This document shows positions 1 to 64,000 of a stretch of DNA of 64,000 nucleotides, in pieces. How positions within the stretch are numbered: the first letter of the stretch is position 1; each line of letters opens with the position of its first letter. The position numbers were made by a program, and so were the translations under genes. The DNA comes from a bacterium. Lineage in GTDB: Bacteria; Auribacterota; Tritonobacteria; UBA1439. The stretch lies in NCBI GenBank assembly GCA_028716845.1, contig JAQUPF010000004.1, forward strand, positions 128,730 to 192,729. The letters are read 5' to 3'. The notes beneath the pieces are model-generated. The model was given only the letters and a program-made list of their open reading frames with translations. It did no database searches and was not told where the DNA came from.

Positions 1-156
1 GACATCCGTCTCGACGCCGCGGGGACGCCGTACGTCCTCGAGGTCAACCCGAACCCCTGCATCTCGCCCGACTCCGGGATGGCCCGCTCGGCGGCGGCCG
101 CCGGGATGGGCTACGCCGCGCTCATCGCGCGGATCGCCGATCTCGCCACCGCCTGA
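1..156 (+). CDS. 3' end of an ATP-grasp family protein (partial)
   Basis: Frame 1 translates to ...[51 protein letters not shown]. EVNxxPG is typical of the ATP-grasp C-terminus, as in D-Ala-D-Ala ligase or RimK-like proteins. It runs off the 5' end of the window. Confidence 0.4.
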
Positions 157-177
157 CCCGCATGAAGAACTCCGAAC

Positions 178-265
178 CACGGATCTTCACGGATCATTGA
201 CGGATATCCACGGATTCCACTTCAAGATAATCAGTGGAGATCCGTAATGATCCGTGCGAATCCGT
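178..265. promoter_or_regulatory. Phased array of CACGGAT heptamers (4 direct plus 3 inverted) upstream of aroA
   Basis: CACGGAT(C/T) occurs at 178, 188, 199 and 209. The inverted form ATCCGT(A/G) occurs at 239, 249 and 259. Spacing is 10-11 bp in an AT-richer tract directly 5' of aroA. Confidence 0.35.
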
Positions 266-378
266 GGTGAATTGGTTCTTCTTTCCTTCGGCTTTCAACC
301 TTGAACTTTCGACTTTGAACTGTGGTACTCGCCACTTCCCGGGGGCTGTGCTATAGTGCCCTTCCGGAGGGAGGCCGG

Positions 379-1647
379 ATGCATCTCGTCGTGCAGCCGT
401 CGAAGCTCGGGGGCGAGGTCGTCATCCCCCCGTCGAAGTCGCACACCATCCGCGCGGTCCTCATCGCGGCGCTCGCCGGGGGGCGGTCGCGCGTCATCGC
501 GCCGCTCGACTCCTCCGACACGCGGGCGGCCCTCGCCGCCGCCCGGGCCTTCGGCGCGGACGTCGAGGAGGCCGGGGACTGGCGCATCGCGGGCGTCGGC
601 GGGAGGCCCCGTCCGCCGAAGGACGTCGTCGACGTCGCGAACTCCGGCACGACGCTCCTCCTCGGCATGGGCCTCGCCGCCCTCTGCGACGGCGCGGCGG
701 TCTTCACCGGCGACGCCCAGACCCGGCGACGCCCGGTCCAGCCGCTCCTCGACGCCTACCGGGCGCTCGGCGCCGACGGCTTCACGACCCGCGGGAACGG
801 CTGCGCCCCCCTCGTCCTCAGGGGCGTCATGCGCGGCGGCCGCGCCGGGATCCGGGCGGTCACGTCGCAGTACCTCTCGAGCCTCCTCATCTCCGCCCCG
901 CTCGCCCGCGGTGACGCCGAGATCGAGGTCCCCCTCCTCAACGAGGTCCCGTACGTCGAGATGACGCTCGCCTGGCTCGACTCCCTCGGCGTCCGCTACG
1001 GCCGCGAGGGCTGGAGCCGCTTCCGCGTCCCGGGCGGGCAGGCGTACCCCGCGTTCGAGCGGCGGATTCCCGGCGACTTCTCCTCGGCGACGTTCTTCCT
1101 GTGCGCCGCCGCCCTCACCGGCTCCGCCCTCGTCCTGCGCGGCCTCGACATGGAGGACGTCCAGGGCGACCGGGCGGTCGTCGGGATGCTCCGCTCCCTC
1201 GGGGCGGCGATCGAGACGTCCCCGGACGGCCTCCGGGCGGAGGGCGGCGCGCTCCGCGGCGCCGAGCTCGACCTGAACGCGACGCCGGACGCCCTCCCTG
1301 CCCTCGCCGCCGCCGCCTGCTTCGCCGAGGGGGAAACCCGGCTCGTCAACGTCCCGCAGGCCCGCGAGAAGGAGACCGACCGGATCGCCGTCATGGCGAC
1401 GGAACTGCGGAAGATGGGCGGCCGGGTGGAGGAGCTCCCCGACGGCCTCGTCGTCACCGGCGGCGTCCTCCGCGGCGCCGCCGTGAGCGGCCACCACGAC
1501 CACCGGGTGGTGATGGCGCTCGCCGCTGCCGGCCTCGCGGCGCGCGGCCGGACCGTCATCGACACGGCGGAGGCGGTCGCCGTGACGTTCCCCGACTTCG
1601 TCGAGAAGATGGCCGCCTGCGGCGCCGACATGCGGATCGAGGCGTGA
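379..1647 (+). CDS. aroA: 3-phosphoshikimate 1-carboxyvinyltransferase (EPSP synthase)
   Basis: The full-length protein has EPSPS hallmarks: LGNSGTT-like ANSGTTLLLGMG, the RPV motif, and a KETDRIAVMATELRKMG C-terminal region. The start is MHLVVQPS, preceded by GGAGGGAGG. Confidence 0.9.
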   Translation: MHLVVQPSKLGGEVVIPPSKSHTIRAVLIAALAGGRSRVIAPLDSSDTRAALAAARAFGADVEEAGDWRIAGVGGRPRPPKDVVDVANSGTTLLLGMGLAALCDGAAVFTGDAQTRRRPVQPLLDAYRALGADGFTTRGNGCAPLVLRGVMRGGRAGIRAVTSQYLSSLLISAPLARGDAEIEVPLLNEVPYVEMTLAWLDSLGVRYGREGWSRFRVPGGQAYPAFERRIPGDFSSATFFLCAAALTGSALVLRGLDMEDVQGDRAVVGMLRSLGAAIETSPDGLRAEGGALRGAELDLNATPDALPALAAAACFAEGETRLVNVPQAREKETDRIAVMATELRKMGGRVEELPDGLVVTGGVLRGAAVSGHHDHRVVMALAAAGLAARGRTVIDTAEAVAVTFPDFVEKMAACGADMRIEA

Positions 1648-1670
1648 GCGGCGGCCGCCCGGGCGGAACC

Positions 1671-2519
1671 ATGGAAGAGTACGCGGTGATCGGCTGGCCG
1701 CTCGGCCACACGATGTCGCCCGCCGTCCACAACGCCTCCTTCGCCGCCCTCGGCCTCGCCTGCCGCCTCGGCGCCGTCCCGCTCCCGCCCGACCGCTTCG
1801 ACACGTTCATGGAGGCGCTCCCGCGCGCCGGCCTGCGGGGCGTGGCGGTCACCATCCCCTACAAGGAGCGCGTCCTCCCCCGCTGCGCCTCGCTCGACGA
1901 CGTGGCGGCGGCGGTCGGCGCGGCGAACACCCTCCTCGTCGAGCCGGGGGGCGCCGTGCGGGGCTTCAACACGGACGGCCCTGCCGCGACGGAGGCGCTC
2001 CGGGCGGCGGGGGCGGAGGTGCGGGGGGCGCGCGTGCTCGTCCTCGGGGCGGGGGGTGCGGCGAGGGCCGTCTGCCTCCAGCTCCTCCGGGAGGGGGCGG
2101 CCGCGCTCGCAATCGCGAACAGGACGGCCGCCCGCGCGGCGCGGCTCGCGGCCGACCTCGGGCGCGCGTGCGGGGTCGAGGCGGAGGCGATGCCGCTCGG
2201 CGGGGACCGGCTCGCGGCCGCCGCCGCGGCGGCCGACATCGTCGTCAACACGACCGCCGTGGGGATGTGCCCGCGCGTCGACGAGACGCCGCTCCCGGCA
2301 TCGGCGATCCGGCGCGGGGCCGTCGTGATGGATATCGTCTACAACCCCGTCGAGACCCGCCTCCTCCGGGAGGCGCGCGGGCGGGGGGCGCGGGCGGTGC
2401 CGGGGACGGAGATGCTCATCCTCCAGGCGGCGGCGCAGGAGGGGATCTGGCTGGGGGCGACGGCGGACCTCGACGCGATGCGGCGGGCGCTCACGTGCGC
2501 GCTCGGGCGATCTCCCTGA
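1671..2519 (+). CDS. aroE: Shikimate dehydrogenase
   Basis: MEEYAVIGWPLGHTMSPAVHNASF matches the shikimate DH N-terminal substrate motif (SxSPxxHN). The NADP site is VLVLGAGGAARAV. It follows aroA after a 23-bp gap. Confidence 0.85.
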   Translation: MEEYAVIGWPLGHTMSPAVHNASFAALGLACRLGAVPLPPDRFDTFMEALPRAGLRGVAVTIPYKERVLPRCASLDDVAAAVGAANTLLVEPGGAVRGFNTDGPAATEALRAAGAEVRGARVLVLGAGGAARAVCLQLLREGAAALAIANRTAARAARLAADLGRACGVEAEAMPLGGDRLAAAAAAADIVVNTTAVGMCPRVDETPLPASAIRRGAVVMDIVYNPVETRLLREARGRGARAVPGTEMLILQAAAQEGIWLGATADLDAMRRALTCALGRSP

Positions 2520-3606
2520 GGCGCCGGTCGCAGACCTCGATGAGGGCGCGCGCGGTCTTCGCCCGCCGCGCGAACGCCTTCGTCCAGCGGCGGCGGTGGG
2601 CGGCGTGGAGCCGCCGGAGGAACGCGTCGTCCACCCCCTGCCAGAGGGCGGCCTTCGCCTTCCTGAACGCCTCGAACGGGAGCCGGTACTCCTCCTCCGG
2701 CCACCGCTCGCGGAGCGCCCGCTCGAGCGTCCAGCCCGACTCGCCGAGGTGCCGGAGCTCCCGCCAGTACGACTCGAGCTTGTCCATGTACTCCCCGACG
2801 TCGAACGCCCGCGTCCCGGCGTCGTAGATGACGCAGCGCTCGAGCGGGTGCGCGACGGACTCGTACTGCGACAGCTCGAACTCCGGCGCGAGGAGGCACG
2901 GGCTCCGCATGAGGTCCGTGCCCTGGTGCTTGATCCGGACGGCGGTCTTGGAGTCGGCGAGGTGGAACTTCCCCTCGAAGTAGACCGCCACGGTCCGCTC
3001 GTAGCCGGGGAAGATCGCCCGGAGGGCGGCGTGGTACTGCCGGAGGAGCTTCTCGAGCTTGTGGCAGCCGATCGTGAAGAAGCAGATCTGGCGGATCGGC
3101 GTCCCGCTGTTCTTCGCCAGGTTGATGACGATGTCCATCCCGTTGCTGATCGTCACGCCCGTGGCGATGACGTCGGCGAAGAAGAGCGTCGCGTGCGGCG
3201 GGATGATGATCTTCCGGTACTGGTTCTCCGTGATGAACCAGCGGCCGTACTTGTCCCGCTCGCGCTGCGAGGTGATGAACGACGACGACTGGACGTTGAA
3301 GCCGTACGCCCGCGCGAGCGCCCGCCGCATGCCGAAGTTGAGGCTCCCGCGGAGGAAGTGGATGACGCCGACGGTGCGCGGGTCGAGCCGCCGGAGCGTC
3401 GAGGCGGGCGGAAAATGGAGGAGGGCCGAGGTGATCGCCGCCTCGAGCATGTCGGTGTACCGGACCCCGGTGATCTCCGGGCGGTTGCAGATCTCGCGGG
3501 TCTCCGGCGTCGAGGCGATGTAGCGGACGAGGCTGTCGCCGTACTCCCCCTTCAGCTCGTAGACCGCCGCCCGCCGGTGCCGGCGCGCGAGCCTGATGTA
3601 TTCCAT
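2491..3606 (-). CDS. Hypothetical protein with a phosphoribosyltransferase-like motif
   Basis: The ORF is trimmed to the MEYIRLARRH start. It contains IIIPPHATLFFADVIATGVTISNG, which resembles a type-I PRTase PRPP loop. It ends 8 bp before the next gene on the same strand (operon). Confidence 0.5.
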   Translation of the reverse strand: MEYIRLARRHRRAAVYELKGEYGDSLVRYIASTPETREICNRPEITGVRYTDMLEAAITSALLHFPPASTLRRLDPRTVGVIHFLRGSLNFGMRRALARAYGFNVQSSSFITSQRERDKYGRWFITENQYRKIIIPPHATLFFADVIATGVTISNGMDIVINLAKNSGTPIRQICFFTIGCHKLEKLLRQYHAALRAIFPGYERTVAVYFEGKFHLADSKTAVRIKHQGTDLMRSPCLLAPEFELSQYESVAHPLERCVIYDAGTRAFDVGEYMDKLESYWRELRHLGESGWTLERALRERWPEEEYRLPFEAFRKAKAALWQGVDDAFLRRLHAAHRRRWTKAFARRAKTARALIEVCDRRLREIARART

Positions 3607-3614
3607 CGCCCCCC

Positions 3615-4636
3615 CTAGCCGCCCGGCGCGATCTCCACCTCGCCCGGCGTCGTCGCGAGGAGCGCCTCGCGCGCCCCCGCCGCGTCCTCGATGCGGACGA
3701 GCCGCCCCCCGAACGAGAGGCGCATCCCGCGGTAGTACTCGCCGCGCCGCGATCCGTCGTAGATGACGAGCTCCATCGGCGGGCGCGGCTCGCCGTCGAG
3801 CGTCACGCCCTCGACCGTGAGGACGACCGGCAGGTACGGTGTGTGCCGGTCGTCGGCGACCGTGCACGCCCCCGTCACGGGTCCTCGGACGACCTCCATG
3901 CGGAAGTCGCGGAGCGGGATCTCGTCCTCGCGGGCGTACTTGAAGAACGGGCAGATGACCGTCCCCAGGTGCTTGAACCGGAGCGGCCACGCCTTGCCGA
4001 GCTCGACGACCTCCCGGTCGGGCTCCCGCCGCTTCAGCGACCGGATCCGCTCGATGAGGGCGGCGTTCTCGCGCACCGTCCCGAAGAAGATGCAGTCGAC
4101 GTCCTCCTCCTCCTCCTCGTAGTAGCCGTAGGCGAGCGAGCCGGTGCAGCCGATCCGCTCCCGCGGCACCTCGAGGAGTTCCTCGACGGAGGCAATCACC
4201 TCGGCGAGCCGCGGCGTCGACTCGACGAGCAGGTCGAGCGACCGCATGCTGTCGAAGAATCCCGCCATCTCGTCGAGGAGGAAGTGGCAGAAGTTCTCCG
4301 CGTACGGGGGGCGGGGCGGGCGCGACCGGAGCTCGGGGAGGATCTCCATCTGCCGCTCCACCTGCTCGGCGTAGGGGATGATCTCGAGGCGCCCGTCCGT
4401 GAAGCGGCGGTGCGTCCAGTTGAACTTCCGGCCGAAGATGTCGATGTGGCCGTTCGGGTCCGGGTACTTGATGAGGGCCCCGTACAGCCCCCCGGGCGGA
4501 TGGGCGTATCCCTCGCTGAAGACGAGGCCCCCCTTCCGGTGGAGGAGGTAGATCGCGTCCGTGGGGCCCCCGGCGAGCCGGTCCATCGGCTGGAGGAATC
4601 TCGCCATCATCCCGTCGAAACGGTCCGCCATCTCGC
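3615..4636 (-). CDS. Hypothetical Pol-beta-superfamily nucleotidyltransferase-like protein
   Basis: The start is MADRFDGMMARF. The motif GCTGSLAYGYYEEEEEDVDCIFFG fits the hG[GS]-x(9-13)-DhD NTase signature. The longer upstream extension (KKKKKKEKN) is read through a T/C simple repeat and was rejected. Confidence 0.5.
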
Positions 4637-4725
4637 TCCCCTCACGGCTTTCCCATCGGCCGGCGAGAGGATAGCACAGCCCCCCGCCCCCCGGCAAGCG
4701 CGTCCGCGGCGTTGCGGCCCCGTGA

Positions 4726-4754
4726 TTTTTTTCTTTTTTCTTTTTCTTTTTTCT
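4726..4754. repeat. Simple sequence repeat (T6-7C)x4
   Basis: The tract tttttttcttttttctttttcttttttc lies in a divergent promoter region between the NTase-like gene and the GloVer gene. It is a unique homopolymeric tract in a high-GC context. Confidence 0.7.
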
Positions 4755-4830
4755 ATGTACAGGTCGCCGCGGCTTTGCGACATTGAGCCCCGGGTGCGGG
4801 CCCGCGAACCTCATCAAAGGAGGGGTGCGC

Positions 4831-6486
4831 ATGAAGATGTTCGGTGTGTTGCTGTGCGCGGTCGCGCTCTGCGCGGCGGGCGCGCACGCGCAGGATGGCT
4901 ATTCCGTTCTCCACCATTTCGGCGATCCGCTTGTTCCCACCGACGGACAGTTTCCGATCTCCACGCTCGTCTCGGACGGGAGCGCCCTCTACGGGACGAC
5001 GTTCCTCGGCGGGGCCAACTACCCCGCGTACTACGGCGGGACCGTTTTCTCGATCGCCCCTGACGGCTCGAACTACACGACCCTCCACGACTTCGGCGCC
5101 TCCGCCACCGACGGCGAGATCCCCAGGAGCGGCGTCCTCCTCGACGGCGGCAAGCTCTACGGCACCACCCGCTCCGGCGGCGCCAACAACCTTGGGACAG
5201 TCTACTCGATGAACCCCGACGGCTCGGGCTACACGATCCTCCACAGCTTCGGCGGGCCCCCGGGCGACGGCGAGGACCCCTGGGGCGGCCTCATCTCCGA
5301 CGGGTCAACGCTGTACGGGATGACGCTCTTCGGCGGGGCCAACGACTCGGGCGTCGTCTTCTCCGTCGCCAAGAACGGGACGAACTACACGATCCTCCAC
5401 AACTTCGGCGGCGTCGCCAATGACGGAGAGAACCCGTTCGGCGCCCTCTTTTCCGACGGGACGAAGCTCTACGGGACGACCTCCTACGGCGGCACGGAGT
5501 ACTACGGCACGGTCTTCTCGATGAACCCCGACGGGACGGCGTACAACATCCTCCATCATTTCGAGGGGTTCGCCAGCCTCCCCTATGACGGGCGGTTCCC
5601 CGTCGCGAGCCTCGTCTCCGACGGGACGAAGCTCTACGGGATGACCTACTTCGGCGGCAAGTACCAGACGGCCGAGGCGGGCTACAACTACACTCCGATC
5701 GGTGTCTCCTACCTGTACGGCGGCTACGGTCTGGGGACCGTCTACACGATGAACCCGGACGGGAGCGACTACAGCGTCATCCACAACTTCGGCGGCGTCT
5801 ACCGCGACGGCGTCTCGCCCTCCGGTGACCTGCTCCTCCACGACGGGACGCTCTACGGCATGACGACCTGGTCGCTCGCCACGAGCGCGACCGCCGCCGG
5901 CACCATCTTCTCCATCCAGCCGGACGGGAGCGACTACACGAAGCTCCACGCCTTCGCCCCCGTCTCGACCGGGAGCGGCACCTTCGCGATGGCGGACGGC
6001 GCGATGCCGATGGGGAGCCTCTCCTCCGACGGGACCGCCCTCTACGGCACGGCGAGCACGACCGGCAAGTACGGCTACGGCGTCATCTTCTCGCAGGCGC
6101 TGCCGCCCGTCCCCTGCGTCCGGGTCGAGGTGAGCAGCGAGACGCCGAAGGGCGGCGACATCCTCACCGTCGACGTCACCATCGATCCGATCGCCCAGCC
6201 GTTCGACGCGTGGGGGGTCGTCATTTCCCAGGACGGGCTGATCTTCTCGTTCGACCTGTTCGACCCCTCCGGGCTCCATGTCGGCGCGCGGCCGCTCATC
6301 ACCGGCGTGCCGTCCCTGCCGATCCAGGTGAGCACGCGTCTCTACCAGACGCAGCTCTTCCTCCCGGCGGCGCTCGGGACGTGGGAGATCATCGTCGGCC
6401 TCGTGCCCGCGGGCACGCACCCGCTCGGCACGGGCGACGCGATCCCCTGCTACCTCGACCAGGTCACGGTCACGGTCACGCCGTAA
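4831..6486 (+). CDS. Secreted GloVer (Gloeo_Verruco)-type tandem-repeat protein, beta-propeller-like
   Basis: It has the signal peptide MKMFGVLLCAVALCAAGAHA. It carries about 8 tandem ~48-aa repeats of the form LYGTTxxGGxxxxGTVFSxxPDGSxYTxLHxF. The long N-terminal extension from 4783 was not used. Confidence 0.8.
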   Translation: MKMFGVLLCAVALCAAGAHAQDGYSVLHHFGDPLVPTDGQFPISTLVSDGSALYGTTFLGGANYPAYYGGTVFSIAPDGSNYTTLHDFGASATDGEIPRSGVLLDGGKLYGTTRSGGANNLGTVYSMNPDGSGYTILHSFGGPPGDGEDPWGGLISDGSTLYGMTLFGGANDSGVVFSVAKNGTNYTILHNFGGVANDGENPFGALFSDGTKLYGTTSYGGTEYYGTVFSMNPDGTAYNILHHFEGFASLPYDGRFPVASLVSDGTKLYGMTYFGGKYQTAEAGYNYTPIGVSYLYGGYGLGTVYTMNPDGSDYSVIHNFGGVYRDGVSPSGDLLLHDGTLYGMTTWSLATSATAAGTIFSIQPDGSDYTKLHAFAPVSTGSGTFAMADGAMPMGSLSSDGTALYGTASTTGKYGYGVIFSQALPPVPCVRVEVSSETPKGGDILTVDVTIDPIAQPFDAWGVVISQDGLIFSFDLFDPSGLHVGARPLITGVPSLPIQVSTRLYQTQLFLPAALGTWEIIVGLVPAGTHPLGTGDAIPCYLDQVTVTVTP

Positions 6487-6498
6487 CCGGCCCGGCAA

Positions 6499-6539
6499 CA
6501 AGAAAAAAGAGGCGGTCGAAAAGACCGCCTCTTTTTCTT
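6499..6539. terminator. Bidirectional rho-independent terminator
   Basis: AAGAAAAAAGAGGCGGTC-gaaaa-GACCGCCTCTTTTTCTT is a perfect GC stem with A/T runs on both sides. It sits between two convergent genes. Confidence 0.8.
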
Positions 6540-6577
6540 GTCCGTTTCTAGAGGAGCCGGTGGAAGATCCTCAGTTA

Positions 6578-8644
6578 TTAGTGCGGGTCTGACCCCACGG
6601 CAAATTCCTTCAACCCCTCGGGGACGCGGCCGGCGCGCATGAGGGCGATGCCGAGGTGCCGCCGGGCCGCCGCGTGGTCCGGCCGCAGCCGGACCGCCTC
6701 GCCGAACTCCTTCGCCGCCTCCTCGTTCCTCCCCTTCGAGAGAAGGATGAGCCCCGCGTTGAACCGGCCCTCGAAGAAGTCCGGCTTCGCCTCGATCGAT
6801 TTCCGGAACGACGCGAGCGCCTCGTCCGTCCTGCCGAGGGCGAGGAGGGCGTTGCCGAGGTTGTTGTGCGGGTCGCACTGGCGGTCGTCGATCGAGATCG
6901 ACTCGCGGAACACCCCCGCCGCCTCCTCGAGCCGTCCGGCACCGAGGAGCGCGAGCCCCAGGTTGTTGAGGCCGTCGGTCCGCCTTGGCTCGAGGGCGAG
7001 CGACGCCCGGAGCTCCTCGGCCGCCCGGTCGAAGCGGCCGAGCTTCACGAGGGTCTTCCCGAGGTTGTAGTGGCTCCTGAAGTCCCCGGGCGACCTCCTC
7101 GCCATCTCCTCGAACTCCGGCAGCGCCTCTTCGAACCGCCCGCCCTCGTAGAGATGCCTCGCGAGCCGATAGCGGAAGGCATAGCTCTCCGGGCTCTCCG
7201 CGACGAGCCCCCTGAGGATCGACTCGCCCTCCTCGACCCTCCCCGCCTGCAGCTCGTTGACGGCCTTGATGAAGTCGCTGCGCATCCAGACTGCGTCCTT
7301 CGGGTCGCGGAGGGCCTGCCGCTCGTCGCCCGCGCCGGCCCCGCCGCCGCCCAGGTAGCCGAGGCTCTCGAGGATCCTGCGGGAGGCGTCGTCCATGGCG
7401 ACCTCGGCCGCCTCCGTCTTCACCATGGCCGCCTCGAGCCGCTCGAGCGCCGCCCGCAGCTCGCGCGCCTTCTCCGGGCGCTCGCCGGCGAGGTTCCGCT
7501 CCTCCCCCGGATCGGCCCCCCACTCGTAGAGCTCCTCGCGGGGGGCGTCGATGAACTTCCACCCGTCCGTCGTGATGCTCTGCAGCGGGCTCCAGCCGTA
7601 CTCGGTGAGCGGGAACTCCGTCTCCGAGTAGAACGGCCGCGGCGGCGGCGAGCCCCCCGCGAGCGCGTCGGCGAAGCTGGCCCCGCTCACGCGGCCGGGG
7701 AGCGGCCATCCGAGGAGGTCGAGGACGGTCGGGAAGATGTCCACCGTCGAGACGAGCGCCGGCGACTCCGCGCCCCCCTCGACGCGCCCCGGCGCCGAGA
7801 CGATGAGCGGCACGCGCATGACGCCGTTGTAGAGGAGGAGGCCGTGCTCGTCCTCGCCGTGCTCGCCGAGCGATTCGCCGTGGTCGCCCACGACGACGAC
7901 GATCGTCTTCTCAAGGAGGCCCCGCTCCCTCAGGAAGGCGACGAGCCGCGCGATCTGGCCGTCCATGAAGGCGATCTCGGCGTCGTACGGCCTCCCCCTG
8001 AACCGCGCCTCCCGCATGAACGGCTGCAGGAGGTAGTAGGGGTGGTGCGGGTCGAAGAAGTGGACCCAGCAGAAGAACGGCCGCGCGTGGTGCCCGGCGA
8101 GCCACTCGAGGGCCGCCCCGGCGACCCTGTCCGCGGGGCGGTACCGGTACATGATGTTCTCGTCGATCTGCTCCGGGTTCGGCACCTCGAACTGGTCGTA
8201 TGTCCCGAAGCCGCGGCTCACGCCGAACTTCGCGTCGAGGACGAACGCCGCGATGAAGGCGGCCGTCTCGTAGCCCCGCGACGAGAACGTCTCGGCGAGC
8301 GTCGGCAGCCCCTCCGGGAGGCCGTGGGCGCCGTTGACGCGGCAGCCGTGCTCGGGCGGATAGAGGCCGGTCATGATGGTGGCGTGCGAGGGGAGCGTGA
8401 GCGGCACGTTGCAGAAGGCACGCGTGAACAGGACGCCCGAGCGGGCGAGGCCGTCGAGGGCGGGCGTCTCCGCGTCGCGGCGGCCGTAGCATCCCAGCCG
8501 GTCGGCCCGCGTCGTGTCGAGCGTGATGAGGAGGACGTTCGGCCGGTCCCCGGCGCCCCCCCTCCGCAGGAGGAATACGATGACCGCCGCGGCGGCCACT
8601 GCCGCGAGAACCGGCGCGATCCGTTTCGCCCTCACGGCGCCCAT
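6578..8644 (-). CDS. Sulfatase (alkaline-phosphatase superfamily) fused to C-terminal TPR repeats, with a membrane anchor or signal
   Basis: LLITLDTTRADRLGCYG carries the sulfatase C/S-x-P-x-R-like active-site context. HFFDPHHPY and GDHGE motifs are present. The C-terminal approximately 250 aa are TPR. The start was chosen at MGAVRAKRIAPVLAAVAAAAVIVFLL. Confidence 0.8.
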   Translation of the reverse strand: MGAVRAKRIAPVLAAVAAAAVIVFLLRRGGAGDRPNVLLITLDTTRADRLGCYGRRDAETPALDGLARSGVLFTRAFCNVPLTLPSHATIMTGLYPPEHGCRVNGAHGLPEGLPTLAETFSSRGYETAAFIAAFVLDAKFGVSRGFGTYDQFEVPNPEQIDENIMYRYRPADRVAGAALEWLAGHHARPFFCWVHFFDPHHPYYLLQPFMREARFRGRPYDAEIAFMDGQIARLVAFLRERGLLEKTIVVVVGDHGESLGEHGEDEHGLLLYNGVMRVPLIVSAPGRVEGGAESPALVSTVDIFPTVLDLLGWPLPGRVSGASFADALAGGSPPPRPFYSETEFPLTEYGWSPLQSITTDGWKFIDAPREELYEWGADPGEERNLAGERPEKARELRAALERLEAAMVKTEAAEVAMDDASRRILESLGYLGGGGAGAGDERQALRDPKDAVWMRSDFIKAVNELQAGRVEEGESILRGLVAESPESYAFRYRLARHLYEGGRFEEALPEFEEMARRSPGDFRSHYNLGKTLVKLGRFDRAAEELRASLALEPRRTDGLNNLGLALLGAGRLEEAAGVFRESISIDDRQCDPHNNLGNALLALGRTDEALASFRKSIEAKPDFFEGRFNAGLILLSKGRNEEAAKEFGEAVRLRPDHAAARRHLGIALMRAGRVPEGLKEFAVGSDPH

Positions 8645-8697
8645 TCTAGCAGACGGTTGCCCGCCGAGGGAGCGGAAACCCTCCACCTTCTGTTCGG

Positions 8698-9333
8698 CTA
8701 CGTGACGATTCCCCTGATCGCGGCAGCGGTCTTCCGGCCAATGGAAGGAATCGTCAGCAGTTCGTTCTCCGAGGCGCGTACGACCTTATCGATACTGCCG
8801 AAGTGATCCAGAAGCGCCAGGGCCTTATGGGGTCCCACCTCGGGAAGTCCCTGCAGGATATAGAGCCGCCTCCTCCGCCCGCTCCGTGGCTTCCTCCCCG
8901 GCCGAAGCCACAGTTCCTGCTCAAAGAGAAGGTCCTGCCTCCCCGCCGTCTCAAGGAATTCCGCCGTCTCCGCCGGGTTGCCCGTGAAGACAACCGGCAT
9001 ATACCAGCAGACCGACACGGACGCCAGCGCTCCCCGCACCGCGCCGGGAGCGATGGAGACCCCGCTCCGGTGGAGGTCTGTCCCCTCGATCAGAAGGAGA
9101 GGCCGCTTTGCCTGGTTCCGCATGCGGGAGACCTGTGAGAAGAGGCGTCCGTCGACGATCGAGAGGCAGAGGTCACGGCATGTCTTCCGTTCCACCGTGA
9201 TGGAATCATTCACGAGATAATCCCCCACGCGCAACGCCCTCTCAACGACGACGATGTCCGGCCTGCGTGCCAGGACCGCGGGCACGCCCGATGATCGCTC
9301 GCGGAAATCGCTCTCTATCCGGATCGCGGGCAT
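8698..9333 (-). CDS. ERCC4 (XPF/Mus81/Hef-type) nuclease domain protein with a C-terminal HhH
   Basis: VGDYLVNDSITVERKTCRDLCLSIVDG matches the GDxn-ERKx3D ERCC4 signature. It is followed by the helix-hairpin-helix LQGLPEVGPHKALALLDHFGSIDKV. The start is trimmed to MPAIRIESDF. Confidence 0.6.
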   Translation of the reverse strand: MPAIRIESDFRERSSGVPAVLARRPDIVVVERALRVGDYLVNDSITVERKTCRDLCLSIVDGRLFSQVSRMRNQAKRPLLLIEGTDLHRSGVSIAPGAVRGALASVSVCWYMPVVFTGNPAETAEFLETAGRQDLLFEQELWLRPGRKPRSGRRRRLYILQGLPEVGPHKALALLDHFGSIDKVVRASENELLTIPSIGRKTAAAIRGIVT

Positions 9334-9623
9334 GATCACCCCCCCTCTATAAGACGATGCGAGCGGCGATTTTATTCCCCGGCTGGCGAAATCGGTCGCC
9401 GGCCGGGAACGGGTCCATCGGGGCACGGGGCGGGTTCGATGCATCGGAGATTTCCGGGGGCACGCCGCCCCGGAGAGTATATAATCCGGGAGTCATAGAG
9501 ACGTGGAAGCTCCAGGCCCGGGCCGACGTTCCATTCGCCAGGGATGCCGTCGCCGAATGCAGGATCAAGCTGTCGCACTGAGTCGCCGGCGGAGGAAATC
9601 GCCGGCGGACGGGGAACCGTGAC

Positions 9624-11582
9624 TTGAACCACACCCATCGGCTCCGGCGCCTCGCCCTCCTCGCCGCGCTGGCCGCCCTGTGCTCCGGCTGCACGACGCT
9701 CGACCTGGTCAGGCCCCCCCCGCGGACCGACCTGTACCCGGCCTCGCCCGCCCCGGACGCCCCGCTCGTCCTCGCCATCCCCGGCCTCCGCGTCCCCGGT
9801 CTCCGCATCACGCAGGAGGAGCACTTCGGCCGCCTCGTCGAACTCCTCGCCGCGGAGGGGATCCCCTGCCGCATCCTCGCCTACGACACCGCCGATGACC
9901 CCGCGGCCCGGCATGCCGCCCTCTACTCGCCCGAGCAGGGCCTCGCCTGGACGCGCGTCGGCCCCGCCATGGCGCGGGAGTTCGAGTCGGAGAACGAGCG
10001 GCGCGCCGCGCGCGGCCACCCGCCTGTGAAGCGGCTGGTGCTCATCGGCTACAGCCAGGGCGGCGTCCTCCTCGCCCAGCTCGCCGGGCGCGTCTTCCAC
10101 ACCTTCAGGAACGAGTACCGGGAGACGGTGGAGGCGTTCGGCGCGGAGTGGGAGGCGCTCCGGAAGGACCCGGAGTTCCTGCTGTTCATCAACGCGCTGG
10201 ACGACTTCATCGTGCTGGAAAATATCCGGACGCAGTTCGAGGAGCTCTTCCGGAAAAGCCCCGCCCTCAGGCGGCTCCACGAGCGCGCCCGGAAGAAGCT
10301 CGCGACGCAGCACGACGAGTTCCTCGGCTACCTGACGGACCCGTCCCTCAAGTACCCGGGCATCCGGCGGTTCGAGCGGATCGGTACCCCCTACTACCCC
10401 AAGCGGTACGACAAGATCAGGGAGTACGCCGCCGCCCGCCACGAGCGCGCCGAGGAGGAGAAGGAGCGGAACCGGCAGTTCTTCATCACCTACGCGCAGT
10501 ACCGGCACCTGCTCGACGCCGAGGCCCGGTTCGTCACCTGCGCCGCGTCCCTGTTCGGCTCGCCGCAGGCGAACGACACCATGAACCTCCTGCGATGGCT
10601 GCCGTTCCTGCGGCGCTTCCTCGGGAGCGAATACTACCAGATCGAGCAGACGGAGCTCGGCACCGCCCAGCACCTGCAGCGAATCGAGGCCCTCGCGGCC
10701 GAGGCGCGCGAGCACCGTTTTCCGCTCAAGCCGGGCGCGGCGCTCTCCATCGTCGGCGCGAACGGCCCGCGTGGCGACGGCCTCGTGGACCAGCCCTCGG
10801 CGCACCTGAGCCTCCACACCTTCGCCGTCTACAGGCCGCGGGACGGGGAGGACGGGGAGCCGGTCCTCGAGCAGGCGGATGCCGTGACCCTGCCGCGGCT
10901 CCCGGTCGCGCCGCTCGCGGTCACGCATTTCCCCGAGAAGCGGCTCCGTGGCCTCGCGGGGACGCGGCACGGCGCCGCGTACATGGTCGGGGACAACCCC
11001 GCCTGGCCCTACATCCTGAACTTCATCAGGGACGACTGGGAGGCCATCCGGCGGGATCTCGCCCGCGACGCGGACCGGTTCCACCAGTTCATGGTCGAGG
11101 TCTCCTTCGAGGGCGGCGGGCTGAGGAACTCGGACCTCCGTTGGGAGGACGCCTCCGGAAACATCGAGGTTCGCGGCAGGTACTTCAACGCCGAGAGCGG
11201 GACCCTCGTCTGGACCGGATTCTTCAAGGAGGAGGGGATCGCCGCGGAACTCCGCGAGAAGGCCCGCCTCCTGAACGTGACCGACATGGTTCCCGGCGTC
11301 CGCGACGTCCTCGGCACGGAGCACGCCGAGCGGCCTCCGCTCCTCGGGAACCTGCGGCGGCGCGCCCGCATTCTGGATCCGCTCCCGCTCATCCCGAAGT
11401 CAGAAGCGCTCCTCGGCTGGACCGGCCTCTTCGAGGAGGAGATGGAAGAGGACGAGGGGCGGGTGCGCTTCACCGTGCGGCTGCCGGGCGGAAAGCGGGC
11501 CCCGATCGAGTGCGCCGTTCACTCCGGCCGCATCACCTTCATCAAGATAGACGTTGTATCCAACAATCACGGCGCCAGATAG
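9624..11582 (+). CDS. Lipoprotein, alpha/beta-hydrolase (lipase/esterase-like)
   Basis: A TTG start is followed by a signal peptide with lipobox LAALCSGC. The nucleophile elbow is GYSQGG (GxSxG). The last 11 codons and the stop lie inside palindromic element copy A. Confidence 0.6.
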   Translation: MNHTHRLRRLALLAALAALCSGCTTLDLVRPPPRTDLYPASPAPDAPLVLAIPGLRVPGLRITQEEHFGRLVELLAAEGIPCRILAYDTADDPAARHAALYSPEQGLAWTRVGPAMAREFESENERRAARGHPPVKRLVLIGYSQGGVLLAQLAGRVFHTFRNEYRETVEAFGAEWEALRKDPEFLLFINALDDFIVLENIRTQFEELFRKSPALRRLHERARKKLATQHDEFLGYLTDPSLKYPGIRRFERIGTPYYPKRYDKIREYAAARHERAEEEKERNRQFFITYAQYRHLLDAEARFVTCAASLFGSPQANDTMNLLRWLPFLRRFLGSEYYQIEQTELGTAQHLQRIEALAAEAREHRFPLKPGAALSIVGANGPRGDGLVDQPSAHLSLHTFAVYRPRDGEDGEPVLEQADAVTLPRLPVAPLAVTHFPEKRLRGLAGTRHGAAYMVGDNPAWPYILNFIRDDWEAIRRDLARDADRFHQFMVEVSFEGGGLRNSDLRWEDASGNIEVRGRYFNAESGTLVWTGFFKEEGIAAELREKARLLNVTDMVPGVRDVLGTEHAERPPLLGNLRRRARILDPLPLIPKSEALLGWTGLFEEEMEEDEGRVRFTVRLPGGKRAPIECAVHSGRITFIKIDVVSNNHGAR

Positions 11583-11600
11583 ATACGCGCTTATTCGACC
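11548..11600. repeat. Palindromic repeat element (PRE) copy A, left-arm half copy
   Basis: TAGACGTTGTATCCAAC...CAGATAGATACGCGCTTATTCG. It overlaps the 3' end of the lipoprotein gene. Confidence 0.7.
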
Positions 11601-11729
11601 TCACGCCTGCGCGGGCTTCACGGCTCCGTGCCGCCCCGCCTCGCGATCGGTTGCATGATCCGTTTATTTATACATCATTCTTATATAATTACGTTGCATT
11701 TATACAGTAGCAACGATAAGGTGTTGGGC

Positions 11730-12911
11730 ATGAAAGGAACGTACATCCCCCGGCTGCTCTCCTGTCCGGAGAGGTCCTTCTTCCTCTTCGGGCCGCGGGG
11801 AACAGGCAAGAGCACCTGGCTCAAGCATGTTCTCCCTGAGGCGCTCCGCTTCGATCTGCTCGACGCCGCCATGTACCTGGAGCTTTCCCGCGATTCCCAT
11901 CGCCTTGAAGCCATGGCAGGCGATCGCCCCGAGCATTCCTGGATCATACTGGACGAGATTCAAAAGGTGCCCGGGCTGCTGGATGAAGTCCACAGATTGA
12001 TGGAGGATCGTCACTGGCGGTTCGCGCTCTGCGGCTCCTCCGCCAGAAAATTGCGGCGCGGCGGGGCGAACCTCCTCGCGGGGCGGGCCATCACGCTGAA
12101 TATGGAGGGCTTTTCCTCTGCCGAGCTCCGATCTTCATTCCATCTCCCACAAGCGATCGAGTGGGGTCTTCTGCCGTTTGTATGCCAGGACCCGTCTCAT
12201 TCCGCGGACATACTTGCGGCGTATTTCAATACCTATCTCAAGGAGGAAATTCGGGCGGAAGGCCTGGTGCGCAATGTGCCTCCGTTCGTTCGGTTTCTCG
12301 CCATCGCCGGACAATTCAACGGGCAGGCGGTGAACGGTCATAATATCGCCCGTGAGGCGGCGGTCGCCCGCGCGACCGTTGATACCTACTTTGCCATTCT
12401 TTCCGACACGCTGCTGGGCCATTTCCTGCCCGCCTGGCGCCCAGGCCTCAAGGTTCGCGAATCCGCGCACCCGAAATTCTATTGGTTCGATCCTGGCGTT
12501 GCCCGCGCTGCAGCCGGAATGCTGCGGGACCCGCTGGATCGCCTCTGGCAAGGCACTGCGCTCGAGACCCTGTTGTTCCACGAACTGCGGGTGTATAACG
12601 AGGCCAGCCGGAAGTGCCGCCCCATCTCCTATTATCGCACGGCGGCGGGCGTGGAAATCGATTTCATCGTCGACGTTGCGAGGCGACGGACCCCTTCTCC
12701 TCCCCATGTCGTGGCCATCGAGGTCAAACGCGCGGAGAGATGGGATCGCGCCTGGGAGAAACCACTGCGCAACCTCGCCGCTCTGGCGGGGATAACCGTG
12801 GAACGGATGATAGGCGTGTATTGCGGCAACCGCAGATATAAGTTCGATCAGGTCGATGTCATGCCGACGGCGGATTTCTTCGAGTCGCTGCATCGGGGGG
12901 AGATATTCTGA
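11730..12911 (+). CDS. AAA+ ATPase, DUF4143/COG1373 family
   Basis: Walker A is GPRGTGKST and Walker B is WIILDEIQ. The conserved C-terminal DUF4143-like region follows. It has an AT-rich upstream region and is flanked by PRE half-copies A and B in the same orientation. Confidence 0.75.
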   Translation: MKGTYIPRLLSCPERSFFLFGPRGTGKSTWLKHVLPEALRFDLLDAAMYLELSRDSHRLEAMAGDRPEHSWIILDEIQKVPGLLDEVHRLMEDRHWRFALCGSSARKLRRGGANLLAGRAITLNMEGFSSAELRSSFHLPQAIEWGLLPFVCQDPSHSADILAAYFNTYLKEEIRAEGLVRNVPPFVRFLAIAGQFNGQAVNGHNIAREAAVARATVDTYFAILSDTLLGHFLPAWRPGLKVRESAHPKFYWFDPGVARAAAGMLRDPLDRLWQGTALETLLFHELRVYNEASRKCRPISYYRTAAGVEIDFIVDVARRRTPSPPHVVAIEVKRAERWDRAWEKPLRNLAALAGITVERMIGVYCGNRRYKFDQVDVMPTADFFESLHRGEIF

Positions 12912-12990
12912 GATGCGGATGTTGCATCCAACCCACACGGCGCCAGATAGATACGCGCATATTCGCCCCGCGACGACCCGGGGTGAATCA
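12912..12990. repeat. PRE copy B (left arm plus central hairpin)
   Basis: GATGTTGCATCCAAC...CAGATAGATACGCGCATATTCGCCCCGCG...CGGGGTGAAT starts 1 nt after the ATPase stop. Confidence 0.7.
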
Positions 12991-13055
12991 ACCTCGGTCG
13001 AGCTGCGGCATGGCGGGATGCATACCGGGTCTTCGCGCAGAGGGGGAAGATAAAG

Positions 13056-15190
<2,135 letters not shown>

Positions 15191-15194
<4 letters not shown>

Positions 15195-17029
15195 CGGGGA
15201 TCGGCGCGACCCACGGCGGCGGCTCCTGCGCCTTCAGGGTCTGGGCCCCCCGGAGACGCGCGGTGGAGGTGCGCCTTCTCCACCCGATCGACCGCACGGT
15301 CCCGATGGCGCGGGACGAGTTCGGCTACTGGACGGCGGGGATCGAGGGCACCGGTCACGGCGCGCTGTACATGTACCGGCTCGACGGAGAGCTGGAACGG
15401 CCCGATCCGGCCTCGCACTGCCAGCCCCGCGGGGTGCACGGGCCGTCGATGGTCGTGGACCACGCGCGGTTCGCCTGGGACGACGGCGGCGCGCGCCGCC
15501 GGGCGCTCGACGAGTACATCATCTATGAACTGCACGTGGGGACCTTCACGGCCGGGGGCACGTTCGCGTCCGCCGCCGAGCGGATCCCGGCGCTCGTCGA
15601 ACTGGGCGTCACCGCGGTGGAGATCATGCCGGTCGCCCAGTTTCCGGGAGAGCGCAACTGGGGCTACGACGGCGTCTACCCGTTCGCGGTGCAGCACTCG
15701 TACGGCGGCGTCGACGGCCTGAAGTCGTTCGTGAACGAATGTCACCGCGGCGGCCTCGCGGTCATTCTCGACGTGGTGTACAACCACCTGGGGCCCGAGG
15801 GGAGCTACCTCAGGGATTTCGGCCCCTACTTCACCGACCGGTACCAAACGCCGTGGGGCGACAGCCTCAACTTCGACGGCCCCGACAGCGACGGCGTCTG
15901 CGACTACTTCATCGCCAACGCGTGCCACTGGCTGCGGGCGTTCCACATCGACGCCCTCCGGCTGGACGCCGTCCACGCCATCCGCGACATGGGGGCGCGG
16001 CCGTTCCTCCAGCGCCTGTCGGCGGCGGTCGAGCGGGAGTTCGGCGCGGAGGGCGGGCCCAGGTACCTCATCGCCGAGAGCGACCTGAACGACGCGCGCG
16101 TGATCCGGGAGCGGGCGATCGGCGGCCTGGGCATCCACGCCCAATGGAGCGACGATTTCCATCACGCGCTCCACGCGCTCCTCACCGGCGAGCGGCGGGG
16201 CTACTACGCCGATTTCGGCGACATCGGGCACGTGGAACGCGCGCTCCGCGGCGCCTTCTGCTACAGCGGCGGGTATTCACGGGTACGCAGGCGCAGCCAC
16301 GGGAACGACGCCTCCGGCTTCCCCACCGGCAGGTTCGTCGTCTGCTCGCAGAACCACGACCAGGTCGGCAACCGCATGCTCGGCGAGCGGCTGATCCGCC
16401 TGGCCGGCCCCGCGCGCGCCCGGCTCGCCGCCGCGGCGGTCCTCCTCTCGCCGTACATCCCCCTCCTCTTCATGGGCGAGGAGCACGGCGAGGAGAACCC
16501 GTTCCTCTACTTCGTCGATCATGCCGACGAGTCGCTGAAGCAGTCGGTGCGACGGGGGCGCAGGGAGGAGTTCGCCGGGTTCCACGGGGAGGGCGCCCCC
16601 CCCGATCCGCTTGATCCGCTGACGTTCGAGCGCTCGAGGCCCGACTGGGGCAAGCGGTCCGTGGAGCCGGGCGCGGCGATGCTGCGGTTCTACCGGGAAC
16701 TGATCGGGGTGCGGACCGGCTGCCCCGCCGTCGGGCCCCGCGACCGCGGGCGGCTCGCGATCCGGCGGCACCCCGGCACACGGTGCATTTCGATCCGCTA
16801 CGCGCACGAGGCGCAGCCGGCCCTGTGCCTCTTCAATTTCGGCGACGCCCCCGCCGGGATCGAATGGGAGGAGCCCGGGCGCTGGGACAAACGCCTCGAT
16901 TCGAGCGCCCACGCGCCGGCGGACGGTTCGGCCCCCCTGCCCACCCCCATCCGATCCGCCGGGACGATCCTGCGGCTGCCGCCGCACGGGTTCGCCGTGT
17001 ACGAGGCGCGCGTCGATCGCAGCCGATGA
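15191..17029 (+). CDS. treZ: Malto-oligosyltrehalose trehalohydrolase
   Basis: The GH13 TreZ features FRVWAP, YELHVGTFT, LRLDAVHAI and SQNHDQVGNR are present. The ATG overlaps the glgX TGA (ATGA). Confidence 0.85.
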
Positions 17030-17047
17030 ACTGAGACCGAGACCGCC

Positions 17048-19795
17048 ATGACCGATATCCGGATACCGGGAGCGACCTACCGCCTCCAGTTCACGCCGCG
17101 GTTCCGCTTCCATGACGCCCTCGAGATCCTCCCCTACCTGGCGGAGCTCGGCATCAGCCACATCTACGCCTCGCCGGTGACCCGCGCGCGCAGGGGCAGC
17201 CTGCACGGGTACGACGTCTGCGACCCGCGGGCGGTCAATCCCGAACTGGGGGGCCCCGGGGAGTTCGAGGCGCTCCTCGAGGCGGTCGCGCACAAGGGGA
17301 TGGGGTGGCTCCAGGACATCGTTCCGAACCACATGGCGTACTCGCACGAGAACCCGTTCCTCGTCGACGTCCTCGAGAACGGGCCCGCCTCCCGGTACGG
17401 CGGGTTCTTCGACATCACCTGGGACCACCAGTACGAACATCTCCGCGGCCGCGTCCTCGCGCCGTTCCTCGGCAAGCCGTACGGGCAGTGCGTCGTCGAC
17501 GGCGACCTGCGGCTCGTCTACGAGAACGGCGGCCTGTGGGCGGCCTACCACGACCAGCGCTACCCCCTCTCGCCGGAGTCGTACTGGACGGTCCTCGGGG
17601 TGGAGGCGGAAGACCTCCCGCCGCCCCCAGGCCCCGGGGGCGGCGCGCTCCTCGAGTCGCTCCGTCTCCTGCGGGGCCCGCACGGGGAGGACCGCCCCGA
17701 GCGATGGGGCCGCGCGAAGGAGGCGGTGTGGGAGCTCCATGAGACCGACGGCGCGATACGCGGGCACGTGGAGGATCGCCTGCGGCGGTTCTCCACCGGC
17801 GCCGCACCGGGGAACGCCCGCTTCGACGATCTGATGCGGCAGCAGCATTTCCGGCTCGCCTTCTGGAAGGTCGCGGCGGAGGAGCTGAACTACCGTCGCT
17901 TCTTCACGATCAGCGACCTCATCTGCGTCCGCGTCGAGGACGAGCCTTTCTTCGACGAGACGCATTCGCTCGTCCTCGGCCTCGTCGAGCGGGGGCTCAT
18001 CGGCGGGCTCCGCGTCGACCATATCGACGGCCTCTTCGATCCGGCCGCCTATTTGCGGCGGCTCCGCGCGCGCGCCCCCGGGGCCTACATCGTCGTCGAG
18101 AAGATCCTCGACAGGGACGAGCGGCTCCCCGCCGACTGGCCCGTGCAGGGGACGACCGGCTACGACTTCCTCAACCACCTCAACTACGTCTTCTGCGACA
18201 CGGCGGCGGAGCGCCGATTCACCGCGCTGTACGAGCGGACAATCGGGAGGCGCGTGGACCCCGTGGAGCTCCGGCTGGAGAAGAAGCGCCTCATCATCGG
18301 CCGGCACATGGCGGGCGACATCGACAATCTCGCCCACCTGATCATCAGGATCGCCGGCATCGACCTGATGGGGAGGGACATCACGCTCTACGGCCTCCGC
18401 CGGGCCCTCGTCGAGGTGCTCGCCCACTTCCCGGTCTACCGCACCTACGTCACCCCCGATTCCTTCTCTGCCGACGACGCCCGGCACGCGGCGCGGGCGC
18501 TCGCGCTGTCGCGCCGGACCATGCCCGGCCTCGCCGTGGAGTTCTCCTTCATCGAGCGGTTCCTCATGCTGCGGGGCGACACGGTCCTGCGGGACGGCTT
18601 CGACGAAACGTGGGCCGCCGCCGTGATGCGCTTCCAGCAGTTCACCGGCCCGCTGATGGCGAAGGGATTCGAGGACACCTTCTTCTACGTCTACAACCGC
18701 CACGCGGTCCTCAACGAGGTCGGGGGCTGGCCGACGCACTTCGGCATACCGGAGGGCGTCTTCCACGCCTATATCGGGGGGCGCCGCGCATCCCATCCCC
18801 ACGGCATGAACGCGACCGCGACGCACGACACGAAGCGGGGCGAGGACGCGCGCATGCGCCTGCAGGTCCTTTCGGAAATGCCCCTCGAATGGGCGAGGCA
18901 GGTCTCCTCCTGGCAGCGGATGAACGCCTGCCACGCGGCGAAAGGCGAGGGGCGGACGTCGCCCGACCGGAACGACGAGTACCTCCTCTACCAGACGCTC
19001 GTCGGCACCTTCCCGCCCGACGGCGCGATCGACGGCGCCTGGGTCGGCCGCATCAGGGAGTACATGATCAAGGCGATCCGCGAGGCCAAGGTCCATACGG
19101 CATGGATACGGCCCGACGAGGAATACGAGGGGGCGGTCTCCGCCTTCGTGGAGGCCTGTCTCGACCCCTCGAGGAGCCGCGCCTTCACGGACGCCCTGCG
19201 CGGCTTCGCGGAGCGGATCGCATGGTTCGGCATGCTCAACTCCCTCTCCCAGACCGCGCTGAAGCTCACGCTGCCCGGCGTGCCGGACTTCTACCAGGGT
19301 ACGGAACTGTGGGATTTCAGCCTGGTGGATCCGGACAATCGGAGACCGGTGGATTATGCCGCGCGCGCCCGCGCCCTCTCGGAATCGGCGGAGAGGCCGG
19401 GGATGCCGCCGATCGCGCCCGACGGCCTCGTCAAGCAGATGCTCATCCGGAAATGCCTGGCGGCCCGCCGGCGGCACGAGCGGCTGTTCCGGGAGGGGAG
19501 CTACGCCTCGCTGAAGGCGAGGGGCGTCCACCGCCACCGCCTGCTCGCCTTCACGCGACAGTTCGAGGGCGCCTCGCTGCTCGTGGTCGTCCCCCGCTTC
19601 CCATCCCGTCTGGGAAAGGCGAACGAGCTCCCGACGGGCGGGGCGGTGTGGCGGGATACCCGCCTGTTGCTTCCCCGCTCGATGGCGGGCGCCCCGATGC
19701 GCAACATCTGCACGGACGAAACGGTGGAATGCGGGGAGGAGACGCCGGTCGGAGACATCCTGGCGACATTCCCCGTCGCCGTCTGTCTGGCGTAG
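17048..19795 (+). CDS. treY: Malto-oligosyltrehalose synthase
   Basis: The TreY N-terminus is ATYRLQFTPRFRFHDALEILPYLAELGISHIYASP. It also contains IVPNHMA and LRVDHIDGL. Confidence 0.85.
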   Translation: MTDIRIPGATYRLQFTPRFRFHDALEILPYLAELGISHIYASPVTRARRGSLHGYDVCDPRAVNPELGGPGEFEALLEAVAHKGMGWLQDIVPNHMAYSHENPFLVDVLENGPASRYGGFFDITWDHQYEHLRGRVLAPFLGKPYGQCVVDGDLRLVYENGGLWAAYHDQRYPLSPESYWTVLGVEAEDLPPPPGPGGGALLESLRLLRGPHGEDRPERWGRAKEAVWELHETDGAIRGHVEDRLRRFSTGAAPGNARFDDLMRQQHFRLAFWKVAAEELNYRRFFTISDLICVRVEDEPFFDETHSLVLGLVERGLIGGLRVDHIDGLFDPAAYLRRLRARAPGAYIVVEKILDRDERLPADWPVQGTTGYDFLNHLNYVFCDTAAERRFTALYERTIGRRVDPVELRLEKKRLIIGRHMAGDIDNLAHLIIRIAGIDLMGRDITLYGLRRALVEVLAHFPVYRTYVTPDSFSADDARHAARALALSRRTMPGLAVEFSFIERFLMLRGDTVLRDGFDETWAAAVMRFQQFTGPLMAKGFEDTFFYVYNRHAVLNEVGGWPTHFGIPEGVFHAYIGGRRASHPHGMNATATHDTKRGEDARMRLQVLSEMPLEWARQVSSWQRMNACHAAKGEGRTSPDRNDEYLLYQTLVGTFPPDGAIDGAWVGRIREYMIKAIREAKVHTAWIRPDEEYEGAVSAFVEACLDPSRSRAFTDALRGFAERIAWFGMLNSLSQTALKLTLPGVPDFYQGTELWDFSLVDPDNRRPVDYAARARALSESAERPGMPPIAPDGLVKQMLIRKCLAARRRHERLFREGSYASLKARGVHRHRLLAFTRQFEGASLLVVVPRFPSRLGKANELPTGGAVWRDTRLLLPRSMAGAPMRNICTDETVECGEETPVGDILATFPVAVCLA

Positions 19796-20083
19796 ATGGT
19801 GTGCGCATCCCGTTGCGCGGTGGATGGTTGCCATGAGAATACGCCTCCACCTGGAACCGAGCGGCCGCACGCCGGCGGGCAACGCCGACTGGGTCCGGCG
19901 GGCAGCGGACGCGGCGGCCCGCGCCGGCCGCGCACGCGCCACGCCGGAGGACGTGCGGCGGTGGCTCGAGCTGGAGGCGCCGTGAGCCGCCGCTATCGTT
20001 TCCCCCGGGGCCGGGATTCCGCCGGCGGGATCCGCGCGGGGACCGCCCCCCCCCATCCGCAATCGGGAGGCGTCGTTTGCCGT

Positions 20084-20659
20084 ATGAAGAGACTCACGAA
20101 GGAGGAAATCGCGCAGCGCCCCATGCGGGGCTACGAGGGGCCCGTGCACGTCATCAGCTCCGGTGACGGGCTCGCCGAGGCCGTCGCGCGCCTGCGGGAA
20201 GAGGCCATCCTCGGTTTCGACACGGAGACGCGGCCCGCCTACAAGAAAGGCGAGAGCTACCCCCCGGCCCTCCTGCAGCTCGCGGGCGAGCGCGCGGTGT
20301 ACGTGTTCCAGCTCACGCACCTGCGTCTGCCCGGACCGGTCCGCGGCATCCTCGCCGCCCCTGACATCGTCAAGGCGGGGGTTGCGCTCGAATACGACCT
20401 CAGGGAGCTCCGGAAGATCGCGCCCTTCGAGCCGGCGGGCTTCGTGGAGCTCGGCGATCTCGCGAGGCGCGCCGGCCTGAACAACCACGGCCTGCGGGGC
20501 CTCGCGGCCGCGGTCCTGGGGTTCAGGATATCGAAGAGCTCCCGGCATTCGAACTGGGCGAGCGGCACGCTGACGCCGGCGCAGATACGGTATGCCGCCA
20601 CCGACGCCTGGGTCGGACGCGAGCTGTACAGGAAGCTCCGGCAGATGCCGAGTCGCTGA
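20084..20659 (+). CDS. 3'-5' exonuclease domain protein (DEDDy, RNase D/WRN-exo-like)
   Basis: ILGFDTETRP is the Exo I DxE. YAATDAW is the Exo III YxxxD. The start is trimmed to MKRLTKEE; the upstream 96 codons are very GC-rich and look like non-coding read-through. Confidence 0.7.
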   Translation: MKRLTKEEIAQRPMRGYEGPVHVISSGDGLAEAVARLREEAILGFDTETRPAYKKGESYPPALLQLAGERAVYVFQLTHLRLPGPVRGILAAPDIVKAGVALEYDLRELRKIAPFEPAGFVELGDLARRAGLNNHGLRGLAAAVLGFRISKSSRHSNWASGTLTPAQIRYAATDAWVGRELYRKLRQMPSR

Positions 20660-20817
20660 CGACGGCCCCGGCCGGCGTCGGACAACATCCGGCCGCAGAT
20701 TGCCGCAGATCCGATACGGTTCCTGCCGCGGGTTGACGCGGATCTTCGAAGATGCCTGAGGGGGTGTTCGGGGGCAACCCTTTCATATTCCCTCTTCAGG
20801 GCTCTCCCCCCGGCCGC

Positions 20818-21669
20818 CTACATGGCGACTCTCGGGTAGAGCCGGCTGCCGGCGATGACCAGCAGCGTCGTCACGGCGGCGAGCACCGCGAAATCCACTC
20901 CCAGGCCGAAGTGGGACGTTCCGCCCACGGGCATGAGCGCCCGGAGCGCGTCCACCTCGTAGCTCAGGGGGTTGAACCTCGCGAGGGCCCGCATCCATCC
21001 CGGCATGACCGCGATGGGGTAGATGGCGTTGCTGATGAGGAAGACCGGCATCGTCAGCAGCTGGCCGATCCCCATGAACCGCTCGCGTGTTTTCACGATG
21101 CACGCGATACCCAGGGAAAAGGTGGAGAAGAGGACTGCCCCCAGGACCACGAGCATGACGACACCCAGGAGCGTGAAGGGGGACCAGTTGATCGGGATCT
21201 GAAGAAATGAGGCCACGAGATAGATGATGAAGCACTGGGCCAGGCCGCGGATTCCGGCCGCCAGGCCCTTTCCCAGCACAATGGCCGAGCGGGGCGTCGG
21301 CGACACGAGGAGTTTGTGGACGATCCCCAGGTCCCTTTCCCAGATGATGGAGATTCCGCAAAATATGGCGATGAAGAGAACGCTCTGGGCCAGGACGCCC
21401 GGCGCGAGAAACGCCCTATAGGACAGGTCGTCGGAGGGAATTGACCTGAGCCGGCCGAACACGCCCCCGAAGACCAGCAACCACAGCGCCGGCTGGCAGG
21501 CCCGGGTGATGACCTCCATGTAGTCATGGCGCAGTTTCCGTATGTCCACTTCCACGATGGCGAGCGTCTTTGAGAGGAATCGCGTGAGTTTCCTCCGGAA
21601 GGCCCGTGGCCGGAACGGCTCCTCTTCAGCCGAGACGGCGTATGGTGCGCCGCCTTTTCGAGATTTCAT
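20818..21669 (-). CDS. ABC-2 type transporter permease
   Basis: It has six predicted TM helices and ABC-2 family composition. It overlaps the upstream ATPase gene. Confidence 0.7.
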   Translation of the reverse strand: MKSRKGGAPYAVSAEEEPFRPRAFRRKLTRFLSKTLAIVEVDIRKLRHDYMEVITRACQPALWLLVFGGVFGRLRSIPSDDLSYRAFLAPGVLAQSVLFIAIFCGISIIWERDLGIVHKLLVSPTPRSAIVLGKGLAAGIRGLAQCFIIYLVASFLQIPINWSPFTLLGVVMLVVLGAVLFSTFSLGIACIVKTRERFMGIGQLLTMPVFLISNAIYPIAVMPGWMRALARFNPLSYEVDALRALMPVGGTSHFGLGVDFAVLAAVTTLLVIAGSRLYPRVAM

Positions 21670-22426
21670 GGAAGTCACCCCCTGTCTCCAGTTCCCCCCC
21701 GGTGTAATGGCTGAACACGTCCGTCAGCGTGGCCCCCTCCGGGCCGATGGAGGCCTTCAACTCCAGCGGCGTGCCCGCGGCGGCCATCTTCCCATGGGAC
21801 AGAATGGCGAGCCGGTCACAGAGGCTGTCCGCCTCCTCCATGGAGTGGGTGGTCAGGACCACCGTCGTCGGGTGGCGCGTTTTCAGGGACATGAGGTATT
21901 CCCAGACCGCACGGCGGGCAACCGGGTCCAGCCCGACGGTCGGTTCATCCAGGAAGAGAACGGAGGGCCGGTGGAGCATGGCCTGGGCGATCTCCAGCCG
22001 CCTGATCATGCCGCCGGAGTATTGGCGCACCAGGCGGTCCGCCGCATCCACGAGGCCCATCGTGTGGAGGGCCGCCTCCACGCGCCCGGCCCGCTCTCCC
22101 CGCGGGATGTCATAGAGCTTGGCGGAGAGGACCAGATTTTCACGGCCGGTCAGCGTTCCGTCGGCGGAGACCATTTGCGGCACGTAGCCGATGGCGCGTC
22201 TGACCCCTGCGGCGTCCCGTGTGATGTTCAGGCCGGCCACCGAGGCCGTCCCGGCAGTGGGAGGCAGAAGCGTCGTGAGCATCTTCATGATCGTCGTCTT
22301 CCCCGCGCCGTTGGGGCCCAGAAGGCCGAAGATCTCCTTCCGGCGGACGGCGAACGTCAGGTGATCCACCGCCCGCAGCGAGCCGAAATCGCGCGTGAGT
22401 GATTCGGTCTCCAGAACAAATTCCAT
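21626..22426 (-). CDS. ABC transporter ATP-binding protein
   Basis: Walker A is GPNGAGKTT. The signature motif is YSGGMIRRLEIAQA. Walker B is VLFLDEPT. The H-loop is TTHSMEEA. Confidence 0.85.
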   Translation of the reverse strand: MEFVLETESLTRDFGSLRAVDHLTFAVRRKEIFGLLGPNGAGKTTIMKMLTTLLPPTAGTASVAGLNITRDAAGVRRAIGYVPQMVSADGTLTGRENLVLSAKLYDIPRGERAGRVEAALHTMGLVDAADRLVRQYSGGMIRRLEIAQAMLHRPSVLFLDEPTVGLDPVARRAVWEYLMSLKTRHPTTVVLTTHSMEEADSLCDRLAILSHGKMAAAGTPLELKASIGPEGATLTDVFSHYTGGELETGGDFHEISKRRRTIRRLG

Positions 22427-22879
22427 GGTGTTCCCTCGCACAGCGTCTCTAGTGGGCGGAGGACGCGTGCCGCGGGCGCGCCGGAGGCGGCCCGGGGCGA
22501 TGCGGGCTTCCGCGAGAACGAATTGTGAGCCCGCGCGGGATTCAGCGTGCGGCGCCGGCATGTTCCTCTTCTCCGTTGTGCGGGGGCGAGAAGACGCCCG
22601 CCGGCCGCCGTGTCTCAAATTGCGTGGATACTAGCATGTCCCGGGGATGCGATGAACCGGTTTTCGGCATGAATGTGCCGGGGATGCGGCGCCGGTTGCC
22701 CGCGTATAACTGGATGAAAGCGCGTGGCATTCCGAAAGAAAGGAGGCGCACGGCGCGGGGACAGCGGTGAATTGCCGGGGTGATCGAAAGAGACGCCCGT
22801 GGGTATTGAAATCTTGGCATCGGGAGAAAGTGGCATGATGAGGAACAGGCCGTCCGGGCCTTCCGGGGAGGGATCGATC

Positions 22880-23215
22880 ATGAAGAAGACACTGTGCGCG
22901 ACGCTGGTCCTGCTGCTGCTCGCGGCATCGTCCGCCTTCGCCCGGCCGCGGCACCACCGGCACGGGTACCGGGGCCGCTACCGCCCCGGCTGCTCTGTCC
23001 CGGCGATCGTCGGCTCGGCCATCGGCGCCGGTCTCGGCGCGTACTGCGCGACCCGCTCATGGGACTCATGCGACCGTCCGTACGCCTACTCCCCCGCCCC
23101 CGTCTACTACTCTCCGCCGCCGCCGTACTACGCCCCGTACGCGTACGGCTATTACGTCTACCCGTCACCCTCGGTCTATGTTCGGGAATGCTACGTCCTC
23201 CCTCCCGGGTACTGA
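22880..23215 (+). CDS. Small secreted Tyr/Pro-rich protein
   Basis: The RBS GGGGAGGGA precedes signal peptide MKKTLCATLVLLLLAASSAFA. It has a glycine-zipper SAIGAGLGAY and a Y/P-rich C-terminus. Confidence 0.5.
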   Translation: MKKTLCATLVLLLLAASSAFARPRHHRHGYRGRYRPGCSVPAIVGSAIGAGLGAYCATRSWDSCDRPYAYSPAPVYYSPPPPYYAPYAYGYYVYPSPSVYVRECYVLPPGY

Positions 23216-23256
23216 AGACGTATTGCGGGACTGTTCGCGATTGATTGTGCTGCATG

Positions 23257-23332
23257 GATATTCGCCTCGCCGGCCCCGCGGGGCGAATAATGTTCCATCT
23301 CACTGGAAACAGGCTGGTTACATACATCGCCC
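23257..23332. repeat. PRE copy D (central hairpin plus right arm)
   Basis: ATTCGCCtcgccggccccgcGGGGCGAATAATGTTCCATCTCACTGG...GGTTACATACATCG. Confidence 0.6.
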
Positions 23333-23460
23333 GAAGCAGGGGCGCAGGCGGACGTATCCGACCGGAAGAATCAGATCCCTACAACGCCCTTATAACGTAT
23401 AATGTTGTCTGCACAGGACGCCAAGATCCGATTCGTATTGCTTGTGCAAAGGACGATTGC

Positions 23461-24948
23461 ATGGGTATTTTTTTGATCAACATTCGCGATCCGCAATTTT
23501 TCGCGTCCGCGAAGACGACCCGCGCCGGGAACGGGAACATCCGCGTGACCGGTTTCCCGCCGATCGGGATCATGTCGCTCTCCGCCGTGCTCAAGCGCGC
23601 CGGCCACGAGTGCGTCATGTTCGACCAGGCCAATCCCGAAACGCCCGATGACGTGATCGTCGAGGAGATCCGCCGGCGGCGACCGGCGCTCGTCGGCTTG
23701 AGTTTCCTGAGCACGACCAGCTATCCGTACGCGAAGGTCCTCGCCCGCCGGATCCGGGACGCCGACGCGAACGTGCGGCTGGCGTTCGGCGGCGTGTTCG
23801 CCACGCTGAACGCCGAGCAGGTGAAGCTCCAGTGCCCCGAGGTGGACTTCGTCTGCCGCGGCGACGGCGAGCAGCTCATCCTCGATCTCGCGGAGCATCT
23901 GGATGATCCCGCCGGTGTCGCGGGTCTCACCTGGATGAAGGATGGCCGGGTGCTGCATAACCCCAACCGCTCGATGGACCATGACCTCGATCAGTGGCCG
24001 TTCCCCGACCGCGACGGCCTTCCGCTGGAGTTTGTCGAGTCGATGCCGCTCGACGTGCCGGTGGTCCTGTCGACGGATCGCTTCACGACCGTGCAGACCT
24101 CCCGCGGCTGCCCCTGGCAGTGTACATTCTGCGACGTCCCGATCTTCGGTGAGGGGAAGTGGCGCTCGCGCAGTCCGCGGCATGTGGTCGCCGAGCTGGC
24201 GCACCTGCGGCAGCGCGGCTACAGGTCCGTCTCCTTTGTCGACGACAACTTCCTCCTGGATCCCGCGAGGATCGGGGAGATCTGCAAGGGGATCCGCGAT
24301 GCCGGCATCGATATCCGGTGGGGCTGCGAGGGACGGGTCGACTCGGTGGTCCAGCACCTCTTCCCCGCAATGGCGAAGGCGCACTGTCATGCGCTCCTGT
24401 TCGGCATCGAGAGCGGCAGCCAGCGGGTGCTCAACCGGCTCAGGAAGCGGCACACGGTGGCGGAGGTCGCGAGCGCGATCAGGAATGCAAAGCGGGCGGG
24501 CATCGAGCTCGTGCACGGGTTCTTCGTCATCGGCGTCCCCGATGAGACCATCGAGGACATCAAGGCGACCTTCGACTTCGCGGCAAGACTCCGGCTGGAT
24601 ACCTTCTCGTTCAACCGCCTGTGCGTCTACCGCGGCTCGCCGCTCTGGCGGGAGTACGTGGGGCGCGGCCTGATCAACGACTCGACCGACTGGTTCAAGT
24701 ACTTCAAATGTTCGGAGATCGATCCCACCTGCCTCTCCGGTGAGGCGGTCAACCGCGCGCGCATCGTCGGCCTGCGGCGGCTCCTCCTCTACAAGTTCAC
24801 GCATTATCCGATCAATACGCTGCGAACGCTGTGGCGCCTCGCCCGCCATACGCCGATACGCGACATCCTGTATTTCATCCTCAAGCCTTACCTCGGGAGC
24901 AAGCGCGGTGCGACGAAGGCGGAACGGATGTCGCGCGCGGTTATGTAG
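23461..24948 (+). CDS. B12-binding domain radical SAM protein
   Basis: The N-terminal cobalamin-binding fold is followed by the radical SAM cysteine triad TSRGCPWQCTFC. Confidence 0.8.
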   Translation: MGIFLINIRDPQFFASAKTTRAGNGNIRVTGFPPIGIMSLSAVLKRAGHECVMFDQANPETPDDVIVEEIRRRRPALVGLSFLSTTSYPYAKVLARRIRDADANVRLAFGGVFATLNAEQVKLQCPEVDFVCRGDGEQLILDLAEHLDDPAGVAGLTWMKDGRVLHNPNRSMDHDLDQWPFPDRDGLPLEFVESMPLDVPVVLSTDRFTTVQTSRGCPWQCTFCDVPIFGEGKWRSRSPRHVVAELAHLRQRGYRSVSFVDDNFLLDPARIGEICKGIRDAGIDIRWGCEGRVDSVVQHLFPAMAKAHCHALLFGIESGSQRVLNRLRKRHTVAEVASAIRNAKRAGIELVHGFFVIGVPDETIEDIKATFDFAARLRLDTFSFNRLCVYRGSPLWREYVGRGLINDSTDWFKYFKCSEIDPTCLSGEAVNRARIVGLRRLLLYKFTHYPINTLRTLWRLARHTPIRDILYFILKPYLGSKRGATKAERMSRAVM

Positions 24949-24996
24949 ATCGGACGCCGCACGGAAGCGGTTGCAGGGCAGGATAGATACGATCTC
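24944..24996. repeat. PRE copy N (degenerate left arm) overlapping the rSAM stop
   Basis: GTAGATCGGACGCC...GGTTGCAGGGCAGGATAGATACGATC. The CAGGATAGATACG core is shared with copies A, B and K. Confidence 0.35.
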
Positions 24997-25003
24997 CGCG
25001 AAC

Positions 25004-26479
25004 ATGCCCATCACCGCCACGATGCTCTACAACCTGGTCCAGTGCCCGCACCGGGTCAGCATGGACCTCCACGGCGATCCCGGCGCGCGGGATCCCGTCA
25101 GCCCCTTCGTCCAGCTCCTCTGGGAGAAGGGCTGCGATTTCGAGGAGGAGGTCATCGAGGGCCTCCGGGTGCCGTTCACGAATCTCCGCCCCTTCAGCGA
25201 GGAGGAGCGGGAGCGCCGCACGCTCGAGGCGATGCGGCGCGGGGATCCGCTCATCTACGGCGGGCGCGTACGGGCCGACGACCTCCTCGGCGACCCGGAT
25301 CTCCTGCGGATGGGCGGCGGCGGCTATGTCGCGGGCGACATCAAGAGCGGCGCCGGTCTCGAGGGCGAGACCGATGCGGCGGACGGAAGGCCCAAGCGAC
25401 ACTACGCCGTCCAGCTCTCCCTCTACACCGACATCCTGGAGCGGATGGGGTGCTCCGGAGGCCGCACCCCCTTCATCTGGGACATCCGCGGCAGGGAGGT
25501 CCCGTACGACCTCGACGCCCCCGAGGGGGAGCGGAAGACCGGCACCCTCTGGGAAATCTACCGCGACGCCCTCGCCGAGGCGCGGGCGATCGCCGCCGGG
25601 GGCGGCCGCACCGTGCCGGCGCTCGCGGGGATCTGCAAGCTGTGCCGGTGGCGGACCGCCTGCTCGAAGGAACTGGAGGGGCGCGACGACCTGACGATGC
25701 TGCCCGAACTCGGCAGGTCCCGGCGCGACGCGATGATCCACGCCCTTCCCACGGTCGGGGCCCTCGCCGCGGCGGATCTCGGCCGCTACATCCGCGGCGC
25801 GAAGACGGCGTTCCGGGGCATCGGCCCCGAGACGCTCAGGAAATTCCAGGAGCGGGCGATACTCCAGAAGACGCCGCGGGCGAGGCCGCGCCTCAAGGCG
25901 CCGGTCGACCTGCCGCGGGCCGACACCGAGCTCTTCTTCGACATCGAGACGGACCCGATGCGGGACATCTGCTACCTCCACGGCTTCGTCGAGCGCCGGG
26001 GCGGCGACACGAATGGCGAGCGCTACGCGGCGTTCCTGGCCGCGCGGCCGACGGAAGCCGAGGAGCGGCGCGTCTTCGCGGAGTCCTGGGCCTACATCCG
26101 GTCGGCACGGCCGTGCGCGATCTACTACTACTCGCACTACGAGCGAACGTACTGGCGGAAGTTGCAGGCAAGGTATCCCGACGTCGCCTCCGCCGCGGAG
26201 ATCGAGGGGCTGTTCGGATCCCCCTCGACGGTGGACCTCTACGGCGACATCGTGCGCTCCCGGATGGTCTGGCCCACCCGCGACCACTCGGTCAAGACGC
26301 TTGCGAAATATCTCGGCTTCAAGTGGCGCGACACCGATCCCTCCGGCGCCGCGTCGATCGAATGGTACCACCGCTGGGTTCAATCCGGAGACGATGCCAT
26401 CCGCCGGCGCATCCTCGACTACAACGAGGATGACTGCATTGCCATGCGCGTCCTTCTCGACGCCATCCGCACCCTGTAG
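25004..26479 (+). CDS. RecB-family nuclease, TM0106 family (COG2251)
   Basis: The N-terminal Cys-containing PD-(D/E)xK region is LYNLVQCPHRV...GDIK. The C-terminal RNase-H-like region ends with YNEDDCIAMRVL, typical of TIGR03491. Confidence 0.65.
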   Translation: MPITATMLYNLVQCPHRVSMDLHGDPGARDPVSPFVQLLWEKGCDFEEEVIEGLRVPFTNLRPFSEEERERRTLEAMRRGDPLIYGGRVRADDLLGDPDLLRMGGGGYVAGDIKSGAGLEGETDAADGRPKRHYAVQLSLYTDILERMGCSGGRTPFIWDIRGREVPYDLDAPEGERKTGTLWEIYRDALAEARAIAAGGGRTVPALAGICKLCRWRTACSKELEGRDDLTMLPELGRSRRDAMIHALPTVGALAAADLGRYIRGAKTAFRGIGPETLRKFQERAILQKTPRARPRLKAPVDLPRADTELFFDIETDPMRDICYLHGFVERRGGDTNGERYAAFLAARPTEAEERRVFAESWAYIRSARPCAIYYYSHYERTYWRKLQARYPDVASAAEIEGLFGSPSTVDLYGDIVRSRMVWPTRDHSVKTLAKYLGFKWRDTDPSGAASIEWYHRWVQSGDDAIRRRILDYNEDDCIAMRVLLDAIRTL

Positions 26480-26560
26480 TGTTCCGGGGTATGCGGGGTC
26501 GGACCACGATAACTCTTTCCGGTGGAATGAGATAAGCATATTTTCGGCACGGGATGGGAC

Positions 26561-26635
26561 AGGGGCGTTCGCCCCGCAGGGGCGAATATGATTCCATCCT
26601 ATTGAAGCCGGGCGGATTCCATACAACGTCTACTC
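26561..26635. repeat. PRE copy E (central hairpin plus right arm)
   Basis: GTTCGCCCCgcaGGGGCGAATATGATTCCATCCTATTG...CCATACAACGTCTAC has a perfect 8-bp central inverted repeat. Confidence 0.75.
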
Positions 26636-26663
26636 TTGACCGGGGCAATAAAGAGGGTATAAT
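26636..26663 (+). promoter_or_regulatory. Sigma70-type promoter for typA (-35 TTGACC, 16-bp spacer, -10 TATAAT)
   Basis: TTGACC at 26636-26641 abuts the right end of PRE copy E. TATAAT is at 26658-26663, about 105 bp upstream of the typA ATG. Confidence 0.55.
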
Positions 26664-26770
26664 GCGGCAAGAGTAGTGGTATTCAGAGGGCAGAACTGAC
26701 CGCAAGGTGTTCAGTTATGCACCGTGCGGTTTTTCTGTGCGCCGCCGTTCCGGCAAGCGGGATTCGGCCC

Positions 26771-28693
<1,923 letters not shown>

Positions 28694-28775
28694 ACACGTA
28701 TTCGCCCCCCGCGGGACCCGGAAAGGCGAATTAATCCACACCATCCCGCGCCCATGGCATACAATGTCGATATCC

Positions 28776-29516
28776 ATGAAGAAGCTGCTCCACGCGCTGT
28801 ATCAACCATATAAGTGGCTGTTCTTCTTCCCTTATCTCGTTGTATCCACGATCGTTTTCGCCCTGGCGGCCATGCTCCTGGCCGCCGTCGCGAATGCCAG
28901 GATCGCCAGTTTCGTGGGCGGGGTGATTTGGGCCAGGCTGATCACCTGGTTGACTCCCGTGCTGGTGGAGGTTGTCGGGAGGGAGAATATCGATACGGGG
29001 CAGTCGTACGTCGTTATTTCGAACCACCGGAGTTTCTACGATATCTTCATCCTGTACGGCCGGCTGGGAATGGACATCAAGTGGATCATGAAACGGGAGT
29101 TGAAGAAGATCCCGTTCCTCGGCATCGCCGCTGAAACAGTCGGCCACATATATGTCGACAGGTCGAACATACGATCGGCGCTCGCCCTGGTAAAGGCGGT
29201 CAAGTCGAAGATGACGCGCGGCACATCCGTGGTCTTTTTCCCGGAGGGGACGAGGAGCAAAACCGGAGAAATGGGCGCCTTCAAGAAAGGCGCGTTTCTC
29301 ATCGCCGTTGATCTCGGACTCCCCATCCTCCCGGTGACCATAATCGGAACGGAAGGCATACTGCCGGCGAACACCATGGATCTGTTTCCCGGACGGGTGA
29401 AAGTGATCATCCACAAGCCGGTTCCTACCGCCGGCTGTCATCAGAATGACATCCAGGAATTGGCGGGCAGGGTGAGGGAGGTGATTCAATCAGGATGTCG
29501 CGGACGTCGCATCTGA
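28776..29516 (+). CDS. plsC: 1-acyl-sn-glycerol-3-phosphate acyltransferase
   Basis: The LPLAT motifs NHRSFYD and FPEGTRS are present, with an N-terminal TM helix. Confidence 0.8.
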   Translation: MKKLLHALYQPYKWLFFFPYLVVSTIVFALAAMLLAAVANARIASFVGGVIWARLITWLTPVLVEVVGRENIDTGQSYVVISNHRSFYDIFILYGRLGMDIKWIMKRELKKIPFLGIAAETVGHIYVDRSNIRSALALVKAVKSKMTRGTSVVFFPEGTRSKTGEMGAFKKGAFLIAVDLGLPILPVTIIGTEGILPANTMDLFPGRVKVIIHKPVPTAGCHQNDIQELAGRVREVIQSGCRGRRI

Positions 29517-29598
29517 CCCGCCCGGCGCGCACGAAAGGATGATGCCCCGCGCAACACGAACGGGGCAGGCCCATATTGAGCCGGGGCGCGGAGGACGC

Positions 29599-30327
29599 CT
29601 AGGGCTTGACGGCGAAATCCCAGCCCATCTGGATCGCCAGCCAATGCGGGAGAAGCATGACAGACCGGGAGTAATCCCAGCCCGCGCGTTCGATATATTC
29701 CCGTATCGTCGCCGAATACCGGTTTCCCGCGTCCGCGATGGACGTGATCGCCGTCGGATGGGGGCCGATCTTCGGGTCGTTTGTCACGCGGCAGGAATCG
29801 GGATGCGAACGGACATAATGGGTTCGGCACACGACCGGCCTCACCGGATAGGCGCTGCACGCGCCGCCTACCAGCAGGGGGCAACAATGGTCGTAACGGG
29901 AAAAATCCGTGCGCCCGCTGATGTCGGCCGGCGGACGGCTGCCCGGCCTGTAGTCGTTCCACTCATGCCATCGTTTCGTTCGGATCCGGAGGCTGCGTAT
30001 CCGGCCGGTCGAAAATTCCCGCCTGACATACTGCGCCAGGGCGTGGGCCTCCGCGACGTTCGTGACGATATGATGCCGGCAGCAGTGTGAACATCCCCGC
30101 GTGCACGCGGGGATGACGCCGTCCCCGCGACGCAGCCGGTCCAGCTCGCGCGCGATCGCTGAATCCAGCGATGCATAGACGCTGTTGACGAATTTCTCCT
30201 GCGGCGTGATCGGGGTATCGGCTCCGATTGTTTCATCGGCCGTCCGGGGACGGGCATTCTCTATCACATTCATTATCATTCTTTTCGCAGCAGCGGCTTT
30301 CTGCAGCCATGGTTCACGAAGATCCAT
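29599..30327 (-). CDS. YkgJ-family cysteine-cluster (Fe-S/Zn-chelating) protein
   Basis: CTRGCSHCC...C and a later CxxxxC match the UPF0153/COG0727 CxxCxxCC pattern. Confidence 0.6.
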   Translation of the reverse strand: MDLREPWLQKAAAAKRMIMNVIENARPRTADETIGADTPITPQEKFVNSVYASLDSAIARELDRLRRGDGVIPACTRGCSHCCRHHIVTNVAEAHALAQYVRREFSTGRIRSLRIRTKRWHEWNDYRPGSRPPADISGRTDFSRYDHCCPLLVGGACSAYPVRPVVCRTHYVRSHPDSCRVTNDPKIGPHPTAITSIADAGNRYSATIREYIERAGWDYSRSVMLLPHWLAIQMGWDFAVKP

Positions 30328-30407
30328 GATGATTGTAGCAGTATGCCGGGCCCTTTGCCATGCGGAGGCTGCATGGAACTGATTGCGATTGAAGGCGGCA
30401 CAAAGAC

Positions 30408-30485
30408 ATTCGCCCCGCGCGGCATGGGGGGCGAATAACCTTCCATCCTGTTGCAGACGTTGTGGTTACATACAACGTCTCCACT
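30408..30485. repeat. PRE copy F (central hairpin plus right arm)
   Basis: TTCGCCCCgcgcggcatgGGGGGCGAATAACCTTCCATCCTGTTGCAGACGTTGTGGTTACATACAACGTCTCC. Confidence 0.7.
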
Positions 30486-30665
30486 CGTGTATCATTGCCG
30501 CAGGACGGCGCCGCGGAGGGAGGCATGAGGGCATGAATCCGTGCACCTGCGCGCGGCGACCCTCGGCGGTGTCGATTCCGGAGAGGTCCGGCTGATGGGG
30601 AAACGGCTGTGAGAACGAACGGACTTCGCGCGGGACCGCCCGGTCCCGAAAACGATGCATCCAAA

Positions 30666-30740
30666 ATTGCCCCGCGGTTCCGGCAGGGAGAATTACCCTC
30701 CATCACTCTTGCCTGCAACGGGTTGCATAATACGTCTTTG
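30666..30740. repeat. PRE copy G (degenerate)
   Basis: ATTGCCCCGCGG...GAGAATTACCCTCCATCACTCTTGCC...GGTTGCATAATACGTCTT. Confidence 0.4.
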
Positions 30741-31679
30741 CCGGCAATCCTCGTCGCCGTGGTGACCGTCGCGGGGTGCGCGAGCCCCCCCGCGCTCCGC
30801 TGCGTCGACATGGACGCGCGAGGAGGCCGGCTCCTCCCCCTGGGGCTCAGCCCGGCGCGCGTGTACGGCATCGGCCTCTCCTACGCCGGCCACGCCGGGG
30901 AGACCGGCCTCCGGCGCCGCGCGCGCACGGGACCCCCGGTATTCGAGAAGGGCCCGTCCTCGCTCAATGCGATGGGCCGCCCGGTGCGGATGCCGTCGAG
31001 GGCCGAGCTCATCGACGCCCTCGAGCGGCTCGAGCCGGGTCTCGGGCGGAGGGCGGACAGGGAGTTCGCCGATCTCCCGGCGCTGCTCGATTACGAGGCC
31101 GAGCTCGCCTTCGTGCTGCTCGAGGACGTGGACTGGCGGCGGATCGACGAGCGGGCCTACGCCCCCCGGATGGGCTTCTTCATCGCGAACGACCTCTCCG
31201 CCCGCTCCGTCGCGGTACTGGGCGAGGGACGGCCCGACCGCGATGCATTCTGGGGCGCGTCGAAGAGCTTCCGCGGTTTCATGCCGGTCGGGCCGACCAT
31301 GTGGGTGCCGGATGCGTTGTCCCTCGACGCGGTCGTCTGCGTAATCCTCACCACCGAGGTGAACGGCGAGGTGAGACAGCGCGACTCGACCGGAAGGCTC
31401 CTCTACACGCCGCGGCGGATGCTGAAGGCCGTCGCCGCGCGCTTCCCCGACGACCTCCCGGCCGAGGGGGATGTCATACTCACCGGCACGCCGGCGGGGG
31501 TGGCCCTGCGGGTGCCGGCGTGGAAGACCGCCCTCGCTGATCTCCTCGGCATCGACCGGTTCGCCCGGCTGTCATCCGTCATCGGGATGGCGGAGCGGAG
31601 CGGCCGGTTCCTCGCCCCCGGCGACGAGGTGACCGTCTCGGGCGGTCCGCTCGGCTCGGTGACCACTGTCATCGAGTAG
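30738..31679 (+). CDS. Fumarylacetoacetate hydrolase (FAH) family protein
   Basis: The FAH fold carries DYEAELAFVL, GTPAGV and a metal-binding acidic cluster. The start is uncertain. A TTG at 30738 gives the hydrophobic N-terminus LPAILVAVVTVAGC (lipobox-like). The longer ORF from 30609 runs through PRE copy G, and an alternative ATG is at 30810. The stop TAG lies inside a short PRE left-arm remnant. Confidence 0.6.
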   Translation: MPAILVAVVTVAGCASPPALRCVDMDARGGRLLPLGLSPARVYGIGLSYAGHAGETGLRRRARTGPPVFEKGPSSLNAMGRPVRMPSRAELIDALERLEPGLGRRADREFADLPALLDYEAELAFVLLEDVDWRRIDERAYAPRMGFFIANDLSARSVAVLGEGRPDRDAFWGASKSFRGFMPVGPTMWVPDALSLDAVVCVILTTEVNGEVRQRDSTGRLLYTPRRMLKAVAARFPDDLPAEGDVILTGTPAGVALRVPAWKTALADLLGIDRFARLSSVIGMAERSGRFLAPGDEVTVSGGPLGSVTTVIE

Positions 31680-31898
31680 ACGTTGTACTGAACTGCTTGG
31701 GACCATGGATGTTGCAAACATATTCGGCGCGCGCGGCGCCGAGGGCATACACGTCGAAGACGCCGCGCCGCTGTCACCGATGAACGGCATCCGCCCGGCG
31801 GCCGGACCTGCTCCCGATTCCCATTTGCGCCCGCGCCATCGGCGGTGTATGGTGTATGCGCAGTTTGCCGTTCACGCACCGTACAAGGGAGGCGCGCC

Positions 31899-33299
31899 AT
31901 GTTCTTCAGGCAGTTCAGGGTGGAGGGGCTCGGGTGCTATTCGTACCTCGTCGGGTGTCCGCGGGCCGGGGTGGCCTGCGTGGTGGATCCGGAGCGGCAT
32001 GTCGACCGCTACCTCGATGCCGCGCGGGAGGAGGGGATGCGGATCACGCACATCTTCGATACCCATCTCCACGCCGACCACGTCACCGGGAGCCTCGAGC
32101 TCGCCCGCCGGACCGGGGCGGCGATCCACGTGCACCCGGCGGTCGAGGCCGGCTACGAGCATGTTCCCGCAAGGGGGGGCGACCGGTTCGTCCTCGGCGC
32201 GGCGGAGATCGAGGTCGTCGAGACGCCCGGCCACACGCCGAACTCCATCACCCTCGCGGTGACCGACGCCGCGCGCTCCCGGGAGCCGATGATGCTCCTC
32301 ACCGGCGACCTCCTCTTCGTCGGCGACATCGGCCGGCCGGACCTCGCCGGCGAGGACCTGCTCGAGGAGCAGGTGAAAAACCTCTATAGCAGTCTCTACC
32401 GGACGCTCTCCCGCTTCCCCGACTGGGTGGAGGTCTATCCCGCGCACGGGGAGGGGTCCCTCTGCGGGAAGGGGATGAGCGCCAAGCCGATGACCACGCT
32501 CGGCTTCGAGCGGCGCGCCAACCCGCTCCTCGCCGGCATGCCGTTCGAGAAGTTTCGGGAGATCATGACCGCGGAGTTCCAGGCACGACCCGACAATTTC
32601 GCGGTCATGGTGGAGAAGAATCGGAAGGGGCCCGCGCCGCTCGAGGAGGCCGCCGCCGTGCGGAGGCTCTCCGCCGACGAGGTGGAGGCGGCGCGGAAGG
32701 ACGGCGCCGTCCTCGTCGACCTGCGGGACGCGGAGGCGTTCGGGGCCGCGTTCATCCCCGGCTCCCTCAACATCGGCCTCCGCCCGCAATCGCCGAACTG
32801 GCTGGGGATGGTCGTCGAGGCGCGGGAGCGGATCGTCCTCATCGCCCACTCGGACGCCGACGCGGGGGCGGCGGTGGAGCAGTTCCGGCGGGTGGGCTAC
32901 GACGGCATCATCGGCTCCCTCGACGGAGGCATCTCCGACTGGGCCGCCCGGGGAAAGCCGCTCGACCACCTCCCGCAGCTCTCGGTGTTCAGCCTGGCGC
33001 ACGTGCTGGAGAAGTACCCCGACCACGTCCTCCTCGACGTGCGGACGGACGGCGAGTGGGAATCCGGCCGCATCGAGGGCGCCGTGCACACGCCGATCTC
33101 CGCGCTGCTCAAGGACGGGATCGAGGTCGACGCCTCGCGCCACGTCACGGCGATCTGCAACTCCGGCTACCGCTCGAACATCGCGGGGAGCTTCCTCAAG
33201 GCCCGCGGCTTCGCGCACGTCTTCAGCGTCATCGGCGGCATGACGGCGTGGGAGAACGCGCGGCGCGCCGGCGGTCTGGTGGATGGGCGGCCGGCGTGA
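31899..33299 (+). CDS. MBL-fold metallo-hydrolase fused to two rhodanese domains (persulfide dioxygenase/sulfurtransferase-like)
   Basis: The RBS AAGGGAGG precedes the start. The metallo-beta-lactamase motif is HxHxDH (THLHADHVTG). Two C-terminal rhodanese modules follow, the second with active-site CNSGYRS. Confidence 0.75.
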   Translation: MFFRQFRVEGLGCYSYLVGCPRAGVACVVDPERHVDRYLDAAREEGMRITHIFDTHLHADHVTGSLELARRTGAAIHVHPAVEAGYEHVPARGGDRFVLGAAEIEVVETPGHTPNSITLAVTDAARSREPMMLLTGDLLFVGDIGRPDLAGEDLLEEQVKNLYSSLYRTLSRFPDWVEVYPAHGEGSLCGKGMSAKPMTTLGFERRANPLLAGMPFEKFREIMTAEFQARPDNFAVMVEKNRKGPAPLEEAAAVRRLSADEVEAARKDGAVLVDLRDAEAFGAAFIPGSLNIGLRPQSPNWLGMVVEARERIVLIAHSDADAGAAVEQFRRVGYDGIIGSLDGGISDWAARGKPLDHLPQLSVFSLAHVLEKYPDHVLLDVRTDGEWESGRIEGAVHTPISALLKDGIEVDASRHVTAICNSGYRSNIAGSFLKARGFAHVFSVIGGMTAWENARRAGGLVDGRPA

Positions 33300-33309
33300 C
33301 GCGCCCCGC

Positions 33310-33471
33310 ACGGGAGACCGGCCTCCGGCGCCGCGCCCGCGCGGGACCCCCCGTCTTCAGCAAGAGCCCGGCCTCGCTCAACGCGGTGGGGCGGCCGGTG
33401 CGGATGCCGTCGGCGACGAGGTGACCGTCTCGGGCGGCCCGCTCGGCTCGGTAACCACTGTCATCGAGTAG
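33310..33471 (+). pseudogene. Internally deleted remnant of an FAH-family gene (paralogous to 30738..31679)
   Basis: 33310-33413 matches 30895-30998 at about 85%. It then jumps to match 31615-31679 at about 95%, including the shared ...GTCATCGAGTAGAC end. There is no start codon. Confidence 0.65.
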
Positions 33472-33712
33472 ACCCTGTACGAGGCATCTTGATCTTATTC
33501 GAATGGCGTACAGACGCGATTATGATTACGACGCATGTCTCGATCCGCGAGACTATCGCCCCGCAAGAACATAGAATTGATAGACGTTGAACGGAATTGA
33601 ATGGGTGCGAATGCGCTGCAAACCTGTTCGCCCCGCGCTGCACGCGGGGTAAATTTCATCCGATCACACTTATTTGCAGGAGGATATGTAATACGTCTTC
33701 TTATTGTAATTT
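33468..33712. repeat. PRE cluster H: left-arm remnant, then an inner motif, then central hairpin plus right arm
   Basis: TAGACCCTGTAC...CTTATTCGAATGG is followed by ...TAGACGTTGAAC... and then CTGTTCGCCCCGCGctgcaCGCGGGGTAAATTTCATCC...ATGTAATACGTCTTC. Confidence 0.5.
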
Positions 33713-33801
33713 GAGGCGGTCGGTGTGCATTACGGGTTGAGGATAATGGCATTGATCAGAGACGACCATTCCTGACAGCAGACACGGGAGATCTGATTCC
33801 G

Positions 33802-34083
33802 ATGACAGCCGAACTTGAAGCCCTCGTAAAGAAGGCGGCTGCCGCCATGATATCGGCGGGAGCCCGGGAGGTGTATCTGTTCGGGTCATCCTCGCGCGGC
33901 ATTGACGATGCTGAGTCGGATATCGACCTGGCGATCGCAGGTCTCCCCCCCGCACTCTTTTTCCGTACTATCGGCCTTGCCCGGCGCATTCTGAAGAAGC
34001 CGGTTGATCTTATCGATCTCGATGAGCCGAATCCCTTTACGGACTATCTGAAAACCAGCGGGGGGCTCATTCGTGTTGCATGA
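33802..34083 (+). CDS. MNT-type minimal nucleotidyltransferase (antitoxin of a HEPN/MNT pair)
   Basis: The Pol-beta NTase motif is GSSSRGIDDAESDIDLAI. It is 93 aa with a GGGAG RBS. Confidence 0.75.
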   Translation: MTAELEALVKKAAAAMISAGAREVYLFGSSSRGIDDAESDIDLAIAGLPPALFFRTIGLARRILKKPVDLIDLDEPNPFTDYLKTSGGLIRVA

Positions 34084-34168
34084 ATTAGGCCGGCAGGTTG
34101 ATGTGGAATGCCGCCAATTACGCCGGCTGTTGGAGACACATGCCGGTATTCTGGGCAGATGTCGCTAA

Positions 34169-34528
34169 TTCGCGCCTTCAGTTGATGAGAGGGCTGCACT
34201 CGCGGCTATTCTGCACGCTTTCTACAACGGCGTAGAGAATATTTTCAAACGAATTGCGCTGGCACTGGATCACGAGATCCCCCGCGGATTATCCTCACAT
34301 GCTGACTTGCTGGCTTCCATGACCAGCCCCAAACCCCATCGCCCCGCACTTCTCTCTGAATCGCTGTCCGAGACGCTTCAGGAATACCTTGATTTTCGTC
34401 ATGTATTCCGTCAGGCCTACAGTTTTGAATTGAGGTGGGAGAAGATGAAGCATCTTGTCCTTGGTTTGGGTGAAACATTCCAGCGCTTGGAGCAGGAATT
34501 GGGCGCCTTTTTAGGCAAGATGGAGTAA
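34169..34528 (+). pseudogene. HEPN-type NTase substrate-binding partner (HI0074/PF08780-like), N-terminally truncated or frameshifted
   Basis: The in-frame translation ...ILHAFYNGVENIFKRIALALDHEIPRGLSSHADLL...FRHVFRQAY... matches the NTase_sub_bind family. No ATG or GTG lies between the upstream TAA at 34166 and the first TTG at 34307. Confidence 0.45.
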
Positions 34529-34567
34529 TGGAGTAGAGGCTGGACGGCACCGGATTGGCTCGAACGC

Positions 34568-34615
34568 GTTGCAGACAAATTCGCCCCGCCTATTCTGCGG
34601 GGCGAATCTATTCCC
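34568..34615. repeat. PRE copy I (central hairpin only)
   Basis: GTTGCAGACAAATTCGCCCCGCctattctGCGGGGCGAATCTATTCC has a perfect 10-bp inverted repeat. It lies between convergent genes. Confidence 0.6.
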
Positions 34616-34654
34616 GGCGCGCCGATACGCCGGACAGCGGAGAGGCCGCCCGCG

Positions 34655-34861
34655 CTATTCGAGCTCGATGATCCCGCCGCACTCGGGGCACTTGAACTTC
34701 CCCTCGTCGCGGTCGATCCAGTAGACCGTGTCCTCGCCGGTCCCCACCCTGCCGCAGTGCGGGCACCGGTAGCTCCCGTCCCCCGGCATCTTGAAGATCC
34801 CGTCGTACCCGCTCGCCATCATCCCGAGCGTGTCTTCCAGGAACTCGTCCTCGCCGTACAT
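34655..34861 (-). CDS. Small zinc-ribbon protein
   Basis: The 68-aa protein has CPHCG...CPECG, two CxxC pairs. GGGAG-like RBS upstream. Confidence 0.5.
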   Translation of the reverse strand: MYGEDEFLEDTLGMMASGYDGIFKMPGDGSYRCPHCGRVGTGEDTVYWIDRDEGKFKCPECGGIIELE

Positions 34862-35072
34862 CGTCGCGATCTCCGGAACCCCTACTCCCCCACCCTCGTG
34901 CCTCGCGGAACAAGGTCACTCTATCGCTCCTGATCCGGCCGGGGCAAGCGAAATCCCGTCCGGTATGGCAGCGGAACGCCCCGCGTTTCCGCGGGGCGAA
35001 TATCCGCGCGCCATCTTCCGCCGGAGTATGCCGCGCCCAACGTCCGCGAGGGAACGCGGGCGGGTGCCCCGC

Positions 35073-36533
35073 CTACGCCTTCACCTCGCTCAAGGGGATG
35101 CCGAGCGCCTTCGCCACCCCCTTGCCGTAGGCGGGATCGGCCTTCATGCAGTGACGGGCGTGGCGGACCTTGATCTCCTTCGGCGCGTCGCCGAGTGCGC
35201 GGGCGGTGTTGCCGAAGAGCGCCTCCTGCTGCGCGGGCGTCATCAGCCGGAACAGCCTGCCGGGCTGGTCGAAATAGTCGACGTCGTCCTCGGCGTATTT
35301 CCAGCGGTCGGCGTCGCCGCTGATCTTGAGCGGCGGCTCCGCGAAGTCGGGCTGCTGCTGCCACTCGCCGTAGCTGTTCGGCTCGTAGGCGAGCGTGCCG
35401 CCGAAGTTGCCGTCCACGCGCATGGCGCCGTCCCGGTGGTAGCTGTGGGCGGGGCAGCGCGGCTTGTTGACCGGGATCAGGTGGTGGTTCACGCCGAGCC
35501 GGTAGAGCTGCGCGTCGTGGTAGGAGAAGAGGCGCCCCTGGAGCATCTTGTCCGGGGAGAACCCGATGCCGGGCACCACGCTCGCCGGGTTGAAGGCCGC
35601 CTGCTCGACCTCGGCGAAGTAGTTCTCCGGGTTACGGTTCAGCTCCATCATCCCCACCTCGATCAGCGGGTAGTCCTTGTGGAACCAGACCTTGGTCAGG
35701 TCGAACGGGTGGTACGGGCACTTCTCCGCGTCCTCCTCCGGCATCGCCTGGATGCAGAGCTGCCACTTCGGAAACGCCTTCCGCTCGATGCTCTCAAAGA
35801 GGTCGCGCCCGTGGCTCTCCCGGTCCTTCCCGACGAGGGCCTCGGCCTCTGCGTCCGTCAGGTTCTTGATGCCCTGCTGGCAGACCCAGTGGAACTTGAC
35901 CCAGTGCCGCTCGTTCGCGGCGTTGATCATACTGAAGGTGTGGCTCCCGAAGCCGTGCATGTGCCGGAAGGTGGCCGGGATGCCCCGGTCGCTCATCGTG
36001 ATCGTGACCTGGTGCAGGGCCTCGGGGAGCGAGGTCCAAAAGTCCCAGTTGTTCTTCGCGCTCCGCATGCCGGTGCGCGGATCCCGCTTCACGGCATGGT
36101 TGAGGTCCGGGAACTTGAGCGGGTCGCGCAGGAAGAAGACGGGCGTGTTGTTCCCCGCGAGGTCCCAGTTCCCTTCCTCCGTGTAGAACTTGACGGCGAA
36201 TCCGCGGATGTCGCGCTCCGCGTCCGCCGCGCCGCGCTCGCCGGCGACCGTGGAGAAGCGGACGAAGAGGTCGGTCTTCTTCCCGACCTTCGAGAAGAGC
36301 TTGGCCCTCGTGTAGCGGGTGATGTCGCGGGTGACGGTGAACGTCCCGTACGCCCCCCACCCCTTGGCGTGCATGCGCCGCTCGGGGATGACCTCCCGGT
36401 CGAAGTGGGCGAGCTTCTCCAGGTACCAGACGTCCTGCAGCAGCATCGGGCCGCGCGGCCCGGCGGTCAGCGAGTTCTGGTTGTTCGGGACCGGCGCCCC
36501 CACCTTGGTCGTCAGCTTCTTTTTATCATCCAT
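35073..36533 (-). CDS. katA: Monofunctional haem catalase
   Basis: The catalase signatures FDRERIPERVVHAKG-like ([15 protein letters not shown]), RLFSYHDAQ and proximal Tyr context are present. The start MDDKKKL has a GGAGG RBS. Confidence 0.9.
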
Positions 36534-36943
36534 GGTCTCCTCCCCTGCGGGGCGCCGCCTCGGCCCGCGCCGCATCGGCGGCACCCGCGGTGCAATTGTA
36601 TGAAAGAAAGGACGGGACGGCCATGAGATTTTCCGGCCGACGCTCCGCTTTTCCGCTTGACTTTCATGATGTATCTTGTTACCTCCCAACCGGTTGCACG
36701 ATCAGGAACAGGGGATGCGGGAGTGGCGCGGGAGTGCGCGGCGGGGATCGGCGACCACCTCCTGCCCCTGATCGGGAAATGCCGCTCCGCATTCCCCGTC
36801 GCCACGTTCGTCCGGGACCGCCATGAGCGGCATCCCGGCGGGGGTGAAGATCACCCGGCGCGGCGCCCGCGCGGCGCTGGCCCGGGCCCTCATGGGGGGT
36901 ATCTCCACCTGTCACGGCCGGGCTCCGGGGGGAGGGATCGCAC

Positions 36944-37255
36944 GTGAGAAAGGCGCTGTGTGCGCTGGTTCTCCTCGCATCGATCCCTCCCTGCCGCGGG
37001 GAGGAGAATCGGACCTACCAGTTCGGGGTCTCCGGCGACGGCTTCCTGCCGCCGGCCAGGCGCGACGCCTACGGCCCGGGCCTCGACTCCGACGCCACGG
37101 GCAGGCCGTTCTACTGGGCGCCGCGGGACGAGCCCTCGACCATGATGCCGCACGCCGCCCCCGACCCGACGCTGCGGGTGAAGCCGGACGGCTACGGCCT
37201 GGGCGTCGGGAGGGATCAGTACGGCAGGCCCATGGAGCGACGGGGCTGGGATTGA
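36944..37255 (+). CDS. Small secreted hypothetical protein
   Basis: A GTG start after GGGAGG is followed by signal peptide MRKALCALVLLASIPPC. Confidence 0.4.
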   Translation: MRKALCALVLLASIPPCRGEENRTYQFGVSGDGFLPPARRDAYGPGLDSDATGRPFYWAPRDEPSTMMPHAAPDPTLRVKPDGYGLGVGRDQYGRPMERRGWD

Positions 37256-37414
37256 AGCGCCCCTCCCGGGATCAACCGTGACGGCCGTCGCGGAGGGCCC
37301 CATCCACCGGCGCGGGGACGTCCGCCCGGAATTGTTTTCCGCGGCGCCGTCCGCCGGGCCGACATGGACGCGGACACCCGGCTGAACCGGTCGACGTCGC
37401 CGGTGATGTCCACG

Positions 37415-37490
37415 GATTCGCCCGGCAGGGGCCCGGGGCGAATAAGTTTCCATCCTATTGGCAGATAAGAAGTTGGATACAACGTCTACG
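37415..37490. repeat. PRE copy J (central hairpin plus right arm)
   Basis: GATTCGCCCGGcaggggCCCGGGGCGAATAAGTTTCCATCCTATTGGCAGATAAGAAGTTGGATACAACGTCTACG. Confidence 0.75.
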
Positions 37491-37498
37491 AAAATCCT

Positions 37499-37527
37499 CT
37501 TGACATATTCGCTATTCGCGAATAGCG
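37499..37527 (+). promoter_or_regulatory. A -35 TTGACA followed by a perfect 18-bp palindrome CGCTATTCGCGAATAGCG (operator)
   Basis: It lies 8 nt after the right end of PRE copy J and immediately upstream of the AbiEi-like HTH gene. Confidence 0.55.
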
Positions 37528-37534
37528 TATCTGT

Positions 37535-38068
37535 ATGAATATGAAACCACAAGACGTCCTCGTCACACTAAAGCTATTGGCATCGGGATGGCCGGGAAGC
37601 TATGCGGCAATGGGCAAGCAGATAGGCCTGAGCGCCTCTGAAACCCATGCCGCTCTTCGCCGCGCACGTCAGGCTGGATTGATTCATCCGAAGGATAATA
37701 TCCCCAACAAATCGGCGGTGTCCGAGTTCCTTTTGCATGGCCTCAGGTATGTGTTTCCGGGCCATCGCGGCCCGAAGACACGGGGCATGCCCACAATCCA
37801 TGCGGCGCCACCGCTGGTTGCGGAGTTTCGTTTATCATCGTCTTCCGATGAGGATGTACCTGTGTGGCCTGATCCGGAAGGCGAACAGCCCGGCTATGAA
37901 TTCGAACCCTTATGCCGATCCGTGCCGCTTGCAGCCCGCAATGATGCCGGGCTCTACGAATGGTTGGTACTCGCGGATGCACTGCGCGGCGGACGCGCCC
38001 GCGAGCGGGAACTTGCCTCGGGAATCGTCCGAAAGCGTCTCCAATATGAAATCTGCAATACGCATTGA
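37535..38068 (+). CDS. HTH (winged-helix) regulator, AbiEi-like antitoxin candidate
   Basis: The N-terminal wHTH-like region is KPQDVLVTLKLLASGWPGSYAAMGKQIGLSASETHAALRRARQAGLI. It has lower GC and overlaps the downstream NTase gene by 23 bp. Confidence 0.5.
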   Translation: MNMKPQDVLVTLKLLASGWPGSYAAMGKQIGLSASETHAALRRARQAGLIHPKDNIPNKSAVSEFLLHGLRYVFPGHRGPKTRGMPTIHAAPPLVAEFRLSSSSDEDVPVWPDPEGEQPGYEFEPLCRSVPLAARNDAGLYEWLVLADALRGGRARERELASGIVRKRLQYEICNTH

Positions 38069-38756
38069 TGACATCGCAACTGTGGCATTGCGACTGGAAC
38101 CGCTTCGGGAGAAGTGCGTATTCACGGGCGGAGCCATAATAGGCCTCCTCATGGATGACCCGGCCTTGGTCAGCATTCGCCCTACAAAAGATGTGGATGT
38201 CATCGTCGAGGTCCGGACGCGCATTCACTATGCTGATCTTGAGGGACGACTGCGCGGGCTCGGTTTCAAACATGCTATGTCCGAGGGGGCACCTAAATGT
38301 CGCTGGATCATTGACAACATCCGCGTGGATATTATGCCGGTGACCGATCAGACCGGCGAGCTCAGCGATACATGGTTCGAGCTTGCTCTCCGAACGGCGA
38401 CGAAAGCACGTGCCGGCAAAGCTGAAATATGGATGGTGACCGCACCGTGTCTCGTTGCGACGAAACTAGAGACCTTCATAGATCGCGGCAAGGGGGACTT
38501 CATGGCCAGTCACGATATCGAGGATCTCCTAGCCGTCATAGATGGTCGTGAAGCGTTGGTCGAGGAAATCGCCGCCTCATCAGCCGATCTTAGGCATTTC
38601 ATCGCGGACAAAATAGCCGAGCTTCTGGGGAATATGAGGTTCCTTGATAGTCTGCCGGGCCATCTGCCACCCGATGATGCAAGTCAGCGGCGATTGCCCA
38701 TTGTCCATGAACGACTACGGGCAATCGCAGCGTTGGCGACTGGTTCCGACTCCTGA
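38046..38756 (+). CDS. Nucleotidyltransferase, AbiEii/DUF1814-like toxin candidate
   Basis: FTGGAIIGLLMDDPALVSIRPTKDVDVIVEV matches the AbiEii N-terminal GG(T/A)...R.(S/T).D.D motif. It is the second gene of an overlapping pair. Confidence 0.55.
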   Translation: MKSAIRIDDIATVALRLEPLREKCVFTGGAIIGLLMDDPALVSIRPTKDVDVIVEVRTRIHYADLEGRLRGLGFKHAMSEGAPKCRWIIDNIRVDIMPVTDQTGELSDTWFELALRTATKARAGKAEIWMVTAPCLVATKLETFIDRGKGDFMASHDIEDLLAVIDGREALVEEIAASSADLRHFIADKIAELLGNMRFLDSLPGHLPPDDASQRRLPIVHERLRAIAALATGSDS

Positions 38757-38786
38757 CTGAAGGGAGCGGGGACGGATATGAGCGGG

Positions 38787-38925
38787 CGGATGGAGAAGAC
38801 AACTGCCGCGTGGTGAGGGATTATTCAGCGAGCAACGGCCGGGGCCCTACGGCGGAATGGCACATTGCCGGCGAGCATTCCGCGTCGCCTCCGTCCATTT
38901 GTAAAGAGTAAAGGTGTGACCCCCA
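38787..38925. repeat. Roughly 135-bp dispersed repeat, copy 1 (paralog at 46135-46268)
   Basis: GGATGGAGAAgacaactGCcGcGtGGTGAGGGAtTATTCAGCGAGCAAcGGCCgGGgCCt... is about 75% identical to the second copy. Confidence 0.5.
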
Positions 38926-39011
38926 ATTATTCAGCCGGAACATAGTATCATGGTCCGACCCGGGAATAGAGAATACACCGGGAATACAAACTTCACCCGC
39001 CGCATGACCGC

Positions 39012-40316
39012 CTATATGCTGAGGGCCGGGCCGTACATCTCATCTTCCACGTAGCGGAATCTCCTGGCCGAAACGACGCCCACGAGCGCCCCGCCCGCGG
39101 CCCATAGAATCAGAAACAGCACGCACCGTCCCCATTCGCCGTTGAAGCTCCCGAACATGGAGGCCCTGAGCCCCCGCACGACGTGCGTGAGCGGGAGACA
39201 GTGGGATACCACTCTGTAGGGCTCAGGCGAGAGTTCGATCGGGTAGGCGCCGCCCGCAGAGGCGATCTGTACGACGAGGAGCAGAACGCACAGCAGCTTC
39301 GCCACATCCCCGAGGAGCGAGACGAGGGGGAGGATCGTCGCGCTGTAGGCAAGCGCCGCGGCGATCAGAACGGCGACGAGGCCGGCGGGGTGAACGGAGC
39401 GGATGCCCATGCCGTACCGTATCGTGACGCTGAGGAGGAGCGCCCCCGCCAGGGAGACGCAGACAGGGATCGCCCACTTGCCGGCGACCTTCGCTGCGGC
39501 GCCCCCGCCCGCGGCGCTCCGCGGCAGCACGGTGAGGCGGAAGAGGAACGCCGGCATGAGGGCGCCGACCCAGAGCGAGAGCGCCATGAAGTAGGGGGCG
39601 AACGCCGGGCCGTTGGAGGGGACGGGCGCGAGCTCCTCGTGGCGGACCTGAACGGAGACCGCCATGTGCTCGGCGTCCGGCCTCTCGGGCCGAGGGGCCC
39701 GGGTGATCTCCCGTATGACCGAGCGGACGGCGTCGAGCCCCTTGAGGAGGTCGGAGGAGAGGACGGCATTCCAACGCTCGATCTCGATCTTCCGATTGAC
39801 GTCGGCCGCCATGTCCTCGGCGAAACGCCCGCCGATGATGCTGGCGACGTAGCTCGACCCCTGCGAGGTGATCAGCGTGAGCGCGCCGGTCTTCGCGCCG
39901 GGAACGGCGCTGCCGCTGAAATCCTCGGAGACGACGAGCGCGAAGTAGACCTCGCCCGACCTGACCGCCCCCTCGGCGGACTCGGCGCTGTCGAATCGCA
40001 CGAACCGGAACGGCCGTTTCTCCTCGAGTCCCTCGACGAGCTTCTCGCCCAGGTTGTGGTGAGCGCCCCTGTACTCGGTCCCCCTGTCGAGGTTGGCGAG
40101 CCCGACCGGGAGGCGGCTCACGTTCCCGTAGGGGTCCCACATCGCGCCGAGGTAGATGACGCAGTAGAGGGAGGGGACGAGCGCGATTGCGATCACCGCT
40201 CGCCGGAGCCTGGGGCGCATCCTCAAGAGGGCGATCTCCGCCCGGAGTACGCGAAGCGCCTGCGCCCCGACGGCGCGAGAAGCGCCATCACCCGAATTGG
40301 AACTCATGCGGCTCAT
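39012..40316 (-). CDS. YhgE/Pip-domain membrane protein (ABC-2-like permease architecture)
   Basis: It has an N-terminal TM helix, a large extracytoplasmic domain, and a C-terminal multi-TM bundle typical of YhgE/Pip. Confidence 0.55.
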   Translation of the reverse strand: MSRMSSNSGDGASRAVGAQALRVLRAEIALLRMRPRLRRAVIAIALVPSLYCVIYLGAMWDPYGNVSRLPVGLANLDRGTEYRGAHHNLGEKLVEGLEEKRPFRFVRFDSAESAEGAVRSGEVYFALVVSEDFSGSAVPGAKTGALTLITSQGSSYVASIIGGRFAEDMAADVNRKIEIERWNAVLSSDLLKGLDAVRSVIREITRAPRPERPDAEHMAVSVQVRHEELAPVPSNGPAFAPYFMALSLWVGALMPAFLFRLTVLPRSAAGGGAAAKVAGKWAIPVCVSLAGALLLSVTIRYGMGIRSVHPAGLVAVLIAAALAYSATILPLVSLLGDVAKLLCVLLLVVQIASAGGAYPIELSPEPYRVVSHCLPLTHVVRGLRASMFGSFNGEWGRCVLFLILWAAGGALVGVVSARRFRYVEDEMYGPALSI

Positions 40317-40740
40317 GATCCCGTTCGCACCCGCGATTATATCAGAAGAGGCGAGACGTTTGATTTCACACTCCGACCGTCGGCAGCTTGCTGATCGACG
40401 GGCCGGCTATCCGGCTGCCTCATGGACGTCCCGAAACAGCGGATAAGCGGAACCTGCTTCCCTGAAGGTTCAGAAACTTATGAGTCAATAGTAGAGGTCT
40501 GACCCTGATTTATTACACCTGCCGCTGCTGCACATGCAAGCCACGCTTCTCAGGTCGGGTGCAGCGTATGGTTAGATTACGCTGTTGTAGAATACTTCCT
40601 GATATAGGCTGATCTAAAATAAGCACCTAGTAAAGCACCCAAGTAAGAACTTATGCTCCAGACAAGAATACAAATAAGCATCTCAAACGAAAACTCAGGA
40701 TACCTGATTAGGATGAATATTGAATAACGGAATTATCTTG

Positions 40741-40770
40741 TTGACAAACCCACCTCCCCCAGGGTATATT
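40741..40770 (+). promoter_or_regulatory. Sigma70 promoter for the transposase (TTGACA, 18-bp spacer, TATATT)
   Basis: TTGACA is at 40741-40746 and TATATT at 40765-40770. The GGAGGTGG RBS is at 40781-40788, before the ATG at 40794. Confidence 0.6.
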
Positions 40771-40793
40771 AGTACCAGAAAATGGAGGTGGCT

Positions 40794-41690
40794 ATGAACC
40801 TGATTGAGATTAGCAGAATGTCGGAGAATGAGGCAAGGGAATACGTCGAGAGTATCCGTTGGCCGCAAGGCCCCGTGTGCCCCCACTGCGGCGACAAGAA
40901 GCGCGCCTATCCGCTCAAGGGCAAGGCGACGAGGTCCGGCGTATACAAGTGCGGGGCCTGTCGGAAGCAGTTTACTGTGACAGTCGGTACGGTCCTCCAC
41001 CGCTCGCATATCTCCCTGAGACAGTGGATTATCGCCTTCCATCTGATGTGCTCCAGCAAGAAGGGCGTCTCGGCCCTCCAACTTCAGCGCGAAATGGGCC
41101 TGAAGTCCTATCAGGCCGCGTGGTTTCTCGCGCATCGTATACGCGCCGCCATGAAGGAAGACCCGCTCGCCTCTCTCCTCGACGGCACGGTGGAGGCGGA
41201 CGAGACTTACATCGGGGGGAAGGGAAAGCCCGGATCGAAGCGCGGTAGGGGCACCTCGAAGATGCCGGTGGTCGCGCTCATATCCCGTAAGGGGCGCGCA
41301 TACTCGAAGCCGGTCGAGCGCGTCAACGCCAAGGAACTGAAGGGCGCGATCCGTAAGATGGTAAGTAAGGATTCCAGGATAATCACCGACGAGTGGAAAG
41401 CGTATCAGGGGATAGGGAGAGAATTCGCGGGCGGACACGAATCGGTAAATCACGGAGAAAAGGAGTACGCCCGCGGCGATGTTCATGTAAACAATGCGGA
41501 ATCTTACTTTGCTTTACTGAAGCGCGGTGTACATGGTATATTTCATCATGTCTCCCGCGAACATCTTGGACGTTACTGCGATGAGTTCTCATTCCGCTGG
41601 AATCATCGTAAAGTATCCGATGGTGAAAGGACGATCGCGGCTATCCGGGGAATCGCAGGGAAGAGGTTGGCATATCAGGCAAGCCGGTAG
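40794..41690 (+). CDS. IS1595-family (ISXO2-like) transposase
   Basis: The N-terminal zinc-ribbon is CPHCG...CGAC. The DDE region is present. The C-terminal family signature is HVNNAESYFALLKRG...EFSFRWNHR. Confidence 0.8.
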   Translation: MNLIEISRMSENEAREYVESIRWPQGPVCPHCGDKKRAYPLKGKATRSGVYKCGACRKQFTVTVGTVLHRSHISLRQWIIAFHLMCSSKKGVSALQLQREMGLKSYQAAWFLAHRIRAAMKEDPLASLLDGTVEADETYIGGKGKPGSKRGRGTSKMPVVALISRKGRAYSKPVERVNAKELKGAIRKMVSKDSRIITDEWKAYQGIGREFAGGHESVNHGEKEYARGDVHVNNAESYFALLKRGVHGIFHHVSREHLGRYCDEFSFRWNHRKVSDGERTIAAIRGIAGKRLAYQASR

Positions 41691-41711
41691 TTTATAAAGA
41701 AGCATCTTACA

Positions 41712-42647
41712 ATGATAAGGCAAGAATACTTATTCAATATGAGCAATGCCATACGCCAGAAATTAGGCAAGTACCAGATTTTTAATATAGATGCTTTTCT
41801 CTGGCTATCGAATGCAAAACCCAATTCTATTCATGCGGTCGTCACTGATCCCCCCTATGGGTTGGTGGAATATACAGCGAAACAACTCGAAAAGAAAAAG
41901 AACGGGAATGGCGGAGTCTGGAGAATCCCTCCATCGTTCGATGGTTGCCAACGCAGCCCCTTGCCGCGCTTCACTATCCTTAATGGGAATGACAAAGAAG
42001 CATTGAGGTCATTTTTCGATAAGTTAGCGCGCGAGCTTTTACGTGTCCTAGTCCCGGGCGCCCATGTATTCATCGCCACAAACCCACTTGTTTCTTATCT
42101 GGTTTATGAGCCGTTCATCTCCAATGGATTCGAGAAGCGAGGGGAGGTTATTCGAGTGGTTCAAACCCTAAGAGGCGGCGACCGCCCTAAAAACGCGCAT
42201 CAGGAATTCCCTGACATATCTGTAATGCCAAGGTCGTGTTGGGAGCCGTGGGGTCTATTTAGAAAGCCATGCGAGGGTAGAGTGCAGGATAACCTGCGCA
42301 AATGGCGGACTGGAGGATTGCGCCGCGTTTCAGATACCGAACCTTTCAAGGATTTGATTTATTCGCCGCCCGCACGCGGAATAGAACGTGAAATTGCCCC
42401 GCACCCATCATTAAAACCGCAGCATTATCTTAGGCAGATTGTCAGGGCAGCGCTGCCTCTTGGCAGCGGAATCATTCTCGACCCATTCATGGGGTCAGGG
42501 TCTACCATTGCTGCCGCAGTGGCGTGCGGTCTTGAAAGTATAGGGCTGGAAGTTAATAATGAGTTCTTTGGAATTGCTGAAAGGGCCATTCCGAAACTCG
42601 CCATTTATAATCCTTCCGGAGACAATAATAATGGTCCGGAATACTGA
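41712..42647 (+). CDS. Beta-class DNA methyltransferase (N6-adenine or N4-cytosine)
   Basis: Motif IV DPPY (VVTDPPYG) precedes motif I FMGSGSTIAAA, a circularly permuted beta-group arrangement. Confidence 0.8.
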   Translation: MIRQEYLFNMSNAIRQKLGKYQIFNIDAFLWLSNAKPNSIHAVVTDPPYGLVEYTAKQLEKKKNGNGGVWRIPPSFDGCQRSPLPRFTILNGNDKEALRSFFDKLARELLRVLVPGAHVFIATNPLVSYLVYEPFISNGFEKRGEVIRVVQTLRGGDRPKNAHQEFPDISVMPRSCWEPWGLFRKPCEGRVQDNLRKWRTGGLRRVSDTEPFKDLIYSPPARGIEREIAPHPSLKPQHYLRQIVRAALPLGSGIILDPFMGSGSTIAAAVACGLESIGLEVNNEFFGIAERAIPKLAIYNPSGDNNNGPEY

Positions 42648-43239
42648 CTTTAATAATTCTGTCCCCTTGCCTCCGGGGCTCGCCATTGCTTCAATAAGGA
42701 AGGCGATAGAATACGTGGAAAGGGAATTGGCTGACTTAGCAGAACTCTATTTTGAGCAAGCGAATGTATTCAGCGCCTTAGTTGGGATATATGCTACTAA
42801 AGCACTTGATGCAAACAGTGTGTATGAAAAGCAGCGACATGCCGATTTGGCGCAACAGCGATTCCCTGATTTGAAAAAGCGCGGAAGCGGTGCAAAGCCA
42901 AGCCCACGAGAATCACTTGAATGCAAAGCGAGTAAAAGACCATGGGCAGTGCAATCGCATTACGACCATTCCGGTTGGTATATTATCTGGCGCTATCTTG
43001 TCGATACAACCTGTTCACTTGAGCGCAATCGCCCGGTAATTATCTGGAGAGTTGATGTTGTCTTCGTAAAGAAGAACGATTGGAAATATGAGGGTAGCAA
43101 GGCAAAAGCCGGCAGAGGTGGAAGAACCCATACTTTTGGGATGAAAAACCCGGCATCCAAGTTAAAAAATGCTGCTGTTTATAATCGCGTAGATGTAAAG
43201 ATCTCTGGAGGGAAAGCTATCCCTCGAAACGGAGGGTGA
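42631..43239 (+). CDS. Putative type II restriction endonuclease partner of the MTase
   Basis: It overlaps the MTase stop by 17 nt. It carries a PD-(D/E)xK-like PRESLECK motif. It has low GC and no other recognisable domain. Confidence 0.4.
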   Translation: MVRNTDFNNSVPLPPGLAIASIRKAIEYVERELADLAELYFEQANVFSALVGIYATKALDANSVYEKQRHADLAQQRFPDLKKRGSGAKPSPRESLECKASKRPWAVQSHYDHSGWYIIWRYLVDTTCSLERNRPVIIWRVDVVFVKKNDWKYEGSKAKAGRGGRTHTFGMKNPASKLKNAAVYNRVDVKISGGKAIPRNGG

Positions 43240-43399
43240 TACAGGAGGATAAGATGGCCCATGAAAAAAGAGAAGGGAAATCACGCCGCCTAAAACCCAT
43301 TTCTCTTCATCCTCTTCCAGTCCAAGATGCCATATCGGCTTTCATTGCCGTTGATCCGAAGAAGATTGAAGAGAGGATGAAACGGGAAAAGAAGCAGGA

Positions 43400-44377
43400 T
43401 TAGATTGCTGGCAGATTATCAGACATAGGTTTTTGAACATCGGCTACTGGAGCCATTGCTTTTAACTTCTCCGAGATTATCCTTTCTCGTTCCATTCTAA
43501 AAGAATCTTGATTGATAACTTCAAGAATTTTTGAAACTGGCACCACAATAGCTATCCCCATATTCAACCGCTCTTCGAGAAGCGCATTATCGGACGTGCT
43601 TGCATCTTCTGATAATTTCGATTCCCAGTGACCGTGCATAAGACCCATCCAATAAAATAGTCTCTCGGCACCCGTTCTAAAAGATTTCCCTATAACGCGA
43701 CTAGCGCCGGTATACAGGAATACTGGTGATCCACTCAGCCCACCAATTGATCTGGCTTCCACCAAATAAGCGTCGATAGGCCCGAGGTCGTCCGTATGTA
43801 CCCGCTCATCTGGCATAAGTGCTATATTCCCAACTCTGACAATGGGGAGATTCTTTTGACGACCATAATGACTTGAAAATAGCCCGGTTAAAAATACCTC
43901 GTCTCCAACTCCAATCCCTTCCGATTTAATTACCTTATCGGTCATAACCATCTCTAGGGGGATAGACATATAGTCGAACCGATCAATCGGGAGCATCAAT
44001 GACAATACTGCTACATCCACAGATTTATCGTTGGGATGGAACATCCAATTTGCTAATGGAGTTGAAACGTATGCGCTTGATCCGGCAGTAGTATTCACCC
44101 TCAACCACACCTGCCCATCCGTGGCATGCTTCTTGACATGTTCTATGACGTGCCGCGCTGTAACAATGTAGGCGAAAAAAATAGAGTTATCTGTTGGGAT
44201 GGAAACCGCAACGAAAAATACAGTACCGGCTAAAGCATATCCATCGCCTACTTTAAAGCAGGCGAATGCCACGCATTTTCGTACCGTGTCCGGAACTTGC
44301 ATGGGATTACGCTCCTCTTCGGCAACGTAATACTGAGGGCATCCCCCCAAACGATAATCTACCATAAGCCTGTTCAT
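43400..44377 (-). CDS. Trypsin-like (S1/chymotrypsin-fold) serine protease
   Basis: The His motif is TARHV and the Ser motif is GGLSGSPVF (GDSGGP-like). GC is about 45%. Confidence 0.65.
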   Translation of the reverse strand: MNRLMVDYRLGGCPQYYVAEEERNPMQVPDTVRKCVAFACFKVGDGYALAGTVFFVAVSIPTDNSIFFAYIVTARHVIEHVKKHATDGQVWLRVNTTAGSSAYVSTPLANWMFHPNDKSVDVAVLSLMLPIDRFDYMSIPLEMVMTDKVIKSEGIGVGDEVFLTGLFSSHYGRQKNLPIVRVGNIALMPDERVHTDDLGPIDAYLVEARSIGGLSGSPVFLYTGASRVIGKSFRTGAERLFYWMGLMHGHWESKLSEDASTSDNALLEERLNMGIAIVVPVSKILEVINQDSFRMERERIISEKLKAMAPVADVQKPMSDNLPAI

Positions 44378-44413
44378 TGTCGTGCTATAATTCCCTATGA
44401 AAACATGGGTTTG

Positions 44414-44698
44414 TTAAGCGGATAATTCCGTTGAATAATATAGCCCTGTACTAAGTACTAAATAGTTCCAAAACGATTTCCTAAGATATGGCTGTCCCAA
44501 ATAGCTAGCCAAACAACTGCCTAAAGCAAAGCATAATGGAAATACTATTAGAAAGATGATCCCGAGCAAAGATTCTGGAGATCTACCAGTTTTCACTACT
44601 ATCGGTCTAAAGATAACTACTTCAATAATTGCGTACAAACTGAGAGAGACAGAAATACCGATAATCAAATACAAGATCAATAAGCATAGCTTCTTCAT
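44414..44698 (-). CDS. Small membrane protein
   Basis: It has 3 predicted TM helices, low GC, and a Lys-Lys N-terminus. Confidence 0.4.
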   Translation of the reverse strand: MKKLCLLILYLIIGISVSLSLYAIIEVVIFRPIVVKTGRSPESLLGIIFLIVFPLCFALGSCLASYLGQPYLRKSFWNYLVLSTGLYYSTELSA

Positions 44699-44784
44699 GA
44701 TTCAATGTAATCTAACGTTCAGGCCGAGACGCGTTTTTATGCGCCAGCATAAATACGTAGTCTCCAGCCTCTGGTTCGACCCTC

Positions 44785-45291
44785 TTATATCAGTCTTGTG
44801 ATCAGAACGATTGCCAAAGCTCCGAGTGCAGCAAGATACGTTTTGGGGGGTAAGCGAAAGCGCATGCCCCACGCGATGCTGATGTATGCCAGATTGAACA
44901 GGACGAGCAGAGCATCGAAGAGCGTACGAAGTGCCTCTGCGAAGAAGCTGTTGACGTCGTCCGGAATGGCACGCAGCAGTGCCGTGAAGCCAAGAACCAT
45001 GAACGCCGCTGCTACTTGGAAGTAGAAGAACTCCTGAGTGCTCAGTCGTGGCTCGGTCCACGCACGGCCCTTCCGAACGAAGTGTCGCCACATCAGAACG
45101 AGGATGAGCCCCCAGAGACATAGTATCAGCCAAGGGGCGAATCGTCCCGCATTGCTGTCTTCGCCGAAGGCAAACAGGATTATGGCAACAAGGGCTGCGA
45201 CCGGAAACACGAGCATGCCGCCACCGACGACGAGGTAGATCGCCATACTTGCTATCGAGTTTGTCTGCCATGTTGTGCGTGCTCGAGTCAT
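44785..45291 (-). CDS. Membrane protein
   Basis: It has 4-5 predicted TM helices. The start is trimmed to MTRARTTWQT. Confidence 0.4.
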   Translation of the reverse strand: MTRARTTWQTNSIASMAIYLVVGGGMLVFPVAALVAIILFAFGEDSNAGRFAPWLILCLWGLILVLMWRHFVRKGRAWTEPRLSTQEFFYFQVAAAFMVLGFTALLRAIPDDVNSFFAEALRTLFDALLVLFNLAYISIAWGMRFRLPPKTYLAALGALAIVLITRLI

Positions 45292-45449
45292 CTTCTCACG
45301 AGGTCGAACGATTACTTGGGTTCGAATTCCTTTTCCGCGAGTGATGATCACAGCAAATGTCTTCCCATGGAAAATATGTTGCGACGGACAATATGAATAC
45401 CTGAAATCAAGTTATATCCAGGAAGAGGCTCCAATCAACGACAGCCTCT

Positions 45450-45690
45450 CTAGCGTAATGGGCGGCCCATGCGAGGCGTCTCGATGGGACCATACGGTTC
45501 GCCCCGCTGCTTCTCCAGCTTCGCCACGAGATCCCGAACGGCCTGATTCACCACGTCCGAGCGGGTCACCCGATCCCACCACGCCACCCGGCGAATCGCC
45601 TCAGCAACGTACGCGGCGAGTTCGATTGTCTGCCGGTACGTCTCGCCCTTGGCCCTCCGCGGGCGGGTCCATCCCCCAGGTTGTCTGACG
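45450..45690 (-). pseudogene. Ribbon-helix-helix (CopG/Arc-like) protein remnant, no intact start
   Basis: The minus-strand translation ...GETYRQTIELAAYVAEAIRRVAWWDRVTRSDVVNQAVRDLVAKLEKQRGEPY has an RHH beta-strand plus two helices. The upstream reading frame is broken. The stretch has high GC, unlike its flanks. Confidence 0.3.
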
Positions 45691-46134
45691 TGTCGCCGTA
45701 TCTTTTCAAGGCATGGCCGGACCGCCGGGGACTTTCCCAGGGAGCGCCTTGAGCGTCATCGAGTGATCCATTGAAATGTCAGCGGTCATACCTGTTATCC
45801 CGTCGGCACCAAGATGGATTGTAAACGACAAATGTACTAATAGTCCAAGGGAAATCAGGGAATTCGCGTTAGTAGAGTATCGGTAATCCGCTATCCTTTC
45901 AGTTTACCGCGATCGGCAGGATCCAGGGGGTCTGCTTGCTTTTGGCTATGTGCTTTCGGATGGTACCATTGAAAATGGGTTGTTACAATCCGAATCGCAC
46001 TCAACGCAAATAGGAAATAGCCGGCGGCAGACCTCTACTATTGACTAGACCATGGTGGAAGATTCAGAAACCCATTAGTCAATTGTAGAGGTCTGATTCT
46101 GATTTTACACAGAAGGGAAAAGGCACGAGCGAGA

Positions 46135-46268
46135 GGATGGAGAAACGGCTGCAGACCGGTGAGGGACTATTCAGCGAGCAATGGCCGTGGCCTGACCTCG
46201 GAATAACCCAATTACGGCGAGCATCCCAAGTCGGCGCTTTCTATTGTTAAGAATAAAGATGTGACCGC
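46135..46268. repeat. Roughly 135-bp dispersed repeat, copy 2
   Basis: It is the paralog of 38787-38925 and sits immediately 5' of the IstB fragment. Confidence 0.5.
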
Positions 46269-46443
46269 AAGCACCATGATGACCTCCAACCGCCCCATCG
46301 AGGAATGGGAGAAGCTCATCGGCGATGTCCCCTCGGCAACGGCCATCCTGGACCGCTTCCTGCACCACGCCGAGATTATCCCGATCAAGGGCATGAGTTA
46401 CCGATTGAAAGATCGGGCTTGCATATCTATCAAGGAAGGATGA
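46261..46443 (+). pseudogene. IS21-family IstB helper ATPase, C-terminal fragment
   Basis: TSNRPIEEWEKLIGDVPSATAILDRFLHHAEIIPIKGMSYRLKDR is the IstB C-terminal consensus. No istA or N-terminal part is present. Confidence 0.7.
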
Positions 46444-46530
46444 TTATCTGATCACTTACTGGCTGATTTTTAAGTAACCGCGAGTAGCTGATTATGATGT
46501 GACCGGTGACATTAAGAGGAGATGACCAAT

Positions 46531-46941
46531 ATGGACATATCCGCAGATGAGATCAAGGAGGGATTGGTCCTGTTCCTCGACCCGGAGATTTTAATCGCTA
46601 AAGGCGCAACGTGCTCAGTGCCAGATAATTATAGGGCGAGAAAGAGTCGGCCCTTTTTATGCATAGATGCAGATTCATCTTCTGGTACCTGTATTCCACT
46701 CTATAGCTCTGATGCTAAGGGCCGAGGACCAATTGAGGAAGATAGCAAAGAGGGAGATGATATATGGATAGTTAGTGACAGCTACTATGACACTAGGCAA
46801 CAATGGAATGCGGTGGCCCATGAAACAATCATAGCTGCTGCTAGGGGAGATCAATCAACTACTGATCTAAGAAACACCGTTACTCCTGAGTGCCTTCGAG
46901 ACATTAAAGAAGATTACAGAATCAGCAATCGCCTGGCATAG
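46531..46941 (+). CDS. Hypothetical protein (low GC)
   Basis: The AGGAG RBS is followed by an ORF of about 136 aa with no recognisable domains. Confidence 0.35.
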   Translation: MDISADEIKEGLVLFLDPEILIAKGATCSVPDNYRARKSRPFLCIDADSSSGTCIPLYSSDAKGRGPIEEDSKEGDDIWIVSDSYYDTRQQWNAVAHETIIAAARGDQSTTDLRNTVTPECLRDIKEDYRISNRLA

Positions 46942-47055
46942 CCAAACCGCCTCAGCATCCAGCAACCCGTTCAGCGTCTCCTCAAACGATCTCCGCACCA
47001 CCCTGTCCAGATGCGCCCGGATCTCACCCTCATCAACCTCAGAAACGCTCTTCAA
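46920..47055 (-). pseudogene. IS256-family transposase N-terminal fragment
   Basis: LDRVVRRSFEETLNGLLDAEAVWLCQA matches the IS256 N-terminal consensus (VEETLNALLDAEADxLC). It is truncated by the low-GC insert and has high GC. Confidence 0.5.
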
Positions 47056-47216
47056 CCCGGCCCCTGTTTCGCTATCCTCTTCACGAGCAGTGCCTCCTCG
47101 CCTGTCGGGCGTGTTGGCTCTTCCACAAACACCGACTAGCAGGAAGCCTGCTCCTTGTAAAGTGCGAATAATAGCGTACTTTGACGTGATTAATCGGGGC
47201 CTGACAATAATACCCT

Positions 47217-48269
47217 CTATTTGTCCTTTTCTGTAGGGTCTGGTGCTTTGTCTCCCGTATTATCTTCTTCCCGTTTCTTTCCTTTATCATCATATCCTAT
47301 ATCGCGATAAAGGTTGTCAAGCGGATGATCTAAACGTCCCAAGATATCTTCGACCTTGCTTGGATAGCCAAAATACTTGCTCCAATCATAAATTCCAGCA
47401 GGCGCTATTAAACTAGGCTGGCTTAATTTATCGAGGGTCTTTTGTATATTTTCTTTCATCCCTTGATCCATCTTAAGTACAGCAATATTTGCCCTCAGAT
47501 TGCCTATCATTCTATTATTTTCCTCCAGCATATTCCGAGATTCGGCACTTCTTTTTTCCAGTTCATTTTTTAGAATTCTAATAAATGATCCCATTTCATC
47601 TGCACTTCCAGCTAATCTGTTAAATATAACCAAGAATTGCTCTAATAATGGTTCACTGATACTATATGGATAACGTATCTGATGATCTATTTCGCTCCAA
47701 CCTTCTTCAAATATTGTTCTCACCTGTATCTCCGCAATGATTTCCGATCCTTTATCGGGGCTCACAGTAATTGTGTAATGGATTGACCTATATCCATAAG
47801 GATGCTCATTAATTTCGCATCCCTTTTCTTTGAATGCTCTAATGATATTTTCTGAATCACCAGATCTCACATTCGCCACTGTTATTTCTTTTAAATCCCA
47901 AGTATTTACTACATAATTGTGAATGTCTTTCCAGTCATTCTTAAAAAGGTGCAATGCCCTGACACCGATCAAATCGAATATTACTTGCCTATAGTTATCC
48001 CGATCAATCGATAAGTTATTGTCTGCAATTTGTTTCCTAATTATCTTGGCTATTAAATGTTCTGGATCCTTTATTCGGAATTTAACTGAATGAACTTGAG
48101 GTATAGCTCTCAAGTTATCAGCAATCGTGTCAGCTTGAGGCTCAAGCAATTCCATATAACTTAGATAGTTCTTTTCTATCTCTTCAAGTTCAGTCCATTT
48201 GAAACCTGTACTTTTGAAATCTTCCAAAGTTATACTATATTTCTTTAAAAACATATTTTGTGCTAACAT
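47217..48269 (-). CDS. RelA/SpoT-domain protein (small alarmone synthetase-like, candidate toxSAS or CapRel-type fused toxin-antitoxin)
   Basis: The PF04607 motifs are VKFRIKDPEHLIAKIIRK, DLIGVRA, GYRSIHYT and EIQVRTIFEEGWSEIDH. A roughly 130-aa C-terminal extension follows. GC is about 40%. Confidence 0.7.
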   Translation of the reverse strand: MLAQNMFLKKYSITLEDFKSTGFKWTELEEIEKNYLSYMELLEPQADTIADNLRAIPQVHSVKFRIKDPEHLIAKIIRKQIADNNLSIDRDNYRQVIFDLIGVRALHLFKNDWKDIHNYVVNTWDLKEITVANVRSGDSENIIRAFKEKGCEINEHPYGYRSIHYTITVSPDKGSEIIAEIQVRTIFEEGWSEIDHQIRYPYSISEPLLEQFLVIFNRLAGSADEMGSFIRILKNELEKRSAESRNMLEENNRMIGNLRANIAVLKMDQGMKENIQKTLDKLSQPSLIAPAGIYDWSKYFGYPSKVEDILGRLDHPLDNLYRDIGYDDKGKKREEDNTGDKAPDPTEKDK

Positions 48270-48397
48270 TTTGCACCTCGCCTATCCTTCTCTCATAGTG
48301 TCTGGTTATATCCCGTTCCTCCGTGGCTGGTTATGACCGGCCGATGACACTTTATCAGTGCCGACATCATCCCCGAAACATAATGCACCCTCCAAGG

Positions 48398-49219
48398 TTA
48401 TTCCACTGGCTCTTCAAGCCCTGTGTTTCTCTTCCAGCGTTCAATAGAAGCACGATTGATCGGAGCGGTAATCATATCTGTTATATCTTTTTCTACACGT
48501 GCAAATCCAGCCTTAGACAGACGCTCTCTTACTACCATCTCTTTGCCACGAGATAATCCCTTTTGATAATGACCTGCAAGGTAATGTGCAAGCCATAGCC
48601 CCCCCTGTGAATCTCCTGCTAATGAGCTATCACTCCAGATTATACACATGTCTGCGTTAGTGAATCGCAACCTCGATTTAAATAACTCAGCTTCATCGCG
48701 ATTCATTCTCCTCGCTGCTTGTAAAATACCATTGAGCTGCCCGCTCAACCTATGAACACTGTCTATGAATATTCTCCTCGTTGGTTTGGGCATTGTCTTT
48801 TGATCCAACACAATCGAGAGACCATCTACGAAATCCTTTGCTATGGCGGATACGGTTGCCTGAGCTATTGCCTGCCCCATGCAGAATTGCCATACCCAGT
48901 TCCTTAATCCTATTCCCTCTTCTGTTAGATAGTGTCTATTAGCCCCAGTAATCAACCTTGTGGCTCTTGCCATCGTATTCATTTTCGAAAGCTTACTTTG
49001 TATTTTATTGCCGTATCCTCTATCTGGATATATGTAAGAAATGTGCGGAAAAGCGTTAAGCTCCTTGATTTTCTTAACAAGCCAATCAACATGTCCATTC
49101 GGTTTATCTATCGTAGGGGGATCGCCTAAGATTGCTACAGTGGCAGCAACAAAAGGGGGGTCGCCATCATTCATCGGCATCGTGCCTGCTTCGTCACCAT
49201 AAATCCGAAGAATAGCCAT
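48398..49219 (-). CDS. DUF3800-family protein
   Basis: The N-terminus MAILRIYGDEAG matches the DUF3800 (y)IDESG start. It has low GC and is adjacent to the RelA/SpoT gene. Confidence 0.5.
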   Translation of the reverse strand: MAILRIYGDEAGTMPMNDGDPPFVAATVAILGDPPTIDKPNGHVDWLVKKIKELNAFPHISYIYPDRGYGNKIQSKLSKMNTMARATRLITGANRHYLTEEGIGLRNWVWQFCMGQAIAQATVSAIAKDFVDGLSIVLDQKTMPKPTRRIFIDSVHRLSGQLNGILQAARRMNRDEAELFKSRLRFTNADMCIIWSDSSLAGDSQGGLWLAHYLAGHYQKGLSRGKEMVVRERLSKAGFARVEKDITDMITAPINRASIERWKRNTGLEEPVE

Positions 49220-49467
49220 GTCTCAACCTGCCTTTCTACTGGTGACAATCGTGATGGCATTATTCCCATAATAGCACTGCTGGCAGCCCTGCATGATGTA
49301 TATGCCCTATTCATTGGATATTCTACCGGATCATGGTGGAGAGAATAAGCAAAGCATTTTAAAGCATTTTGCGTTTTGTCCATTCTCCAATTCAATTTCC
49401 CGCAGCCTGGTTGCAGCCAGGAACACCACCTTGTTTCCGTCAGGAATACTGGCAGCTTCGCATATGT

Positions 49468-52400
49468 TCACTGGGATATATTCAGGCCGAGTTGTTCACC
49501 CTCCTGTTCTTTCGCCTTCGGAGCCTCGCGCATTTCATCCGGGACGGGCGGCATTTCATCGGATCGGAAGCATTCGCCCTCAATGACAGCATTAAGGAGA
49601 TTAGCTTGCTCAGGATAGCATTCGACTGTTGCCTCCAGCACCCAGAGCAGTTCAAGGAGTTCGGTTGTAAACTGACTGGTCCATTTCTCAGGGCGGATAT
49701 CATCGAGGGGGGATGATTTCTTCCCGGCCCCTTTCTTCATGCGATATTTAAGCCATGATCGTACAACCTTGAGTCCCGAAACTTCATACTCGTAAACCTC
49801 GGGTGTGACAGGTAAGAACTTGCCATCGCCTACATGCAGCGTTCGGTTATTTTCTTCATAATGGAACGACTCAGGATAACCAGCAGAGCTGCCGGGGACA
49901 GCCTTCACGCACTTAGCCTTACCGGGTGGGATCTGCCCCAAGCGCTTGCCTTTAGGCACAAAGCGCTCACCGTAAGTATGCAACCACAGTAGTCGCGCCC
50001 CGATATCGGAAATCTTATCGAACAGCATGCCATCCTTTGTAATCGGCACTCTCAGCTCTCGCGTTTCTAGTTCCTTTTGAAATCGCGCGGTAAAGGCTGG
50101 CTGCGCCAAGACTCCATAAAGATAAGCTGCGAAATCCTCCGGCGCTACTTTCCGTATGTACACCTTGCCGAGCTGTTCGAGCAAGCCGGGGAGGATATTG
50201 GATTGCGTTGCGTTTCTTTTCCTGTACAGGGGTACAATATCTCTCCCTCCCCTTCCGGAAAAATAGTGACGATCGGGGATTTCAGCTGCTGATGTTAATG
50301 CTGGACCTTGCCCAAGTTCCAATGTCATCGAACTTGCAAGATAAAGCTGCTTTGGGCCATGAGTGCGCCAGAGATCGGGACGGAGGTAGTCTCCGATACG
50401 ATTGTCCGCAAACATCCATTGTCTATCGAACGAACGATATGCGTAGCGTTCAATCTGCGGCGGGGAGACATTACGTGGTAAATGATTAAGAGGACTGCCA
50501 TCTCCCTGCCGGAAATACAGAAGTGGGTACCTCAATGAAATCTTCCGATCTCGTGTCTCCTTAAAGGCATTAGCCCTATCGTCTGCGACAAGCAACGCTC
50601 GCCACCTTGATTTCAAGGTTTCTATCTCATGGCAAATTGGCCAAGTTCGTTTCATCTCGCAACCAGTATGTTGCCACGGCATAATATCAGTTAAAAGAGG
50701 CCAGTTGAAATAATGGCCCTTCCCCATAGGGCGAAATGGAGCATGCCAATCGTTAAGGCAGGCCTTCCACTCTACTTTGGAATAATCATCGATGGCTTCA
50801 AGCGCAGCAAGCTTGGTCTTGCTATCGCCCTCGATGCGGGAGTAATGGACTCGGGCGGGTTTGTCTTTATTCGCCTTCTTCGCGCGGACAGCGACGGCTA
50901 TGGCGACCGGGGTCTGAATGGCGAAAACGTTTTCGCTTTTTCGCGTACCGCGACCTTCTCCGCCAAGATCAAGAATCCATATCTCTTCACAAATTCGTCG
51001 CATATGTTCCCGCATCCCACAAAAGGCATCGCCATCCAGGTAACTTGATGCGCTGATAAAACTGACCACACCAGGGCATTGCGATTTCTCGTGTTCGAAG
51101 ACCTTCCAGAGCGCCCAGCGCCAGAAATAGACATAGAGATTATAGAGATTCTTGAGGTGGACGCCATGCCCGGCAGCTATGGCAGGATTAATGAAGTCGC
51201 GAAGAATAGAGCGTTTTTCTCTTTCTGATATCCTCGCCTTTGCGCTCGTGATTTTACGTATTTGACCCCTTTTGTCCCGCTTGCGGTCGTCGGGTAAAGG
51301 ATCTCCAAATCGAACCCAACCTCCATAGCGGGCCAGACTATCCTCTCGAGTAATATCCACGGCCTCGTGACGGTCGTAAGGAGGATTGCCCAAGCAGACA
51401 ATGACGGGAACGCTGTTCTTTACTTTGAGCGCCTTTGCGTGTTGCTCCGCGATGGGTCGCAGAAAGAAGGGCAATTGTGGAGGCTCGGCATGGGGGCTTT
51501 CAAGTGTGTCGGTCAGGAATATGTGGGTTCCGTCGGCGGGAAGTGATGCACCACGGTCACTCAGTGCACGGCTGACGCGCAACTCGGTCACAGCGTATGG
51601 ACCGACCATAATTTCGAATCCGAAGATGTTCTTTGCAAGCTCAGTTGCCTGTCCCTTGACGGCCCCTTTGCCCTGCTCAGACTTGACCCGCTCCAGGGCA
51701 TGTTCAATGACACCGAGCAGATAGGTGCCTGTCCCGGCGGCGGGGTCAAGCGTGATGACGCTGGGATCGGCAAAACCCAACGGCTTGTTGAGGCGGTTGA
51801 CAAGAAGATCGTCTATCAAGCGCACCTGGCAGTGAACGACTTCAATCGGTGTGTAGTATGCTCCAGCGTCCTTGCGTAGTTTGGGATCATAAACGGAGAG
51901 GAAATGTTCATAGAAATACAACCATGGGTCCTCAGGACCGATAAATGCGGCAGTGGGAACGGCGGCGATAACGCGGAGAAGTAGATCAAGAGAGGTTGTA
52001 ATTTCGGCGCGTGCGCGATTATCGGTCAGAACTTGGAGTGCACGGGCAAGGAGATTATGTTGCGCCGCGAGCGCCTTTTCAGCGCTGGCGAGTGTTAATG
52101 GTTCGGCTCCTTCACTACGCCCCAGGAGTAAGCCAAAGGTGACGGTTTGGGCATAGGCGTCAGCAAATTGCTCATCAGGCGCATCGGGAAATAGTAATTG
52201 CCGCCAGTCCCTGGCGAGTTCAACCAGCGGCGATGACGGGTCTTTGAGCGCATCTATCACATCATCGCGCAACATCCGGCAGAGTGGTGCGAGCAGAGCT
52301 GCGAACGCCTTGAGGTCGATCTTCCCCTTCCGATCTCTCGGGATGAGCGGTTGCCACAAGAAAAAGTCGCGCAGAAGGTGTTCAAGCGCAGCCGCATTTT

Positions 52401-52851
52401 GTGTGGAAACAGCCTTCTTGCCGTCCGCAGCCACATTGCCGGAGAGTCGCACAATCCTACCAGCAAGTTCACCATTGCGATAAAGCGCCCATTCATTGCC
52501 ATCGGTATAGAGAATATTGGGAATGGCCGAAAAGCGCTTGAATTGTTCGCGGTTATGTCCTTTGAATCGCGTTGCAAACGCGCCGACTCCGGGAGCTTTA
52601 AGTTCGACGTACCCGACGAGCAGCTTCTTGACGTGAACGGCGTAATCGGGACGGCCAAGTCGGTTAGGAAGGCGCGTTTCCCCGATACAAACAATATTCC
52701 ATCCAAGGGCTTTAGCTACGGCTGCCTTAAAGTTCTCGAAAGGGCCCCGCAACTGATCCTCGGGCTCACCGGTAGTGAGCTGTGTCATCTTGGCCTTCAC
52801 GTTGGTCGCGAAGGTTTCCAAGGATTCGCGTATCGAGATGATCTTGCTCAT
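49468..52851 (-). CDS. Type IIG restriction-modification enzyme (MmeI-like: PD-ExK nuclease plus gamma-class N6-adenine MTase plus TRD)
   Basis: The N-terminal PD...ELK is RPDYAVHVKKLLVGYVELKAPG. MTase motif I is LDPAAGTGTYL and motif IV is GNPPYD. There are no helicase motifs. It is 1127-1143 aa depending on start (M at 52899 or 52851). Confidence 0.75.
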   Translation of the reverse strand: MSKIISIRESLETFATNVKAKMTQLTTGEPEDQLRGPFENFKAAVAKALGWNIVCIGETRLPNRLGRPDYAVHVKKLLVGYVELKAPGVGAFATRFKGHNREQFKRFSAIPNILYTDGNEWALYRNGELAGRIVRLSGNVAADGKKAVSTQNAAALEHLLRDFFLWQPLIPRDRKGKIDLKAFAALLAPLCRMLRDDVIDALKDPSSPLVELARDWRQLLFPDAPDEQFADAYAQTVTFGLLLGRSEGAEPLTLASAEKALAAQHNLLARALQVLTDNRARAEITTSLDLLLRVIAAVPTAAFIGPEDPWLYFYEHFLSVYDPKLRKDAGAYYTPIEVVHCQVRLIDDLLVNRLNKPLGFADPSVITLDPAAGTGTYLLGVIEHALERVKSEQGKGAVKGQATELAKNIFGFEIMVGPYAVTELRVSRALSDRGASLPADGTHIFLTDTLESPHAEPPQLPFFLRPIAEQHAKALKVKNSVPVIVCLGNPPYDRHEAVDITREDSLARYGGWVRFGDPLPDDRKRDKRGQIRKITSAKARISEREKRSILRDFINPAIAAGHGVHLKNLYNLYVYFWRWALWKVFEHEKSQCPGVVSFISASSYLDGDAFCGMREHMRRICEEIWILDLGGEGRGTRKSENVFAIQTPVAIAVAVRAKKANKDKPARVHYSRIEGDSKTKLAALEAIDDYSKVEWKACLNDWHAPFRPMGKGHYFNWPLLTDIMPWQHTGCEMKRTWPICHEIETLKSRWRALLVADDRANAFKETRDRKISLRYPLLYFRQGDGSPLNHLPRNVSPPQIERYAYRSFDRQWMFADNRIGDYLRPDLWRTHGPKQLYLASSMTLELGQGPALTSAAEIPDRHYFSGRGGRDIVPLYRKRNATQSNILPGLLEQLGKVYIRKVAPEDFAAYLYGVLAQPAFTARFQKELETRELRVPITKDGMLFDKISDIGARLLWLHTYGERFVPKGKRLGQIPPGKAKCVKAVPGSSAGYPESFHYEENNRTLHVGDGKFLPVTPEVYEYEVSGLKVVRSWLKYRMKKGAGKKSSPLDDIRPEKWTSQFTTELLELLWVLEATVECYPEQANLLNAVIEGECFRSDEMPPVPDEMREAPKAKEQEGEQLGLNISQ

Positions 52852-52964
52852 GCCGATATTGCCTTTGGATCCTTTAGGCAATTCATATCCCGTTAACACA
52901 GAAGATTATCTGTAGAGTATAACAATGCTTCCGAAATCAGGTTCCCAGATTATCCATCGACTGA

Positions 52965-53660
52965 TTACCGTCTCATTGTATCAAGTGTAACCCAATCGCC
53001 AGGAGCCCGCTCGTATCGCCAGAATGTCCACCCGTTGCAGGTTCTTCGTTTACAGGCCGCCGCCGCAGCGAGTGAGGGAGATGTGTATACCTTCCCGTTC
53101 AAGAGAATCGTTCCATCGCGCCGAACCCGCGCCTGGATACGCTGCCCTTTGTGCTTTCCTCGAATTATGAATGGACCTGAATTATATTTCCTCAGTACAG
53201 CGTTCCGCCCCCCCGGGGCTTCTATGAGCTCCTCCCGCTTTTGCGCAACACACGTCTCGCCGAACAGCCCATCAATCCGCTCTTGAAAATCCCGTTTGAT
53301 TTGCTGGCGGAACTTCCGTTGTAAGTTTTCAGAACGGGCGAACTTCCCTTTCTGCTTGTTCCCGGGGGGCTGCACCACGCGCAGGATCAATGATTCGAGT
53401 TCCCTCAGATTGTCACTGCCGATGGTCAGATAGACGGAGAACCGATCCCAGGAGTCCCTGTGCTTGTCCCGGAGATGATGTCTTAACCGGCTGCGAAGGT
53501 TTGTTGCAAGCCCCACATAATAGAGCTTCCCACGCCGATACAACGCGTATACCCCCTGCCGGCGCCGGACATAGTGTCGGATGATATTCAGGTGCTTTTC
53601 CAATGCCTCGCGCGAGATATTCTCAAGATGCTGACACACTAGCTGAGAGTGCTTGGCCAT
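52965..53660 (-). CDS. GIY-YIG nuclease domain protein with a C-terminal DUF4357-like region
   Basis: The GIY-YIG motif is GVYALYRRGKLYYVGLATNLRSRLRHH. The C-terminus has a conserved GWTFW. The start MAKHSQL follows a GGGGGAG RBS. Confidence 0.6.
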   Translation of the reverse strand: MAKHSQLVCQHLENISREALEKHLNIIRHYVRRRQGVYALYRRGKLYYVGLATNLRSRLRHHLRDKHRDSWDRFSVYLTIGSDNLRELESLILRVVQPPGNKQKGKFARSENLQRKFRQQIKRDFQERIDGLFGETCVAQKREELIEAPGGRNAVLRKYNSGPFIIRGKHKGQRIQARVRRDGTILLNGKVYTSPSLAAAAACKRRTCNGWTFWRYERAPGDWVTLDTMRR

Positions 53661-53798
53661 TATCTCCCCCCCGCCTTCAATGCTATCCAACTCTATGATG
53701 GCTATGGATGGAGTAGTTCCCCTGTGGATTTCTCGCCATAACTTGTCCTGTGAATGTGTGCAAGTCAACCGGTCTGTGCTGCTTGCCAGCAATCTCTT

Positions 53799-55808
53799 TC
53801 AGTCAACAGCCGGACCCGCCTCCGGTGACCCCTCTCCCCCATTCTCCTCGGGAGGCATTGGGGGGGAGGCAGCCACTGTATGTGCCGCGGCAGGGAGGTG
53901 AGCCCGGGCGGCCTCAGCCGCTTCCGATTTAAGTCGCTCAGCCTTGCGACGATACTTTCTCGCCGGAGGGTAATTCGGTTTGAGTTCAAGTGCTTTATCA
54001 TAGTCGGCAATAGCCCGATCGTACTCCCCCATATCCTTGTATACATTGCCCCGATGATAATAGTAATACGCGCTATTCGGCCGCAGTGCGATGGCTTCCG
54101 TATAATCAGCGATCGCATGGGGGCTATCACCCTTTCCGTGATATGCCCTGGCCCGGTCCACATAAGCTTGAAGAAAAGTGGGATCCAGTTCGATCGCCCT
54201 GTTGAAGTCCGCGATGGCACTATCATTATCAAGCTGGTTAAGGTGCCAAGAGCCGCGACAGCGAAGCGCTTTCACGTGATTCGGATCAAGTTCAATCGCC
54301 TTGTCGAAGTCCGCAATTGCGCGTGCGCGCTCGCCAATGCGAAGGAGAACGTTGCCACGATTGTAATGAGCATCCGCATATTGTGGGTCTAATGCTATCG
54401 CCATGCTGTAATCGGCAAGAGCCTTCTCATGTTCCCGTTGTTGCACGTGACAGTATCCCCGATTCAGGAAAGAGAGCATATGGTTTGGTCGCAGTTCAAT
54501 CGCCCTGCTGTAATCCGCAATCGCCTTGTCGAAGTCCTCTCTCAGGCGGTGCGCATTGCCCCGGTTGTAATGTGCGGGGTGGCTTCTCGGATCAAGCTCG
54601 ATCGCCTTTGTGTAATCGGCGATTGCCTTGTCCCATTCACGGGCATGGCGGTGCGCAACGCCCCTGCTGTTATACGCCGGGGAGCAATGCGGATCCAGTT
54701 CGATCGCCTCATTCGCGAATGCGAGGGCCCGCGTGTGATCGCCTTTCGCGTTATAGACAAGCGCCATTCCGTTGTATGGATAGGCATAGCGGGGGAAAAG
54801 CTCGATTGCCTTTTCATAGTCCGCAAGGGCAAGATCGTATTCACCTTGCTCTTTATAGAGATTGCCTCGATTATTATAGGCATATGCGTACTTGGGGTTG
54901 AGTTCGATCGCTCGGTTATAATCGGCGAGCGCTTTGTCATACTCCCCCTTGTCCAAGTACGCATTCCCGCGATTGTTGTACACAATGGTATAATCCGCAT
55001 CCAGGTTTATCGCCGCGGTATAATCATCGATCGCCCGATCATTATCCCCCTTCCCCCTGTATGCGCAGCCGCGATCCTTGTATGCCGATGCTCGGGAGGG
55101 ATCAAGCTCTATCAATGAACCATAATCATCGATGGCCTTGTCATACTCGCGCATATCCAAATACACGCCGGCACGGGCACGATAGGGAGTTCTATCCCCG
55201 GGCCTCAGTTCAATCGCCCTGCTGAAATCATCAACCGCACACGAGAAATTGCGCATATTCCTGTATGCCCTGCCTCGACTGATGTAAGCTCTTGGATAAT
55301 CCGGCCTCAAGCCGATGACCGTGCTGTAATCCGCAATTTCCGATTCATAATCCTTTATCCTGCGATATGAAGCGGCACGACTCATGTACGCGCCGATGAA
55401 ATCAGGCTTCAGTGTGATTGAGCGAGAATAATCGTTGATCGCAGATTGATAATATTTCCCGGTCTGAAACAGATTGCCACGAATGGAGTATAGACCAGGT
55501 TCGGCCGGGTTCAGATTGATCGCGGTGTTGAGATCCGCGAGTGCGCGGTCGTAATCACCCTCGGCCATATAAATGAACGCACGAACGCAATATAACCGGG
55601 CATCCTTCGGCTCAAGGGCAATCGCCTTATTGCACATGTCTATCGCACCGGCATGATCACCGTTTAAATGGCAGGCGAAGCTCTGTTTCATGCAGGCTTC
55701 GATCGCGGAGGAATCGCGCCGCGGAATACGGCAGGATGTCACCAGAAGCAGAAGCATCAGGATGGGAAGAACGAGGAGCCACCTTCTGCTACATCCCATT
55801 GCATTCAT
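53799..55808 (-). CDS. TPR-repeat lipoprotein
   Basis: The signal and lipobox LLLLLVTSC are followed by more than 15 tandem 34-aa TPR units (AxxYxxRGxxYxxxGxYDxAIxDY). Confidence 0.8.
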   Translation of the reverse strand: MNAMGCSRRWLLVLPILMLLLLVTSCRIPRRDSSAIEACMKQSFACHLNGDHAGAIDMCNKAIALEPKDARLYCVRAFIYMAEGDYDRALADLNTAINLNPAEPGLYSIRGNLFQTGKYYQSAINDYSRSITLKPDFIGAYMSRAASYRRIKDYESEIADYSTVIGLRPDYPRAYISRGRAYRNMRNFSCAVDDFSRAIELRPGDRTPYRARAGVYLDMREYDKAIDDYGSLIELDPSRASAYKDRGCAYRGKGDNDRAIDDYTAAINLDADYTIVYNNRGNAYLDKGEYDKALADYNRAIELNPKYAYAYNNRGNLYKEQGEYDLALADYEKAIELFPRYAYPYNGMALVYNAKGDHTRALAFANEAIELDPHCSPAYNSRGVAHRHAREWDKAIADYTKAIELDPRSHPAHYNRGNAHRLREDFDKAIADYSRAIELRPNHMLSFLNRGYCHVQQREHEKALADYSMAIALDPQYADAHYNRGNVLLRIGERARAIADFDKAIELDPNHVKALRCRGSWHLNQLDNDSAIADFNRAIELDPTFLQAYVDRARAYHGKGDSPHAIADYTEAIALRPNSAYYYYHRGNVYKDMGEYDRAIADYDKALELKPNYPPARKYRRKAERLKSEAAEAARAHLPAAAHTVAASPPMPPEENGGEGSPEAGPAVD

Positions 55809-55823
55809 TGAATGGATGGAACC

Positions 55824-55948
55824 CGTAGACGTTGTATATATCGCGCTCGGGTCGAACAGGATAGAAACTTATTCGCCCCCGGGGGCTCTGGGGGCGAATA
55901 AGTCCGCATCATCCTGCGGCCGGGGCAGTTGCATAACACGTCTTCTAC
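55824..55948. repeat. PRE copy K, complete about 125-bp palindromic element (type copy)
   Basis: GTAGACGTTGTATATATCGCGCTCGGGTCGAACAGGATAGAAACTTATTCGCCCCCgggggctctGGGGGCGAATAAGTCCGCATCATCCTGCGGCCGGGGCAGTTGCATAACACGTCTTCTAC. The stop codon of the downstream minus-strand gene is the terminal CTA. Confidence 0.85.
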
Positions 55949-57264
55949 CGGGCCGGCGGCTCCTCCAGCCGCACCAGCAGCCGTTGCTGGGTTTGGCCGT
56001 CCGCGAAGTGGAGCAGGACGGGCACGGTGTCCCCGGTGAGATTGCCCACTCCGCATTCCATGACCGGCCGGGTCGTGCCGGACACCGTCCACGCCGCGCG
56101 CTGCGACGCCTTGTCGGCCATGCCCTCGATGGTCCGCGTGTCACCGGTGGACGCGTCGTGGATCATGCCGCCGATGATGCCCTCCCTGCTGATGTCGAGT
56201 TGCAGGAACTGCGACGGCTCGGGGCCGGACGGCTGGCCGTCCTGCGTCAGGGCGAACACGCCAAGCGGCATCCACTCGACCGTGTCGGGGGCGACCTCCG
56301 GAGCGCTGCCGGCGATCTGTTCCGCCTGCTCCGCGTACTCATCCGCCGACGCGATGACCTGATCACCGTAATAGACCGAATTGTCCTGGTAGTAGACGTT
56401 CTCGCCGTACGAGTAGTACACGGGCTCCCGCCACCCGTAGCCGACCCAGCCGACCATCATGGGCCACGTGGCCCAACCGTAGGGATGCGTGACGCGCCAG
56501 GAGGCCCAGTTGGGGTGATCCGACCAGAAGTCGAGCCGGGGATAGTTGTCCCTGACCTGATCGCGGATTTCGTCGCGCCGCTCGACGCGATCGCCCTGCA
56601 GCTTCTGGCGGTTCTCGATCCGGTCCGGTCGCCTGGCGGAGATGTCGCCGCGCCGGTCCGGGCGGCTCTCGATGCGATCGGCGCGGGCTTCAGCCGGCCG
56701 GGGACGGCCCTCGATCCTCCCCGCGGCGGGACGGCCCTCTGCGCCGCGCCCCTGGAGGAACTCGGCCGCGGCGCCGCCGGCCGCAGGGCCCCACGTCCGG
56801 TCCCCGGTCCTCGAACCGGCTGACGGCCTCGGCATGTCCAGGAAATGCTGCAGATCGGCGCTCGAGGGCCGGGCCCCGGCGCCGGGCCGGGCCCCCGCGC
56901 CCGGGAAGGCGCCTCCACCGGGATGGGTGCCCGCGCCCGGGAAGGCGCCTCCACCGGGACGGGTGCCCGCGCCCGGGAAGGCGCCTCCGCCGGGACGGGT
57001 GCCGTGTGACGGAGCGCGGCTGATCGAGGGTGAACGGCCCACCGACGCGCTCGGGCGGCTCCCTCCGCCGCCATGCATGCTTCTCCCTCCCCCGTACGAT
57101 CCGCCTCCGACGCGGCCGCCGCCGCCGCGCGCTCCTCCGCCGCCGCGCCCCCCTCCGCCGCGTCCCCCGCCGCCGCGTCCCCCGCCGCCGCGGGCCGGCA
57201 CGTCACCGACCGTCAACAGGAGGACCGCCGCCACGACCATGCCGACGCGAACAACCCTGTTCAT
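55945..57264 (-). CDS. Secreted glycine-rich low-complexity protein with internal tandem repeats
   Basis: The signal peptide is MNRVVRVGMVVAAVLLLTVG. It has (GGGGR)x6 and (TRPGGGAFPGAG)x3 repeats and a globular W/Y-rich C-terminus. Confidence 0.6.
   Translation of the reverse strand: MNRVVRVGMVVAAVLLLTVGDVPARGGGGRGGGGRGGGGRGGGGARGGGGRVGGGSYGGGRSMHGGGGSRPSASVGRSPSISRAPSHGTRPGGGAFPGAGTRPGGGAFPGAGTHPGGGAFPGAGARPGAGARPSSADLQHFLDMPRPSAGSRTGDRTWGPAAGGAAAEFLQGRGAEGRPAAGRIEGRPRPAEARADRIESRPDRRGDISARRPDRIENRQKLQGDRVERRDEIRDQVRDNYPRLDFWSDHPNWASWRVTHPYGWATWPMMVGWVGYGWREPVYYSYGENVYYQDNSVYYGDQVIASADEYAEQAEQIAGSAPEVAPDTVEWMPLGVFALTQDGQPSGPEPSQFLQLDISREGIIGGMIHDASTGDTRTIEGMADKASQRAAWTVSGTTRPVMECGVGNLTGDTVPVLLHFADGQTQQRLLVRLEEPPAR
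56898..57005. repeat. 36-bp tandem repeat x3 (coding) inside the Gly-rich gene
   Basis: GCCCGGGAAGGCGCCTCCACCGGGA(T/C)GGGTGCCCGC is repeated three times. A 15-bp GGGGR-coding repeat array follows at about 57098-57190. Confidence 0.7.
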
Positions 57265-57342
57265 GACCTGTTCCTCTCCTCATTCGGGAACCGCGCGCGC
57301 CGCGCTCGGACATGCAACGCGACCGGCCGCCCCCGCGGGGGA

Positions 57343-58233
57343 TCACTGTTTCGTGATCCTGACCTCCTCGACATCCGGCAGCAGTTCGCCGTCCACCATG
57401 CGGTTGACGGACTGGATCGTGCACGTTTCGTCATCCAGGCGCGTGATGATGTTCACGGACGAGGATTGCCGCCCCCCGGGCAGGACGCCGCCCTGATGGA
57501 TATACCAGCGGTTGCCCTTCCGCTTCCACGTCCCCTGGCCGAAGCCGCCGTCCGAATCGAAGACCCAGGAGCGGATCTGTTTCGCCGCCGGGTCCCAGCC
57601 GACTATCTGCATCCCGGCCATGTCGATGCGGTCGCGGATCTGGACGGTGAAGAAGCGGGTCAGGAAGTTGTTGTTCCGCGTCCAGCCGCATTCGGTGACC
57701 ACCGTCGCCTCGTCATCCTGGTCGACCCACCGTCCGGTCAGCCATTCCAGCTCTTTCAACTGCTCGTAGTGCGAGGGGATGGCGGGCGTTTCCTCCTCGG
57801 TGACGCGGTCCAGCAGCCAGCGGTCGCCGCTCCTGATGTAGATCGCGGCGTACTCGGATTCCTCCGGCGGCGCGTCCGGAACCGCGAGCCTGGCCGTCCC
57901 GTGCTCGACGGCGACGCTCGGAGAGATGAACTGGATGGAATCCGTTTTCGCCTCCAGCGTGGCGCCTTCCGCCCCGGCGAGGACGGCGGCGAACTCCTTT
58001 TCGATCGCCTCGCGCCCGACCACCTCCACGCCGCTCCGCGGATTCGTGTAGACGGCCGCGGGCGACCACAGCGCCGCCAGGGCCTTCGCGTCTCCCTTGT
58101 TGAACGCGGCGACGTACGCCTCCACGGCCTTCCGGATCGCCGCCTCGTCGGCGGCCTGCCGATCGGTTTCCGCCCCGGCACCCGAGGCCAGGCCCCATGC
58201 CGCCATCGCGGCGGCCACCAGCATGCGTTTCAT
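57343..58233 (-). CDS. Secreted SnoaL-like / DUF4440 (NTF2-fold) tandem-domain protein
   Basis: The signal peptide precedes IRKAVEAYVAAFNKGDAKALAALWSPAAVY, typical of NTF2-like DUF4440/SnoaL_3. A second NTF2-like half follows. Confidence 0.55.
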   Translation of the reverse strand: MKRMLVAAAMAAWGLASGAGAETDRQAADEAAIRKAVEAYVAAFNKGDAKALAALWSPAAVYTNPRSGVEVVGREAIEKEFAAVLAGAEGATLEAKTDSIQFISPSVAVEHGTARLAVPDAPPEESEYAAIYIRSGDRWLLDRVTEEETPAIPSHYEQLKELEWLTGRWVDQDDEATVVTECGWTRNNNFLTRFFTVQIRDRIDMAGMQIVGWDPAAKQIRSWVFDSDGGFGQGTWKRKGNRWYIHQGGVLPGGRQSSSVNIITRLDDETCTIQSVNRMVDGELLPDVEEVRITKQ

Positions 58234-58249
58234 CCTCCCCTCCTCCGTT

Positions 58250-58378
58250 TGATCAAAGACGTATTATATAACCAACACGGCACCAATGAGATAGGAACTA
58301 TTTCCCCCTCAACATCCAACGGCCGGATTGATCCGCATCATGCCGCGGCCGGAGCAGTTGCATAACAAGTCTTCTAGA
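58250..58378. repeat. PRE copy L (full length, degenerate centre)
   Basis: AAGACGTATTATATA...GGATTGATCCGCATCATGCCGCGGCCGGAGCAGTTGCATAACAAGTCTTCTAG has a right arm about 90% identical to copy K. It overlaps the stop of the ABC permease gene. Confidence 0.7.
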
Positions 58379-59189
58379 TATATCTCCTGTGGAGGAAGAT
58401 GAGCGTCGAGACCACATAGCAGAACGCGGCGAAGAGCAGCGCATAGCCGAGAATTCCGGCAAGGGAGACCCAATCCATCGCCAGGACCCGGTAGCTCAGG
58501 TGCACGCCCTTCACCTTGTCGGCGAGGGGGGAATAGGTGGGGAGAAGGACATAGCAGGCGGCGAGGAGCTGCTGGACCATCCGGAGCATGAAGAGGCGCA
58601 CCTGATCCGTCGTCCCGTCCATCGCCCCCATGGTGACGATCATGAGCCAGTAGAGAAGCCTCTCATGAATCACCATGATGATCAGGACCGCCACGGCCGG
58701 GTGCAGGAAGGTCGCGAGCAGGACAGCCCAAGACAACGCCACGGTGCTTGAGGCGATCCCCTCGATGGCGACGAAGATGATTCCCGTCTGGAAAGGAATC
58801 GTCCAGACCAGGGAGAGGATCGTCGCCAGCACGAGCCCCAGCAGATGCATGGAGGAACAGGCGAGGACGGTGGATAGAAACACCGAGAGCATCCACCCTT
58901 CCGGTCGACACGGCTTCGTCAGCACCATCTTGATGCAGCGGGTGCTGACGTGGTAGTAGAACGTGAGGACCGCGAGGGCCACCCCCATCACGAAGGCGAA
59001 CCTTCCTATCTCCTGCTGGATCCGCCGGATCAGATCGAACCGGGTCATCGAACTCCGGGTCGCGACGGAGGGAATGAGCATCACGGCAAGGATGATGCCG
59101 ACAAACAGGCCGACCGCCCGGATGAGCCGGTTTCTCCGGAAGAAGACAATCTGCACTCTGATCTGCTCACGAAGGTGCCCGGTCATCAC
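58374..59189 (-). CDS. ABC-2-type transporter permease (membrane protein)
   Basis: It has 6 predicted TM helices and sits in an operon with an ABC ATPase and a TlpA-like redoxin. Confidence 0.55.
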   Translation of the reverse strand: MMTGHLREQIRVQIVFFRRNRLIRAVGLFVGIILAVMLIPSVATRSSMTRFDLIRRIQQEIGRFAFVMGVALAVLTFYYHVSTRCIKMVLTKPCRPEGWMLSVFLSTVLACSSMHLLGLVLATILSLVWTIPFQTGIIFVAIEGIASSTVALSWAVLLATFLHPAVAVLIIMVIHERLLYWLMIVTMGAMDGTTDQVRLFMLRMVQQLLAACYVLLPTYSPLADKVKGVHLSYRVLAMDWVSLAGILGYALLFAAFCYVVSTLIFLHRRYI

Positions 59190-60087
59190 GCGCTCCCCTG
59201 AGGACGTCCATAAAGATGTCTTCGAGCGTATTTCGCTTCAACGAGCAGGCATACACCGCGAGCCCCTTCCCCGCCGCGAAGGACAGAAAGGCCGAGAGCA
59301 TGTCCGCGGGGAGGGCGGCCCGTATCACCCCCGCCTCGCTCCGCTCCACCGCGATGTATCCAGGAACATCCGCGCACGCATCGAACTCCACGCTGTAGAG
59401 CCCGCGATCAAATCGAATGAGGTTCCTCAGCTCATCCTGGAGCACGACCCGCCCATGGTCCATGATCGCGACATGGTCGCTCACCATCTCCACCTCCGAG
59501 AGGATGTGCGAATTGATGAGGATCGTCGTGCCCCCACGGTGCATCCTGATGAGGATGTCCCTGAACTCCTTCGTGGCGATGGGGTCAAGTCCCCGCGTCG
59601 GCTCGTCGAGGAAGAGGAGGTCGCACTGTTTGAGGATGCACGCCGCGATACCCGCCTTCTGCTTCATCCCCTTGGAGCAATTCCCGAGCAGCAGGTCGCT
59701 GAATTCCGACAGGCCGACCTGCTCCATGACCTCGCGGATCCTTCGCGAGGGAATGCGTTCATCGTAGAGCGAGCCGTAGTACCGAATCGCCTCCTCGACC
59801 GTGAGGTACAGGTGGTAATGGGGCTCCTCGGGAAGGTAGGCGATCCGTTCGAACTGCGGGGACCCTTTCCGGGGCATCCCTCCGAAGAGTGAAACCGATC
59901 CCCGGTCGGGCCGTATCAGCCCCAGAAAGCAGTATAATGCCGTGGATTTCCCCGCGCCGTTGGGGCCCAGCAGGGCACAAAAGTCGCCGGCCCGTACCTG
60001 CAGATTGAAGCCGTCGAGCGCGCGAATCTTCTCCCGCCGGCGTCCCCTCGCGAATTCAACGGTCACGTCGCGCGCGTCGAGGATCAT
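59167..60087 (-). CDS. ABC transporter ATP-binding protein
   Basis: Walker A is GPNGAGKST. The signature is CSKGMKQKAGIA. Walker B is LLFLDEPT. The start is MILDARD. Confidence 0.85.
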   Translation of the reverse strand: MILDARDVTVEFARGRRREKIRALDGFNLQVRAGDFCALLGPNGAGKSTALYCFLGLIRPDRGSVSLFGGMPRKGSPQFERIAYLPEEPHYHLYLTVEEAIRYYGSLYDERIPSRRIREVMEQVGLSEFSDLLLGNCSKGMKQKAGIAACILKQCDLLFLDEPTRGLDPIATKEFRDILIRMHRGGTTILINSHILSEVEMVSDHVAIMDHGRVVLQDELRNLIRFDRGLYSVEFDACADVPGYIAVERSEAGVIRAALPADMLSAFLSFAAGKGLAVYACSLKRNTLEDIFMDVLRGARDDRAPS

Positions 60088-60932
60088 TCCCGCACCACAC
60101 TGTACTTCCGGCTCAATGCGGCTATGATCTCCCCGTCGTCCTTCCGCTCCAGCACCGCCTGGACGAGATCCTTCTTGATCCTCCTGGCGATCATGCAGTT
60201 GCACATATCCAATCGCTTCTCCCGCCCGCAGGGACAGTTGATTCTCCCCGCTATCTCCTCCGCGCGACCATGGAGCACCGTGCCTTTCCCCCCGAGGACG
60301 TTTGCGTAGAATTCCCGGCGCTGCCCCGCCAGGTACGCCCCGCGACTGATCCCCTCTCCTCCCCTGATGGATGCCAGGAGGGGCATTACCACATGCTCGA
60401 GGAGGACATCCGCGTTGCTGATCGCCCCCATCTCATAGAGGGTCACCCTGCCCTGGTGATCAATGAGCACCGTCGTGGGGATTGAATCGATGCCGAACTT
60501 CCGGCGTATGTCGCTCCCGGCATCAATCCCGACGGGGAATGCGATCGTATGCTCCGCGACGAATTCCCTTACCGCCGATTCCTCCTCATCGGTGTTGATG
60601 CCGAGCAACACGAACGGATCATCCCTGTGGGCCAGCGCGTACCGATTGAGTTCGGGGATTTCCGTCCGGCACGGCTTGCACCAGGTGGCAAAGAAATTCA
60701 GCGCAACGATCTTCCGCCCGGCCGCGTCCGCCATGCGGAACGTTCCGCCGTCCAGAAGCTTCAGCTCGAAATCCGGCGCATACTTGCCGCGCCATCGGGC
60801 ATGGCGTCGCATCTTCCTGGAATATCGAGAGATGGATATGACATCCGGCACCGTTTTGGCGGCCTGATGGATGATGACGATTCCGATCGCGAGCAGGAGC
60901 GCGATGAGAACAGTGCACCGGGTGCCCAGCAT
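60084..60932 (-). CDS. TlpA-family thiol-disulfide oxidoreductase (redoxin) with a C-terminal Cys cluster
   Basis: The N-terminal TM anchor is followed by a thioredoxin fold with WCKPC. The C-terminal extension contains CPCG...CNC. A 4-nt overlap links it with the downstream ATPase. Confidence 0.7.
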   Translation of the reverse strand: MLGTRCTVLIALLLAIGIVIIHQAAKTVPDVISISRYSRKMRRHARWRGKYAPDFELKLLDGGTFRMADAAGRKIVALNFFATWCKPCRTEIPELNRYALAHRDDPFVLLGINTDEEESAVREFVAEHTIAFPVGIDAGSDIRRKFGIDSIPTTVLIDHQGRVTLYEMGAISNADVLLEHVVMPLLASIRGGEGISRGAYLAGQRREFYANVLGGKGTVLHGRAEEIAGRINCPCGREKRLDMCNCMIARRIKKDLVQAVLERKDDGEIIAALSRKYSVVRE

Positions 60933-61123
60933 CTCCTCACACCCTTTTCAGCGGATGAAACCCGGGACAAGAAAAGGGCGCATCCGAAACCGGACGCGCC
61001 TTGAGGGCGACAACAACCTTCTCAGGGATCACGTTCTGCATGGGAACCTCAACCCGATCTCGATCAGATTCTGTTCTTCCCGGCCCCCGGCGTCAAGGCG
61101 GAATCGACATTTCACAATATTAA

Positions 61124-61250
61124 CGGAGACGCATTACATAACGGCCATGGCGTCGGAGGGATAGGTACTCATGCACCCGGTGGGGCCCACGGTGCGAATG
61201 GATTGGAAACATGCACCGCCGCTGGAGCTTACATAGATACGTCTTCGCCT
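61124..61250. repeat. PRE copy M (full length, degenerate)
   Basis: GAGACGCATTACATAA...GGATAGGTACTC...CACGGTGCGAATGGATTGG...GCTTACATAGATACGTCTTC. Confidence 0.5.
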
Positions 61251-61274
61251 GACGCCATTACCGTGTTGCGGACA

Positions 61275-64000
61275 TCATGGGGCCACGAAGACCATCACAT
61301 CGTCCAGCGCCAGGTTGCCGCCGCTGGGCGCCTTCTCATACTTGAAAAGGATTCGGGTGGCGTTGTAGTCGGGATAGTACGGCCCCATCAGCACACCCTT
61401 GACGGGAAGGCTCTGGATCTCGGCCAGCGTGAACCACGTCGTCCCGATCAGCTGCTTGATGATAAGCTTGCTTTGCGGGCCATTCCCGCCGGGGCTGACC
61501 AGTTTGGCCCAGAAGTAGAGCGCCGTGGGATTGGAGAACTCCCTCGTGATCGCCGCCTGCTCCGGCCGTTCGAACCTCAACATGGGCGGCCCTGAAATGC
61601 TGCCGCTCAGGAGGGGATATCCGGGGCGCAGACGCAGGCCGAGGTATGCGTCGCCGCTCTGGAAGTTCTCATAATCCCAGCCGGCGGGCCATGTCCCCGG
61701 CTCGTCGGGCCAGGCATTCTTGAAGCCCTCCGGGAAGCCATCGGCCGGGACGTGATCGGGCAACGGCAGCGGCACGTCGCGAACGGCCCTGACGAGCTGC
61801 GTTTCCGTCCTTGGCCGTGCGACTTCACCGGGACCGAGATTGTACCAGCTGTAGGCCCTGGCATTCCCGCCTTCATCGGCCGTGGAAGTCCAGTACGAGT
61901 ACTCGGGCTTGTCATAGTAGTAGTAGCCCAGCAGATGCCTGTTCTGGTACATCAGGCCCATCTCTTCCGCGGTGGGCAGGCGCCAATCATCCCTGCCCAG
62001 CCAGTTGCCGATCTCGCGGCGGCTTCCAAGCAAGTGATCCTTGGTCCCGTCGTTCCATGTCCGCACATTCCCCTTGGCCCACTCTATTGCCGTATCCCAG
62101 TCATATCTGACGAGCCAATGGGGAGCGCCCGGGGACTGCACGTGCCGGGTCACATACATGTCCCCGATCTGCACGACCTCATCTCTGCCGGCCGGGCCGT
62201 AACACTGGTACCAATGATCGGGATGAGGAGTGGGAGCGGGGGCATCCACCACGCAGGCATGCGTCCCCGTCCGCCAGGCGCTGGTGCCGCCGCCGTTCGT
62301 CGCCTTCACCCTGTACCAGTAGCTGCCGTTGCCGACCTCCTGCGAATAGGAGGTTCCCATTCCCGAGGAGATCGGATTCCAGCTCTGCTGGGCATCATGC
62401 GAGCGTTCCAGTTCGTACGTGAGCGCGCCGTCGGAGGGGGCCCAGAACACCTCATAGATGCCCGTGGCGGAACTCGAGGGGTAAGTGATGGAATCCGGCG
62501 CCGACGGCGGCATCGGGGTGGGATCCACCGTGGGCGTTCCTGTCGGAGCCGGGGAGGGCGTGCTCGCCGGCGTCGCCGTGGGCGTCGGCGTGGCCGTCGG
62601 CGGCGGCGCACACTGTGCCGGATCACACAGGAGCTCGTCCCAGTAGCTCGCCCCGTCGGCGCCGATGTGGATGGTGCTGAACCCGTGGATATCGGTGTGC
62701 GCGGCGAGCGCCGCCGCCGACGGCAGATAGATCCACGATTCCAGGGCGCCGCCGCCCGCCTCGGCCTGGTAGGTGAGCCGAATCCTGTCCCCCGCCTCGG
62801 AGACGAAGTCACCCCATCCGATGTACAGGCTCGCGTTCCTGTCGGAGTAGTGCGCCGGGTACATCTCCCCGTTCTCAACGAACACATTCCCGTTATCCGT
62901 CACCCCCGCATACTCGTCCGACCAGAATGAGTAGAGCAGGCCGTTCGCCGTGGCCGCCCTCGTCTGCTCGATCCACATGCCGAGCGGACGGTGGACGAAC
63001 AGCGGCATGTTGCAGAACGCCGCGCCGGCATACGCGCCCATGTTCGGCGGGTCGCCGAACGGCACGCCCGCCAGGTCCGTTGCCGGAGCCCACGCCGCAT
63101 TGCCCGCCTCATAGCAGCTCGAAGTGGCATCGCGGAGGCGGTAGTCGCCGCCGGCCGCGTCAATGAACACCGGGTGGTCCGTGATGCTGTTCGGCCCCGG
63201 GACCGCAACGCCGCCCCAGTCGCCGATCGTGTTCCCGCTGAGACAGTTCCAGTCGGTGTCGTGGCTCACCCCGGAGGCGATCGTGATGCCGTATCCTGTA
63301 TTATCCACAATGATGCTGTTGTAGATGGCGGTGGTGACGCCGCCCTCCCCCAGGATGACCTGAAATCCGCTTTGCTTGTTGTCCGCGATGGTCGTGTTCA
63401 CCATCGTGAGGGTCGCCCAGGAACCGTAGAGCCCTCTCCCCTTGTTGCCGTAGCTCAGCGACGATTCGACACGTATGTTGCCGCGTTGCGCGGTGTCTTC
63501 GGGGTGGGTGTTTGACTCGACATATATCCCGTGCCCCGAGTTGCCATGCGCTGTTGAGCGCCGGATTATGTTCGGCTCCCCGGTGAGCTGGTACGGGTAG
63601 ATGCTGAAGCCGTTTCCTGCATTGCCGTGCGCAACGCTCTCCTCGATCACGACCCCCTGATTGTTGTAATGGACGTTGACCCCCGCTCTCCGATTGTCAC
63701 GGGCCACGCAGTTGGAGATGGTGCTGTAGCTCCCCGCGCCGCCGCTCCCGATCTCGAACCCGTTGTGGAGGGCGTTTCTCGCCTCGAAGTTCTTCACGAT
63801 CCAGTATTGCCGCCGTATGTAGAGGCCCTCGTTGCGCACATATTCCCCGTCTACGATCGGCCGTGATGTCGAATCCGGCCAGATCTCGCCCGCCCAATCG
63901 CCCTTCAACACTATCTCGTTGCCGGAACTCCCGTTGTGCGTCATGGAGGAGCCGGGGGATTCGGGGTATGTCCCCGCCCGCACCCAGATCGTGTCTCCGG
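61275..64000 (-). CDS. Large surface protein: right-handed parallel beta-helix repeats, Pro/Thr linker, FN3-like domain and DUF1566 (Lcl C-terminal) domain, N-terminally partial
   Basis: Repeated GNxG/NxxG beta-helix rungs (HGNAGNGFSI, HGNSGHGIYV, YGNKGRGLY) are present. The linker is PTATPTPTATPASTPSPAPTGTPTV. The DUF1566 motif is DWRLPTAEEM...YWTST. The ORF reaches the window edge. Confidence 0.6.
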   Translation of the reverse strand, partial: GDTIWVRAGTYPESPGSSMTHNGSSGNEIVLKGDWAGEIWPDSTSRPIVDGEYVRNEGLYIRRQYWIVKNFEARNALHNGFEIGSGGAGSYSTISNCVARDNRRAGVNVHYNNQGVVIEESVAHGNAGNGFSIYPYQLTGEPNIIRRSTAHGNSGHGIYVESNTHPEDTAQRGNIRVESSLSYGNKGRGLYGSWATLTMVNTTIADNKQSGFQVILGEGGVTTAIYNSIIVDNTGYGITIASGVSHDTDWNCLSGNTIGDWGGVAVPGPNSITDHPVFIDAAGGDYRLRDATSSCYEAGNAAWAPATDLAGVPFGDPPNMGAYAGAAFCNMPLFVHRPLGMWIEQTRAATANGLLYSFWSDEYAGVTDNGNVFVENGEMYPAHYSDRNASLYIGWGDFVSEAGDRIRLTYQAEAGGGALESWIYLPSAAALAAHTDIHGFSTIHIGADGASYWDELLCDPAQCAPPPTATPTPTATPASTPSPAPTGTPTVDPTPMPPSAPDSITYPSSSATGIYEVFWAPSDGALTYELERSHDAQQSWNPISSGMGTSYSQEVGNGSYWYRVKATNGGGTSAWRTGTHACVVDAPAPTPHPDHWYQCYGPAGRDEVVQIGDMYVTRHVQSPGAPHWLVRYDWDTAIEWAKGNVRTWNDGTKDHLLGSRREIGNWLGRDDWRLPTAEEMGLMYQNRHLLGYYYYDKPEYSYWTSTADEGGNARAYSWYNLGPGEVARPRTETQLVRAVRDVPLPLPDHVPADGFPEGFKNAWPDEPGTWPAGWDYENFQSGDAYLGLRLRPGYPLLSGSISGPPMLRFERPEQAAITREFSNPTALYFWAKLVSPGGNGPQSKLIIKQLIGTTWFTLAEIQSLPVKGVLMGPYYPDYNATRILFKYEKAPSGGNLALDDVMVFVAP

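Follow-up and report, generated by a model that had tools for sequence, protein, structure and literature searches.

MITEs are defined as elements of less than ~200-400 bp that occur in multiple copies and lack a transposase gene (PMC3184786), and their features have been summarised for the Correia, ERIC and RUP elements of Neisseria, Enterobacteriaceae and Streptococcus pneumoniae, respectively (PMC3184786). Also described are the REP, BIME and REPIN repeats mobilised by RAYT (TnpA-REP), among them the GTAG-led SMAG repeats of Stenotrophomonas (PMC3116915, PMC3184786). Here we analyse a family of ~125-bp imperfectly palindromic repeats in a 64-kb stretch of contig JAQUPF010000004.1 (the whole stretch is hereafter called the window), from an uncultured bacterium most closely related to MAGs of the PVC group that carry the label Candidatus Aureabacteria, now Ca. 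Auribacterota. The best-supported explanation is that these repeats form an undescribed family of an already known kind, which has expanded strongly in the host genome; we consider it probable that they represent a lineage-specific, non-autonomous mobile or selfish palindromic repeat family of the MITE/REP kind in a Candidatus Auribacterota-related bacterium.

As a preliminary description of the window had proposed, the resemblance to MITE- and REP-type elements is apparent in the anatomy of the family. With Correia, ERIC and RUP elements it shares a length of 100-160 bp, the lack of coding capacity, terminal inverted repeats, numerous copies placed in spacers or at the 3' ends of genes, and a presence that differs between related genomes; some copies likewise fuse to reading frames and give stop codons, and the best copy is predicted to form a long hairpin. 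Size, terminal inverted repeats, copy number, location, and filled and empty sites are those of a MITE, whereas the target-site duplication of a MITE is not visible at the four full-length copies (K, L, M and H). The family also differs in having no sequence similarity to the Correia, ERIC and RUP elements (its best-preserved copy, K, had no match by blastn in distant mode among 5,426 complete E. coli genomes, where ERIC and REP are present); neither a TA nor any other target-site duplication is seen, and a parent IS bounded by these ends was not found in the 68 kb examined. Its best-kept part is a G+C-rich central palindrome, which is atypical of these MITEs, and it is mosaic, with arms of at least two types.

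In common with REP, BIME and REPIN repeats, the family has a G+C-rich palindrome, units that stand singly or as inverted pairs forming a longer hairpin, no target-site duplication, a high intergenic density and several GTAG(AC) termini. However, its unit is ~80 nt long, compared with 20-40 nt for REP, and lies outside the definition of a REP unit; its arms are not palindromic, and paired units use one hairpin rather than one each. GTAG is found at just 4/19 termini, no Y1/RAYT gene was found in the 68 kb examined, and the blastn search of K against E. coli returned no similarity to the ERIC, REP or BIME elements of Enterobacteriaceae.

Two further types of palindromic sequence were considered. 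Rickettsia palindromic elements (RPEs) are palindromes of ~100-150 bp that can lie inside reading frames, typically in frame within genes, and add peptide segments. The window family is also palindromic, is similar in length and adds peptide segments, but it touches only the extreme 3' ends of genes, is unrelated in sequence and belongs to another host lineage. Integron attC sites are imperfect palindromes that follow single genes, such as the ~125-bp VCRs, with cores of the form RYYYAAC...GTTRRRY, a constant fold despite variable sequence, one uniform orientation and an integrase nearby. The window copies at 23-38 kb similarly follow single genes at 1-2 kb intervals and are of similar length, but their end motifs have the reversed polarity (GTTGTAT...ATACAAC), the family conserves sequence and not fold, orientations are mixed, and between the copies lie genes with housekeeping functions that have promoters of their own (typA, catalase, glgX). 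An integron cassette array was rejected on motif polarity, mixed orientation, the presence of housekeeping genes and the absence of an integrase among the window ORFs scanned.

Identification of a single repeat family

A profile of the ~80-nt repeat unit was built for nhmmer and run over the 64-kb window, where it picks up the copies designated A, B, C, D, E, F, G, x (at 31676), H, I, J, K, L and M. The search returned 17 strong arms, with weaker second arms facing most of the copies that had been described as halves, and in leave-one-out searches each unit was regained by a profile built without it and its partner arm (E 6e-18 to 4e-3). Profile and leave-one-out searches together support 14 loci in the window, 12 of which align over the full length to a single ~125-nt consensus; once re-oriented, "half" and "full" copies all fit one ~80-nt unit. 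The loci range from 68 to 127 bp, the palindromic repeat itself measuring roughly 110-127 bp. Motif counts were compared with those in shuffled sequence: TTATTCGCCCC (<=1 mismatch) occurs 11 times (1.7 expected by chance), GTAGACGTTGTAT (<=2 mismatches) seven times (0.44 expected), and the paired hairpin halves TTCGCCCC-N3-20-GGGGCGAA four times (0.01 expected).

These results bear out the claim of one family of imperfectly palindromic repeats of ~125 bp, and the consensus alignment proposed as a check on that claim succeeded. The estimate of at least 15 copies is revised to the 14 supported loci, as there is no profile support for N (24944-24996), for 9523-9575 or for the first part of "H" (33468-33578). 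Half or degenerate copies had also been reported; weak arms do exist, but most of the "halves" carry a second, degenerate arm. No ORF of their own was seen in the elements, and overlap with coding sequence is confined to the ends of neighbouring genes.

An assembly artefact, or mere chance likeness, has a negligible probability as the origin of the repeats. Copies are mutually only 60-90% alike, each lies in a unique context, and 13,899 bp of the window, copies A and B included, recur without a difference in an independently made Logan assembly (SRR22315506). Related copies are also found in other samples, motif counts lie far above those of the shuffles, and leave-one-out E-values are as low as 6e-18. 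Assembly error, raised earlier as a potential pitfall, is thereby excluded.

Organization of the element and its copies

The building block of the family is an ~80-nt unit comprising W-AGACGT-NN-TAY-NN-AAC, ~16 variable nt, GAT(G/A)G and ATTCGCCCC-loop-GGGGCGAAT, the 3' part having the fuller form (T)TATTCGCCCC-loop-GGGGCGAAT(AA); only the last ~30 nt of the unit are palindromic. A full element, as in K, L, M and H, consists of two units placed head to head with one common central hairpin, i.e. two ~55-nt inverted arms flanking a G+C-rich central palindrome. Conservation is restricted to short blocks at the terminus (W-AGACGT-NN-TAY-NN-AAC), in the subterminal GAT(G/A)G and at the centre (ATTCGCCCC/GGGGCGAAT); AGACGT, TAY, AAC, GAT and ATTCGCCCC/GGCGAAT are near-fixed and the stretches between them vary freely. 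The variance of column conservation is 0.043, compared with 0.012 under a uniform rate, a 3.5-fold excess that was reached in 0/10,000 simulations. The terminal inverted repeats are ~16-17 nt in length, and W-AGACGT-NN-TAY-NN-AAC bounds K, L, M, H and a copy from a related genome (L073, below) on either side; G(T/A)AGAC is frequent among the termini, and GT precedes AGAC at 4/19. At least two arm types were identified, a common arm in which ..GATGGAAAC adjoins the hairpin and a second, ..GCTGCAAAC-like arm on the left side of D, F, G, H, I and x, and the family is therefore mosaic.

The best-preserved full element is K (55824..55948; no strand is assigned to a copy unless one is given), at the right edge of a low-GC island. 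Its left terminus is GTAGACGTTGTAT (55825-55837), its central hairpin (55867-55903) is formed by TTATTCGCCCC (55869-55879) and GGGGCGAATAA (55891-55901), and its right terminus is ACACGTCTTCTAC (55936-55948), in which CTA (55945-55947) provides the TAG of the minus-strand gene 55945-57264. The arm motifs first ascribed to K are present, but its right end is GCATAACACGTCTTCTAC, and the exact ATACAACGTCTAC occurs in E and J. Also of full length are L (58254..58378), M (61124..61250) and H (33579..33703). The central hairpin of L has decayed, its right arm is 88-91% identical to that of K, and CTA at 58374-58376 in its right terminus ends the gene 58374-59189(-). M is strongly diverged and lies 25 nt downstream of the gene 61275-63983(-). 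H carries a second-type arm on the left (GCTGCAAAC by the hairpin) and one of the common type on the right; the interval initially assigned to it (33468-33712) does contain this element, but its upstream portion belongs to a duplicated fragment of the FAA-hydrolase gene. This 3' duplicate (33303..33480, + strand) is internally deleted, carries the first ~13-20 nt of an element (GTAGACCCTGTAC) with the duplication breakpoint within the element terminus, and is not a copy.

In copy A (11547..11614, + strand) the left arm is good but the centre has decayed, and the copy encodes the last 11 codons and TAG stop (11580-11582) of the gene 9624-11582. It may extend to ~11668, where GGTTGCATGATCCGTTTAT resembles a right terminus, and is probably a full but decayed element. 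B (12914..13036), with a good left arm, a hairpin containing a G-U pair and a degenerate right arm, is 86% identical to A over 51 nt. It starts 3 nt past the stop of an AAA_14/DUF4143 ATPase gene (ATG 11730 to 12911), this stop lying 6 nt ahead of the terminal hexamer GGATGT of B. The idea that A and B represent a 53-bp duplication flanking a gene insertion was rejected, given the probable status of A as a full element in decay and the presence of a separate AT-rich region upstream of the ATPase gene.

In D (23213..23333) a good arm on the right is combined with a second-type arm on the left, and the stop TGA (23213-23215) of ORF 22799-23215 adjoins AGACGT. F (30361..30485) shares 69% identity with D over 103 nt; its left arm is of the second type, whereas its right arm and hairpin are close to the consensus. 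G (30635..30740), 150 nt from F in the same spacer, has a good right arm and a degenerate hairpin. One arm and the hairpin make up E (26556..26634, - strand) and J (37405..37490, - strand), the arm of J being near-consensus. The terminus of E adjoins a sigma-70-like promoter (26636-26663) upstream of typA, which lies outside the element. Copy x (31676..31756, + strand) consists of a second-type arm and a decayed hairpin; it had been detected as 31676-31697, but its true extent is to about 31756, and the TAG of its GTAGAC (31677-31679) is the stop of the FAA-hydrolase gene. C (28653..28768) encodes the last 13 aa of TypA and the TAG stop (28691-28693), and I (34533..34618) has a perfect 11-bp central hairpin between weak arms. 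A possible hairpin-only relic, AACGCCCCGCG-TTTC-CGCGGGGCGAAT, lies downstream of the catalase gene (34970..35005; weak, 9.8 bits). All states of decay are represented, including one-armed and hairpin-only relics.

Genomic setting and replacement of gene ends

The elements have a GC content of 56.2%, compared with 66.8% for native DNA and 62.6% for the window as a whole; the earlier statement that they are AT-richer than a ~68% GC host holds, with these values for the host DNA. They fill 3.1% of native DNA at about 1 per 3.5 kb, rather than 1 per 4-5 kb, and this density is local: copies are absent over 15.8 kb, a stretch made up of 4.25 kb that precede the window (in the Logan contig) and the window itself up to position 11.5 kb, as well as at 13-23 kb and in a 15.4-kb low-GC foreign island (40.4-55.8 kb). 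Such repeat densities fall within the ranges reported for the Correia, ERIC and REP families. The characterisation of the density as far higher than expected for IS-derived MITEs is not supported.

Their reported location, at gene 3' ends and in intergenic spacers, is borne out across the supported copies. Copies lie in spacers between transcription units and at extreme gene 3' ends, never inside the glgX/treY/treZ or aroA/aroE clusters, and between 9.6 and 37.5 kb nearly every spacer of >70 bp between co-directional genes has a copy. The neighbouring genes are ordinary chromosomal ones, including aroA, aroE, a glgX/alpha-amylase cluster, typA and genes for a radical-SAM enzyme, an acyltransferase, an FAA hydrolase, an MBL-rhodanese protein, a catalase and a thioredoxin-like protein. 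With respect to flanking genes, units face in both directions, and coding sequence is overlapped by some of them. For seven flanking genes the stop codon lies inside an element or <=6 nt from one: the FAA hydrolase gene, 55945-57264(-) and 58374-59189(-) all end at the TAG of GTAGAC or CTAGAAGAC, and an internal AGATAG serves as the stop for the gene 9624-11582 and for typA. Copies have replaced native gene ends.

Presence and absence of copies in related genomes

The replacement of a gene end can be followed at typA. Homology of the window TypA (NCBI MDD5556538.1) to that of its closest relative (85%) ends at residue 627, <=2 nt from the first base of copy C, and the final 13 residues and stop are copy C sequence. 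The same site is empty in L001/L002 (TypA 85%), L076 (81%) and L074/L075 (74%), which keep a native 7-residue tail. A further relative, L073 (ENA ERZ926243, TypA 82%), carries an intact copy of 110 bp that contributes the TAG at which typA ends; six codons of the native tail are still present in L073, and its junction lies about 15 nt downstream of that in the window. Owing to these different junctions at the typA end, and to the empty sites in equally close relatives, the two copies would most simply be read as independent insertions. The filled and empty sites at typA come from distant relatives (74-85% protein identity) and not from strains.

A further copy was found in L080 (ENA ERZ27239157), in which the ortholog of the protein encoded at 9624-11582 is 70% identical. 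At the L080 site, three syntenic JGI contigs (L081-83) carry an orthologous copy with altered ends: the centre and flanks are 82-92% identical to those of L080, compared with 38-57% for the termini and right arm, and 16/21 right-arm changes are from A/T in L080 to G/C in L081. Erosion of the recognition blocks, or replacement of a patch from another copy, would explain these ends; either process belongs to the dynamics of repeats at the level of DNA, and either shows that the L081-83 site can do without intact motifs.

A scan with the pattern GACGTNNTAYNNAWYN{12,24}GATRGN{4,10}TTCNCCC yielded 18 matches among GTDB species representatives, 51 in JGI metagenomes and one in IMG/VR, which are single chance matches in unrelated taxa; none of the GTDB and JGI loci reached E<1e-3 with the unit profile. 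The true copies in L073 and L080 likewise escape this strict pattern, and the scan therefore bounds the window-type variant only and does not speak for absence of the family.

Database searches also agree with the claim that the consensus belongs to no recognised family, there being no match to the element in Rfam, in the E. coli genomes, or in plasmid and phage collections. In the literature, the core motifs surface solely as chance primer matches, and the paper describing Auribacterota MAGs makes no mention of repeats.

Structural conservation and alternative explanations

Eight of the window copies were folded, and only K folds well as a long hairpin (-59.6 kcal/mol, z -6.3); the seven others have z-scores of -2.2 to +0.7 (M +0.7, L -1.5), no better than shuffles. 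Among copies from relatives, z is -4.1 for L073 and -2.6 for L080. When pairs are counted on the K structure across the 12 aligned loci, 59.1% of cells pair, compared with 57.8% in column-preserving shuffles (87/500 of which reach the observed value), and the covariation score is 0.152 compared with 0.141; pairing reaches 65.5% of cells in the terminal helix and just 45% in the middle helix. Complementarity of arms is 0.545 within an element and 0.561 between elements, and the RNAalifold consensus contains the central 10 pairs only, and covariation adds a penalty to it (a term of +0.44). There is no support for a conserved 125-nt hairpin in RNA or DNA, because only K folds at length, the arms do not covary and the consensus fold is restricted to the centre; conservation of a short central palindrome is supported. 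This central hairpin of 8-11 bp folds in most copies, and its eight core pairs are intact in 9-11/12. Its stem sequence is nearly invariant in the window, and the window copies are therefore uninformative on selection for pairing. The L073 hairpin holds one compensatory double change (TTATTCGtCCC/GGGaCGAATAA), which is the one clear case in which the palindrome has been kept up despite sequence change.

With these data a structured 125-nt RNA, which the preliminary description had offered as an alternative to a mobile element, was rejected on the folds, pair counts, RNAalifold consensus and arm complementarity matrix, and the compensatory changes sought among the 12 window loci do not exceed the shuffle control. 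In its wider form, as a non-coding RNA family consisting of the 125-nt long hairpin or of an ~80-nt sRNA ending in the central hairpin, this explanation is very improbable: the low folding energies of K and L073 and the stable hairpin that terminates the ~80-nt unit are what it predicts, but the seven other window copies, the poorly paired middle helix, the RNAalifold penalty and the occurrence of units in both orientations relative to flanking genes, some overlapping coding sequence, are not. Rfam likewise gave 0 matches at gathering score over the 64 kb, and at E<=1 there was none on any element bar a meaningless IRES_Bip overlapping L (E 0.24); no element is thus matched by the covariance model of an Rfam RNA family. 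The main rival of the mobile-repeat explanation holds that the elements are host cis-acting punctuation, with the central hairpin acting as a U-tract-independent terminator or a stabiliser of mRNA 3' ends, which would be compatible with a mobile origin. We regard this as unlikely, even though the central hairpin is the sole structure kept in nearly all copies, with a compensatory change in L073, and although the absence from the glgX/treY/treZ and aroA/aroE clusters, the occupation of nearly every wide co-directional spacer and the start of many copies at or a few nt from a stop codon all fit such a role. In conflict with it, the stem sequence itself is conserved and not the structure alone, which indicates common descent rather than convergent function; the hairpins of L, M, G, x and A have decayed without visible replacement; the distal termini (AGACGT..TAY..AAC), ~50 nt from the hairpin, are conserved in a manner that termination does not explain; and the orthologous copy in L081-83 has lost its motifs. 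In contrast to intrinsic terminators, the elements have a hairpin and no U-tract: none of the hairpins is followed by a T-run, AATAAG.. being found instead, and a terminator scan called no element. Identity with a canonical terminator or promoter was rejected, as there are no T-runs and the strong promoter-like site by E is outside the element. An influence of the central hairpin on mRNA 3'-end formation or stability is plausible as a secondary effect.

Conservation in short, spaced blocks with freely varying spacers, persisting in three genomes of the clade, could equally be compatible with a host function, and might point to binding sites for a nucleoid-associated protein or global regulator reading AGACGT/TAY/AAC/GATGG and the central palindrome. 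E and J, moreover, end 2-10 nt ahead of a -35-like TTGAC(C/A). Yet the recognition sites of a transposase predict the same pattern, and elements that disrupt gene ends, vary in presence between relatives, occur in all states of decay and have no consistent position or orientation relative to promoters make regulatory binding sites improbable. In support of a mobile repeat, by comparison, are the conservation of blocks without structural covariation, the AT-richer composition, the absence from recently acquired DNA, the replaced native gene ends, the filled and empty sites and the decay series.

Proposed mobilization and significance of the family

A transposase with matching ends was not found in the 68 kb examined. 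The sole transposase gene in the window is of the IS1595 family (40782-41690) and lies inside the foreign island; neither the gene nor its surrounding DNA has similarity to the element, and descent of the repeats as a MITE of this resident element was rejected on that account. A scan of about 50 window ORFs against Pfam gave no match to Y1/RAYT (Y1_Tnp), whose gene in REP systems usually has REPs on either side, and brought up no other candidate enzyme. The combination of terminal inverted repeats and target-site duplication, suggested earlier as a MITE signature, is only half present, as K, L, M and H have the inverted repeats but no flanking direct repeats under any of three boundary definitions. 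The copies are old (arms ~60-70% identical), and a 2-3 bp duplication could have decayed; this age does not in itself speak for recent movement in the source genome.

As a mobile repeat, the element would depend on a trans-acting enzyme, encoded elsewhere in the genome, that recognises the terminal blocks and probably the central palindrome, which are likely the recognition features, and that would copy or move it into AT-richer spacers. GC-biased mutation might subsequently erode the copies, with recombination between them from time to time. For the host, the by-products would include new stop codons, short C-terminal tails, substrates for rearrangement and a stable hairpin just 3' of many genes, possibly affecting mRNA 3' ends. 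The missing target duplication and the G(T/A)AGAC termini may leave room for a non-DDE mechanism. Along these lines, the family might not be an IS-derived MITE at all, but be moved or maintained, and targeted to gene ends without duplication, by another enzyme, either of the single-strand Y1/HUH type or a recombinase reading the central palindrome along with the distal terminal blocks, in a REP/RAYT-like manner; we think this rather unlikely. If true, host and element would be partners as in REP/RAYT systems, but with a bipartite substrate four times as large and in a little-known lineage of the PVC group, and in its strongest form the host would have recruited the element as standard punctuation between transcription units.

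The mobile-repeat explanation adds an undescribed repeat family to the barely studied Candidatus Auribacterota and their relatives in the PVC group. The biological gain is modest unless the mobilising enzyme proves unusual, the density, mosaic arms and kept palindrome being mildly interesting. In the window, the 3' ends of housekeeping genes such as typA have been rewritten by the repeats, which in annotation account for odd C-terminal tails and mis-called short ORFs, and which in assembly and binning can mark the lineage but also give rise to contig breaks and rearrangements.

Rearrangement and gene content around element copies

The FAA-hydrolase gene has an internally deleted duplicate of its 3' part downstream of the MBL-rhodanese gene (30889-31688 compared with 33303-33480). 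Homology of the duplicate stops 13-20 nt into an element terminus, which places the rearrangement breakpoint within a repeat. Copies A and B of the element lie in direct orientation (11547-13036), and their left arms form the most similar pair (86%). Between them sits an AAA_14/DUF4143 ATPase gene (ATG at 11730, extending to 12911) with a third-position GC below that of its neighbours and an AT-rich region upstream; it could represent an acquired gene bounded by repeats. Elsewhere in the window, an ERCC4 (XPF-type) nuclease gene was identified on the minus strand at 8698-9444, with tandem helix-hairpin-helix motifs (Pfam E-value 1.4e-25), an architecture best known from archaea and eukaryotes.

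Promoter-like sites were also observed beside element copies. Upstream of typA, a near-consensus sigma-70-type promoter (26636-26663; TTGACC-16-TATAAT, 11/12 matches) begins 2 nt past copy E's terminus, and a TTGACA motif lies 10 nt beyond that of copy J.

Low-GC island and unrelated repeats

The region 40400-55823 constitutes a foreign island of low GC (about 50%) with a gene set of defence and mobility functions, comprising an IS1595-family transposase (40782-41690), an N6/N4 DNA methylase (41712-42647), a RelA/SpoT-like protein (47217-48269), a Type ISP restriction-modification enzyme (49468-52899), a GIY-YIG/RAMA protein (52965-53792) and a 669-aa TPR protein (53799-55808, minus strand). 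No element copies were found within the island, and its right edge coincides exactly with the position of the type copy, K. Close to its left edge we identified part of a second repeat, unrelated to the element family, consisting of two pieces each present twice in the window (38780-38921 and 46127-46266, 76% identity; 40464-40518 and 46058-46110, 84% identity). At 46 kb the two pieces lie side by side, and in the other copy their order is swapped and an ABC-2 permease gene (39012-40316, minus strand) lies between them. No tRNA genes were found in the window.

Other repetitive sequences are likewise distinct from the element family. The spacer between ddl and aroA contains an imperfect palindrome of 93 nt (176-268) made of repeated CACGGAT/ATCCGTG heptamers. 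The large tandem DNA repeats are protein-internal: an unannotated ORF of 567 aa (4783-6486, plus strand) has a period of 156 nt, the gene for the island's TPR protein has a 102-nt TPR period, and the ORF at 55945-57264 contains 15-18-nt Gly/Pro-rich repeats (56450-57200, minus strand).

Divergence of orthologous element copies

In related metagenome contigs, orthologous element copies (L080, 7679-7797; L081-L083, 9790-9905) display patchy differences, with 38-57% identity across the termini and right arm compared with 82-92% across the centre and flanks, and changes mainly from A/T to G/C. This pattern of sequence divergence suggests either that the putative recognition blocks, conserved terminal motifs of the element, have been eroded, or that the patch has been replaced from another copy.
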